Under the pieces are notes generated by a model, which was not told the DNA's origin, ran no database searches, and saw only the letters and a program-made list of their open reading frames with translations. A stretch of 64,000 nucleotides of DNA from the NCBI GenBank assembly GCA_964016885.1, contig OZ024742.1, positions 137,330,001 to 137,394,000 of the forward strand, written 5' to 3'. Positions 1 through 64,000 of the stretch are shown here, piece by piece (position 1 is the stretch's first letter; every line of letters starts with the position of its first letter). Made by a program: the position numbers and the translations under genes. This stretch comes from Eledone cirrhosa. Lineage: Eukaryota.

Positions 1-8
1 ACTCCATC

Positions 9-1148
9 TTGTTCGATATCTGTAGGAGAAGACAACTCCCAAATAAAGTTAAGCTCAACTACACCACTAAAAATAGCAGACTGCCCACTTTCTACCACCT
101 CATCAAGACCCACAAGAATAGTACTAAGACGCAAATAAGACCCATCGTCTCTAGCATAGAAGGACCCCTATACAAAATTTCCTGGCTCCTCTCCCAGGTC
201 ATCAAGCCTCTACTCTCCACCTTTCCCGGGCATGTCAGTAGCTCCGACGAAGTTATACGTAGACTACACCAACTCCAGCCAGAACAAATTAAACTAAATA
301 GATACGCCTATAGCCTTGACGTTGTCTCCCTCTACACTACAGTCGCCGCTCATCCAGCTATCGATTTATTGACGGACTGCGGGGTCGCAGAGGACATCCA
401 CTGCTACGGCCTCCATCCGACGGACATACACCAGCTTTTGTCCTTCACAGTCGACAACACGTACTTCACCTTCCACCACCACACACACAGACAGACAACA
501 GGATTACCCATGGGATCCAGCCTATCGGGCCTGCTGGCCATCACCTATATGAACCAGCTAGAATGCCGAGCCTGCAACACTTGCCATTCCCATACCTTCT
601 TCACCCGATATGTAGCTGACATACTCATCCTTACATCATCCTGTGAGGAGGCAGATAAAATATACACAACATTCTCCAGCATGGACGCCAGTATAAAGTT
701 TAGCATGGAACACCCCGATGACCGCGGATCCCTATCCCTACTGGACTTCCAACTCAGGGTAACAGAGGAAGGCAACATACACACCTGCTTCTATAATAAA
801 GCCGCCAGCAGGGACCTGTTCGTACATTTCAGATCGGCCATCCCAGCCGGCGCTAAGTTCGGATACATAAGGAACGAACTAACACATATCCGGAACAAAT
901 GCACCAACGCTAGACACCGAGACACACACACCACACATTTCCTGGAAGTACTCAAACTGAACGGATACACGACATCCACCACAAACCGTGCCAGAAAGAA
1001 CAGAGGAGACCACACCCGAGGCACTAACACTTGCTTCCTGAAGCTCCCACACTTCAGTGACGAAACAACAACAGCCTTCCGCAGAGCTATCATACGAGAG
1101 GGACTAGATATCCCACTGGCGCACTCAGGTCCTTCTCTACGCGGATAG
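9..1148 (+). pseudogene. PLE reverse transcriptase (5' truncated by window edge, degenerate)
   Basis: Motifs FYHLIKTHK, IRPIVS, SLDVVSLYT, GLPMGSSLS, RYVAD (decayed YVDD), LSLLDFQL; premature stop at 1146-1148. Confidence 0.9.
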
Positions 1149-1500
1149 CTAACCAAAAGACACTCCACCAGACATGACAACTGCTGCAGGCTAGCCAACT
1201 GCCCCATCAACGACACAGACCTATGTCACCAGGCTTACGTCGTATACAGACTAGAGTGTGACAAATGCAGCAACTTCTAAGTAGGTAGCCCCACCAGACC
1301 ACTCCACATAAGAATAAAATAACACCTCAATACTAACGCTTCCTCATTTAAGAAACACCTAGTTAAATGCAAAAACACCGAAAAAACCATAACAGTTAGG
1401 ATAGAAACTAAGGAAAGAAACCTCGGCAATCTTAGAATTAAGGAAGCACTAATTATAGACATAACACACCACTAATCAATAATAGACTAGAACTCAACAC
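1149..1500 (+). pseudogene. PLE C-terminal GIY-YIG endonuclease with in-frame stops
   Basis: Manual translation in the same frame: CCRLANCPINDTDLCHQAYVVYRLECDKCSNF*VGSPTRPLHIRIK*HL...LRIKEALII. Confidence 0.8.
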
Positions 1501-1930
1501 ACAATTTATAATTTGATAGAGCTTCTAGTCCCATATTTACACACACCCCACACACACGCACACACACGCACACACACACGCACGCACACACACACACACA
1601 CGCTTACACCTCCACCTATTCTCTCTCACATACACACATACACACACAAAGACCAGTTCTAACACGAGATAACATCTATCCCCCACATTTACGTATAGAC
1701 ATATCTTTTCAAACTCACACACACACACTCACATACTTACACTTTCATGCATTCTCCCACACACTTAAACAGGCATGTACAAAAAAAACAAAAAAACTTT
1801 TAATGGGAGACTACTCTTTATCCACCTAACCTTAACTCTTTGACATTAGAGATAGAACAGATACTCTATACCATTTCCTGTCAGCATGACTTGGCAAGCT
1901 ATTTAGAACACTGGTTTAACCGCTTTACTT

Positions 1931-1967
1931 TCCTCCGAAGAAGAGATATTATCTCGAAAATTAAGGA
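1931..1967 (+). ncRNA. Minimal type I hammerhead ribozyme (U4C core variant, almost no stem III)
   Basis: tcct CCGAAGA a-gagata-t-tatctc GAAA at TA agga; stem I tcct/agga; palindromic aatt in the stem III position. Confidence 0.6.
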
Positions 1968-2081
1968 CATTTAAATAAATATAAGGTAAAAGACTAATTG
2001 TCAACAATATCTTTTGCATTTGCATTCTTTATTCTATGTCCATACCTGTATTGTTTTGGCTTTATTATACATATACAAACG

Positions 2082-2606
<525 letters not shown>

Positions 2607-3267
2607 ATATAGAGTGAGAAGGAGGCATTGAAAAATAGATATAGATACAATATATTAAAGACGCATCAAAATGGACGTCTAGAATATGTCACATAAATAT
2701 TCCTATTTTAAATGTCTAATGAAGTACTACAACGTAAAATAAAATACAAAGAAGAATACGACTCACATTTTAAACAAAGAAACAAATGAAATACACCGAT
2801 TTCATCCACAAGAAACATTAAATATATATAAACTAGGTGCCATTTTTTATCTAAGTAAATCTTCTAATCCCCAAAGCTGTTCAACACATGGAATTTGAAA
2901 CATACTTTTAGTTGTAATGTGAGAATTATACGAATCATTAACGATGGCAAAGATTAGATAACCGATGTAAATGAAAAAATCGTTATAAACAAATTAAAAT
3001 AACAAGATATATAGAACATAATATTTAGACTACCATTGGAAATAATCTGACATACAAGAGAAAAGTTTACAGGCTAATATCAATGGATTGGATAAATCTA
3101 ACTACGCTGTACTTGTTAGATTTTAAATGCAGCATACAAAGATAGATATACAAACATCACTCAATGGTCATTGCAATAGACATACAAACATACACATATG
3201 CATACATTCATACATACATATATACATATATGAATGTATGGATGAACACACACATACAGACGCACTG

Positions 3268-3299
<32 letters not shown>

Positions 3300-3327
3300 T
3301 TACAGAGAGATAGAGGGGTATGGAGAA

Positions 3328-3475
<148 letters not shown>

Positions 3476-3794
3476 TTAGAAAGAAAGTTTAGAAGGATAA
3501 CGTACTAGAAACGCCAGAAAAAAAATCTGTTTCAGCTACGCGGCTAGCTGAAACCTAACCTGCAAACAAGGGAAATTACTCAACTTCTGGCTAAATATAT
3601 CACCATGAGAATAGATGGCACTAAAAAGAAGAAGAACAACAAACATGTTCAGTGCATTCTCTACTATGGGAAAGTTATTGAAATCTTACCACATCTGACC
3701 AAGCTATTTGTAAAACAAACACAGTGGAATGCCATTGAGAATAGACTCAGCATGAAACAGACGTAAAATCACAAACATACGAACATCTACACAG

Positions 3795-3834
<40 letters not shown>

Positions 3835-4068
3835 GCACACACACACACACACACACATATATACATATATATAAATATATATAAATATATGCGTGCGTGT
3901 TTGCCACTGTTTCTGAGCATGCATGTATATATGTATATATATTATGTGTATCTGTGTGTCTGTGTACGATTTATGTATTGGCGAGTTGCATGTTTACCAA
4001 AGACATTAACGTTTTATGTTTTCTTTTATGAAAGGAAAGCTTTCAATTTTTATGATCACCAGCCCAGT

Positions 4069-4221
4069 GGTGTGTTGCTATCTTTCACTCATTAATGCCC
4101 GCGCTCGCATACGATGAGACATTCGCATATATATATACATATATACATATATACATATATACATATATACATATATATATGTATGTGTATACACACACAC
4201 ACACTCACACACACTCACACT

Positions 4222-4258
<37 letters not shown>

Positions 4259-4381
4259 GTGTGTGAGTGTGTGTGAGTGTGTGTGTGTGTGTATATATAC
4301 ATACATATATATGTATATATGTATATATGTATATATATATGCGAATGTCTCATCATTGTATGTCAGCGCGGGCAGTAATGA

Positions 4382-4472
<91 letters not shown>

Positions 4473-4543
4473 ATGCATGGGCATTAATGAGTAAAAGATA
4501 GTACAAGCAACTGGAAAGACCGACGAAGTTGCTTGTACTATCT
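4069..4543. repeat. Family B inverted-repeat fragments interrupted by microsatellites
   Basis: cactcattaatgcccgcgct...gagacattcgcat vs atgcgaatgtctc...agcgcgggcagtaatgagtg; hairpin gatagtacaagcaac/gttgcttgtactatc at about 4497-4542. Confidence 0.5.
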
Positions 4544-4544
4544 A

Positions 4545-4688
4545 TCGGTCGCAACTCCAGGTAGAAGGAGCAACGTGAAATAAAGTGTCTTGCTCAAGGA
4601 TATAACGCACCGCCCGGTCCAAGAATCGAACACACAACCTCAAGATTGTGAATCCAATTCTCTAAAGCCACAGCCAAACACATCTTCA
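4545..4688 (-). mobile_element. tRNA-derived SINE 5' fragment
   Basis: Minus strand has a B-box-like gttcgattc followed by ccttgagcaagacactttatttcacgttgctcc, a conserved SINE body motif. Confidence 0.7.
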
Positions 4689-4736
4689 TATATATACATA
4701 TATATGAAGGTGTGTGTGTATATATATATATATATA

Positions 4737-5102
4737 TAAAAGTAGCGAAAAAAAAGGTTATTAAACAATTTTCTAAATAAATTAAAAAATGATTAAATAA
4801 TCACCTGTTCAGATGCTGTCTTATAGCGTGGAAATAGGGCTGTCTGAAGATTCATTTCTTTCCATTGGAAATTCGTTGGATTTCCAATCTTTCGGAATGA
4901 TGAAACCGTCGGTAACAGCATCTGAACAGGTGATTATTTAATCATTTTTTAATTTATTTAGAAAATTGTTTAATAACCGTTTGATTCGCTACTTTTATAT
5001 TGTTCTGGCATCTCGAATTAGTGCCATTGAACCACATGTATTATAAACAACTTGAATATTTCTACAAGTACATTGTACCTGTTGAAGTATTCATCCACTT
5101 CT
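4737..5102 (+). mobile_element. Family C HHR fold-back element in (TA)n
   Basis: 4737-4819 is the reverse complement of 4915-4998; HHR at 4839-4919; about 100-nt tail; TA on both sides. Confidence 0.8.
4839..4919 (+). ncRNA. Type I hammerhead ribozyme with extended stem II
   Basis: gctgt CTGAAGA ttcatt...ttggaaat/atttccaa...aatgat GAAA cc gtc gg TA acagc; predicted cleavage after 4914. Confidence 0.8.
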
Positions 5103-5121
5103 ATATATATATATATATGTA

Positions 5122-5161
<40 letters not shown>

Positions 5162-5173
5162 TGTGTGTGTGTG

Positions 5174-5246
<73 letters not shown>

Positions 5247-5250
<4 letters not shown>

Positions 5251-5396
5251 ACAAACTAGATCCGGATCTAGATGTCGAAACGGCCGGAGTTCATCCGTCG
5301 GGGTACTGACTCTTTGCATATTACCCACTCTAGGATCCATAGTATCGAGTACTCTGTTGCGTTATGGTCCACCTGGTTCCTTACCACAAATCCTTC

Positions 5397-5400
<4 letters not shown>
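5247..5400 (+). mobile_element. Family D diverged copy (3' half of HHR plus tail)
   Basis: gtcGAAACggccggagttcatccGTCggggt...gcgttatggtccacctggttccttaccaca; between TA tracts. Confidence 0.75.
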
Positions 5401-5468
<68 letters not shown>

Positions 5469-5528
5469 TATATGGAATAGAATGAAACGAAATTTCATTT
5501 CTCACTCTTAGTACGGCACATACATACT

Positions 5529-5574
<46 letters not shown>

Positions 5575-5578
<4 letters not shown>

Positions 5579-5761
5579 AACCAGTAAGACCCCGACAGCT
5601 GAGCTCAAGCCGTTTCGACGGCTAATTCTGAATTAGCCGTCGAAACGGCTTGAGCTCAGCTGTCGGGGTCTTACTGGTTCCTATTACATACTCTACTACC
5701 TCAAGTATTGAGTACTTTGGTGCGTTATGGTCCACCTGGTTCACTACCACATTTCCTTCGT

Positions 5762-5763
<2 letters not shown>
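5575..5763. mobile_element. Family D palindromic element in (TA)n
   Basis: Near-perfect palindrome 5575-5683 centred on aattctgaatt, plus an 80-nt 3' tail ending ttccttcgtta(ta)n. Confidence 0.85.
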
Positions 5764-5799
<36 letters not shown>

Positions 5800-6359
5800 T
5801 GAGAAATGGAAAAGGCGATAGAGAGAAAGAGACATCCAGGCACCCAACGACATACACCCAAATATATTTATTTATGTATGTATATGAATAAATGACATTT
5901 TTCGCATGACTGCGGACGATTTGCAGGATGGCGGCCAGGATGAATGGTTTTAATTGATGTCCAATTATTCATTACCTGAATTAGATCAAATGATATCGGT
6001 ACAAATCCATATAGTTCAACATGTTGACACGAGCTTTAGCTTGGTGAGAAAATGTGCATTCATCATCAACTTAATATTTATGCTTTAAGGGCAGTTTCGC
6101 CATTTGCACATTTGTAAGGGAAAGAAAATTCTTATATATATATCATTAAATATATATATATTTATAGTAAGAATATTTTCGAAACAGCGAGTGTATTTGA
6201 AATTATTAGAAATGTTAGCTATCGCCGTATTTTGACTAAAGAAATTAAAGAAATTATTTAGCCTGATAGTGGGGTTAAGAACCTTCGGAGAAATGGAAAA
6301 AGATGAGTATTGACGTACCTCTCTCTCTATATATAAATATATATGTATATATATAAATA

Positions 6360-6422
<63 letters not shown>

Positions 6423-7149
6423 TATAAATTATATATATATATATATATAATTTAATGTATAATATATATATATATTGTATTTAAAAAGAAAAGGAAAGCT
6501 CAAGCATGGGACAATCCCTTCTTAAGCTCTTCATCTGTCTGCTGGAGATCACCGACATTTCAACGCATTAAAGACAACATGTCTAACTCCAATGCGTCAG
6601 TAACTGGTAGAGGTTATTGGGGAGGAAAGGTAAGAGAAATAATCAAACAGGATGGGTAAAAGGGAACAAAACGCAGAGAATATACAAAGGAGAGGAACAC
6701 GAGAAGCACATGTATATTATAAGTAACCAGGATAACCAGAGAGAGAGAGAGAGAGAGGAAGAGAGAGAGTGAAAGAGAGAGAGAGTAAAAGAGAGAGATA
6801 GAGGGGGGGGTCAGAAATAGCTACTGTACATAAGTCCGAAGCTTTTGTTGTCGGTGAATTAGGGAGAGCGAAGGAAACAGGTTTGACCTGGATGAAAAGA
6901 GGCAGAGGCGAGAGAAAAACGGAAGCAGCAGGGGAGCAGAGTGAAGAAGAGTAAAAGTGAGAGAGAGAGAGGAAGAAAGAGAGGGAGAGAGAGTGAAAGA
7001 GAAAGAGTTGAGAGAAAGAAAGAAAGCGAGAGTGTTAATAGCAACAAAGCAAACGGGGAGAAACAAAGAGTAGGTCACAGCAAAAAAATTGATAAACATT
7101 TTGGAAGAAACAGGGTGCTGTGTGGTTACTTGATAAAGAGCATTTAAAA

Positions 7150-7400
7150 ATAAAAAGAAGGCACAAGTGGAGGACAATCCATTCTTAAAATGTCAATCAC
7201 AAAAACGATAGATGGCATGGCAGGCCTTGACTATTGGGATCGACTAGAAAAGCTCAGCCATTATGCTCTCCAACGCCGCCTTGAGAGCTACATTATCTGC
7301 ATGATGTGGAAAATGTTCCATCACCATTGCCTGGACCAATACTGGCCGAAACCTATCAAAGTCAAAGTCAAGACTACATAGTGAGTCTAGAGTCACTATT
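7150..7400 (+). pseudogene. CR1/L2-group LINE ORF2 C-terminal fragment
   Basis: TKTIDGMAGLDYWDRLEKLSHYALQRRLESYIICMMWKM matches the typical post-RT C-terminus of CR1-like LINEs. Confidence 0.65.
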
Positions 7401-7414
7401 TTACCTTAATAAAA

Positions 7415-7460
<46 letters not shown>

Positions 7461-7461
<1 letters not shown>

Positions 7462-7632
7462 ACAAAGAGGGTGTGGTGAGATACCAGGTGGACCATAACG
7501 CACCAGAGTCAGTAATAGGAAAAGAGTCAGGACACCGACAGCTGATCTCCGGCCGTTTCGACAGCTAGATCTGAACAGCGTTCAGACTGTAAAAAAAGCC
7601 GGAGCTCAGCCGTCGGGGTACTGACTCTTTTC

Positions 7633-7635
<3 letters not shown>
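7461..7635. mobile_element. Family D diverged fold-back copy
   Basis: Inverted arm ccaggtggaccataacgcacc...gccgtttcgacagcta, then forward arm gccggagctcagccgtcggggtactgactcttttcct. Confidence 0.75.
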
Positions 7636-7709
<74 letters not shown>

Positions 7710-7714
<5 letters not shown>

Positions 7715-8172
7715 AGGTATAGGATTATCCAAGATGTAGTAATGGTTAATTACTACACTGGATATGGTTGACGTACGGTAACAGGTTACTCTACGAGTTA
7801 TGGAAGAATTGTTGAAGAAACTTAGTTCCTGAACCTTCTGTATTCTGGAGTGTATATAAAGAATGAATAATAACAGGTAGAGATCATAAAAAGGTAATTT
7901 ATTCCGTGTGCTTACAAATGTTTCCACGGTGGTACTGCAGCCTAGTTATGCTACGTGCAAATTCACAAGTACTTGTAGAACTCAAATATCCAATGCTGTG
8001 ACCACTGTTTCCTGCTCTGAGGAAACAGTGGTCACAGCATTGGATATTTGAGTTCTGCAAGTACTTGTGAATTTGCACGTAGCATAACTAGGCTGCAGTA
8101 CCACCGTGGAAACACTTGTAAGCACACGGAATAAATTACCTTTTTATGATGTCTACCTGTTATTATTCATTC

Positions 8173-8177
<5 letters not shown>
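7710..8177. mobile_element. Family E HHR fold-back element (non-coding derivative of the PLE at 15172-16862)
   Basis: Palindrome about 7856-8176 centred near 8016; left arm extends about 145 nt further; near-identical to 15172-15470 and 16700-16862; TA flanks. Confidence 0.85.
8013..8124 (+). ncRNA. Type I hammerhead with an approximately 85-nt stem II domain
   Basis: tgct CTGAGGA aacagtggtcacagc...gctgcagtaccaccgtg GAAAC actt GTA agca. Confidence 0.7.
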
Positions 8178-8226
<49 letters not shown>

Positions 8227-8249
8227 TATTACCCGAGTCTTATTATACA

Positions 8250-8849
8250 CTAGCCGAATTACCCGCGCAATTGCTGCGTTCCACACATTATTTTTTTGTA
8301 AGAAAATGATGATTGATTTTAAATCAGTGATATAATTTATGCAGAAAAATTCTGCATTTCAATATTACTCAACATAAAATGTAATGCATGAACAATTGGA
8401 AAACATTTTTTGTAATATATCAAATCAAAATTACATTATTATATCTTATTCTTATTTTTTTCTTGTAAATAATTTTTTCAAAATATCAATTCAAACTCGA
8501 TCATTTCATTTTTGTGTAAAGCATTATTTTATTTGGGCTTCCAAACTTTTCACTATAGAGGGTTTAACCCCCATTAGGGTGTCTTAATATTATTGAAATG
8601 TTGTGAATAGTCATCATATCTTGTCATTTACCTATGGTTTAAATTTCATATAAATCGAATGGAAAAAATATTCAGTGAGGGTTTGTGCTCCCGGGAACCC
8701 TTTAATAAAAATGATATTTATCCAAGTACCCTGGGCAGTGTAGTTTCAGAATATATATGGTTATGGGGGTCTATCTCCAAAACCATAGGAGAAGTTCGTG
8801 AACAAACAAACAAACAGATAGGAACTACAACTTTATATATAGAAAGAGA
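8250..8849 (-). mobile_element. Non-autonomous Helitron
   Basis: Minus strand starts TC(tctttctatatataa), ends with hairpin cgcagcaattgcgcg about 10 nt before CTAG; inserted between A and T; paralogous empty site near 9150-9195. Confidence 0.75.
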
Positions 8850-10778
8850 TTTCTCAGTTTCCCATGCAAAAAATGAATGAAGCCACCAAATAATCGCGAC
8901 GACAGAATGTCGACATCAAATTCCACTTAATATTAAAGTATTTGATCACTTTGTACAAATTGTTTAAACGTAAAGGAAAATAAAACTAGTTTTAAATATT
9001 CGATATTCCGGGCTTTCCAGTTTTATTCGTCTTACACTGTGGCATCACTGGCCTACAAACTACAGTTTAAATATTCATTTTCATAAGGCTAAATATTTAG
9101 TCTAGAGTCACTAATGTGCCCTAATAAAATGAATATATATATATACCCATGTATATTTCCCAAATCTTATTACATAATTCTCTCTTTTGCCACATTTCTC
9201 TCTCCAGTAATGTCTGCGATGGTACTTAACGACTCGACTAGAATTTCAATAAAAGTTTAACTGCAGGTGGGAGCAACGATCTTTTCAGGAAGCATCTATT
9301 TGTTGATGAAGACTAGTGAATTAGATTTTGACCTAGAATAATTTAATGACAGAGGCTATGCTCAAATTTAACAAATAATTGTACGGACACTAAAAATATG
9401 TTTTTTTTTCTATTTCAGAATAAATTTTACAGTCACGAATGTAAACGATCAGTAATATTTGACCGTGTTATCTGTGAAGTGAAGTGACCATTCTTCATAC
9501 CTTGATTCAGCGTCCAGAGATTGGCAAAATTTAAGCTACATCAAAGGCTATTTTCATATGGTGAATGAATGTAACCACAGGTCGAGTCACTTGTTTAAAT
9601 CTCCCCATATCTCTCCCCTTTGATGAAGAGAGGCAGGCAGTCTCATTATGTCAGGTAATGGCTACTGTGAAAGAAGTTGAATGGAGGACGCCTGTGGAAG
9701 TATTCACACGTGACACTACCCCTCCGACCACACCGTCAATTAATTCAAGTCTCATTTTAAATAAGAGTGTAAAGTTGAAAACGATTATGCTTCTCTTTAG
9801 ATTATTTGCTAAAAGGTGGGTGAAACTGTCTAAATGAGTGTAAATGAAAAGGATACACTTTAAATTGTGTTTCGAGATTCTAACAGGAAGAGGTCCACTG
9901 CTCGGGTACAAACTGCAATTTCCCTAGGTAACATAATCCTCCACATTTGGGAATGTTAAGCTATATATAAGGGCTTTGTTTTGTTTCATTTTTTTAAAAA
10001 CCTTTTTAATCTGTTTCAATTTGTATGGCGGATAATGTGTCAACATGGATATAAGGAAGCACTAATGGTAATATCATCATAAATACCATTAACTGAAACC
10101 CACAGATTCAGGATCACACTGTACGCCAACATTAAGGGCGCTCTCAGATCTATTCCCCGGTTTCAAGGCACGTGCACCACTCAAAACCTTTCTTACCAAC
10201 ATAAATCTCCAATGGTAAATTCGGCCGGTTTCAACTTGTAACATCTACAACCTTCTGCAGGGTAGTGATTACTTTTCATAAAATAAGAGGGAATGAATAA
10301 AATATCCGTTGGATATTTAGAACTAAGTCATTGGTGGAAGGAGCTATTGTAGATGTTCACTTTTGAGGGAATAGAATGATTTTACTTTCAAGCAGGATAG
10401 GTGGTGAACATAGATGAAACTGAGATTTAAGCAAATTTTAAACAGCAAAGGAGGTTGAAGGAAGGAGTATTGGTTGCAGAGGCAGGCAACTGACACACAC
10501 GATATATATACAGAGATCCACCTGTATGTTTAAAAAGAAAACTCACATACTCACCAATATATATATATATTCCATGATGGCCCATAGTATATCGCTAGGC
10601 GACTGACCAAAGGTGGTTGTACAAAGTGCAATATCATAGCACTATGTGATGCCTACCCGAGACAACACCAAATTTACAAATAATTAGATACTCACATTAT
10701 TACACGCATGAGTATATTTAACGTCTTCCAACTCGCATAAATTTCGTGCATATCTGCGTAACGTATATATATATATAT

Positions 10779-11144
10779 ATAATCAAGGGAAAGCAAATAA
10801 AGAAAACATTTTAAAATAAATTTCAAAACATTCACTGTACTTACTATATGTGCCTTTACCGTGGTTTCAGATCCCAAACAAATAGATAATCCAAGCGGAA
10901 TTCCATTGAGAAAGAGATACTCGTCAGAAGGCGTTTGGTATCTGAAACCGCAGTAAAGGCACATATAGTAAGTACAGTAAATTTTTTGAAATTTATATAA
11001 AATGTTTTCTTTATTTGCTTTCCCTTGATTTTATATGTTCTGGCTTTTTAATTTATTAACTCTCCATTGAACCACACTGGCATACACGGTCGGACTATAC
11101 TTGTATCCCTATGTGTATCATTTAAATGTAGTAACACATACTTT

Positions 11145-11147
<3 letters not shown>
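10779..11147. mobile_element. Family F HHR fold-back element (related to family C)
   Basis: 10779-10881 inverted vs 10933-11032; tail ttatatgttctggc...ccattgaaccaca shared with family C; TA flanks. Confidence 0.8.
10852..10932 (-). ncRNA. Type I hammerhead ribozyme
   Basis: Minus strand: gcctt CTGACGA gtatc...gggatct GAAAC cacg GTA aaggc. Confidence 0.75.
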
Positions 11148-11236
<89 letters not shown>

Positions 11237-11864
11237 ATGATATATTGTATATATATAATATGTATGTGTTTGTGTGTGTGTGTTTATACACCCATCTGCA
11301 TTACACCATGCATCCAGTAATATAATTTCTGGTCTTCCCACAGACACTCTATAATGTCAACAATAATAGATTGACAAAATGACAAAAAGAAGTTTGCTTC
11401 AAGTTGAATTGCTTTTTTCTTAGTCAGTTAATCTTACAGACATGAAAGACATCCCTGAGATCTATTGGGATTTGAATTGAAGAAACATATACAGTAGCAA
11501 AGAAAATGTGAAAGAGGGGAAGCGAAACGAATTAGAGAAAGATTTATTTTTAGTCTGTTTTATTGTCTACTAATATTTCCACTGCATTGTTTTACAATAG
11601 ATGAGAAAACAAATATAGAACATAAATGATGACATAATGTAGCTCACAATAATCGTTAACTTTTTTATTTCATACTTTATTTTAGCGTTTTAAATCATTA
11701 AACAATTTAGAAAAGATGAGTCACATGATACGTTTACCAAAATGTCTACGCCCTTAATCATGTGCAAGGCTTCTAATGGCTTTTGCTTCGTACAATGTAA
11801 TCTCGGAATAGAAGGCAACGCATAATTTGAATATATATATATTAGAAGTGGTGCTCTGAAATAG

Positions 11865-11899
<35 letters not shown>

Positions 11900-11913
11900 T
11901 TTTAATATAGATG

Positions 11914-11964
11914 AGATTCTACAGGACTAGAACTGTTTCATTCTTTAGAAATCATCAGGAATCT
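11914..11964 (-). ncRNA. Type I hammerhead ribozyme
   Basis: Minus strand: agattc CTGATGA tttctaaagaat GAAAC ag ttctagtc ct GTA gaatct; 6-bp stem I. Confidence 0.8.
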
Positions 11965-12065
11965 GGGTATCAAAAAATAAGTATGGTATTTATACAAGTG
12001 GTAGGAGAGGGTGGGTACTGGGATGGGTGTAGGTCATTTGTTCCCGTTCATTTTTTCCTTATATA

Positions 12066-12176
<111 letters not shown>

Positions 12177-12244
12177 ATATATGTATATGTATGTGTGTGT
12201 ATGTGTATGTGTATATATGTTTTTATGTATGTATTTTTATGTAT

Positions 12245-12276
<32 letters not shown>

Positions 12277-12359
12277 GTGTGTATATATATGTGTATATAT
12301 ATATATATATATATGTGTGTGCATGTGTGTATATACGTATGTGTGTATATATATGTATG

Positions 12360-12393
<34 letters not shown>

Positions 12394-13003
12394 TATGTGT
12401 GTGTACATATGTGTGTATGTGTGTGTGTGTATGTATGTGTATGTATGTATGTGTATATTTATATATATAAATATATTTATATGTGTGTCTGTGTATGTGT
12501 GTTTATGGGTGCGCGCGAGTGTGTTAGTGAGTGTGTCTTGTGAATGTGTCTGTTGTTTTTTAGCATATAGTTGAATAGTTTAAGAGTAATTTGAGGATAA
12601 TTGTAAGATATGCACTTAATATTCTGAATTTGTCTACAGAATTCTCTAAACCTTTGTCACTTAGTAGAACCTTAATGATTTTAGCTATTAAAGAATCTCC
12701 CTTTCCTTTAAATCTATCTACCATGACTGACCCCCCCCCCCACTGATCTTATAGACACCTGTTAGCTTAAGAGAAACCTAATAATGAGGAATGGCATGCC
12801 ATCCTGAACCTGTTTATAGAATTCTGTCTGCCTTTGTTACTCTAAAAACAAAAATAAATAAAAATTAAAATAAAAATAAACTATAGCTTTGTAGAATTAG
12901 CTTTTAATGAATTCCCTTTTCTATCAACCAATGACCTACACCCATCCCACTCCCCACCCTCTCCTACCACTTGTATAAATACCATACTTATTTTTTGATA
13001 CCC

Positions 13004-13054
13004 AGATTCCTGATGATTTCTAAAGAATGAAACAGTTCTAGTCCTGTATAATCT
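13004..13054 (+). ncRNA. Type I hammerhead ribozyme (stem I mismatch next to the cleavage site)
   Basis: agattc CTGATGA tttctaaagaat GAAAC agttctagtcct GTA taatct. Confidence 0.7.
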
Positions 13055-13136
13055 CATCTATATTAAAACTGTTATACTCTGCAATGTATTGAGTACCTTA
13101 CTTACTGTGGTTACCTCCGATTCAACCCGGAATAAC

Positions 13137-13196
<60 letters not shown>

Positions 13197-13300
13197 CAAT
13201 ACATAGTATGCTTAATTAAAAGCATTTTGAAGACCTTACGCTATTATTTAAAAGTAGTGATTATGTCTATTTACTTCTTTTTTCAGCAAACAAAGGGAGA

Positions 13301-13348
13301 TAATCTGACAGATCTCTGTTTCGTACTGTTGGTACTCCTCAGAGCTTA
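13301..13348 (-). ncRNA. Type I hammerhead ribozyme
   Basis: Inverted copy of 13570-13617 with one stem I mismatch. Confidence 0.8.
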
Positions 13349-13569
13349 GCACACCCTTTGCCTGCTGAAAATTATGAATGTTGGATTTTATAGAATTCCA
13401 ATAATAATCAGGAACTGATTAAACAGAGCGGTTGCCGGGCCAGCAAAAATTGAAAGTTAGAATTGGGCTCTGAAATAGCGATATATATATGAATGTATAT
13501 ATAGTGTATTTATTACTGGAATTCTATAAGAATCCAACATTCGTAACTTTCAGCAGGCAAAGGGAGTGC

Positions 13570-13617
13570 TAAGCTCTGAGGAGTACCAACAGTACGAAAC
13601 AGAGATCTGTCAGCTTA
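13570..13617 (+). ncRNA. Canonical type I hammerhead ribozyme
   Basis: taagct CTGAGGA gtac caaca gtac GAAAC agagatct GTC agctta; all core bases and three stems intact. Confidence 0.92.
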
Positions 13618-13735
13618 TCTCCCTTTCTTTACTGAAAAAAGAAGTAAGTCACTACTTTAAAACAATAGCGTAAGGTATTCAAAATGCTTTTAATTAAGCA
13701 TACAGTGTATTGCAAAATACACTATATATACATTC

Positions 13736-13781
<46 letters not shown>

Positions 13782-14507
13782 TCCTGTATATATATATACT
13801 CCTGTATATATATATATATATATATATATGTGCGTGTGTGTGTGTTACTATGTGTGCATGCATAAGCAGAAAATGGCTGACTAAACACACACGTGGTTTG
13901 CCAAAAACATTCCTTTCCAGTTTTCTATTATTACTTTCCATCCATCTGTTTCTGTTTTGTATCGGCCAATTCTCTCTTCCAATGAAAGAGTAACGTCGGA
14001 AACGTTCAGACTATTTCCACACTATATCAAACGATAAACTAATATATATCATCATTCTACTCTATTGCTCAACTGTGTTGCTCACAATACGAAATAATAA
14101 AATATATGCAAACATAAGAGACTTCAACAAATGCAACATTATAACGGACAAACAAATGATAGAGAGGGATGAAATGACGTGAATATATATCTATTGGCAA
14201 ATACATTTTTTTTTTAAATATATTTCACACAGGTTGAAATATAAGAAAAAGAAGTTCAAAATGCAATTGTTTTCATGATTTTCAAAAGTTAAGAGATGGA
14301 GAGATTTGTGGGTTTGTCGATATCTACCTTGGATTTAATTGATGTCAGGATTTCCTTCAGTTACATACAACTTTACTATTTAGCCTTGAAACTGTGGGCA
14401 GCGCTTTATATATAAATATAAGTATTTTGTATATCTGGCGATATGTGGTATGTCAGAAAGTAAACATTTTGAAAGCCTTTCGCTATGAGTTTGCAAAATG
14501 ATGAGAT

Positions 14508-14522
14508 AGCGCCATCTAGCGG
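14508..14522 (-). promoter_or_regulatory. CTCF-like motif
   Basis: Minus strand CCGCTAGATGGCGCT closely matches the bilaterian CTCF core consensus; motif match only. Confidence 0.35.
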
Positions 14523-14836
14523 ATTCCGTGGTATCATGAATATATATATATATATATACCATATATTAACAAATGGAAACTATATTTATAAAACCATATT
14601 TATTTCATTATACATATTTCAAGGGCCACCAAGGCAGATTACGTTGCGCTTTCATCAGATAAAAAAAAACACAGATTAGTTTCATAAATAAATATTGACA
14701 TACTCGGAAAAAATGCAACCTTAACTGTTGGAGCCTCATGGATAGTGTATATTTACTCCAATAATTTGTTGAGTGCGTTATATCAATTATAAAAATATTT
14801 TAGCTTGTTGTATCCCAACAAATTAAATATGACCTT

Positions 14837-14888
<52 letters not shown>

Positions 14889-14892
<4 letters not shown>

Positions 14893-15081
14893 AACCAGTA
14901 AGACCCCGACAGCTGAGCTCAAGCCGTTTCGACGGCTAATTCTGAATTCAGAATTAGCCGTCGAAACGGCTTGAGCTCAGCTGTCGGGGTCTTACTGGTT
15001 CCTATTACCCACTCTACTACCTCAAGTATTGAGTAATTTGGTGCGTTATGGTCCACCTGGTTCCTTACCACATTTCCTTCG

Positions 15082-15084
<3 letters not shown>
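14889..15084. mobile_element. Family D palindromic element in (TA)n
   Basis: Near-identical to 5575-5763; centre aattctgaattcagaatt. Confidence 0.85.
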
Positions 15085-15114
<30 letters not shown>

Positions 15115-15961
15115 GCGTACCTTGGCGCCTTGTGCGTGAAGGGACGTATTTCATATATATATATATATATATATTAGGTATAGGATTATCCAAGATGTAG
15201 TAATGGTTAATTACTACACTGGATATGGTTGACGTACGGTAAGAGGTTACTCTACGAGTTATGGAAGAATTGTTGAAGAAACTTAGTTCCTGAACCTTCT
15301 GTATTCCGGAGTGTATATAAAGAATAAATAATAACAGGTAGAGATCATAAAAAGGTAATTTATTCCGTGTGCTTACAAATGTTTCCACGGTGGTACTACA
15401 GCCTAGTTATGCTATGTGCAAATTTACAGAACACAAATATCCAATGCTGTGACCACTGTATCCTCAGAGCAGAATGGTAAAATGTACAATGTAAATACCC
15501 TTAAGTGGGGTTGTTGAGGAAGATAGAGTAGAAAAGGAAGAGAGAAAAGTAGGAGAGAGGGAGAGAGAGAGAAAGATATGCAGGGGTTGGAGAAGTAGGA
15601 GAGAGTGGTTTGTAGATATCTTAATCAAAATGTTATGGTAGGGGTTTTATTATACTGGTTACTTTTGGAGAGATGCGTTGATAGTTAAGGTCGGAATTAT
15701 TTATTGCCCCAGAGGGCAGGTTCATAGAGGTGGAGAGGGAGGTAGGCCAAAGGCGAGAGAGAGAGTGGGTAATGGATGTAGAGAGAGAGGTAGAGAGGGG
15801 ACAGACGAAGTTTATGTGGTGAGTGAAATTTGGGTTTGTAGTAGTAATCTACGAATTGCACTGAGTTACCATTTATAGTAATAAGCGGTGTATTATCTTG
15901 TAGTGTGGGGGAAGAGAAGGTGGTTAGCTAGAAAGCGATGTTATAGTTACGGGTTCGAATG

Positions 15962-16670
15962 TTAAGTTATTTTATAGTGAGAGAATTTAGCTTTTAGTTT
16001 GTGGTTGCAGTATAATGATCGTTCAATTCTATCGTTAAGTAGTTTGTTTTTGGATTTTAATATGTAAAAGAGTTCAAAGTTACATAACCTGCAGTACTTC
16101 AATCCACTCCGATATGCACTTGCGCTGGAAAGTATATCCCATTTTAAGGTGAACTGTTGGTTGTGTTCACGGAGTTGCCAGGTCTTGTTGGCGAGCGTGG
16201 TCACAAAACGGTGATTAGGATGTTTGATTGAGAATCGATGGCGGTAGCAGCGAGTTTTTAACGAGGTGGTGGTAGATTCGATATAATACCATTTCTGGTC
16301 GTTCGATTCAACCGTGCATTGGTAAACAATGTTGGACTTTAGGCATTCATTCTTCAATGGACATCTTTCAGGTAGATGGCAGTTACATTCTTTGTTGTGG
16401 GTAGAGGGTATACCATGGATAGGTTGTGATAGCGGTACAGGTGGATTGTGTAATACCCGTCTCCCATTTAGTGGTTGGGAGGCAGATATTACGCTCTGCC
16501 CATCTGTTACTAAAATGTTTTGTTTTGTAGAGTTGTTTAATTGCCTTAAGTTAAGTTTTTTATGTATGCTTCGAGGTTTGGTGCCGTGGAGTATGATAGT
16601 CTAATAGTTTTAGAGTTCAGAATTTTGCTGTATTTATGGGAACTAGGGAAATGTTTGTTGATTAACTTAA
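15962..16670 (-). pseudogene. PLE thumb/linker and GIY-YIG endonuclease (frameshifted)
   Basis: LKLINKHFPSSHKYSKILNSKTIRLSYS; ECNCHLPERCPLKNECLKSNIVYQCTV...YYIEST...KTRCYRH...CRLCNFE...LLNDRIE...CNH. Confidence 0.8.
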
Positions 16671-16699
16671 GGGTATTTACATTGTACATTTTACCATTC

Positions 16700-16811
16700 T
16701 GCTCTGAGGATACAGTGGTCACAGCATTGGATATTTGAGTTCTGCAAATACTTGTAAATTTGCACATAGCATAACTAGGCTGTAGTACCACCGTGGAAAC
16801 ATTTGTAAGCA
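16700..16811 (+). ncRNA. Type I hammerhead with long stem II (family E)
   Basis: tgct CTGAGGA tacagtggtcacagc...gctgtagtaccaccgtg GAAAC attt GTA agca. Confidence 0.7.
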
Positions 16812-16858
16812 CACGGAATAAATTACCTTTTTATGATCTCTACCTGTTATTATTCATT

Positions 16859-16894
<36 letters not shown>

Positions 16895-18399
16895 CATGGT
16901 ATCGTATATATATATAAAGCTAGTCCATAGAATCATTAGATAAAATATATACAATATTTCTTCTCTCAATCAGAGTTGAAAGAGAAAGAGAACGAAAAGA
17001 TACTCTGACGCTTATAAATCAGGTCAAATTTGTTGATTATTTCCACTTAGCCACCAGTTGGGATTTGAAATGGAGGCATCCCCTAAATTTTCTGCTCTTT
17101 TAGTTAGAATAAATATGGTTAGGAGATAATAAACCATGTAATATCCTAAATTTCTCACACAGTGAGAGACGGCATTTCTTGGTACCGTTGTTTTAATGAC
17201 TGTATATTTCACATACCTCCCATTGTGGGATACTTTAATCCTCCAATTTCCAGACTGTTTTCGCCAGGGCTGTACATATATACACTTATATATATATATA
17301 TATGTGAGTGTATATATGTATATGTATAATTATATGTATTTGTATGAATTTCTTTCCTGGAATGTCAGCGTGTGGATGTACTTACAACATGTGTAAATAA
17401 TCTCCCGTTGCCTGGAAAACCTCCGAAAAAAATATACTAATTGAATGTGATGATTTGATAAACGACAAAACTATCAAGATTATTACCAATCTCACAGGTT
17501 TGAAGTTGATGTTGTTGAGGATGACATCAACGTTACATAAAAACTAAAGCCTAACCTAACCCTTATAATCGTTATTATTCTTATGACACACTATTCCTCA
17601 TCATCACCATATTCACCGTCATTCCCTTTCCAATCATCACTACCACCCCAATCTCCTCTACAACTACTACTATAATGACCACAACCACCACTCCCACCGG
17701 TAGGACCAGCACCAGCACCATCCCCCTCCTCACCACTATCAACTTCGCCGGACTTATTATCATCAGCAGCATCACCATTGCCCCAACAACATTGGCATCA
17801 TCATCATCATCATCATCATCTTATTCATTATCATCCTCATCTCCGGGCATCATTGTTTTTTTCTTTATCATAATCGGCCTCAACATCACCATCTGTTTCC
17901 AATTTGATATATAGAATATGAGAAAAATACGCACATATGGAAGCTTTTGTGAAAATGCTTCTTTTAGTCTTACATTCATGAACGCATTTATGTATGCATA
18001 TATTTATACATGTGCGTTTATGAAGTACGTTTGTATGAATGTAGATGTGTATGTATGTATTCATGTATATATGTATGCATGTATGTGTGTATTCATATAT
18101 ATATATATGTATGTATGTATGCATGTGTGTATTTATATATGATTCTATGTATTACAATTGACAGCATCCAGACAACAAAATCAACAAAAATGTTAAGCTC
18201 TTGTTATGCATTGCCAGGCGCCCGAGTAAACATAACTTTTGTCTTGCTGAAGTTAATTTTTAAACAAAAACCTTGCATGGTGAACAAAGAGATACATTAG
18301 AAACTGCATATCTGCTTCTGAATGCAAGGTCAAAGTCAGTAGCATAAAAGAGATCACCAACCATGGATACAACGGGGCAAATTAAATAGCTTCTCAGTA

Positions 18400-19150
18400 G
18401 TCCTATACCTAACACAAACTCCAACATCACAATTCTCACATTCCTTGGGAAGGACGAAAGAAAATTACATCGAAAACAAGGTAGTCGTCAAAACATCTCT
18501 CTGCTTTGCACCGCTATTTACATTTACTTGATCAGAATGGGAACCATATTATGATGAAGCTACTCCAACTTAACAAAATGAGGTGAAAATTTAATTTTCA
18601 AATGATAACACATAGTGTGTCCTTATTCAGAATATCGAATGTCATATATATTTTATGAATACCTGAGTAAGGCGTACGCCTTTCACAATACATTTCCTTT
18701 GGAGTTGACAAGCTGTACAACTGATATAGCTTTGCGTCAATGTGAAAACAGCATGGGTATAAAACCCTATATCATGCGTTGGGTTGGGTATATTGTTCGG
18801 CTTGTGGATGGAAGAATGCCAGAACAATTGTTGTATGGAGAGCTAAATATAGGGAAGAGACGTGCGTGTGAGCCAAAGATGAGATTTTGCGACAACATAA
18901 CATCTTGAAATAATGGGGGTTTTCATTAAACAACTGTAATAGTGTTTTATGAAGGAAATATATGTCTGAAAAAGGGAAAATTCTGGGAGAAAGATTATAG
19001 AGATAGAGCATGGAAAACTGAAAATGGCAACACGGAAAATGTGTGAAATTGAGATACCTAAGGCTAGCTTGTCCGAGGAAGAGCTGACGTGTCCAATATG
19101 TGGTCCAATTCTTCTGACCAATTCTTCTGCAAAGGACATTTAAAGATTCA
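18400..19150 (+). pseudogene. RTE-clade LINE 3' fragment
   Basis: MRWVGYIVRLVDGRMPEQLLYGELNIGKRRACEPKMRFCD; boundaries approximate. Confidence 0.7.
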
Positions 19151-19279
19151 TGGGGAGAGAAACGTAGTGGAATACACCGATGAGCAGGATAATGATTATA
19201 TAAATGAAGGTACCCAAATAAAATGTACGGAGCTTAAACGGCTATGCAAAAACAACAATATTAATAATGGGTTCTGCTT

Positions 19280-19465
19280 CAGGCACAAGGCCAACATTAT
19301 TTTTTGTTGGGGTGGGGGTGAGTCAATTAAATCGACCCCAGTCCGTGACTGGTTCTTAATTTTATTGACCTCGTAAGGATGAAAGCTAAAGCTAACCTCG
19401 GCAGGATTTGAACTGAGAATGTAAAAGAACGTAACTATAAGCTGCGAAACATGTTGCCTGGCGCT
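19280..19465 (-). mobile_element. tRNA-derived SINE (cephalopod-type)
   Basis: Minus strand gttcaaatcctgccgaggttagctttagctttcatccttacgaggtcaataaaattaag...ggccttgtgcct; same family recurs in the window. Confidence 0.75.
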
Positions 19466-19466
19466 C

Positions 19467-19509
<43 letters not shown>

Positions 19510-19754
19510 TCTTTATTAACCACAAGGGTTTACATAAAGTAGACATTAAGGACAGTACAGGACAATGCAGGACGGTACAAATGGGCATTTCTGCGTGTAA
19601 AAAACAAAAACAGAGGATGTAATAATAGAACAATGAAAACATTCCCCAATAGGGGAGAGACTTCCGAGGGACATTCGTGGAGAAAGCCCATTTAAAAGTC
19701 ACAGTGACCCTGACCACCAGGGCAAGTGCCCTCTCCCAGTTTTCCACCTTTAAT

Positions 19755-22700
19755 TTACAGACACATACTCGGAGTAGGCCCATTCACTCGGACCATTCTT
19801 GCCTCTCTCACGCATCTTTCAACAAAAAGCTGGGAAGAGAGCACCTCCCTTTCTACCCTGATTTTCCTTTTCAAATGAAATTTAAAAAAGTTAATCAGGG
19901 CATCACGGAAGAGGTAAGTGCTCGTCTTCAGCCCTTTCAAACATGTCCACCATACTATCTCTTTCGCCATGGCCACCAGACAGATGAAAACTGCCTGCCC
20001 TTCCTGGCTAAAGGAAGAGGGCGGGGCAATCCTCACGATGGACTCAGCAGATAGCTGGTGTTCGACATAAACCCACAAGTCAACAATGCTCGGACACTGG
20101 ACATTGGACATTGGACACTGGACGAGTGCGTGCAGGACGGTTTCGTCGCCCTGCGCGCATCTCGGACATACCCGGCAGACGGCACCTCCATGTCTGTAGA
20201 GTTTATCCCGAACTGGCAAAGCTCCTCGGTAGCACTGCCAGGCCAGGGATTTCTGGAAGTTGTCCATAGGCCTCGGCCCGAAAGTACTCCCGAAGAGATT
20301 GGCTAGTTGATTTTCGTCGACGCCTAGAGTTTCCCCAAGTTAGTCGTCGCTCTTCCCCTCCACTAAACCTCTATAGAACGCCAAGGTGGAGTTTCCACCG
20401 AACACATTGCCCGATTGGTCGAGGGCTGTGAGCTCCTGAAGACATTCCAGTCTCCAAGCGCTCCCTCTCGGTCTTCGCTTGACCCAGGACTGCAGCTCCG
20501 TCAAGGAGACGAGCTGGGGAAAGACGCGTCTAGCAAACGGCAACCACACCTGATCACTGTCGAGGAAGAGCTGGAGATGTCATTGCCTCAGCGCGTGTCT
20601 GCGCATCATCAGCCACGGCATTCCCAGCCCTCAACGTAGAGGGTGTTGACAGCAGATGGACCGCCTGACCATCGGAGCGCGTCCCTTCCACAAAAAGTGA
20701 AAGAGCAAATTCTCCAGCGCAGTCAGGCGGGGCTTAAGACAAGGTACGACAGTCAGGCGGTAGTAGATGACGGACGCGATATACGCGTTAGCCACCTCCG
20801 CTCGACCTTTCCGGGATAGCTTCTTCTCGGCCCATTTCTGGGTGAGAGAAACCACCCTGCTCGTCACCTCGTCCCAGTTTTTGTCCGTCTGGAGATCCGG
20901 ACTGAACCAGACCCCGATCAATTTAACCGTTCCGTCCGTCCAGCGCCCGACGACGCTGTTGGACGGCATGGACCTGCCTCTCCAGGTGCCGAGCTGCAGG
21001 CCCACTGACTTTTCCTGGTTGATCATTGCTCCTGTCACCGCTTCGTATTCTCTTAGTGTAGTGCCGATCGCCTCGATGTGTTTGGCGTTCGACACCACTA
21101 CGGTGATATCGTCCGCATATGCTGACACGGATCTTCCGCATCCTAGATGCCCCTCAACGTCTCCAGTTTGTGCAGTAATTGCTCGAGAGTCAATACGTAC
21201 AAGAGGGACGAGGGGGACATCCTTGTCGGACTGAGCGCATGATGTTGAACGATTACGAAAGGTGACCGTTCACTCTCACCACAGAGCAGATGTCGCTGTG
21301 AATGGCAGCGATCCAGCCTCTGAAGACGTGCCCAAAGCCAGCCACCATCAGGACTCCGCTAGGTAACGAGGTAACGATGGTCGACCCTATCGAAAGCTTT
21401 CGACTGATCTAAATTGATCAAGGACTCACCCGTGCCATGTTCCCTAGCTACCCTCTCTACGATGTATCGCATGAGGTGGAGGTTGTTGTGGATGGATCTG
21501 TCGGGAAGGGCGCATGTCTGCGCCTCTCCCACCAGACCACCAACGACAAGCGCGAACTTCTTTGCTAGCACCTTGGCCAAAATCTTGAACTCTGTGTTTA
21601 GCAAAGTTATGGGCCTAAAATTATCTATATTATCCCCATTGTTCGGATACTTTCTCAGCAGCGCTACAGCTCCTCGGCTCACAGAGCTGGGAATCCTCCC
21701 GTTCTGTGGCCAGTTGCAGTAGACGTCCGCCAAGAGGCCTCCGAACAAGACTGGCATCTGTACGTAAAGTTCATAGGGCAGACCATCCAAACCAGACGAT
21801 TTACCCCTTGTGCAGCCAGTCATTGCCTCCCGTACTTCAGCGGCTGTTATCGGCTTTTGGCAACACTCCGCCTCAGTGGCCGAGAGCCGCCGCAGTCCGT
21901 CGAGGTAGACACTAAAGTCCATCCCTCGATCCGGCCCGCCACTGCCCCCGAACAACTGAACGAAGTGTTGCTGAAAAGCTTCACACATTTGCCCGGGATC
22001 GAGTAGCATGCGCCCGTCGTGGTCCACCAAAGACCGGATCTTGGCTTTGTTACCACGACGAGCCTCCGCCACTCGGGCCCATTGAACGGCTTTCGTTCCC
22101 TCATGTCTGAGAGCACGCACCCTAGCTCTGACAACGCAGCCTTCGTGCTTTGCATTGAAGAATTGGTCAAGGGCCAATTTCGCCGCAAGTACGTCGGTCG
22201 CGATGCCTTTGCTAAGCGCCTCGTCTAATTTTCGAACTAATACGCCCTCTGCTCTATTCTTCTCTATTGCTAAAGCCTTACTAAGCCTAATGGACTCTAT
22301 TCTAATTGCTCTTTTCAGAGCAAACCACCACTTGTTGTTGACGATGGCCCCCATCAAAGCCCGCATCACTAGTTCGCTAATCCGGTCTCTGTAGGCCTTG
22401 CGCGCTGGTAAGGACGCGTTTAGCTTCGATTAGCCGGCCTCTCGTCTATGAAGCCTATCTAAGTCAAGCACACAGCTCACAAATTTGTGGTATGTGTAGC
22501 TGACTATCTTTAATTGTGGACAGCCTATGCTAGACCTTTCTATTTCCCTACAAAATACTCTATCAAGATATGATCTGGATGAAATATGCGATTTGTCCAA
22601 GTCCACATTGGTACATTCGGGAAATCCAATCGGTACCTGTCAGACAGTTCAAAATGCCTGAGCAGGTTGGTGAGGCTCTTGCACCCTCCTCCCCTATCCG

Positions 22701-23122
22701 CTAATCCCACACAGTCCCAGCGTGCATCTAAGATCCCGTTCCAGTCGCCCACTAACACTAAAGAGCGGGACGTTCCAAGAAAGGTCTCCAGACGCCATTA
22801 ACCTGAAAGCTTGTCCGTCTCCGCTGGTCACGTCCAGCACCACCAACTTACCTTCTGGGTTCAGGAAGATGGCCCGTATGGCGAGATCCAAACCTCTCCG
22901 AAAAAGCACAGCAACTCCTCCCCCCGATCCCAGACGGCTGGGAGATGCGTACACATCGTAGCCGCCGAAGACCGATGCGAAGGCCCGTGCTTCGGAGATT
23001 CTGGTCTCGCTGATGGCCACTACATCTATGTTTACTGACCTGAGGTCGTTGAGCAAGTGGCCCTGCTTCCATGACGACCACAAGCCACGCGCATTTATGC
23101 TGCCTATTCTGAGTGAGGTCAT
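19755..23122 (-). pseudogene. Tx1-like ORF2 (APE endonuclease, RT, zf-RVT), frameshifted
   Basis: IGSINARGL...AISET; LVGDWN; SGLDGLPYE...FRPITLLNTEFKILAK...LDQSKAFDRVDH; AYADD; CPRC...ETVLHALVQC. Confidence 0.9.
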
Positions 23123-23156
23123 GTTGAAATGGAGTGGAAAAGATAGGAAAGACCAC

Positions 23157-25193
23157 TTACCTTACTTCTCGTAGAGGAAGGATGGTTTGTCTATCCTTTT
23201 CACTGCTTGTGGCCTCCTCAGGAAGGATGTCCTTATAAATCCTCCTGGAGAGTGTTTGTCGGAAGTCTCCGATGTCTTTGGGGAATTTTTGTTTTAGTGA
23301 CGTGTACGTTTTCTGTGTGATGCGAGTGATTTGTATGTGTGGAGGTGGTGTGAACTTTTGGGTTGTTGTGTAGTCTTTTTCTGTGATGCTGGTGTTGTGT
23401 TGCACGTAGTGTAATAATTGTTTGTTGTTCAAATTTAATTGTTTCTACTTTAGGCACAAGGCCAGCAAATTACCCAGTGCATTACTGGTACTTTATTTTA
23501 TCGACCCCGTAAGGATGAAAGGCAAATGCTGTCTAGTGTGTATCGTTTTGGTTGTTTTGTTTTGTTTTGCGTTTGTTGTGGGTTTGTTTCTGTTACGCAT
23601 TTTGGTGACTTTTTTGGTGTTGGTGATATAGGTGTTGGGGTTAATGATGGTGATGGTGTTGGTGTTTGTGGTGATGGGGTTGGTGATGCTGGTGTGGATG
23701 GTGGCATATCTGTCCTAACTTTTTGGTTTGATAATTTATTTGTTTCCCTCTGTATTATGTTTTTGGCGGGGGAAGGAAGAGAATTTTTTCTTTTTTGATT
23801 TCTTTTTTTCTTTTTTCCTGATACCGTTTCCCACTCCTCGTCGTCACAATCTGTCTCCAGTTGCGATAAGCCGAGGAGTGGAAATTCCTTCACAGGCGTT
23901 GGTTTTGGTTGTGGCGTGGTGAATGTTGTAGCCGCTGGTGCTAGTTCTGGCGCGTTGGGTGGTGGTGGTGTTGGTTTTGCTACTGTTGCTGGGGTTGTTG
24001 GTATTCCTGTTGCTTCTGTTGTTGCTGTTACAGTTGCTTCTGTTGTTGCTGCTACAGTTGTTGCTGCCATCTCTACTGCTGGTGGTGTTGATGGTTGAGT
24101 CACTGAGGTGGGTAAGAGAGGTGGCCTCAACCTTTTAGCCTGAGGGCAGAAAGCCCTTAGGTGGGTTCCTTCAACACAAACGACACACCTAGGCCTTCTG
24201 CCCTCGACGATTACGATGAGGTGGCTGCCGTCAGTGAGGTCTATTACCTCTGGGATCTCCTCAATGCTTTTATGGTCCGCTTGGATTAGGAGCTCCATCC
24301 CAGATCCGGACCAGTTCTCCTGCTTTTCTTTCGCTATTTCGATTATCTTGGTGTTGGCCTCGATGCCGGCGAGGACGGCAGCCATTAGCCAGGGAATTTC
24401 GATGGCCGGTGGAACGTGGGTCACCCTGATCTTCACAAGTCTCTGGCCACAATAGCTTGGGACGTGTGTGAAGTCGTCACTTCTTAATGGGGCCATGGAG
24501 TGTTCTCTGGCCTCCTGTGGTGTTTCAAAGAACACGTCCACGGTTCCATATTTCTGCCCTCGTCTAATGTGGGGTTTTTTTGCCCACACATGTCCCAAAG
24601 CTTCTTGGATTTGAGACTCGGATGCCCGTTCCACTCGGCGCGATTTTATGTTAATTGTCCACGGTGCATAGGCGACGATGCTCCATTTTATTAGGTGGGG
24701 GTGAGGCTGACCCTGTACCCATCTTTCTTTACCATTTTTTGGCTTCTTCTAATTCCTCCTGAGTTACCTGAAATGCTTCGCACTGTTTTGCTACTCTGGC
24801 AAAATTCAGGGTGGTTTTCTTAATGTCATTGTTGCTGTTGTTGTTATCGTTATTTTTGTTATTATTAATTTTAGTTTCAGTTGTGGTGGTGGTGGCGTCA
24901 GTTGTGTTCGGTGTGGAAGAGTTCATTTTGGTTGAATTCATTTCGATATCACGAGTTACTTTATTTTTTTCTTGTGTTTCTGTTGTCGCTGTGGTGGTGG
25001 TGGTGGTGGTGGGGAGAGGGGCTTTAACACCTGCAGTCATTTGTAATGGCGGGAAATGAATGTCTGTCTGAGACAAATTAAAAATATTGCTACTGCTTAT
25101 ATTTTTAGTGTTGGCAAACCTATTAATATTTACAATGGTGGTCTCGGTGTGAGGTGTTAGTTTGTGAGGAAGGAGTGATTTTGAGTCGTCCAT
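23157..25193 (-). pseudogene. Tx1-like ORF1 (gag-like, CCHC zinc knuckle, Thr/Pro-rich), split
   Basis: ORFs 24729-25193, 23498-24634 (CVVCVEGTHLRAFC = CX2CX4HX4C; WETVSGKKKKR) and 23157-23432. Confidence 0.75.
23440..23526 (-). mobile_element. SINE 3' fragment nested in the Tx1 ORF1 region
   Basis: aggcacaaggccagcaaattacccagtgcattactggtactttattttatcgaccccgtaaggatgaaaggcaa, near-identical to 32294-32368. Confidence 0.8.
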
Positions 25194-25406
25194 GATTTTT
25201 CAAAGAAAAATGTTTGTTTGATAATAATAAAAGTTTAAATTTTGGGCTCAAGGCCCCAATTCATTGGGTGTACTTTTCAGATAACAATGTATGTGCACTT
25301 ATATACAGTTAAGAATAAAAATTTTCCATAAATGGCAATTTTAAACAACTGAAAATAACAAACCTTTGCGGAGCTCACGATCATACGATTTACTACGTAG
25401 GTTGCC

Positions 25407-25468
<62 letters not shown>

Positions 25469-25530
25469 CACCACCACTACCACGATGAAAACTCTGGTCA
25501 AATCGACTCAAATTTATACGCCAACTACAA

Positions 25531-25790
25531 CACCATCACTACAGTAATAAGACCACATCACCACCACCACTGCCTCAGTATCACTACTGCCGCTATTCTC
25601 TCCCACTACCTCCTGCTAGTTGCTGCTAGCACAGCACCACCACCACATTGTTGAATTCCTACTAAAAGAGGACACCATCACTACATTAATACGCCCACAT
25701 CACCACCACCACTGCCTCAGTATCGCTACCGCCGCTATTCTCTACCACTACCTCCTGCTAGTTGCTGCGAGCATAGCACCGCGACCACAT
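25531..25790 (+). repeat. Direct duplication, period about 142 bp
   Basis: caccatcactaca...ccactgcctcagtatc...ctacctcctgctagttgctgc occurs at 25531 and 25673. Confidence 0.75.
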
Positions 25791-26009
25791 CAAAAATCAA
25801 AATCAAAGCAGTACAGCAACAACAACAACAACAAAAAAACAAAAAAAAACGTAAAGAAAATAAGAATGAAGAGAGAAACAAACGGACGGACAGAGAAAGG
25901 AAGGGAAAATCTAAGTCAGACATTCGAACACTACATTACAATGAAACTTATGCTTATTCATTTTGGGGGGTTTTTCTGCCTGTTTGTTTGTTTGTTTATT
26001 TGTGTTCGT

Positions 26010-29000
26010 CTACAGCGTGATAATGCCACACAAGAGCCACGTGGAGTGACGCAACCACCGGAGGCGGTGAATCCACCGGTGGTTATGTAACCATACATTC
26101 GCCAATCCTCGATAAGAGTGTTTAAATGTCGAACCTAAACAGTTCGAATAACGGTGAAATGGAGACTAGGACGTCATGTGACAGACTCTCACCCACCAGG
26201 TGCTCCCTGGCTCAGCAGCAGGGCCCTGGCCGTCAACCAAATACTGCTGGTGTCGGAGGAAGAAGAAGAAGGAAAGGGACCAGAACCAACTGTACGAAAT
26301 AATTGAATAGAACTGTTATGCAATGTTACCTGAAAAGTAACCCCAAGGAGAGGGGCTATAGGAAACGGATGCATAACATCTGGAACGAGATTGGTCTATT
26401 TAAATTAGATGAACAAAAATTGGCCGGGCAGGCTCGGGTAATAAGAACTAATGGGTGGATAAGCGAGCTGGAACTGGAGGAACTGAGCAGAGAGATTAAC
26501 TTGGAGATGGAGGGTGGAGTATGCCAGGCAAACGAGCCAGTGGGAAATGAATGTGAAGAGGTCGAGAGAACGGAGGAACCACCCGAAGCAGAAAATGATC
26601 TCAATACTGAGATAAATAATACCTGGAACAGAGATACGGCCCATTGAGGAGATGAATGCTGACGGGCTAGGACATGATTTGGTTGATATCCTAAATTTAG
26701 TGGTAGATGAATTGAACAATGATAGTGGGAGACCTATGAACCTAAGATTTGTAGACAGGAAAAAGTTAAAACAATCAACAGCTAAGGTAAACAAAGTCAT
26801 CCCATACCTTGAGGCGAGGAGCCTTCACCAGTGCAACAATATCCTCAAAGCAACAGCAAATACGGTGAGGAAACTACTTGGTATAAAAGCGAGAGGAAAC
26901 AAAGGACAAGAAAGAGCAGAGCCTTGGTGGAAGAAACAACTGAGTGGTCAAATCAGGGAAATGAGAAATGACATTGGAAAGCTTGAGTCCCTACTGAATG
27001 GGACACTAAAAAACATAGACACTAAAAATAAACTGGAAATAAAGTACAAAACTAGGAGGAAAAAGCTAAATATTATCATAGAGGAACTGAAGCAACGAAT
27101 TGTAGCAAAGAGTGCAAAAATCAGGCGATACGAGAACAGAGTCAGTCAGTATAAACAGAACCGCATGTTCGACAACAACCAGAAGATGCTGTTTGGACAG
27201 CTTGAAGGGAAAGAAAGAGGCAACGACTTGATCCCTGAGGCGGAACAAACTAAAACATTCTGGAGAGGAATATGATAGCAGGATGTTAGACATAATGACC
27301 AGGCAGTGTGGATTGAGACAGTACAGAAGGAGATCAGTGACCAGGCACACCAACAAACTGATTTGAGTATCACAGTTGAAACTCTTAAGGGGCAGGCCAA
27401 AAATCTAACCAACTGGAAATCACCAGGCCCAGATGGTGTGCAGGGGTATTGGATTAAAAATATAACATCCCTCCACCCGAAACTGACAACCATGTTCAAT
27501 GACTGTTTGATGTCAGGTGAGGTACCAGAGTGGTTGACAAAAGGTACCACAGTTCTGATAATGAAAGACCGAATCAAGGGTAATGATGTTACCAACTATA
27601 AACCTATCACATGTCTGTCCGTAATGTGGAAACTGTTGACGAGTATTGTGTCTGAGGAAATCTACCATCACCTCCACACAAACAACTTGTTACCGGACGA
27701 ACAGAAAGGATGCCGAAAGAAGTCACGTGGTACAAAGGACCAGTTACTTATTGATAAGATGGTAATGGGGAATTGCAAGAGGAGACACACTGATCTTGCC
27801 ATGGGATGGATAGACTACAGAAAGGCATTTGACATGGTGCCTCATTCTTGGATCACCAAAAGCCTGGAGATCTTCGAGGTGGCAGATAACATCAGACAGT
27901 TGTTGGGCAAAAGTATGAGGTCCTGGGAAACAGAGTTGACATCAACTGGAGAATCCTTGAGAAGCGTGAAGATCAAGAGAGGTATCTTCCAGGGAGATAG
28001 CCTGTCCCCTCTGTTGTTTGTCCTTGTCCTGATGCCCCTGACCAGTGTACTGCGAAAAGTGAGAACAGGATACAGGTTGGGAAAGTGAGGGCTTACCATC
28101 AATCACCTTCTCTTCATGGACGATCTTAAGCTCTTCGGGAAGAGTGAGAAGGAGTTGGATGTGCTTGTTGACACTGTCCGTATTTTCAGCAGTGATATAT
28201 GTATGCAATTTGGTATTAGTAAGTGTGGAGTCATTGTGATGAGGAGGGGTAGGTTGAGCAGAAGTAACGGAATCCAGATACCAACAGGTGAGATGATAAA
28301 GGAAATTGACTCTGAGGAAGGATACAATATTTGGGCGTTCTGGAGGCTGATGGCATAAAGAACAAAAAAATGAAGGAATTGTTAAGAACTGAATACATTC
28401 GGAGAATAAGGAGCGTATTGAAGTCACATCTGAACAGTAGGAATGCCATAAGCGCAGTAAATTCCCGAGCTGTGTCTATTATTAGGTACAGTGTGGGAAT
28501 TCTGAGATGGAATGTTGCCTAACAAAAAGAAATGGATAGGAAGACTAGGAAGCTATTGACTATCTACAACATATTCCACAAGAGGAGCGATGTCGATAGA
28601 CTCTACTTAAGGAGATCTGAGGGTGGAAGAGGTCTTATCAGCATAGAGGACTGTGTTCAGATGGAGAAAAACAACCTACATAAATACGTGACTGATAGTA
28701 AGGAGCCAATGCTCATAACTGTACTGAAGGAGGGGAAAATAGGCCAGGGGATGTCCAAGGAGGAAATAACATCAAGGTGAAAGAGCAGCCTTCAGGAAAA
28801 ATCCCTTCATAGTACCTTCTTTGAGAAAACTGAATTTAGAGATCCACAGACATGGAACTGGTTGAAAAGAGGAGACCTTAAAAAGGCTACAGAAGGAATG
28901 TTAATGGCTGCGCAGGAGCAGGCCCTCAAAACGAAGTGGTTGAAACACCACATTTACAAGGAGGAGGCTAGCCCACTGTGCAGGATCTGTGGAGAGAGAG

Positions 29001-29625
29001 AGAGGAGACTGTGGCTCACCTTGTATCCGAGTGTAAACACCTAGCCCAGACCCACTATAAGGGCTGGGGACATGATGTGATGGGCAGGACGATCCACTGG
29101 CACCTCTGCAAAGTAAACAATTTACCCCATTCTGAGAAGTGGTATGAGCATAAGCCGGAGTCGGTGATAGAGAACGACCAGGTGAAGGTGCTGTGGGATT
29201 TTAGGATACAGACGGACAAGAAACTGGAACACAATAGACCTGGCCTGGTGGTTGTGGACAAAGAAAAAGATCGTGCCTGATTGTGGATGTGGCCTGCCCA
29301 TTCGACACGAGAGTGCAAGAGGAGAGGGAGAAAATTAACCGATACCAAGTCTTAAAGTGGGAGGTAAAAAAGATTTGGAACTTCCATGAAGTCAAAGTGA
29401 TCCCCATTGTCATAAGCGCACTAGGGACTATCTCCAAAAGTTTCCAGGGATGGTTAAAGAAAATCGGCCCCTTCACGCTTTTTGGAACGCTTCAAAAGGC
29501 ATGCTTGCTGGGGACAGCAAGAACCCTCCGATACGTCCTGAATATCTGAGGCTGCAGGTAGTGGCTTGAAATTCATTCCAACAAACCTTCCAGTTAACTA
29601 ACATCAATGACTGAGACTCAAGGTG
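26010..29625 (+). mobile_element. Dong/R4-clade non-LTR retrotransposon, near full length, degenerate
   Basis: Single ORF in pieces: RGYRKRMHNIW; WKSPGPDG...YKPITCL...WIDYRKAFD...GIFQGDSLSP; FMDD; CRIC..ETVAHLVSEC...HD; RLE-like NRPG(D)LVV...DVACP; ends at (TAA)n; 5' boundary approximate. Confidence 0.88.
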
Positions 29626-29632
29626 TAATAAC

Positions 29633-29660
<28 letters not shown>

Positions 29661-29664
<4 letters not shown>

Positions 29665-32265
29665 CATTGGAAAGCTTGAGTCCCTACTGATGGGACACTA
29701 CAAAACATAGACACTAAAAATAGACTGGAAGTAAAGTACAAAACTAGGCGGAAAAAGCTAAATATTATCATAGAGGAACTGAAGCAACGAATTGTAGCAA
29801 AGAGTGCAAAGATTAGGCGATATGAGAGCAGTGTCAGTCAGTATAGACAAAACCACATGTTTGACAACAACCAGAAGATGTTGTTTGGACTGCTTGAAGG
29901 GAAAGAAAGGGGCGACGACTTCATCCCTGAGGCGGAACAGACTAAGACATTCTGGAGAGGAATATGGGAGAAGGATGTTAAACACAATGATCAGGCAGTG
30001 TGGATTGAGACAGTACAAAAGGAGATTAGTGAACAGGCACACCAACAAACTGATTTGAGTATCACAGTTGAAACTCTTAAGGGGCAGGCCAAAAAACTAA
30101 CCAACTGGAAATCACCAGGCCCAGATGGTGTGCATGGGTATTGGATTAAAAATATAACATCCCTCCACCCGAAACTGACAACGATGTTCAATGACTGCTT
30201 GATGTCAGGTGAGGTACCAGAGTGGTTGACAAAAGGTACCACAGTTCTGGTAATGAAAGACCGAATCAAGGGTAATGATGTTACCAACTATAGACCTATC
30301 ATATGTCTGTCCGTAATGTGGAAACTATTAACAAGCATTGTGTCTGAGGAAATCTACCATCACCTCCACATAAACAACTTGTTATCGGACAAACAGAAAG
30401 GATGCCGAAAGAAGTCCCGTAGCACAAAGGACCAGTTACTTATTGATAAGATGGTAATGAGGAATTGCAAGAGGAGAGACACTGGTCTTGCCATGGGATG
30501 GATAGACTACAAAAAGGCATTCGACATGTTACTTCATGCTTGGGGAACCAAAATCCTAGAGATCTTCAAGGTGGCAGATAACATCAGACAGATGTTGAGC
30601 AAAAGTATGAAGTCCTGGAAAACAGAGTTAACATCGGGTGGAGAGTACATGGGAGGCGTGAAGATCAAAAGAGGTATCTTCCAGGCAGATAGTTTGTCCC
30701 CTCTGTTATTTGTCCTTTCCCTAATAACCCTGACCATTATACTGCGAAAAGTGAGAGCAGGATATAAGTTGGGAAATGGAGAGCTTACCATCAATCACCT
30801 CCTCTTCATGGACGATCTTAAGCCCTTCGGGAAGAGTGAGGAGTTGGATGTATTTGTTGGCACTGTCCGTATTTTCAGCAATGATATATGTATGCTATTT
30901 GGTATTAAAAAGTGTGGAGTCCTAGTGATGAAGCGGGTTAAATTGAGCAGATGCAACGGAATCCAGGTACCAACAGATGAGATGATAAAGGAAATTGACA
31001 CTGAAGAAGGATACAAATATTTAGGTGTTCGGGAGGCAGATGACATCAAGAACAAAAAATGAAGGAATCGATAAGATCTGAGTACATTCGGAGAGTTAGG
31101 AGCGTATTAAAATCACATCTGAACAGTTGGAATGACATAAGTGCAGTAAATCCCCGAGCTGTGTCTATTATTATGTACAGTGCGGGAATTCTGAGATGGA
31201 ATGTTGCTGAACAAAAAGAAATGGATAGGAATACTAGGAAGCTATTGACTATCTACAACATGTTCCACAAGAGGAGTGATGTCGATAGACTCTACTTAAA
31301 GAGATCTGAAGGTGGAAGAGGTGTTATCAGCATAGAGGACTGTGTTCAGATGGATAAAAACAACCTACACAAATACGTGACTGATAGTAAGGAGCCAATG
31401 CTCAGAATTGTACTGAAGGAGAGGACAATAGACCAGGGGATGTCCAAGGAGGAAATGACAAAAAGGGGGAAGAGCAACATCATGAAAAATCCCTTCTTTG
31501 AGAAAACTGAATTTAGAGATCCACAGACATGGAACTGGATGAAAAGAGGACACCTTAAAAAGGCTACAGAATGAATGCTAATGGCTGCACAAGAACAGGA
31601 CCTCAAAACGAAGTGGGTGAAACACCATATTTACAAGGAGGAGGCTAGCCCACTGTGCCGGATCTGTGGAGAGAGAGAGGAAACTGTGGCTCACATTGTA
31701 TCCGAGTGTAAACACCTAGCCTAGACTCACTATAAAGGCTGGAGACATGATGTGATGGGAAGGGTGATCCACTGGCACCTATGCAAAGTAAACAATTTAC
31801 CACATAGAAAACGATCAGGTGAAGGTGCTGTGGGATTTTAGAATACAGACGGAGAAGAAACTGGAACATAACAGGCCTAACCTGGTGGTTTTGGACAAGT
31901 AAAAAAGATCGTGCCTGATTGTGGATGTAGCCTGCCCATTTGACACGAGAGTGCAAGAAAAGGAGAGGGAGAAAATTAACCGATACCAGGACTTAAAATG
32001 GGAGGTAAAAATGATTTGGAACTGCCATGAAGTCAGAGTCCTCCCGATTGTCATAGGCGCACTAGGTACTATCTAAAAGAGTTTCCAAGGATGGTTAAAG
32101 AAAATTAGTCTAGCCCCGCTTTTTGGAACACTTCAAAAGGCATGCTTGCTGGGAACAGCAAGAACCCTCCGATACGTCCTGAATATCTGAGGCTGCAGGT
32201 AGTGGCTTGATATCCATTTCAACAAACTTTCCAGTTAAATAACATCAATGACTGAGACTCAAAGA
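29661..32265 (+). mobile_element. Dong/R4-clade LINE, 5'-truncated second copy in tandem
   Basis: Colinear with 26968-29625; starts directly after the (TAA)n tail of copy 1; ends at (AAT)n. Confidence 0.9.
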
Positions 32266-32284
32266 ACAATAATAATAATAATTG

Positions 32285-32470
32285 TTTCTAGTTTAGGCAC
32301 AATGCCAGCAAATTACCCAGTGCATAACTGGTACTTTATTTTATCGACCCCGTAAGGATGAAAGGCAAGGTCAACCTCGGCGGGATTTGAACTCAGATCG
32401 TAAAGGGACGTAACTATGCTGGAAAGCATGGCGTCCGACACTCTACGGATACTGCCAATCCACCGTCCTC
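32285..32470 (-). mobile_element. tRNA-derived SINE, full length
   Basis: Minus strand ggattggcagtatccgtagagtgtcggac...gagttcaaatcccgccgaggttgaccttgcctttcatccttacggggtcgataaaataaagtaccag. Confidence 0.8.
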
Positions 32471-32474
32471 CAAC

Positions 32475-32530
<56 letters not shown>

Positions 32531-34813
32531 GGTAAAAGGAAATAATTAAAATGGCTGCGAAAACAATGCAGTTATACATGTCATATGCAACAATAATTAC
32601 TGGTGAATCTACCACAATGTTTATGCGAATCCATGCTGGCTTTGACAAGAATTAGATCTTCGTAACTACGTAATGTAAATCAGCATCGAATTTCCAGTGG
32701 CTGGACTATACAATTAATAGATCAGTAGTGAAGATATAGAAGACGGAGGAAAACCTGGACTAAACTAATTGAAAACGGCTTTTAGAGTAATTGATTCATA
32801 ATTTATTAATGGGATGGTGCAGTGTCACAAAACTTTATTGACGTTTACAGATAAATATCTTTCAGGCAGCTTGTCTTTGCGACTGTCTGACATTCTCAAT
32901 GCCTGTGTGTACTTTGAAAACCAATGTGTATTACTCTGTATATTTATGGACGTCTCCTTAAACGTATGTTTATATGTATACATGTCTGTAACCATGTGTA
33001 TATTCATAGCAAATGTTTTCTATCTGTGTACCTATGACTGTATTGATGTATGATGTATGTATGCATGTACGTATGTTTGAAAGTATATTTGTATATATAT
33101 ATATATGTCAACAAATTTATGCGTAAACGTTGTTATAACTATTAATGCCACTATCTAGTATCTATGATCAGTATGCCATTCTTTTGTTCAGATATATGTA
33201 TGACCCATGATGACCGATAACTCGTGTCATGTCTGGTTCTACGTTGCTACAGTCACCAGGATATTTAACCGGTAATTCTATCAAGTAGTAGATACAGTGT
33301 GACGAGTATATCTCATCAATATAAGCTAGTACAGCATTATAGAGTTAATGAATATACCAGGAGTATCTGCGAAGTGAAATGCTACCCTTTTTGTCAATTT
33401 TCCACTCACACACAAACAAATCTCTGATGTACCCAACTTAAATGATTACAAAAATACTATCTAAATAGTATTATTGGTAAAACCCGTATTGACTGATGTG
33501 TTCCAATGATGTTTAGGAGTTTTAAACAATTCAATAAGAGTTTTTCACCTGATAAAACACAAGAAGATGTTTTGATCTTAAAATAATTCCCCAATGAAGC
33601 TCACTCACTCAGCAAATTATCTTGATTAGAAGAAACAGTTAATATTAATGTTCAAACTAATTTTGAAGTTTACAGAAATTAGAAAATTTGCAAATAAAAC
33701 GCCTCGTGACGTTTGTCAAATCACCCTTTTTTAGTTGAAATCAAACATTGTTACTTAATCGGTAAAATCGATATCAACCAACGGCTGGACTCGATAAAAT
33801 GATCTATGTGTTGTCAAGAAATGACAATCTACATACAAATGGATGGCATAGAACGCTTCTTAGAAAGCCATATTTATACCTAATTGGTATGAATTTATAA
33901 TCCTACCCAGAATGCTGTGTCTTTCAGCATACAATGATCGATAACATTTACACCAGACCAAGCTATAGGGTAATACATCGACTAGTCAGTTCTACTACAA
34001 TTTTTTAAATTGCCAGATTTAGAAATAAATATTAAATTGCAGAGTGTTACATTATATTTTATATAATATTTGATCGTTATTACATTTTTCTTTTTTGTTT
34101 CTACCCACTAAATATCAACATTAGCGCCACTTAAGTTTTTGTTTTGAATGTATTTATGTACATATATATCTATATCTGTGTGTGTGGGAGGGAGGGGGTG
34201 TATGCGTATGTGTGTATGCGTGTGTGTGTGTATGTGTGTGTGTATATATTTATATGTATACATATATATATGTGTGTGTGTGTGTGTGTGTCTGTGTATA
34301 TATATATATATACATGGATATATATATATATATATTACCAAAATCAAAATTTCAAGTGAGAATAGTATTTTCCATGAATGTGTGTTAAAACTCTTTTACA
34401 CATCACACACACCCCACTCAGTGCCCCCCTCCACACACACACACACACACACAGATACACACCACACATTCACACAGACTTATATTTATTCATTGCTACC
34501 GTAGCAGTGTTTATATAATTATGCTTTCTTCAATATAATATTTAGTGATTGAAATAATACCTTATGTATTGCTCCATGTCTCATTAATATTTTGATATAT
34601 CACATATAATTCCATAAATCCAATGCAATACAATTTTATTGTGCACGACATCTTGAGTAGCTAAAAGGAAATTTATGTTCGTATCGATTATGTTCCTAGT
34701 GCTTACTTTATGTCACCAGCTGAAATAAAATTTAGAATAAAATATTTTAACGAGAAATAAGAATGAAATACAATAAAATTAGTAAGAATAAAATAATATG
34801 CGCTCCAAATTTC

Positions 34814-35006
34814 GACAACTATTTGACGGAATTCAATGTAGACAACTATTTGACGGTATTCAATGTAGACAACTATTTGACGGTATTCAATGTAGACAAC
34901 TATTTGACGGTATTCAATGTAGACAACTATTTGACGGTATTCAATGTAGACAACTATTTGACGGTATTCAATGTAGATAACTATTTGACGGTATTCAATG
35001 TAGACA
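34814..35006 (+). repeat. 27-bp minisatellite, 7 full copies
   Basis: gacaactatttgacggtattcaatgta repeated head-to-tail without spacers; 2 substitutions overall. Confidence 0.95.
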
Positions 35007-35486
35007 CATACGAATCTGTTTTTGTGGTTGACTCGAAGTGAATAAATGCCTAGTATTCATAACATAAGGTTTTTCTCATACAGTTTTCTCAAGCCAGCCA
35101 ATCTATAGGTTTTGTAGATATACCCAGTGAATTGCCACTTTCTGCATTTTCAGTTTAAAAGCAACAGAAACTTGTCCGGAGTTGTCACAGTCCTTTACAT
35201 AACAGATTAACTCTCTTTTTCAATTACCTTATTTGATAATGTATAACTTAAGTTCATGATTTGCCTCTCTTACCATTAATTAATCTTCTAATAAATGTTT
35301 TTCATTGCTATTAGTGTAATATTAGTTTATTGGAATCATTAGTGTCTTTCAAGATTACTAACCACTACCAGGCCCAAACACACGCAGTGTACGTCTACAC
35401 ACCCATACCAGCAACTTTAAAATACATCTTTAGATTTATCTCCCTTTATTTCTAGTGACACAACAGCCATATTGTGTTAACAGCCC

Positions 35487-35640
35487 AGTATCGGTAGAGT
35501 ATCAGACACCATGTTTTGTAGCACGGAGTTATGGCCCTTTACGTTCTGAGTTCAAATCCCATCCTTTCATCCTTACGGAGTCGATAAAATAAAGTACCAG
35601 TAATGTACTGATGGTAATTGTTGCCATTGTGCCAAAAGAA
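35487..35640 (+). mobile_element. tRNA-derived SINE (internal deletion)
   Basis: cagtatcggtagagtatcagac...gagttcaaatccc...ctttcatccttacggagtcgataaaataaagtaccag. Confidence 0.75.
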
Positions 35641-35987
35641 TAAACAATTATTAATGCTCTCTACATATTTCACTATTTTAACATCTCACAGACAGCAATA
35701 TTTACTTTTAGTTTGGGATCAGCCAAATCTATTGGATGCATTAAAAACATTAGAGGCCAACAAGAAATTTATTTTCCGGATGTTGGTGCCACTACATATA
35801 CTTCGCTTTCGACGGCAATCTACTTAATAATCACGTTGCCGTATATCTTCAAAATCACGGAGAATAGTCGGTGGTAGTCATTGACAGTTTTACTAATAAG
35901 ATATATAGACATTCTTAAGAAATGAGTACTCGTAAATTTGTTTGGAATCTTACCCACTTACACAACATCATTTCCATATATACATCC

Positions 35988-37976
<1,989 letters not shown>

Positions 37977-37978
<2 letters not shown>

Positions 37979-39806
37979 ACGAAGGAAATGTGGTAAGGAA
38001 CCAGGTGGACCATAACGCACCAAAGTACTCAATACTTGGGGTAGTAGAGTGGGTAATAGGAACAAGTAAGACCCCGACGGCTGTGCTCAAGCCGTTTCGA
38101 CGGCTAATTCTGTACTGAATGAAAATGTATTCTGGTATTTAAATAGCCGAGCTTATCAAGGGGTAATTCCATATATGGTCAAAGAGATAATCAACAGGAT
38201 TGGTCACATCACAAGTTAGTAGAAAATCTGTGATGGCAAATTGGTGGGGGAAGGGGTAGCTAAACCTGCCGGTAGGAGAAAAAGGGAGGGGGGTGGAGTA
38301 GACCCATTCATGCGTTGGTAGTGCCAGCTACAGCTGGGTGTGAGGTCAAAGAGGATACTGGGGAGGGGGAGGGGGAGGAGGTCGAAACGGTAAGTAGAAC
38401 AATGAGGGTAAAACTATAAAGGGTACTGAGAGAAAAAAAAAAAAATAAGCAAAGTCTGGTTACTAAGACTTAAGTCTCTCGCTATTGCTAGGCTAAAGAA
38501 ATACATAAATAAATAAATAAACAAATAAGTGAATAAAAGAATAGATAAATAAATTTTAAAAAAAAGTTTATATATATATATATAATGTAGAATGAAAAAA
38601 AAAAAATAATAATAATAATAGAAATAAACTAGGTGGGGCGGAAATAAAGGGACCCTTATACGAGGGGGGTGGGGGCCAGAATACTAAAGAGATTACCACG
38701 AAATATTAAAGGTTTCTACCCCAATCACAGGGCCAGCAACCACCCAGTGCAAGAAAGTAAAGTAGTACGAGAAAATAAATCAGGGTCCCGCAAACAAATA
38801 CTAGTGCTAACTCTAAGGGTAACGCCACGAAACAAAAAGTCTTATACAAGCTACATGAAAGATCGTACGAAGTAAAAGTAAAGAACGGAAAATTAATACA
38901 GGAACACCCCCCCCCCCCCAACAAAAAAAGGGAAAAAGAAGAAAGAAGGGGGGGGGGGGTTCCTGTATTAATTTTCCGTTCTTTACTTTTACTTCGTACG
39001 ATCTTTCATGTAGCTTGTATAAGACTTGTTGTTTCGTGGCGGTACCCTTAGAGTTTTTCGTACTAGTTTACTTTCTTGCACTGGGTGGTTGCTGGCCCTG
39101 TGATTGGGGTAGACACCTTTATTATTTCGTGGTAGTCTCTTTAGTATTCTGCCCCCCCCCCCCCCCTTGTTGACCCGTCACCGTACGATACACGCACTTA
39201 TACCTCGTATAAGAGTCCCTTTATTTCCGTCCCACCTAGTTTATTTCTATTATTATTATTTTTTTTTTTTAATCTACATTATATATATATATATATATAC
39301 TTTTTTTTAAATTTATTTATCTATTCTTTTATTCACTTATTTGTTTATTTATTTATTTATGTATTTCTTTAGCCTAGCAATAGCGAGAGACTTAAGTCTT
39401 AGTAACCAGACTTTGCTTATTGTTTTTTTCTCTCTCAGTACCTTTTATAGTTTTACCCTCATTGTTCTACTTACCGTTTCGACCTCCTCCCCCTCCCCCT
39501 CCCCAGTATCCTCTTTGACCTCACACCCAGCTGTAGCTGGCACTACCAACGCATGAATGGGTCTACTCCACCCCCTCCCTTTTTCTCCTACCGGCAGGTT
39601 TAGCTACCCCTTCCCCCACCAATTTGCCATCACAGATTTACTACTAACTTGTGATGTGACCAATCCTGGTGATTATCTCTTTGACCATATATGGAATTAC
39701 CCCTTGATAAGCTCGGCTATTTAAATACCAGAATAAATTTTCATTCAGTACAGAATTAGCCGTCGAAACGGCTTGAGCTCAGCCGTCGGGGTCTTACTTG
39801 TTCCTA
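37977..39806. mobile_element. Family D long form: 1.8-kb palindrome in (TA)n
   Basis: Arms of about 860 nt (38056-38920 vs 38948-39806) with high identity; 27-nt purine-rich spacer between C-run and G-run; left arm carries the 80-nt tail. Confidence 0.9.
39699..39792 (+). ncRNA. Type I hammerhead, U3:A8 core, long stem II loop (family D)
   Basis: acccc TTGATAA gctcggcta...tagccgtc GAAAC ggct tgagctc agcc GTC ggggt; inverted copy near 38071-38164. Confidence 0.78.
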
Positions 39807-39901
39807 TATATATATATATATATATATATTACGTTATTATAGTTAAGATTCAAGCAGCATCATCAATAATAACAACAATATATACAATATATATATATTT
39901 T

Positions 39902-39940
<39 letters not shown>

Positions 39941-39945
<5 letters not shown>

Positions 39946-40772
39946 TTAGAAACACACAGATACATGCGGACACACACATATATACATGAATGCATCCGCA
40001 CCCAACTGTGAGTTAAGGATGCCAACTTCACCGATGTTGCTCAATGAATGACTGGGACATATATGATATATTGTTTTTGTTTATGCCACGAAACTACGTA
40101 GTCGAGGAATTTAGGAGCAGTTTAGGTATGATACATTTTATTACTAATTATATCTAAATGTTTCCTCTCTCTTCATAATGTATTTTTAACTCTGATACTG
40201 GTTCAGTCTAGTTCAACTGAATTGGTCTGTCCCAGTCATTCATTGAGCAACATCGGTGAAGTTGGCACCCTTAACTCACAGTTGGGTGCGAATGCATTCA
40301 TGTATATATGTGTGTGTCTGCATGTATCTGTGTGTTTCTAAATATATTGTTAATAACTCCCTCTGGTCGAGCAATCTTTGAAGTGTGGGGACAGCTGGAA
40401 AACTTCCATTACTCATACTTCTCGCCTTCTTCACCACCTCTTCTACGGCCTCGATATAAATACCCCCTCCGCCTCCGTGGTATTTTCTTCGGGGTTATAA
40501 GAGGCTTAGCTCTGTTTCTCGACCGTTATATCGCGTGACTATCTCCCCCTCCGCCTTTTGGGATTCTTTCTCACGTCGTGTAGACGCGTTCTTGAGACTA
40601 GTAAAATGAGGTATCCTCTTGATAAGTCGGCAGACCTCGCAAGGACTCTATATCTTTATGATATATTGTTTTTGTTTATGCCACGAAACTACGTAGTCGA
40701 GGAATTTAGGAGCAGTTTAGGTATGATACATTTTATTACTAATTATATCTAAATGTTTCTTCTCTCTTCATA

Positions 40773-40778
<6 letters not shown>
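39941..40778 (+). mobile_element. Family J retrozyme-like element (direct terminal repeat with HHR, plus inverted 5' segment)
   Basis: 40063-40182 repeats at 40658-40777; 39941-40058 inverted vs 40228-40346; no credible ORF; TA flanks. Confidence 0.8.
40614..40703 (+). ncRNA. Type I hammerhead, U3:A8 core (family J)
   Basis: tcctc TTGATAA gtcggca...tgccac GAAAC tacgta GTC gagga; stem III is the palindrome actacgtagt. Confidence 0.78.
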
Positions 40779-40862
<84 letters not shown>

Positions 40863-41789
40863 TTGCAAAATACAAAGAACAACCTGCTTTCTTATTGAGA
40901 AAACGTTTGTTGTGCCTATTGTTGTTATTATTGTTGATGCTGCTTAAATCTTAACTATAATAACGTAAGGAGTGCGGGACTGCGTACTGTTTATTGTTTA
41001 ATCCAGTTAGTAAAATAAGATGGATTACTTTAAATAGATAATGAATGAATATTACATCATTTATGTACTAAATTTCGTAGTTTTTTATTAATTAAATTTA
41101 ATATAAATAATTTTGTTACTTATTTAAAATTGACTTCTTTTGAAAGTTTGAAATGTCTACACTTCCACTATATCATCGCCACCACCACCACTTCAACTAC
41201 CGTATATATATAGAAAGAGAGAGTGTTTGATGATAGAGATACTGAAAGATAGAGTTATTATTGTTTTTAACACGCTGACGCGTATGTGTGTGTACGAGCA
41301 CATACATACATCTATATGTATGTGTATATAACTATTATGAGTATATAACTATAATCGCGCAAACAAAAACTTATAAAAATACACGCTTATACATTCACAC
41401 AAATACACATACTTTCACACATATACATTTACACAAACACACATTCACACATACATTTACGCAAACACACACATACAGTCATGATAGCAGCGTTCGGTGA
41501 ATTGGAAATAGGAGGGTAAAACAAGTATAACGTTTTATTTATTTATTAACAACACAGTTTAACTATTTAAAAATAAAACTCATTTGTATAAAAATTTAAT
41601 ATAATGCTTACAGAACGAAAACACTAACAAATCTAATATATATAAAGGAAAGGGAAAAGAAAAAAAAGAGAGGGACAAAATACACAAGCACGTAATACAA
41701 ACATCTAAGACTACATAGAACAAAATGCAGGCGAAAGAGTGGTAAATGAGACGCTACCAGAACAAAAGATAGCAATATAGCGAGGAGCA

Positions 41790-42255
41790 CTTGGAAACCT
41801 CTCTAATAAATCTTTAGGCAAGCCAGCACTATCGCAGCGTTACCTGGGGTGATGGCGAAGCTGAGGTGCTGGAACAACCAAGTACCCTCAGGAGCATCAC
41901 CAGTTACCTCTGTTTGGCAAGCCGCCAGTGAAGATAAGAACCTTGCTGTCAGTAGCCCGACTCCCCCAAACCTCTCGAACGCCACAGGCTGGATAATGTA
42001 GTTAGCTGACAGATCACGGTATTTTAGGATTTTGTTCCGTTCATCTGCGGATGCTGTAGATCTCGCCCTTTCCGCTGCATCCAGGATGTGGGAAGAAACA
42101 AAAGAGTCACTAACTGTGACGTCCCAGATAAGGCACCTGCCTCTAGGCCAGGAGCACAGAATAAGATCGTCAAGACATTTCTCAATTCTTGGCAACCCAG
42201 ACGGTACCAAAATGGAGAGGATGCTCGCCCAGGCCAAAGCTCTTAGGTGGTAACA
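41790..42255 (-). pseudogene. CRE-clade-like non-LTR retrotransposon RLE endonuclease fragment
   Basis: WPRGRCLIWDVTVSDSFVSSH...ADERNKILKYRDLSANYIIQPVAFERFGGVG...LFQHLSFAITPGNA. Confidence 0.7.
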
Positions 42256-42414
42256 GGACAGTGTGTGTATGTGCGCGCGCGTGATTTTGTCGGCGTTCTT
42301 AAATTAGAGACATGTATGTGTGTGTGTTTTTAAGTTACAGACATATATGTGTGTATCTCTTTCCGTCCCTTTACTCACACATACATTCACTCAAACACAC
42401 ATACACATTGTGTG

Positions 42415-43100
42415 GTAGACGTGTGGACAGAAGTCCCTCAAATGTATATACATGTGAATGGAGTTCCACTGAAGCAGTTACAGAAGTTCAAGTATCTTGG
42501 AGTCGTGTTCATGAGTGATGGAATGCAGGAGGCTGAATTACGTGCAAGAATTGCAAAATCTGATGCAGTAATGCACCAGCCTAAGCATACAACAATCAGA
42601 AGGAGTGGGTAGGTATAAAAGCCAAACTCGCTGTCTTCCTGGCATTCATGCCAAATGTTACCGAGGATCATGAATCTTGAGTAATGACCAAAAGAATACA
42701 ATTGCAAATAAAAGCGGCAGAAATGGGATTCCTCCGAAGGATCTTTGGAGTAACGTTACTCGATAAAGTGCATATCTCAGATACCAGAGAGTCACTCCTT
42801 GTACAGCCGCTACTTCTCCGAATTGAGAGCTCACAACTCCGATATTATGAGCATGTGGTTAGAGTGTCTCAGTATAGAAGCGCTGGACACATTTTACAGG
42901 CAAAACCAACCGGCAAGAGTCCCAGATGTAGACCCTGAGCAAGATAGTTGGATAACATCAATGAGCTTGGCTGCTCATGCTTCGGGATCCAGCTGGATCA
43001 GTTAGAGATGTTTGCTCCTGACAGACTCGCTGGGAGGAGTGTTTGAGAAGGACTCTGCCCCAACGGCCCTCTCAGAAATAATTGGACGGAGTGGAAGATA
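42415..43100 (+). pseudogene. RTE-clade LINE 3' fragment
   Basis: VNGVPLKQLQKFKYLGVVFMSDG; IKAAEMGFLRRIFGVTLLDKV...IESSQLRYYEHVVR...PTGKSPRCRP. Confidence 0.8.
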
Positions 43101-44027
43101 TTGTCAATTTACTTTTCAATTTACATATATATATTTGCGTATAATATGGACACTACATATGCTAGCAGAAAACCGCGCGCCGGCAGATTTTCTTCTAGTA
43201 TACTCAATTGAGTATTGGTATCATGGTAAATAAAAACTAAAACACTCAAGACATTATTCTGAACTATTTAACATTTTAACAGAAAATACAGAATATCTAA
43301 TGGTTTTATGAGTTTAACATAGATATATTAAATCAGGGTTTGCTTGATATTAGTAAATATGAGATAAATCTAGAGGTGGCATCGCATCCTATTTAAACAT
43401 ATTTTATCCACTCTATCGAATATACCCTTCAGTTTTGCAATGCTTTCAAAAAGATTTTCCAGGTATTTTATATCCAAACATTCGGTCAGCAAGAATGTTT
43501 TACATAAATTGGTCAGGCATATGTAACTGTCCTTTGAAGTATTTCTTGAGATTACATCTATACAGTAAACCATTCATATTTTTTTCCAATATTTTCATTC
43601 ATTCTTTCATTTATATATTCCAGTGGTGGCTTTCATGTATTTTTTTGGGGGGGCGGGGGGTATATTATGTTAAATTTCCATTTCAAATTTTTTTCATTTT
43701 TCAATTTGTATATATTCTGCAACATACTTGTAGAACATGAGACATTTCTGTGTCGAGGAAAATTTTCTATGGCATTCCAGTACACAGAGATGTATTATTT
43801 CAACATATATCATGCGTCACTGATTATTAATCCAGTCTAAGACAACTGTGAATGTTTCATACGTGTATGAATTTATCAGAAGCATTTCAAATATTCCCAG
43901 TAATAAGAAAAAATCTAAAGACGAACACGAATATATGTATATATATATATGTACACATATATATAGATATATATGTGTGTGTATATATATATACATATAT
44001 AAATATATGTATGTTTGTGTGTGCATG

Positions 44028-44154
<127 letters not shown>

Positions 44155-44442
44155 GTGCGTGGTACATATAATAAAATAATAGGCTTGTAGACAGTGAGTT
44201 TAAAGCTGTGTTCACTATGAGAAGCTGAATCTTTGGCGCATACAGTCATGTATATATATATATATATATATATATACTTACACGCACACGTACACACATG
44301 CACAGATACACATGCTTGCGTATATATCAAGTTATATGTACCTCAATATATAGTATATATATATATATAAATATACAGAGTGAGAGAGAGGAGCGCGATA
44401 GTGAGAAAGAATAGATAGATGCGTACATAAATACATGCTTAA

Positions 44443-44724
44443 ATACATACATACATACATACATACATGCATACATACACACACACACACACACACACAC
44501 ATACATACATACATACATACATACATACATACATACATACATACATACATAAATACATACATACATACACACACATACATACATACATACATACATACAC
44601 ACATACATACATACATATATACATTCATACACACACATACATACATACATACATACATACATAGATACACACACACATACATACATACACACACATACAT
44701 ACATACACACACACATACATACAT

Positions 44725-44761
<37 letters not shown>

Positions 44762-44864
44762 TACATACATACATACATACATACATACATACATACATAC
44801 ATACATACATACATTCATACACACACACACATACATACATACATAAACACACACACATACATAT

Positions 44865-44897
<33 letters not shown>

Positions 44898-44973
44898 TAC
44901 ATACATACATACATACATACATACATACATACATACATACATACATACATACACACACATACATACATACACA
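44443..44973. repeat. Compound (TACA)n/(CA)n microsatellite
   Basis: Direct inspection; explains the overlapping low-complexity ORFs. Confidence 0.95.
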
Positions 44974-45574
44974 TTTAGTTCAATTTCCATGAATATATTG
45001 AAATATATACTACACGCCTTTAATGCAAATAAACACAGTAAACAAATGTGTGTCTAGAGTGATTATATATGTGTGTAACGTGATTAGGCATCTTTTGGGT
45101 GTAACGTTTTTCAGACAAGCGTGTATATATTCGGATTCAATGAAGCATACTTCTGAAAACTATAAATACACTCAGAAAGCAGGTACCCAGTATATTTAGC
45201 TTCAAAAACAAGAGCTACATTATACTCAAGTCCTAATATATACAAAGTTAGCATGCATTAATACATTTTCAAAAACTATTTCTAACAGTTTGTCAGGTTA
45301 AAAAGAATGAGGGAGAAATAAACAGAGAAATGGGAGAGAGGAGTGGGTGGCGAGTGAGAGAAATAGAGAACTAAAGCAGAAATGTCTTCCGATTCTTAAA
45401 CGTTCTCTTTCCATGTGTCTAGTATATATTAACGATAAAAACAAACATCAGATATTTGCAACTCATTGTTCAAAGGTTAGTCAATCTCATGGAGCAAGCG
45501 GTCGAAATGGAGAAGGTATTGATCCGGAAAATGGCGAGGAAAACACCCTGGACCAGTCTCTTTAATTCACAGGG

Positions 45575-46401
45575 TCTGTGGTTTTTATCACATATGGTTG
45601 GTCTTTGAATGTTACTTGTTTTATATGGAAAAAAGTGGCTCGAAACGCCAGGTTTTTAGAGAAGTAATTTGATTGGTTAGTCAATAATTATAATAAATTT
45701 CGCGCCAGTTCGCGTTACAAAGTTCTTCAAACAAGAGAGGGGGGTGGCTCAGGTTGTTTTTTCATATAGGAGTGTTTGAATTTCCTTTTACTTAAAAAAA
45801 AGGAGGCTCACGAAGGCTTTTTTTTAAATAAACGTAATTTGATTGGTTATAAATGAAATTATGGCTGTCACGTGAACAAGTTTTCATTAAAATTCGCGCC
45901 CGTATTTGGAAATTTATTCTGTAGCCTTTTTAGAGAATTTTATGACAAGCAAAAGATAATGGTCAAGAGAAATGGGATGGGAGAATTGTTCTGGTTCAGT
46001 GAATATGGTTAGTTCGCTGGGGTGTCAGAATTCAGATTTTCTATTGAAATAAAGAAAGTAAAGATATGTATGTTTATTTGTGTGCTTGTTTGAGGAACTT
46101 TGAAACGCGAACTGGCGCGAAATTTATTATAATTATTGACCAACCAATGAAATTACTTCTCTAAAAACCTGGCGTTTCGAGCCACTTTTATCCATATAAA
46201 ACAAGTAACATTCAAAGACCAACCAGATGTGAGAAAAACCACAGAACTTCCACCTCAACTCTACTTTTAAAAGCAGAAGAAGTGCGAAACCGGTAAAGGA
46301 ATCAAATAAATATATATATTTAAAAAAAATAAGACTCCAGTTGCATTTTCGATTTCATCTTTTTTTCTTTATACTTTCTTTTGTAAAAGAACCTCACTTT
46401 C

Positions 46402-46403
<2 letters not shown>
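45575..46403. mobile_element. Family K inverted-repeat element with 3' half of an HHR
   Basis: 45575-45735 inverted vs 46086-46245; gcGAAACcgGTAaagga near 46284-46300; tail ttttgtaaaagaacctcactt resembles the family I tail. Confidence 0.65.
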
Positions 46404-46482
<79 letters not shown>

Positions 46483-46574
46483 CAAATAACGAAACGAAAT
46501 TAAATTTCGTTTCGTTTGTAACTCACTTTTGTATGACTTTTGTAACTCACGTTTGTAACTCACTTTTGTATAAC

Positions 46575-46661
<87 letters not shown>

Positions 46662-46681
46662 CATACATACATACATACACT

Positions 46682-46717
<36 letters not shown>

Positions 46718-46891
46718 GCATATTTATAAAATTTTCGCTCTACATGGCTGAATACAATAAATGTAATCTGAGTTTTGCGAATATTAATAATAACATTCGA
46801 TTCGTTTGCAATTATGCAAACAAGCCTCAATTTTTAGCCATGTCAGTAAAATGAACACTTCGTTCTTGCTCTTGTGTTGGCATTCGAATAG

Positions 46892-46937
46892 AACTGCAGA
46901 CATAAATGTTTCTGGGTATCACCCTTCATCAGTACAG
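46892..46937 (-). ncRNA. Type I hammerhead ribozyme (family L)
   Basis: Minus strand: ctgta CTGATGA agggtgataccca GAAAC atttat GTC tgcagtt. Confidence 0.8.
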
Positions 46938-47468
46938 CTCACTGTCCACCTGCCAACCTGTCAGGGCTAGTGAAAATATATGCTATTTTCAAAAATACAA
47001 AGTGGCTGATCGGCCTCATTTGCATATTAGCAGACTGGCTGATCAGTCAGATCTTCATATTAGCAGATCCACTGATCATCCAGATTTGCATATCAGCAGA
47101 CTGGCCAGTCAGTTTCCTGTATACAAGCGATAAATGGCCGGCTTTGCCAAATTCAAATAAAAAAGAAAATGTTCGCTTTACATGGCTGAATACAATAAAT
47201 GTAATCTGAGTTTTTCGAATATTAATAATAACGTTTGATTCGTTTGCAATAACGCAAACAAGCCTCAATTTTATAGCCATGTCAGTAGAATGAACCCTCC
47301 ATACAGGAAACTGACTGGCCAGTCTGCTGATATGCAAATCTGGCTTATCAGTGGATCTGCTAATATGCAGATCTGACTGATCAGCTAGACTGCTAATATG
47401 CAAATCAGGCCGATCAGTCACCGTGTATTTTTGAAAATAGCATATGACAGTTTGGCAGGTGAACAGTC

Positions 47469-47516
47469 AACTGTACTGATGAAGGGGGATACCCAGAAAC
47501 ATTAGTGTCTGCAGTT
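47469..47516 (+). ncRNA. Type I hammerhead ribozyme (family L)
   Basis: aactgta CTGATGA agggggataccca GAAAC attagt GTC tgcagtt. Confidence 0.85.
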
Positions 47517-47669
47517 CTGTTCGCATGCCAACACAAGAGCAACAAGAATGAAGGGTTCATTCTACAGACATGGCTGTAAAATTGAGGATTGTTTGCATAA
47601 TTTCAAATGAATAGAATGTTATTATTAAAATTCGAAAAACTCAGATTACATTTATATATATATATATAT

Positions 47670-47833
47670 CAACACCACGCTAAAAATTTAGTTTAGACCA
47701 GAAATAGCCGCTGAAACGGCTTGAGCTCTGCCGTCGGAGTCCTGTCTCTTTTCCTATTACTCACTCTACTACCCAAAGTATCGAGTACTCTAGTGAGTTA
47801 TGGTCCAGCTGTTTCCTTACCACACTTCCTTCG

Positions 47834-47835
<2 letters not shown>
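47670..47835 (+). mobile_element. Family D diverged single-arm copy
   Basis: tagccgctGAAACggcttgagctctgccGTCggagt...ttccttaccacacttccttcgtta(ta)n. Confidence 0.75.
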
Positions 47836-47915
<80 letters not shown>

Positions 47916-48000
47916 ATACATGCATATATATATATGCATACATATATATACACACACACACACACATATATATATATACATATATATATATTCTGTTGAC

Positions 48001-48350
48001 GTACAAGTCAACAGATTATAATTCACTTCGTTTATTCATAATCCTGTAATATACATTTCGGTGGTAGCCGTTATGCGACAGTTATGACCTCACCAGACAG
48101 CTAGGAGTTGAAAACAAAGGAAGAAATAAAGCTTAATTCTCTTGTTTCGATCCAGTGATATGCCTAGGGCTGATATTTGGTGTTACTCTCTCAAAGCATG
48201 TTGAGAGTTATGATAAGGTCATAACTGTTGTATAATGGTTATCACGGAATTATATATAATAACATTTATTAGAATTATAATCTGTTGACTTGTACTTATA
48301 ATTATAATCTATCCTGCACACTAAATTTCGGTTATAATCTATCACATAAT
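48001..48350. mobile_element. Decayed fold-back element related to family N
   Basis: gtacaagtcaacagattataattc vs gaattataatctgttgacttgtac; minus strand ctgt CTGGTGA ggtcataac...cacc GAAA tgtatatt acag is a degenerate HHR. Confidence 0.55.
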
Positions 48351-48371
48351 TTTATACATATATATGTACTA

Positions 48372-48830
48372 TATGGTCGGGTCGTTGGTGACTAAACCGG
48401 CAACTCCACCAAACTAGCTTGGTGAGGAGGGTGATTATATGGACACCCTGCGGGATGAAATACAACAACCGGCAAAAGGGCGGGGGAAGTCAGCAGAGGC
48501 AACGCCCATACAAATAGTAGGTTTCTTTTTCATCAGTGTGTGAAAGGCCCCAGATGTTGTCATAACACCTTTCTAGGAGAGGGAAACTCTGGAAAAAAAA
48601 AACCTGCGGCTCGTAAACATCCGATGATGTTCTAGTTCTCCTTTTCGGATAGTCTTTTCGATGCTCAGAGAGTGGGACTGGTCGAGGGCAAGGCCTTTCC
48701 CCACTTAAAAACCTTCAGAGCACAGCATGCTTTTTCAGGATATATGTCTGTGTGGCTGGCGGTAGCCTAAAAGTGCACCAAAGTCTTTAATCTGACAAGC
48801 GATTGCAATACTCTTAGCAGAGTTTGCACT
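48372..48830 (+). mobile_element. Probable RTE-clade LINE 5' UTR fragment
   Basis: GC-richer island with ctaggagagggaaactctg...aaacc, resembling RTE 5' UTR sequence (recalled, not aligned). Confidence 0.45.
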
Positions 48831-48843
48831 CATCATATATATA

Positions 48844-48991
48844 TATATTAATAATAATAATAAATGTGAACAATATATCCAAAGAGGGCCGGATAAGGAT
48901 AAATATATATCAAATATATAAGAGCCATAGAGCAAATATTTATTAAAATAACAGATTAAAGTTTAAGCAAAGAATCGCTGCTTTCACCCTT
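48844..48991. mobile_element. Family A single arm
   Basis: Matches 2365-2495 and 2121-2168. Confidence 0.7.
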
Positions 48992-49389
48992 AACGGAATA
49001 TTCTACTTATATATATATTGGATTAGGTGCAAACGAAACAAAGCAGATGTCAACAACTAATGTGGAACTAGGGAATACTTATGTTAAGTTTGTGACTTAT
49101 ATTTGCATTACCTGAGGTTTCATACACTTACGCACATGTAAAACATTCAGATACTCTGAGATGTACAAAGAAAATCGAGATTTTCAGAGCAGGTTATCAA
49201 AAGGACATACATCGCTTACCTCAGATCACCTAGTGCTGTTGGTAATGCACCGACACCTCATCAATATATGTGTGTCATGACGCGCACCTTAGCTACATTA
49301 GGTCTAACCATGAGTGCTTTGGAAATGATATTGTATCTGACAGGTCTTTTCATTCATATTTATCTGCTACTTGTGGTATTTGTGTTGGT

Positions 49390-51260
49390 TTCATTTGATG
49401 TCTGAGGCTGGTGTTGGAAATTGTTGCGCGGCTTTTGCTGAACTTGCTGGTTCCATAATGGGAGTATATCCTTTCCACACATACACATGCCTGTCTGAAG
49501 TTAAGTACAGTGTTGTGGTATATCCAAGGCCAGTGGTTTGAAAATGGCTACCAATGCATTTCACCGTTTGGAGAAAAATGTCATGCCAACTCTCCTGTTC
49601 AGGGATATCGCAGGATTTTGCAATATGTCTCACGATTTATGTAGACACATGTGACATCTACAACTCCGGATGAGTATCGGTTTGGTCTGTGTAGGGTGCT
49701 CCATTTTATATTAGGGATTTTTATCTGTTGATCACGGATGCTCCAACTGAAACTGGATATGAAGTTGAAATGACCTCTTCTCATGCTATGTTGTGATGTG
49801 AGTGTGGTTCTCTGGGCCATAGAGTCTGAGAAACAGAGTGCATTTAGAGAATACTAGCAGGTTTCAGCAGTTACAGGTTGGTGTGCTCGTGTGTATGTAT
49901 GTGTGTGTGCATGTGAGTGAGTGCGTGTATGTGTTCGTGCGTCTTGTGCATTATGTGATTAGACGATTTTTATTTATACCTGGCGATAACGGAAGCGAGG
50001 TTATTTACGTAAGAGTATCTATCATTAACATCCTCAAAGTTCAATAGTTTTTGGTAGCTATAGTCATATTGCAAGTGGCTTCTAATTAGGGACAGGAAGT
50101 TCTTAGCTATATTCGAGGATACACCAAGACCGAAGGGACAATTAGATACATTTGTCTTTCTCTTTCTAGCTATTTTTAGTACGTTCGTGGTTCCTTCAAT
50201 TCCATTATCATTAGTGTCTCATTTTAATGGTGTAATGCAGCACTGTTGAGGATCTCTCTGTCAGTTGAGACCTTAGACATTATTTTGTTCATACGGTTCA
50301 CTAAGATTTTAACTATAGTTGGGGATGGTGCTGAGTTCCTATATATATGTTTCATCATCATCATACGTCACAGAGAATTACTGTTAAAAAAGTTTGATGT
50401 TCAGAGTGATATCGAGAAAATCTACTTTGTTTAAGTTAATGATAACAGCGATGTGAAAACCAAAAGTTTTCTGAAATTATCCGTTCCATGACTGTTCACG
50501 ATATTTCGAAGATATCGTCTCTATTCGGGGCTGAGAAATAAGAATGCATTCGTTTTTGAGAATGTCTACGATAACCACATTCCCGTCGTAGGATCTCATG
50601 GATACATTAATATTTATCAATATTGACCCAAATTGATAATGAAACCCTGGTAATTTCCTAGTGTTCCCGATTATCGTGATATCGAAGTCACTGATCTTAA
50701 ACAATTCATACCAGAAGCATTGGTTTTTCAGAAATGGGCGTTTCGATATCAAGATAATGCAACTACTATCTAAATTACTTAATTCTCAGTATTATGAAAC
50801 CAGTAGCTTACGGTTGATGGAGTGCCATTGGACGAGATTTCTCGCCTTTCTGATTTCAGAGTTGATGCTGTCGAGATTTTTCTAATTAGTTCTTCCCACC
50901 TCACTCTTAGCCCTCTAAATGATCCTGATTTCAGGGCTGGGGAAATGTTAGGGTCTTCAGACTTAAGAGTGACATAGGGAGTAGGATCGTGATTAATCAA
51001 CTGACTTGGGTTTCTATTTTGAGGAAAGTGGCTAGAACCTTTTCCCTGTGTTCCTCTAATCGCACATTGTAGCCTTGTGCTCTACTTTATTTTCATGATA
51101 ATATGTGTCATGCGCTATTGTGTGTGCCTATGCGAAGATTCAACGAGGACAAACAATATAGGTGGACGATAAAATACAAGGAATATATATTTTAGTTTAC
51201 TGCTTGATGCTGTAGCCAAAACATCTTAACGTATCAGACATTAGTCCTCCATCAGAAGCT
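49390..51260 (-). pseudogene. Highly decayed Naiad-like PLE (RT and GIY-YIG remnants)
   Basis: Minus strand fragments PYVTLKSEDPN, LENLDSINSEIRKARNLVQW, VSMRSYDG (cf. VTMGSYDG), WSIRDQQIKIPNIKWSTL...RYSSG; degenerate HHR-like text near 51210-51260. Confidence 0.55.
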
Positions 51261-51589
51261 AGAATAAGAGAGAGATATGAAGAAAAATGAATATAGACAA
51301 GATTAGAATAGGAAGAATCTTTAAAAGAAAATTACGGGAGGATAACATGTGTTGTTTAGTTATCCATAAAATATGTAAATTTTATAGATCAAGTACTAAG
51401 ATTATGCCTAGAGAATTTCAAGTTCAATCATGATCAATAAACATTAAACAGAATGAAAAGTTTGTCTAACATGTAATCCACATGAAATCAGGAAGTAAAA
51501 TTTGAGTTTAAAAAATCCAGGTTATTGTATGCGTGCATAGAGCATTAAAATAATTAATGTACAAGTATGATGAAGGAATATAAGACATT

Positions 51590-51975
51590 CTATTAGTCTT
51601 ACACGTGTCATTCAAAAAGAAGAAATATGAAATGAGGAAATTGAAAGAATTTCGTTTAAGCTGCATTATTGTATAAAGGAATAAAGTGATATACTAAGAT
51701 CTGAACATAAAATCAATTACTTTACCTTAACACCTATTTCCAACATACTGTTGTAACTTCAGATATATTAAAAAGTAAAAAAAATATGTAAAAGTAGAGC
51801 TCCTGCAGGAAAATATCCGAGCATCACAAGAACGTTATGATAATTCGATTTTATGCTCAGATCTTAGTATATCGTTCTATTCCTATATATTATAATGCAG
51901 CTTAAAGGAAATTCTTCCAATTACTATATTCCATATTTCCTTATGTTGAAACACAAGTAAGCCTAAATAAAATGC
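51590..51975. repeat. Old diverged inverted repeat, probable decayed fold-back element
   Basis: 51645-51720 vs 51841-51917 clearly complementary; GAAACacaaGTAagc in the right arm. Confidence 0.55.
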
Positions 51976-51987
51976 ATCCATTATTCT

Positions 51988-52118
<131 letters not shown>

Positions 52119-52413
52119 ACGTAACAGAATAACAGGAATAAATATTTTGCAACAATAACAAAGATATTTAATCCGTAAAGCCTTTTGGCAGGGTGCTTAG
52201 TGTGTCTTCGGTTTTGGTCATACGTACATTGCTATTATACGATAACCTTTTAGTAGAGTGTGACTGGTAATCATAGAGAAGTGACTTTATCTAGAAAGGC
52301 TACAATATATCTAATTGCCCACACTCTTATACGTGTACACTAAACTCAATTTGATCATGACATATGAATACATATATGTATGTATGCATATATATATATA
52401 TTTTTTTTTTTGT

Positions 52414-53725
52414 TTGAGTATATGTTGGTTGTATACCAACACCTCAGTATGCAGGCTGGAGCACTCGACGAAGTGCGCAGGTTGGTTTGGTTACTCCGGA
52501 GTAATGTAAAATAAAGTAAAATAAAAAGTCAAATGTTTAAAATTTAGCTTCGTTTATTACAGCTATATATATTTCGGTGACAGCCATCTTTGGCTGTGAC
52601 CTCTTCAGGCAGTCCGAATTAGTGTGGTATAGACAAGTACATATGTTGTTGAGGTGTATAATTTTGTCAATACTCTGATATGCCCAGTTCCTGGTTGGGT
52701 TGTTATTTCACTGACGAACTGGAATCATATGAATTCAAACAAACGAATTTCAGTGTCAAAGGGCCTCTTCTCCTCTCATTGGTCAGTTGTTAGAACATTC
52801 CTCATTCAAAAGTCTATAGAAGTTCGTTCTGAGGCAAGCCAATCTGTAATTGTTGTTCTTGTTATTGTTAGGTATATCTGACCTCAATTCTTGTGTTGGT
52901 AGTGTTGTTATTGCTGGAGTTAGCTTAAAAAATTGATAAAGTGGTAGAAGGAACAAGGTGGTAAAGGAACAAAATAACAAAAAAATGTCAAACTTCCCAT
53001 TGGTCAGTTTTGAGAGCATTCCTCAGTCAGAAGTCTATAGAAATTCTTTCTGGGGTGAGGCTCCCTGTAGTGTTTGTGCTTGCTATTGCAAGCACAAACA
53101 CCAATTAACCAGTAAATCACAGCGGTCAAAACCCAGATGGTCACCAAAGGAGAATATCCATCCATCTGCGTTTACACATCAAATGCAAATCTGTGAATGA
53201 CACGAACTACGTGTTGCATTTTATAAAAAATACAGACATCATCCCAGTGGCGTGAATAGGATTATCGACAGCTAGAAATAGCAGCCGAGTCCATGATAAA
53301 GACAGGTACACATGTTGTTGAAGTGTGTTTTACTCCGTCAATAAATCGATATGTCCAGCTCCTGGATGTGTTGTTATTCCGCCGAGGAACTAGAATCAAA
53401 TGGTTCCAGTTCCTCGGAGGAATAACAACACACCCAGGAGCTGGACATATCGATGTATTGATGGTGTAAAACACACTTCAACAACATGTGTACCTGTCAT
53501 TTCCACACCAATTCGGACTGCCTGAAGAGGTCACAGCCAATGATGGCTGTCACCGAAATATATATATAGCAATAATCTTTAATTTATAATAAACGAAGCC
53601 AAATTTTACATATTTGTCTTAATTATTTTACATTGCTCCGGAGTAAACAAACCAGCCTGCGTACTTCGTCGAGTGCTCCACTCTGCTTACTGAGGGGTCG
53701 GGGAACAACCAACATATACTCAAAA
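52414..53725. mobile_element. Family N HHR fold-back element with nested palindrome
   Basis: Arms 52414-52735 vs 53392-53725; additional palindrome 53301-53498; HHR in both arms. Confidence 0.8.
53519..53571 (+). ncRNA. Type I hammerhead with (UA)n stem III (family N)
   Basis: tgc CTGAAGA ggtcacagcca atga tggctgtcacc GAAA tatatata TA gca; inverted copy at 52562-52611. Confidence 0.75.
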
Positions 53726-53919
53726 TATTTACACACACAAATCTGTCGACGGCCATTCATTGCCTTAGAGGATAATGTTCTTCTGTGAAGTGTATCTTCT
53801 TCACCTGTGTGTTTGCAGCTGACGACCTTTGAGCCTATGTAGATAAAGCTAACGGTTCTTCTCCAAATATTCCATTATCGTTATCTATGTTTAAATACAT
53901 ATACAAAGTTTTTGCGATG

Positions 53920-54300
53920 TTTAGTTCCAGGCCAACAATCTTAAGTTAGAGATGTATAATACACTATGCCTGCCAGTGTTTCTTTATGACTGCGAGACAT
54001 GGATCATGCATACGCAAAAACAAAAGAGAGCAGTGAGCACATCTCGCACGAATTGCCTATGCATTATCTCTGCTGTAACATACCATTATCGCATAACAAA
54101 TACAGAAATGTTCACACACACAGTACAGTCACATCTCTATGCCCAGGTTCAAAACTGGTGATTGACATGGATTGGTCATCAAATCCGGCATTCCATTAGT
54201 AACTTCCATGTCGAGTTGTCTTCTACTACATTAACTACCGGTAGACCCGAAGACCACATTGCAAAATATTGTCACAAAAGAAGTAAATTGAAAAGTCACT
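53920..54300 (+). pseudogene. Decayed RTE-like LINE fragment
   Basis: YNTLCLPVFLYDCETW...CLCIISAVTYHYRITNTEMF...W.GH. Confidence 0.55.
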
Positions 54301-54376
54301 GGAATTCAGCAAAAGGCCAATAATAGAAAGAATTTAGCAGCTTTTATTTTATCTCCCTCATGACATTATGACATTA

Positions 54377-54550
54377 CAGTATCGGTAGAGCGTCAGACAT
54401 TACGCTTTGCAGCATAGAGTTACGTCCCTTTATGGTCTGATTTCAAATCCCGCCGAAGTTAACTTTGCCTTTCCTCCTTACGGGGTTGATAAAATAAAGC
54501 CCCATTAATGCACCCTGGTAGTTGCTGGCCTTGTGCCAAAAGTAGAAACC
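54377..54550 (+). mobile_element. tRNA-derived SINE
   Basis: cagtatcggtagagcgtcagac...ttcaaatcccgccgaagttaactttgcctttcctccttacggggttgataaaataaag...ggccttgtgcc. Confidence 0.75.
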
Positions 54551-56024
54551 ATTATTTTAATATATTTCGCTGTGGTCTATTATTTCATTTGAAATAATAT
54601 ATATATATATATGAATTTGTTTGGCAATTTCTTTTGTAGTATGAAATAGTCTGTTGAAACAAATATAGTTAGATTTGGGGAGGGTCATATTGTTATAATA
54701 TTGTCAGAAATATATAATAAAACACACTCACTGTTTGGTTTGGGTTGGTTTACTGTTCCGTATATTTTACATCCTTATAACTTAGCTGGCAATCAATGTT
54801 ATCAGGGAAATTAAAATAAACATTACTGATCGTAGTGTATGATAGATTATTGAAGCATTTTCTTCATACACTATTAAATATTATTTTCAAATGTGTATTT
54901 TAGAGATACTATTTCAAGGCGGATAAATGTTTGGAACATCTGCTTTCGGGAGAGGGGTCAAATCCTACTACCCGGCAATATCTTTGTATCAATTGACACG
55001 GCATTTAATTCTTCCTGCCACATTTTCTGTTTATCGAGCTGTTAAATGAGAACCTTCTCATATGGGAAAGGGAACCATGTGTAGATTAAATAACGAAGTA
55101 TTTTCTTTTCACTTACTTAAATATATAGGAATAGAATTAAGTATTTCTGATATGATTCCTCGTGACTTGGTTAAAAATATAATCTATTTCATGCTTTAAC
55201 GGCAGAAATAGTAAATAAACCACATGTTTTATAATTTTGTAGAGTCGAATGTAACATAGTTTGTTATTTCTATTAATAAATGGAATATAGTTATTATTCT
55301 AATAATATTTATTTGTCCCCTTTTTTAGAATATTATCCCCACGAGAAAGCATACTGTTAAGAATAACATATCATTGGTAAAATATTTAATTACCCGGAGA
55401 TAGACAGAAAGGATTTATTTGTAAATAGAGAGGACAATTCCTGTCATATTCTATAGATCCAGTATACTCCCTAGTGATTTTTAATGGTTTTGTGTGCTGA
55501 GGTGTCATTAGGGATCTTTATAGACCGTATTGTATTTTCTACAAACATCGAGTAGAAACATTCTACAACATGCGGTCTGAAGAAATATATATTTATAAAT
55601 GTCTTGCAATATATACTATTATAAATATGAAGTAATGGGTTCGATCGTCAAATCGGACAAATGAAGTAATGTTTACGTTGGTCTTTTAATTGCTGATACT
55701 CTCTGTCGATCGGGAATTAAAGCAGCAAAGGTGAGGAAATCTTTGGACACAAAAGTTACCAGAACAGCAAAAAAAGGAGAAAGTAATTTAATAAAGAGTA
55801 ATAACCGGACAAAAAAACAAAAACAAACAAACACCAACTTTAAATTAAAACGTTAAAATAGAAAGTTTTGATTGTCTTTGAATATCGGGGTTTAACTCAG
55901 GTTTGCTGTACTAAAGAACGTGTGTTTGAAAGTTTTCTCGTGTAAAATGCTAGAATATATTTGCTACAAAAATGCTCTCTCTGGTAGTTAATAAACAATG
56001 ACACGTAGTATAAATTAGAGTAAG

Positions 56025-56178
56025 GGTAACGAATTGACAGATCCGTTAAAACGTCGGATAGAGTGCTTTGCGGTATTCATTCTGGCATCTGCTCTCTGAG
56101 TTCAAATCCCGCCAAAGTAAACTTTGCCTTTCATCCATTCGAGGTCGCTATAAAAAGTACCAATCAAGTACTGGTGTC
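56025..56178 (+). mobile_element. tRNA-derived SINE, diverged
   Basis: gagttcaaatcccgccaaagtaaactttgcctttcatccattcgaggtc. Confidence 0.65.
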
Positions 56179-57288
56179 GTTTCTTTCTCTGTATCACTTT
56201 CTCTCTTCCATTGTATCACCCTCTGTCCTTCTCCAGTAGAAATTTGCTGTATTCGGACCTGGAGAGACGATGTTCTCCGCTAGGTTTAAAATTTCGTTAA
56301 AATTACGTTCACTTGGGAGTTACGAGACCATGTATGTATGAATAATAGTGATCAATTGTAAATTGAAACATTATTAGTGGTCAAATAATCATCCCAGAAT
56401 TCTGCAATATCTTACGGTTTAATCAGATTAAAAAGAGTGTTATATAATTTTCTACTAAAGAAAACCCATATATACGTATTAAATCCTCTGACCATGGGAC
56501 GTAAGTTGTTTCTGGCAGTTTCTCTTAGGATATTAAACAACTTTTCTTTTTGTACTCTTCTATTATTTGTAATTACTATATTCTAGTTTTCTCTTTACAT
56601 TTTCACACTCACTCTTTCATTTTCTACCTATCTATGCCCCTTATATATATATCGTCTAATTTACAGGAATAGGATTTGACAACTCATAAAATAAGAAATT
56701 TTCTCTAATGCCACTGATTGTTATTATATTACTCGTTCACACCTAAAGGTTAAATATCCATTGACTGATCGATAAAAAAGTATTTCCATCCTTTTTCGTT
56801 TTGCTAACGAATGCAAACAAATGAGTTAGACGGATATCTTACATAGTATCGTTATTGAATCGCCGGTATTGTTCTCTTACGAAACATGCATAGTAAAGCA
56901 ATGTGCCTTCCGAAATAACAAACAAAACAAGAAAAGGAAATGGAAAAAGTATTATTTTGTTCTAGAAGTCCTATGAAAAATATTCTCTAACAGGATTTCT
57001 TTTCTTTATTTTACATCTTATTTTCCCTTCTCTATTTTTCGATTTTCTTTCTACTTTTCTGTGCCACGGAAAGCTTTTATCAATAAAACCTAAACTGACA
57101 TGCAACGGTGCCTGTTTATTCACGAGATTGAAAACAGGAAGTTGTGGCTGCCCCCTTTTTCTACTTCGAAGACACACACACACACATATCATATATATAC
57201 CAGAACAGCAATATATATATATACAGATATAGAGAAAGAGAGAGAGAGAGAAAGAGAGAGAGTGAGTGAGAGTGAGAGAGAAAGAGAA

Positions 57289-57367
<79 letters not shown>

Positions 57368-58374
57368 AAAAGGTTACACCAAAACAAAATAAAGAATTGC
57401 TTTAGCCAGCCATTTATTAATACACTCAAGTTTTGGTGAGAAGGTGAGAAGTTTAAAGTTGTCATCTTCGTTGCTAAGATGTTCAATGCGACGTTTTTGC
57501 TCAACTTGCATTTACGTGTCAATTTCAATCTTTAACAAACTAATTCTAGATTCCCACCTACCGACCGGACATCTCACCGTTCACTCTCTCTAGAATTTTC
57601 TATTTATGCTGAAAGCCAACTAAGATTAAGATTTTCTTTCGTCCTTTCTAAAGCAGTGCACATGAGACAGTATTCACCGATATAAAAGAATTTCTCGTGT
57701 CAAATAAAATAAATAAAAAAGAACTGATGTAAAAGAAACGATAACGAAAGGAGAATGAATGGGTTGTTACTATTTTGCAATTCTTCAGTTAAATTTTGGA
57801 CAGCAATTTCGTAACCTTAGCATTTTTTTGTTTTACAGTTTTTACTAAGTACTTTCTGCTCTCTGCACTCTCTCTTCTCTTATTTTCTTTTCCCCCTCTT
57901 TCCTTTTCTCTTATCTTACTATGGAATTTCATTATAATTTTATTGTATACATGCCTTCCACTTTGCGTCTTTCTTTCAAATGAATTATTTATTCTTTTCT
58001 CTATCCTCACACTATTCCACATTATAGTTTTGTCACAGTTTTATTGCTATTATTTATGCAATTGTGTTTTTATTATTATACATTTTCTGTAAACATATTT
58101 ATATAATTCTTCCTATCTTATTTATTGCAGGGTAATCATCGTGTTGTTGCCGCTATTATTATTATTATCATTTTTATTATTTACCGTATCAATATCATCA
58201 CCATCACCCTCACCATCACCGTAGTCGTTGTTGTTGTCATTCCACAAGACATTGTCATCAATATTTCTGGTTCGCTTTCGTCTATTCTCTTACGTAACTC
58301 AATGATTCCCCTCGAGATTAACTACACCTTTGAGCAGTTTTAACAATTCCTTCATTTTCTTTCCTTTCCCAACC

Positions 58375-58482
<108 letters not shown>

Positions 58483-58854
58483 CCTCAATTCACCTTATCG
58501 TTCATAAGCTATATTTTATTCCCCACCTTCATTCGCTTCATCCTTTCCTTCTTTACGTCTTTCTTTTTTTTCATAATTTCCCTTATTTTAGCCTATTTCA
58601 CTGCTAAGCTAGTGATCTCACGATGCTAATGCAATAAATTGTTGCGAAAAATAGCGAATAGTCACATAATCTATCTAATCTGATGAGGAAGTACATGTAT
58701 TGAGTTAGTGAAACCAACTTTATTTCTTAACCAGATTAACAATAGCAGGAAGGAAAAAAAAATATTTTCATTCTTTTTCTGTCAAAAAATAAAATAAAAA
58801 TAACATGAGAGAAACAAACTATTTAACAGAGAAAGCACAAGATCAACAACAACA

Positions 58855-58865
58855 ATAATAATACA

Positions 58866-58905
<40 letters not shown>

Positions 58906-58929
58906 TAATAATAATAATATTGTTATTAC

Positions 58930-58987
<58 letters not shown>

Positions 58988-59008
58988 TTATTATTATTAT
59001 TATTATTA
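58855..59008. repeat. Inverted microsatellite: (AAT)n directly followed by (ATT)n
   Basis: Strand switch near 58918-58921. Confidence 0.9.
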
Positions 59009-61239
59009 ATGATAAATAATATTAATAAGAATAAGGACTCTCAATATAACAACAATAAAAACAACAATGATTTCCCTTCATCTATACATCAATTCACGTA
59101 GCTAACCCACGAGATTTTGAGCGATAATCTGACAAAGGTTATGCATTCAAACACATACTTAAAAAGCGAACATTCTCGTTGTAAGCGCATGTGTTTGAGG
59201 GTTTCTGCGTACATTTGCTTGTATGTTATGTGAGGTTCATAATCACACACACATCCACACAAACTAATCCACACATGCATAAATATGCATACATCATCAT
59301 ACACACATTTGCTCGTATGTGTGGTTATATACTGAGGCAAGCACATATATACACATTCATTCAGACACGCACGCTCACACACACACACATATATATATAT
59401 ATATACATATATATGAATATATATATATATATAACTTACCTATATATTTATGTGTGTGTATGAGTGTGTGTGTGTGAGTGTGTGTGTGTGAGTGTGTGTG
59501 TGTGAGTATGTATGACTTTGTGTTTTTTTTCTGTGTACTTCAGTCAGCCGAAAATGACTGTTTTTGGAAGTCTTTATAATCAAATATGTGCTTACGGTTG
59601 TGTTTTTATTAATATGCCGATATATTGTGAGAGTTTATATTTTTCATTCCATTTGAAGTGTTCACTCCCTACCTATTTATATTAATTTGAACTATGACCA
59701 CACATCCATCTTACCTATATTTTAGAACTCCCATGTGGTCTCTTTGAAAGAAAGTGAAATAAAATATGTTGAAAGAATCCATTTGTATTATGGCAAAAGT
59801 AAAACATTCTCACGCATGGACACACCGTTGTACACGGTTCGTGCTTTTAAGCTCACTGATGTACACTATGTATAAGAGATATGTTGCTGAAATACATGCT
59901 TCTTCTGGGGCCACATGCCTCTAATATGGTCTTCATTTTCCGGTGCTTTATGTAAGTGTATGCAGATAGACAGGACACATAGCTTATGAAGCCAATATTG
60001 TATATTCATATGAAAATTGTCAGGTTTAGAGTGATATTACGTCATGCTTTGAGGTTACCTACATCCACTTCATATGTATGATGATGTTTTTGGAGAATCT
60101 ATGAAATGAACAGAACATATTCTCTGCTATCGATTTTTCAAACGCCCGAAATTATTTTTCTCTTTTTATATTCTATCTCGTTTTATTTCCGCACAGCTAA
60201 CTTGTTTCACAGTGCATCTCGTTTCATCGTTTTTCGTTTTCAGTTAAAAGTGCCTTTCGCTATACCTTCATTTTGTGTTTTATATTTGTGTATTTATCGA
60301 AAAGCCGCACTCTGTCCCAGGTTACTGTAGTTTGTTGACTTGTTTTATTGTGTTTTTATTGCTTGTGCGTTTGCAGAAATGACACTAACTTGAAAACACT
60401 CGCCATTTTTCTTCCACTATATGGGTACATTAATAAAATGTCTTACCTATTGTTCATAGTAATCGAATACGACTACATAAATTATGGGTTTATCTAAGAG
60501 GGCCTTTGCCGATTATATCTCATAATAGGATCGTACACATGTTTACAAATCAACATTTTAATAATAAAGCGCGTTGACAAATATTCAAACGAAAGTTCAT
60601 GAGGTTCCCAACTGAAATCCTTAACTACTCAACATTGCTGTATATCTATGTCTTTTTACATTCATGTGATAACAATATATTTGCGCGAAACTCACCAAGA
60701 AGCATATAAACTATAGACTTCATGATTTGGATCATACCTCGTGGAGTCTATTTGTTTTCGCGAGATAAAAGTCGAATTATGTCATATAGATGCCATATTT
60801 AGCCTCATGTTGATGTCATATTTTGCTAAGCGTAGTTAGAAACAATAACAGAATGATTTTTTCTGAAGACAGCAAAACAGTGTGTCAAGTAAATTATGGC
60901 CCTCAAAATGTTATTTTTTATTTCTAACTCAGAAAAACTAGAATAGCCTAGCCTGCAATAATACAATTATTTTGGCTTCGTTACATTTCATTATATGTGT
61001 TACATTACAGTAGACAGCTTCGAGGAGATCGGAGAAAAAGTGTGGCATGTACAACTTATAGTGCAGACACTTCCATCCAAACAAATGACATGCCCCTCGT
61101 GGAGCCGAACTGGGTAACCCGAATTTCGGCTGATGTTATCTGATATTCGCAGCATTCTGTAATAGCTGAACAGAATCGGGGCAGGCCGCCGAGGTATGAA
61201 ATAAAGTCCGCTACCCACTCTGAACTCTCGATTACCCCG

Positions 61240-62150
61240 AAAAGCCACTCTCATCTGCCTACCATCGATAGCTTTAGGTGGTCATCTAGATAGCTGACTA
61301 CGTTCCCGTCTTCAGAAGCTGGATCGCTGCAATGCATAGCGACATCTGATCTGTGGTCACAGTAAATAGACATCTTTCGGAACCTTTCCAGATGGCGCAC
61401 TCGTTCTCTCATGAGTATCCTTATTCACCCTTCTGTACTTATTGACGTTTGGGTCATTACTATGGGAGCTGGAGCTGTTGCAGAGCACTGCGCTCAATAG
61501 TGACGTCGGAAGCTAGATAGACGGACTGGTGAATTTGCTCGGGGTCTGGTTTGGACTAGATCTTCAGGTGGAGATGGACTGTGATGCGGTAACGAGCAGG
61601 TTGGCCATTTCCCCCTAGAAATGGTCCGAAAGGAATCTATCCATGAATGGTCAGGTGGTGGTGATGCACGTTTACATGGGATCCGTCATCTATTACCGCC
61701 TTACAGTCGACGAAATCGAATTAACCAGTCTGATCCGGAGCACTTTCTTTCCGAGGACTATGGCAAATTCCAGAAATCCTTGGCTCGGTATGTTTACCGG
61801 TAGCCACAGCCGGTTCGAAAGAAACTCTACAGGCTCGGAATTGCGGTCAGACGGACCTGTACGAGATGCGCACACAGCGACGATACCGTTCTGCACGCAC
61901 TCGTCCAATGTCTTTACATTTCTAACTTGTTCAGTTGTGCCGAACAGCTATTATCCCGTGCATGTTGGAATCCGCTATCACCTGAGTCTTTTGGCTGGGA
62001 AATGCAGGCAATGTTTCTATGTTTGGTAGCTGAAATGAAAGGGGTATTGTCGAGGTGGCTGAAAGGACTGAAGGCAGGCATTTTGTACTTCGCCAATACT
62101 TCATGAACATTTTCAACATCCACTTGGAAAGAAAAATGTTAGTGGAGAGG
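61240..62150 (+). pseudogene. Decayed, internally deleted Tx1-like LINE fragments related to 19506-25406
   Basis: VIYYRLTV; ggtctggtttggactagatcttcaggtggag; tccagaaatccttggctcgg; each matches the intact-like copy in reverse. Confidence 0.7.
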
Positions 62151-62471
62151 TAATTGAGGCACGCCTCCTAGAATATCTGTTAAAAGGTGGTTGAATGTAA
62201 CGATGACAGCCCGTGTTATTATGCCTACGCTGACCATGAGCCGGCAACCTGGTTAGTTTGGAGAGTACAGGAGCACCTTCGTACGGAGCTATTGAAGAGT
62301 AGGATGCTTTCGGGTGAGAGGGGCTCCAAAGGTACCCTTCTATGATCCGCGCCCATAGGGAATCTTTCATGTTATAACCTTTTCTTATTCGATTTCTTTG
62401 TAAACCTCCAGTGTCCATGTTTTATATTGCCCACAACTATGTCGGCCGTTGTGGTAATGAAACAATTCATT

Positions 62472-62680
62472 AGGCGGATTGGCAGTATCGTAGAGCGTCT
62501 AACAACATACTTTGTGACATAGAGGTACAGCCTTTTACTTACGGAGTTTATATCCCGCCGAGGTTAGCTTTGCTTTTCATCATTACAGGGTTAATAAAAT
62601 AAAGTACTAGTAATGCACTTGAGCCGATTTATTGAATTTCCCCGTGTTCCAAAATTGTTAGCCCTGTGCCTAAATCAGAA
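62472..62680 (+). mobile_element. tRNA-derived SINE
   Basis: ggcggattggcagtatcgtagagcgtc...tcccgccgaggttagctttgcttttcatcattacagggttaataaaataaagtac...ccctgtgcctaaa. Confidence 0.75.
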
Positions 62681-62705
62681 AATATTATTATTATTATTAT
62701 TATTG

Positions 62706-64000
62706 TTCTTTGAGTCTCAGTCATTGATGTTATTTAACTGGAAAGTTTGTTGAAATGAATATCAAGCCGCTACCTGCAGCCTCAGATATTCAGGACGTAT
62801 CGGAGGGTTCTTGCTGTTCCCAGCAAGCATGCCTTTTGAAGTGTTCCAAAAAGCGGGGCGGGGTCAATTTTCTTTAACCATCCTTGGAAACTCTTTGAGA
62901 TAGTACCTAGTGCGCCTATGACAATCGGGACCACTCTGACTTCAAGGCAGTTCCAAATCCTTTTTACCTCCCACTTTGAGTCCTGGTATCGGTTAATTTT
63001 CTCCTTCTCCTTTTCTTGCACTCTCGTGTCAAATGGGCAGGCTACATTTACAATCAGGCACGATCTTTTTTCCTTGTCCCAAACCACCAGGTCAGGCCAA
63101 TTGTGTTCTAATGTCTTGTCCGTTTGTATCCTAAAATCCCACAGCGCCTTCACCTGATCGTTTTCTATCACCGACTCTGGCTTATGCTCATACCACTTCT
63201 CAGAATGTGGTAAATTGTTTACTTTGCATAGATGCCAGTGCATCACCCTCCCTATCACATCATGTCTCCAGTCTTTATAGTGAGTCTGGGTTAGGTGTTT
63301 ACACTCGGATACAATTTGAGCCAGTCTCCTCTCTTTCTCTCCACAGATCCTACCTAGTGAGCAAGCCTCCTCCTTGTAAATATATTGTTTCACCAACTTC
63401 GTTTTGAGGGCCTGCTCTTGCGCAGCCATTAGCATTCCTTCTGTAGCCTTTTTAAGGTCTTCTCTTTGTAACCAGTTCCATGTCTGTGGATATCTAAATT
63501 CAGTTTTCCTAAAGAAGGTACTATGAAGGGATTTTTCATGGAGGTTGCTCTTCCTCATTGTTGATATTTCCTCCTTGGCCATCCCCCGGTCTATTGTCCC
63601 TCTCCTTCAGTACAATTCTGAGCATTGGCTCCTTACTATCAGTCACGTATTTGTGTAGGTTGTTTTTCTCCATCTGAACACAGTCCTCTATGCTGATAAG
63701 ACCTCTTCCACCTTCAGATCTCCTTAAGTAGAGTCTATCGACATCACTCCTCTTGTGGAACATGTTGTAGATAGTCAATAGCTTCCTAGTCTTCCTATCC
63801 ATTTCTTTTTGTTCAGCAACATTCCATCTCAGAATTCCCGCACTGTAACTAATAATAGACACAGCTCGATAAGTTACTGCACTTATGGCATTCCTACTGT
63901 TCAGATGTGACCTTAATACGCTACTGACTCTCCGAATGTATTCAGTTCTTATCAATTCCTTCATTTTTTTGTTCTTAATGTCATCAGCTTCCAGAACACC
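62706..64000 (-). mobile_element. Dong/R4-clade LINE, third copy (3' part), ending in (TAA)n
   Basis: ORFs 63536-63964 and 62782-63582 (WRHD, PDLVV, KACLLGTARTLRYVLNI); same 3' UTR as copies 1 and 2; (TTA)n at 62683-62705. Confidence 0.9.

What the first reader, a model, noticed from the sequence alone, without database searches (positions are those of the whole stretch)
40063..40778. Family J: 595-nt non-coding unit between two HHR cleavage sites
Seen: GAAACtacgtaGTC^gagga occurs at 40090-40108 and 40685-40703 within a direct repeat of about 120 nt. The cleavage sites at 40103 and 40698 are 595 nt apart, with no credible ORF. The upstream HHR lacks its 5' half here. Known: retrozymes are copied from circular or multimeric RNA and leave terminally redundant units. 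Inference: a retrozyme with a monomer of about 595 nt, potentially a circular RNA.
Basis: partly seen in the sequence, partly recalled or inferred. Interest (0 to 1): 0.72.

Follow-up and report, generated by a model that had tools for sequence, protein, structure and literature searches.

The report
Two-armed hammerhead retrozyme, Penelope footprint
This is one of thousands of genomic copies of a 595-base non-coding repeat carrying a predicted self-cutting RNA motif, and its back-to-back insertions with two fixed ends suggest that a Penelope-type jumping-gene enzyme likely copies one RNA, probably a circle, from both sides of a DNA cut.

Summary
In detail: a 122-nt repeat at offset 595, predicted cleavage after 40103 and 40698, and no long ORF. 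The insertion is larger than reported: an inverted arm at 39939-40059 belongs to it.

The family has 7,012 exact marker hits and 588-595-nt head-to-tail arrays in (TA)n. Arms end at monomer position ~80 (A) or ~245 (B). Of 79 two-armed insertions, 75 are A+B, none A+A or B+B, and 4 have one odd end. An intact Penelope-like element (PLE) in the same genome shows the same A+B anatomy (10 of 10), so PLE mobilisation is well supported; J's own partner was not found.

The two arms of an insertion differ by 0.5%, against 3.3% between insertions. One variant lies only in the 7 monomers of one insertion, in both arms; 3 other tested variants were shared lineages. Most arms cross the cleavage site without indels. 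This fits twin-primed copying of one RNA, probably circular, but an uncleaved multimer is not excluded. No RNA data were available.

Verdict: new member of the animal non-LTR retrozymes. The scan noted the same pattern on other families in this genome.

The parts
39887..39938 (.). TA-rich target, left flank
39939..40059 (-). Inverted arm, monomer positions 125-245; its 3' end (site B) abuts the TA run at 39939
   Evidence: blastn 97.5% to 40228-40348
40060..40061 (.). Two-base junction between the 5' ends of the two arms
   Evidence: L001
40062..40778 (+). Forward arm: m554-595, one full monomer, then m1-80; 3' end at site A
40090..40108 (+). 3' half of the upstream hammerhead (GAAA, palindromic stem III, predicted cleavage after 40103, stem I 3' strand); 5' half lost by 5' truncation
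40104..40698 (+). 595-nt non-coding monomer, cleavage site to cleavage site; strongly self-paired on this strand
   Evidence: z -6.1 linear; circular -172.9 kcal/mol, z -5.6, antisense -129.2
40176..40183 (+). Site A (m80), read through here; inferred reverse-transcription start
   Evidence: 2,016 exact A+TA junctions and 4,822 read-through copies in the genome
40340..40355 (+). Site B (m244-252), read through here; second inferred start, 165 nt downstream of A
40614..40703 (+). Complete type I hammerhead with U3-A8 core, long stem II insert, palindromic stem III; predicted cleavage after 40698
   Evidence: stem I changes in relatives
40779..40860 (.). (TA)n target, right flank

Best explanation
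This is a two-armed insertion of an abundant 595-nt non-coding repeat with a predicted hammerhead ribozyme, likely pasted into (TA)n by a borrowed Penelope-like reverse transcriptase/endonuclease that would prime both cut DNA strands on one RNA, probably a monomer circle. Shown: tandem monomers, TA targets, two fixed 3' ends, A+B pairing, same sequence variant in both arms, indel-free passage through the cleavage site. Inferred: arrays are transcribed; the hammerheads, probably pairing through the stem III palindrome, cut out monomers that are ligated into circles; a PLE protein dimer cuts both strands of a TA run; one subunit starts at site A and the other at site B; each copies round the template for a variable length; the two cDNA ends join by microhomology. 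If one arm fails, a single-armed copy results.
For: Ends: 198 of 204 A or B ends are followed by a TA run. Pairing: 75 of 79 two-armed insertions are A+B, 0 A+A, 0 B+B, 4 with one odd end; 60 of 64 without the group partly picked from known pairs; 24 of 26 in the position-ordered sample, whose single-armed copies split 10 A / 10 B. Coordinate lists on C1 0-73 Mb give 27 A+B and no like pairs (overlaps that sample). Control: an intact PLE family (ORFs of 782-786 aa) has two 3' ends 142 nt apart before TA, and 10 of 10 two-armed copies with both ends visible are A+B (my reading). One template: differences are 0.41% within arms, 0.54% between arms, 3.3% between insertions; inside one young lineage 0.30%, 0.35% and 1.37%. 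Allele 320G has 7 hits in the genome, all in one insertion, 5 in one arm and 2 in the other. Not a cleaved linear monomer: 98 of 103 A arms and 81 of 99 B arms cross the cleavage site, 119 of 202 exceed one monomer, and 342 of 345 junctions are exact with no indel in the other 3. Literature: two RT start sites, both strands extended and a predicted dimer for an anole PLE (PMC11167929); circRNA template proposed for retrozymes (PMC7229834).
Against: Self-cleavage, transcription and circularity are untested here. Only 1 of 4 sample-private alleles was private to one insertion in the genome; the others had 136, 20 (10 loci) and 122 hits. No donor monomer was identified. 5' ends are in excess just inside the cleavage site (21 of 202 at m9-28, scan p 0.0013), as some linear cleaved templates would give. 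PMC11167929 found unprocessed RNA to be the main substrate in vitro and no difference in start site between strands. A 20-kb array has higher-order repeats, so DNA-level amplification also makes multimers. The sister family has one B+B insertion against 12 A+B. The hammerhead is not the minimum-energy fold. The autonomous partner of J was not found.
Confidence: 0.68

Rival explanations
1. Same PLE twin priming, but the template is a linear, uncleaved or partly cleaved multimeric transcript of a donor array; no circle is needed.
For: Excess of 5' ends at m9-28; 3 of 4 tested alleles are shared by many loci; hammerhead mutants did not change insertion for the anole PLE (PMC11167929); autonomous PLEs show the same anatomy.
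Against: Every new variant must pass from one monomer to all monomers of an array. Arrays are homogeneous while the family holds many haplotypes. The 320G insertion has 7 of 7 monomers marked and no donor in the assembly.
Confidence: 0.22
2. The template is a cleaved linear monomer, and the RT jumps end to end on the same molecule to build multimers.
For: It would also give homogeneous arrays and stops near the RNA 5' end.
Against: None of 345 junctions carries an indel; end-to-end jumps by retroelement RTs often leave extra bases (recalled, not from a call).
Confidence: 0.06
3. Arrays and inverted arms arise at the DNA level (satellite amplification, fold-back, gene conversion) after simple monomer insertions.
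For: Higher-order repeats in the 20-kb array; local amplification proposed in bioRxiv 10.64898/2026.07.22.740005.
Against: Fold-back would copy the same end (A+A or B+B), the opposite of what is seen; both outer ends sit in TA runs; the arms' 5' ends fall at different positions.
Confidence: 0.04

Closest known systems
Animal non-LTR retrozymes (Cervera and de la Pena 2020, PMC7229834; Li, Clavereau and Pollet 2026, bioRxiv 10.64898/2026.07.22.740005)
   Same: Non-coding tandem monomers, one type I hammerhead each, GC under 50%, strong self-pairing, coexistence with PLEs.
   Different: 595 nt is above the 170-400 nt circles characterised in 2020 but inside the 51-972 bp consensus range of 2026. 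The core is U3-A8 with a long stem II insert. The parts read do not describe fixed internal ends or two-armed insertions.
EN+ Penelope-like elements (Craig 2021, PMC8557442; Frangieh 2024, PMC11167929)
   Same: 5' truncation, inverted 5'-truncated arm, (TA)n targets, two 3' ends with the 'tail' often on one end only.
   Different: No ORF; the tail is 165 nt rather than 30-40; multimeric arms; pairing is near-strict here, and both arms share one variant.
Schistosoma Cercyon PLE hammerheads with U3-A8 core (PMC4209133)
   Same: Same core swap, bulged base near the start of stem II, palindromic stem III suited to dimer cleavage.
   Different: Those are minimal and mostly single motifs; here the motif sits in tandem monomers with a long structured stem II.
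Plant LTR retrozymes (as summarised in PMC7229834 and the 2026 preprint)
   Same: Similar size and proposed circular intermediate.
   Different: Those have type III hammerheads in LTRs, PBS/PPT and 4-bp duplications; the repeat here is an arm overlap, not an LTR.

Membership tests
Animal non-LTR retrozyme | Tandem monomers, each with a complete type I hammerhead motif | tested here: met
Animal non-LTR retrozyme | Non-coding, no LTR | tested here: met
   longest ATG ORF 76 aa; ends at internal sites, not terminal repeats
Animal non-LTR retrozyme | Highly self-paired monomer | tested here: met
   z -6.1 and -5.6; 7 of 138 consensus pairs with a two-sided change in 6 sequences, no significance test
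Animal non-LTR retrozyme | Self-cleavage | not testable with these tools
   motif and stem I changes only; 8 of 9 Xenopus elements did not cleave in the 2026 preprint
Animal non-LTR retrozyme | Expressed as circular and linear monomer RNA | not testable with these tools
   no RNA holder listed
Animal non-LTR retrozyme | Autonomous PLEs in the same genome | tested here: met
   59,798 first-look candidates for a GIY-YIG query; four ORFs of 782-786 aa among 5 loci
Non-autonomous PLE derivative | PLE insertion signature (5' truncation, inverted arm, tail, TA target) | tested here: met
Non-autonomous PLE derivative | Sequence homology to the pLTR of an autonomous PLE | tested here: inconclusive
   none to the one family tested; relatives found were non-coding; other PLE families not examined
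Plant-type LTR retrozyme | Type III hammerhead in LTRs | tested here: not met
   type I topology, tandem arms
3' remnant of a coding PLE | Sequence upstream of the repeat leads into an RT/EN ORF | tested here: not met
   upstream is another monomer, an inverted arm or a flank in the insertions mapped

The most novel reading that the evidence does not exclude
A PLE dimer binds one circular retrozyme RNA asymmetrically and rolls round it from two fixed sites at once, so each insertion records a single RNA molecule. Variants fixed across whole insertions are skewed to sense-strand A>G (34 against 16 T>C; single-monomer changes 27 against 46), which may be A-to-I editing or RNA-level replication written back into the germline genome.
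Probability: 0.25. Interest if true: 0.8.

Novelty: new member of a known kind. Interest (0 to 1): 0.52.

Why it matters
How animal retrozymes re-enter the genome has been proposed (circRNA template, PLE enzyme), and how PLEs make inverted arms with a tail on one end is open. This family gives a countable footprint for both: near-strict pairing of two start sites, one RNA variant per insertion, and the same anatomy in an intact PLE of the same genome. It names two start sites and a 595-nt template for a direct in vitro test.

Tried and rejected
RNA evidence: no RNA holder listed. Contigs of four runs of unknown kind were laid; one holds a 620-nt looping contig at depth 8, which low-coverage tandem DNA would also give, so it was not used.
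Rfam at E<=1: no hammerhead match in the window.
Partner search: the intact PLE family shares only TG microsatellite with J. A 71%-similar neighbour led to a non-coding 580-nt sister family. A pattern for other stem I contexts gave 76-90% non-coding relatives.
Pfam did not name the PLE ORF or the GIY-YIG piece, so that naming rests on my reading of the motifs.
Donor search in the 189G lineage found no donor; 189G recurs on several backgrounds.
Linear transcript from an internal TATA-like site near m352: 22 5' ends in m385-424, not the top window; dropped.
A>G skew: post hoc. Fisher p 0.0009 overall, 0.012 without the first set and the 189G loci, but there C>T over G>A is skewed too (p 0.027), as selection for G-U wobbles predicts. 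Strictly sample-private changes in the later sets show no skew (2 v 3, 3 v 2). No clear ADAR neighbour preference. Kept as a lead only.
The host organism was not determined; earlier notes call it a cephalopod.

Full report
Observation. The window holds the motif at 40090-40108 and 40685-40703 inside a 122-nt direct repeat at offset 595 with one mismatch. I number the monomer m1-595 from 40104 to 40698. The downstream hammerhead is complete: stem I TCCTC/GAGGA, core TTGATAA, a stem II that closes a long hairpin insert, and a palindromic stem III. The U3-A8 swap is a known natural PLE variant, and palindromic stem III motifs are described as working as dimers (PMC4209133, 11 passages seen). The whole insertion is (TA)n, inverted arm, two bases, forward arm, (TA)n.

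Family. The genome (3.0 Gb) has 7,012 exact hits to a 31-mer of the unit. Copies form head-to-tail arrays with periods of 588-595. There are 2,016 exact site-A ends joined to TA and 4,822 read-through copies, and 1,013 forward-strand site-B ends (the reverse count is inflated by overlapping matches). From 79 insertions on 73 Mb of C1 I estimate about 3,000 insertions. The monomer folds far better than shuffles (z -6.1; circular z -5.6 on 40 shuffles, antisense strand unremarkable). The longest ATG ORF is 76 aa. A 580-nt sister family about 74% identical and relatives at 76-90% keep the ribozyme. Among 24 distinct motifs in those relatives, stem I reads TCCTC/GAGGA in 8, TCCTC/GGGGA in 5 and TCCCC/GGGGA in 3; the motifs were picked by a core pattern, so core conservation there is not independent.

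Ends. I mapped 127 insertions, leaving out the 20-kb array, a segmental duplicate in L098, repeated loci, a sister-family piece in L055 and a 56-nt piece in L124. 3' ends fall at m78-85 (A) or m243-252 (B), and 198 of 204 are followed by TA. Of 79 two-armed insertions, 75 are A+B, none A+A or B+B, and 4 have one odd end. There are also 43 single arms (24 A, 19 B), 1 odd single, 2 complex and 2 cut by the locus edge. Fifteen of the 75 come from regions partly picked as known pairs; without them it is 60 of 64. The position-ordered sample gives 24 of 26, with single arms 10 A and 10 B. Among 100 listed A ends no two diverge within 8 kb. The sister family gave 12 A+B and one true B+B, so the rule is strong, not absolute.

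Control. A GIY-YIG-like frame in the window (15962-16600) led to a large PLE family with intact 782-786 aa frames in 4 of 5 loci fetched. It has two 3' ends 142 nt apart before TA, and the 10 two-armed copies with both ends visible are all A+B (counted by hand). It shares no sequence with J beyond microsatellite, so it shows the signature but is not shown to be the partner.

Template. Monomers within an arm differ by 0.41%, the two arms by 0.54%, and separate insertions by 3.3%; within one young lineage the figures are 0.30%, 0.35% and 1.37%. So both arms come from one RNA or one donor. Twenty of 64 young insertions had a substitution fixed in all their copies and absent from the rest of the sample. 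I tested four such alleles genome-wide. One has 7 hits, all in its insertion and in both arms. Three mark wider lineages. A cleaved linear monomer primed at m80 or m245 could give only 80 or 245 nt, yet 179 of 202 arms cross the cleavage site, 119 exceed one monomer, and none of 345 junctions has an indel. A circle explains all this simply. A linear multimer needs a separate step that spreads one monomer's variant over an array; DNA-level duplication can do so, and the 20-kb array shows higher-order repeats. 5' ends are in excess at m9-28 (p 0.0013), which fits some cleaved linear templates or a stall at the 5' hairpin.

Substitution skew. Alleles fixed across insertions are enriched for sense-strand A>G over T>C compared with single-monomer changes. 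Editing of the template, selection for G-U wobbles and transcription-linked mutation all predict this direction, and the replication is partial. It is a lead.

Comparison. PMC7229834 (parts 2-4 of 6 read) defines non-LTR retrozymes and proposes target-primed copying of circRNA by PLE enzymes. bioRxiv 10.64898/2026.07.22.740005 (parts 1-3 of 5 read) links them to pLTRs by phylogeny. PMC11167929 (parts 1-2 of 4 read) shows two internal RT starts, extension of both strands and a predicted dimer. PMC8557442 (12 passages seen) notes inverted arms and a tail often at one end only, so the qualitative asymmetry is in print. Searches listed no paper that, in its title, abstract start or the parts I read, reports a pairing count or one template for both arms; the library is open-access only and I read no supplements, which may bear on this. 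The scan's own notes report the same layout for other hammerhead families in this genome; none matched this sequence. I had recorded my reading before opening them.

Verdict. New member of a known kind, with an unusually clear mechanistic footprint. Retrozyme mobilised by PLE machinery: about 0.9. Circular template: about 0.65-0.7. Interest 0.52.

Noticed in passing
window 38056-38364 (-), 39500-39807 (+), also 14866-15005 and 5409-5684: A second hammerhead family with the same U3-A8 core, a long stem II insert and a longer palindromic stem III, also in diverging arms ending at TA.
   Followed up: partly
L005:2338-2362 (G000:C28 near 108.448 Mb): A J arm ending at site A is joined at its 5' end to 23 nt of the 3' end of that second family: possibly a two-armed insertion primed on two different RNAs.
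   Followed up: no
window about 15175-16900: Two-armed, 5'-truncated PLE with a C-terminal GIY-YIG-like frame; intact relatives at L177, L179-L181 with 782-786 aa frames that Pfam does not name.
   Followed up: partly
G000:C1:193981005-194001326 (L031-L033): A 20-kb two-armed J array of about 34 monomers with 4- and 6-unit higher-order repeats, showing later DNA-level amplification.
   Followed up: partly
L202-L221 and L222-L251: A 580-nt sister family and further 76-90% relatives with the same ribozyme and the same two end sites; L216 is a B+B exception.
   Followed up: partly
window 11935/13010, 13318/13576, 36377/37723, 46908/47476: Further inverted pairs of hammerhead-like cores; only 13576 passed my stem check.
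   Followed up: no
window 40455-40473 and 40540-40550: A TATA-like word and two copies of a GC-box-like word, kept in the sister family: possible internal promoter; labels are recalled consensus names.
   Followed up: partly
L232:1-849: A 283-aa frame that looks like the C-terminus of a different PLE clade, next to a J relative.
   Followed up: no
window 26616-31574 and 19755-24748: Reverse-transcriptase frames of non-LTR elements (PF00078 hits); the core-like matches at 27358 and 30050 lie inside such frames and are probably not ribozymes.
   Followed up: no
L187 (G000:C9 near 44.544 Mb): An insertion whose fixed differences from the majority are mostly A>G, like a hyper-edited template.
   Followed up: no

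Follow-up and report, generated by a model that had tools for sequence, protein, structure and literature searches.

A short hammerhead-bearing element in Eledone cirrhosa, very probably placed by a PLE-type insertion

Results

Anatomy of the insertion

The sequence analysed is a 64,000-nt window of the Eledone cirrhosa genome (assembly GCA_964016885.1, contig OZ024742.1, positions 137,330,001 to 137,394,000 of the forward strand), and all coordinates given here are positions within it. The window is animal-type DNA, mostly of 30–45% GC, with dense TA, CA and TACA microsatellites and decayed non-LTR reverse transcriptase frames. Between an (AT)n microsatellite at its left 3' end (46700–46727) and a (TA)n microsatellite at its right 3' end (47653–47669) lies a two-armed, inverted insertion, the only locus in the window of what we call family L. 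The insertion is bordered by (TA)n on both sides, with no definable target-site duplication, and thus occupies the AT-rich or microsatellite target that is a feature of PLE-type insertions. No further family L copies were found in the window by BLAST (E≤1e-3), and a search of the window with the L motif, allowing up to 3 mismatches, returned 2 matches, both inside L. Exact matches in bacterial and archaeal genomes numbered 0, which says little for an animal element.

The left arm (46728–47302, minus strand, 575 nt) comprises a 5'-truncated segment A', a segment B and a second segment A that carries a tail, a partial tandem or pLTR arrangement of 1.31 units. The outer segment A copy, which forms the 3' end of the insertion (46728–46859, minus strand), and the inner, 5'-truncated copy (47166–47302, minus strand) form a direct repeat (46728–46859 with 47166–47298; 133 columns, 92.5% identity, offset 438), in agreement with the first-pass annotation, which had described a minus-strand arm of about 1.3 units with this offset. 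In the 5' part of the repeat the offset is 439, and because the outer copy lacks a single base that is present in the other two, the parent repeat interval was probably 439 nt. The junction 47165/47166 is the only evidence for 438 nt as a repeating unit, since the window holds no third family L locus, and a one-off tandem of a longer PLE therefore matters as an option. A 29-nt tail (46728–46756, minus strand) is present at the left 3' end only; it recurs in the inner segment A copy and is therefore element sequence. Its length is 29 nt by homology, 1 nt below the quoted 30–40-bp range, or 39 nt if counted up to where (AT)4 first occurs. In the inner copy the tail is directly followed by a T-rich run with six consecutive T (47152–47165, minus strand), which could serve as an RNA polymerase III terminator and would then end a transcript immediately beyond the long 3' end.

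The right arm (47301–47655, plus strand, 0.84 unit) is an inverted, 5'-truncated copy without tail that abuts the left arm in a 5'-to-5' junction (47301–47302), at which up to 2 nt are assignable to either arm. It matches 47122–46757 of the left arm with 87.0% identity over 370 columns (E 4e-130), is 15 nt shorter at one place and 3 nt and 1 nt longer at two others, and does begin elsewhere in the unit than the left arm, as previously annotated. Both 3' ends point outward into (TA)n and lie 29 nt apart, with the left arm extending beyond the right. Segment B contains three 33-bp tandem repeats in the left arm (47003–47105, minus strand), predicted to fold back as a single long hairpin, and three in the right arm (47323–47418, plus strand). 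Two of these repeats in each arm include an octamer-like 8-mer, accounting for four of its eight occurrences in the window; octamers of this type belong to snRNA gene promoters. By its letters the 8-mer is a possible promoter element, and it was rejected as evidence of a promoter because all four copies derive from one repeat.

The three copies of segment A are almost equally diverged, with pairwise differences of 10 (inner versus outer), 12 and 12 (each versus the opposite arm) in 108 columns; changes private to one copy number 5, 5 and 7 (test of equality, p 0.79). The distance between the inner and the outer copy does not exceed that of either to the opposite arm, so the two were probably identical at insertion. 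Star-like divergence of this kind is what simultaneous insertion should leave: it speaks for a single event with near-identical templates and against a duplication that arose locally at a later time. A circle and a young tandem are not told apart by it, and it suits a circle equally.

We detected no coding function in family L. Among the profile matches at E≤10 over 1991 six-frame fragments there was no PLE coding remnant in L; two L frames gave 0 Pfam families, no protein relatives were found, and the best atlas value was 0.85, with low recognition. An open frame of 83 codons, running from the inner A copy into B, was rejected, as it is interrupted in the outer copy and without support. The RT plus GIY-YIG reading frame of an autonomous PLE is thus absent from L.

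Hammerhead ribozymes of family L

Each arm carries one type I hammerhead motif, at 46891–46940 on the minus strand in the left arm (core from 46932 (C3), C17 at 46899) and at 47469–47516 on the plus strand in the right arm (core from 47476 (C3), C17 at 47509), positions within the motif following hammerhead numbering. The left motif has a helix I of 8 bp (2 G-U), a helix II of 4 bp flanked by A/A and a near-palindromic helix III, and the right motif has a helix I of 7 bp plus an extension. Both contain the conserved core C3-A9, G12-A15.1 and U16.1-H17. At the base of helix II, A stands opposite A (or G opposite A) in both copies in place of G10.1-C11.1, and A precedes G12. The first-pass annotation had credited each unit with one intact hammerhead; type I cores are indeed present, one per arm, and are intact in their core letters only.

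A relaxed descriptor scan of the window found 12 hammerhead motifs against a mean of 0.87 in 30 shuffles, and the two L motifs are the only ones of the 12 with a helix I of at least 7 bp (shuffle mean 0.03, 30 shuffles). A stricter scan with a score cut did not show the L motifs. Rfam gave 0 matches at gathering score for the whole window and, for L locally, 18 matches at E≤10, none of which is a hammerhead or reaches gathering score and most of which are to microRNA and snoRNA models, so the type I hammerhead in the terminal repeat region is a descriptor-scan result without an Rfam match. Positions 10.1/11.1 are G-C in 4 of the 13 motifs listed for the window, the others being U-U, U-G, A-G, G-U and A-A.

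By predicted pair probabilities helix I is well formed (0.82 to 1.0 left, 0.21 to 1.0 right) and helix II forms (left 0.95, 0.96, 0.95 and 0.77; right 0.84–0.85), with helix III reaching 0.02 or less in the monomer. The 10-nt helix III region is self-complementary (8/10 pairs left; 10/10 right, including G-U) and by eye each copy is one substitution short of a perfect palindrome. From these predicted pairings the L hammerhead looks dimer-dependent. Self-pairing of helix III is the pattern of the dimer-acting ribozymes in the passages drawn on here from Cervera and de la Pena 2014 (PMC4209133), and PMC7229834 describes the axolotl U-U variant HHR_Amex2 as a weak cleaver on its own that performs better as a dimer. 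With one hammerhead per strand and none of the arms holding two, the ribozymes of this locus lie on opposite strands, so no dimer forms in cis and no 438-nt monomer is released from it; the ribozyme of this locus is probably silent.

Hammerhead elements across the window

Including L, eight inverted elements in the window have hammerhead-type cores recognised by scan or by eye (the other seven at 4734–5000, 7691–8180, 10775–11036, 11892–13076, 13138–13776, 15153–16867 and 52413–53724). Seven of them have at least one motif passing the scan and the eighth was judged by eye; 9 of the 12 scan hits fall inside these elements and the other 3 outside. The hammerhead points outward in all eight. Six combine an (AT)n end with an extension at the opposite end, another has (AT)n on both sides and the remaining one is without a tail. 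Outside L the extensions measure 61–142 nt, longer than the published 30–40 bp, and are proven element sequence by homology only at 7691 and 15153. A clear terminal partial tandem is found only in L among 9 inverted elements. In the five elements other than L and the 7691–8180/15153–16867 pair, one-sided extensions of 61–111 nt occur in three, and helix II frequently has a mismatch or wobble at its base.

The elements at 7691–8180 and 15153–16867 are independent copies of one family with both end points in common, and this family therefore has fixed 3' ends. The latter is a 5'-truncated PLE with a GIY-YIG-type endonuclease frame, an inverted terminal copy and, in its terminal region, a hammerhead with a long helix II insert; its sister insertion lacks an ORF and has a tail of about 140 nt. 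The endonuclease frame (15962–16600, minus strand, 212 codons, with a profile match reaching about 16674) had 2981 protein matches at E≤0.001 in an exhaustive search. In four long homologues a YRDD RT motif is accompanied by a Cys-rich linker and by GIY-YIG-like motifs, and these linker-bearing homologues are consistent with the Neptune/Nematis type as characterised in the relevant passages of Craig et al. 2021 (PMC8557442). For one long homologue, GIY-YIG or RVT families are found on some of the members of its atlas neighbours. The endonuclease is identified by motifs in the alignment, by the atlas and by the exhaustive search: Pfam gave 0 families for the frame, with one sub-threshold GIY-YIG match among 8 homologues, and a word-index search returned nothing (72 candidates). 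Between the stop codon of this PLE and its ribozyme lie about 490 nt of non-coding sequence. No DNA similarity links L to any of the seven other hammerhead elements, the ORF-bearing one among them, so no autonomous partner is identified in the window.

Further repeats occur near L and elsewhere. Broken PLE frame fragments lie on the minus strand at 49602–50476 (profile E 2e-8 for 49973–50218) and 17049–17273 (tblastn E 7e-6). Directly right of L, 47699–47835 belongs to a multi-copy family, with related sequence at 5216–5788, 7418–7634, 14837–15112 and 37954–39807, that includes palindromes and a 1.75-kb inverted pair, has a (TA)n end and a one-sided extension of about 77–90 nt, and carries a GAAA-type 3' half without a canonical 5' hammerhead core. 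The element at 45575–46245 has 161-nt terminal inverted repeats (96%) with 349 nt between them and no hammerhead core, and may be MITE-like or PLE-like by its sequence. Tandem and dispersed non-LTR retrotransposon copies, 85–90% identical, occupy 26967–32464 and 62473–64000 (RVT_1, E 1e-15). A broken LINE at 19755–24748 (minus strand) has a gag-like frame, an endonuclease-like start recognised by eye and an RVT_1 match (E 1e-8), with a fragment akin to it at about 61300–61900.

Arm ends and the form of the template

Relative to the ribozyme cleavage site, the 5' ends of the left and right arms lie at -403 and -223 and their 3' ends at +171 and +142. The circular permutation read into these differing starts by the first-pass annotation is not seen, the plus arm being colinear with and nested inside the minus arm, and differing 5' ends are what 5' truncation predicts. 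Ends at unrelated points of the unit can be sought in two arms only, and in these the 3' ends are 29 nt apart and the right arm is colinear and nested. This spacing matches a PLE tail between two fixed reverse-transcription start sites, as set out in parts of PMC8557442 and PMC11167929. Chance would place two 3' ends no more than 29 nt apart in 13% of cases, and L alone is therefore suggestive and no proof of fixed 3' ends. Taken together, the arm ends lean against circular permutation.

The partial second unit ends 35 nt short of the upstream cleavage site, so that the left arm does not extend to another ribozyme site. The left cDNA passes the ribozyme site just once, as an uncleaved linear transcript would allow. 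What survives of the previously proposed circular or concatemeric RNA template of about 438 nt is a template longer than one unit, and not the use of different starts as a sign of permutation. A circle is not required, and circle and linear multimer are indistinguishable at this locus. The junction reads suggested by the first-pass annotation would not tell the two apart, the sequence across the cleavage site being colinear in the genome.

Folded as a circle, the unit has a predicted energy of -127.0 kcal/mol (z -4.36 against 60 shuffles, 63% paired), and its antisense folds equally well (z -4.72), for which reason the z-score was rejected as evidence of circularity. Local hairpins account for the stability: z is -4.85 and -7.78 for the hairpin of the 33-bp repeats, -2.00 (left) and -5.00 (right) for the ribozyme domain and, in segment A, -4.85 in sense and -3.21 in antisense for the outer copy and -2.75 for the inner copy. 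Segment A is predicted to adopt a multi-branch fold in which the tail pairs with the start of the segment, closing the domain in both tail-bearing copies.

Origin of the insertion

The hallmarks of PLE insertions given in the passages of PMC8557442 considered here, namely a partial tandem, an adjacent inverted 5'-truncated copy, often a 30–40-bp tail at one end and a bias to microsatellites, are all present at L. The statements on (TA)n targeting in that source cover Naiad and, as a hypothesis, Neptune elements. With these hallmarks together at one locus, we regard a PLE-type insertion as very probable. The locus is an old, decayed and probably single insertion of a short, apparently non-coding, hammerhead-bearing element, most likely a new member of the non-autonomous PLE/retrozyme-type families.

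For the nature of the element and its template, the reading we favour, at somewhat less than an even chance, is that of a real short unit copied from a linear multimer by PLE machinery acting in trans. A PLE reverse transcriptase/GIY-YIG enzyme supplied in trans would cut both strands of a (TA)n tract, and reverse transcription would be primed by each cut end at a fixed site, one of a pair lying 142 and 171 nt downstream of the point at which the ribozyme cleaves. The RNA template would be longer than one unit of about 439 nt; most likely it came from a tandem donor, in which the ribozyme would probably function as a dimer, and was a linear transcript left uncleaved or cleaved only in part. 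The two cDNAs would stop at different points and be joined 5'-to-5', yielding a partial tandem and an inverted copy with a tail at one end. Parts of PMC11167929 report comparable behaviour for an anole PLE, whose protein cuts and extends both strands at AT-rich DNA in vitro, whose tail is bounded by two internal reverse-transcription start sites downstream of the ribozyme, and for which RNA in unprocessed form is the main substrate and cleavage is unnecessary for insertion.

The same machinery might instead have copied a circular RNA of about 439 nt, for 1.3 rounds on one side and 0.8 on the other, which would make L a true non-LTR retrozyme; a circular template copied for more than one unit is an already published model (PMC4209133 and PMC7229834, in the parts consulted). 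The near-equal distances among the three segment A copies, the stable circular fold of the unit, the self-complementary helix III region, as in dimer-acting retrozyme ribozymes, and the circles of 350–390 nt shown for mussel retrozymes in the relevant section of PMC7229834 are in keeping with such a template. We nevertheless consider it unlikely, as the antisense folds as significantly and the stability stems from local hairpins, permuted 3' ends are absent, the left arm stops 35 nt before a second ribozyme site, and the ribozyme lacks G10.1-C11.1 and leaves helix III unformed as a monomer, while the one PLE tested in vitro in the cited part of PMC11167929 inserts without cleavage. In its most specific form, a circular RNA reverse-transcribed by a Neptune-type PLE enzyme, this reading would have the locus keep two signatures at once, the copying of a short circle beyond one unit and the tail and inversion specific to PLEs, a combination that seems doubtful to us.

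Alternatively, 438 nt is no unit at all and L is a one-off head-to-tail pair of 5'-truncated ends (133 and 438 nt) of a longer autonomous PLE, arising either from a template jump or from a further insertion at its own end, with segment B representing the 3' non-coding region. There is a single A-to-B junction, to which the right arm, starting inside B, adds no confirmation; the 490-nt non-coding gap of the PLE in the window means that the 260 nt of B need not reach an ORF; and nicking in an element's own pLTR is allowed by the parts of PMC11167929 used here. Set against this are the lack of a longer parent in the window and of a coding remnant in L, and a star-like divergence that implies joint arrival and so counters a later second insertion, but not a template jump; on balance this origin has a low probability. 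Far less probable still is a rearrangement at the DNA level after insertion, that is, a local 133-nt duplication and a fold-back inversion of a single copy, which could be imagined in a region rich in microsatellites and full of inverted repeats. A later duplication should have left the duplicated pair clearly closer than the observed 10 versus 12 and 12 of 108 differences, both outer ends lie at element-defined points beside (TA)n, and the outward orientation holds in 8/8 elements. A local duplication together with colinearity of all copies with a longer linear parent had been named by the first-pass annotation as grounds against its own reading; the duplication is countered by the distances just given, and no longer parent is seen in the window.

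Significance and novelty

Family L extends a known class by one family; as it stands, the locus is a PLE-type relic like many others in an animal genome. In the part of the literature covered, by titles and abstract openings, no description of such families in cephalopods was found. The value of L is limited and is that of a test case: with its short unit and its clear tail and inversion, such a family would allow a genome-wide count that bears on the circular versus linear RNA origin of PLE tandems. If the circular RNA reading were true, L would be direct anatomical evidence for the mobilisation of retrozymes by PLE machinery, a link that the papers drawn on here argue from co-occurrence and pLTR similarity; the tail-closed 3' fold would then be an enzyme binding signal and the A-A base of helix II a working ribozyme variant.

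Comparison with known systems

The EN+ PLEs (Penelope/Poseidon, Neptune and Nematis), as presented in the parts of PMC8557442 used here, resemble L in their pLTR-forming partial tandem, inverted copy, one-end tail, microsatellite target without a definable TSD and type I hammerhead near the 3' end. Unlike them, L has no RT-EN reading frame, its entire repeat interval is only 438 nt, and it has no sequence link to the PLE in the window. Among the Chlamys PLEs of the same source, short non-autonomous elements such as MRC1 also form pLTRs and head-to-tail insertions; in contrast to L, these elements are green-algal, most of those covered there are without hammerheads, and they have 3' sequence in common with known autonomous partners, of which L has none in the window.

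The minimal and variant PLE hammerheads in the sections of PMC4209133 considered here share with L an extra base after A9 in one register and a small palindromic helix III, with dimer action and low activity expected; their motif pairs lie 100–700 bp apart on opposite strands, and the L pair is 544 bp apart. The L motifs differ from the minimal hammerheads in their long helix I (7–8 bp plus extension) and short helix II (3–4 bp), so that their helices are nearer to the canonical type, with G10.1-C11.1 not adjacent to G12.

The animal non-LTR retrozymes, according to the sections of Cervera and de la Pena 2020 (PMC7229834) drawn on here, match L in their non-coding unit of a few hundred nt with GC below 50%, their one type I hammerhead per unit, their palindromic helix III, their stable predicted fold (in L as stable in the antisense) and the presence of PLEs in the same genome, and helix II of the axolotl HHR_Amex2 likewise has a U-U mismatch at its base. 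With a repeat interval of 438–439 nt and one core, L is a short non-coding unit with a type I hammerhead, as retrozymes are. Its 438 nt exceed the retrozyme circles of about 170–400 nt found experimentally and fall inside the 150–450 bp range of retrozyme repeats in that source, in line with the size comparison of the first-pass annotation; the 2026 preprint of Li et al. (bioRxiv 10.64898/2026.07.22.740005) gives 51–972 bp for such repeats. L departs from retrozymes in its inverted, tail-bearing arrangement, and a circle of its unit is a predicted fold. Because the locus lacks the two tandem ribozymes by which Li et al., in the passages available, recognise an active retrozyme, we do not file it as one. 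The family may still be one, and the same passages argue that animal retrozymes are non-autonomous PLE derivatives.
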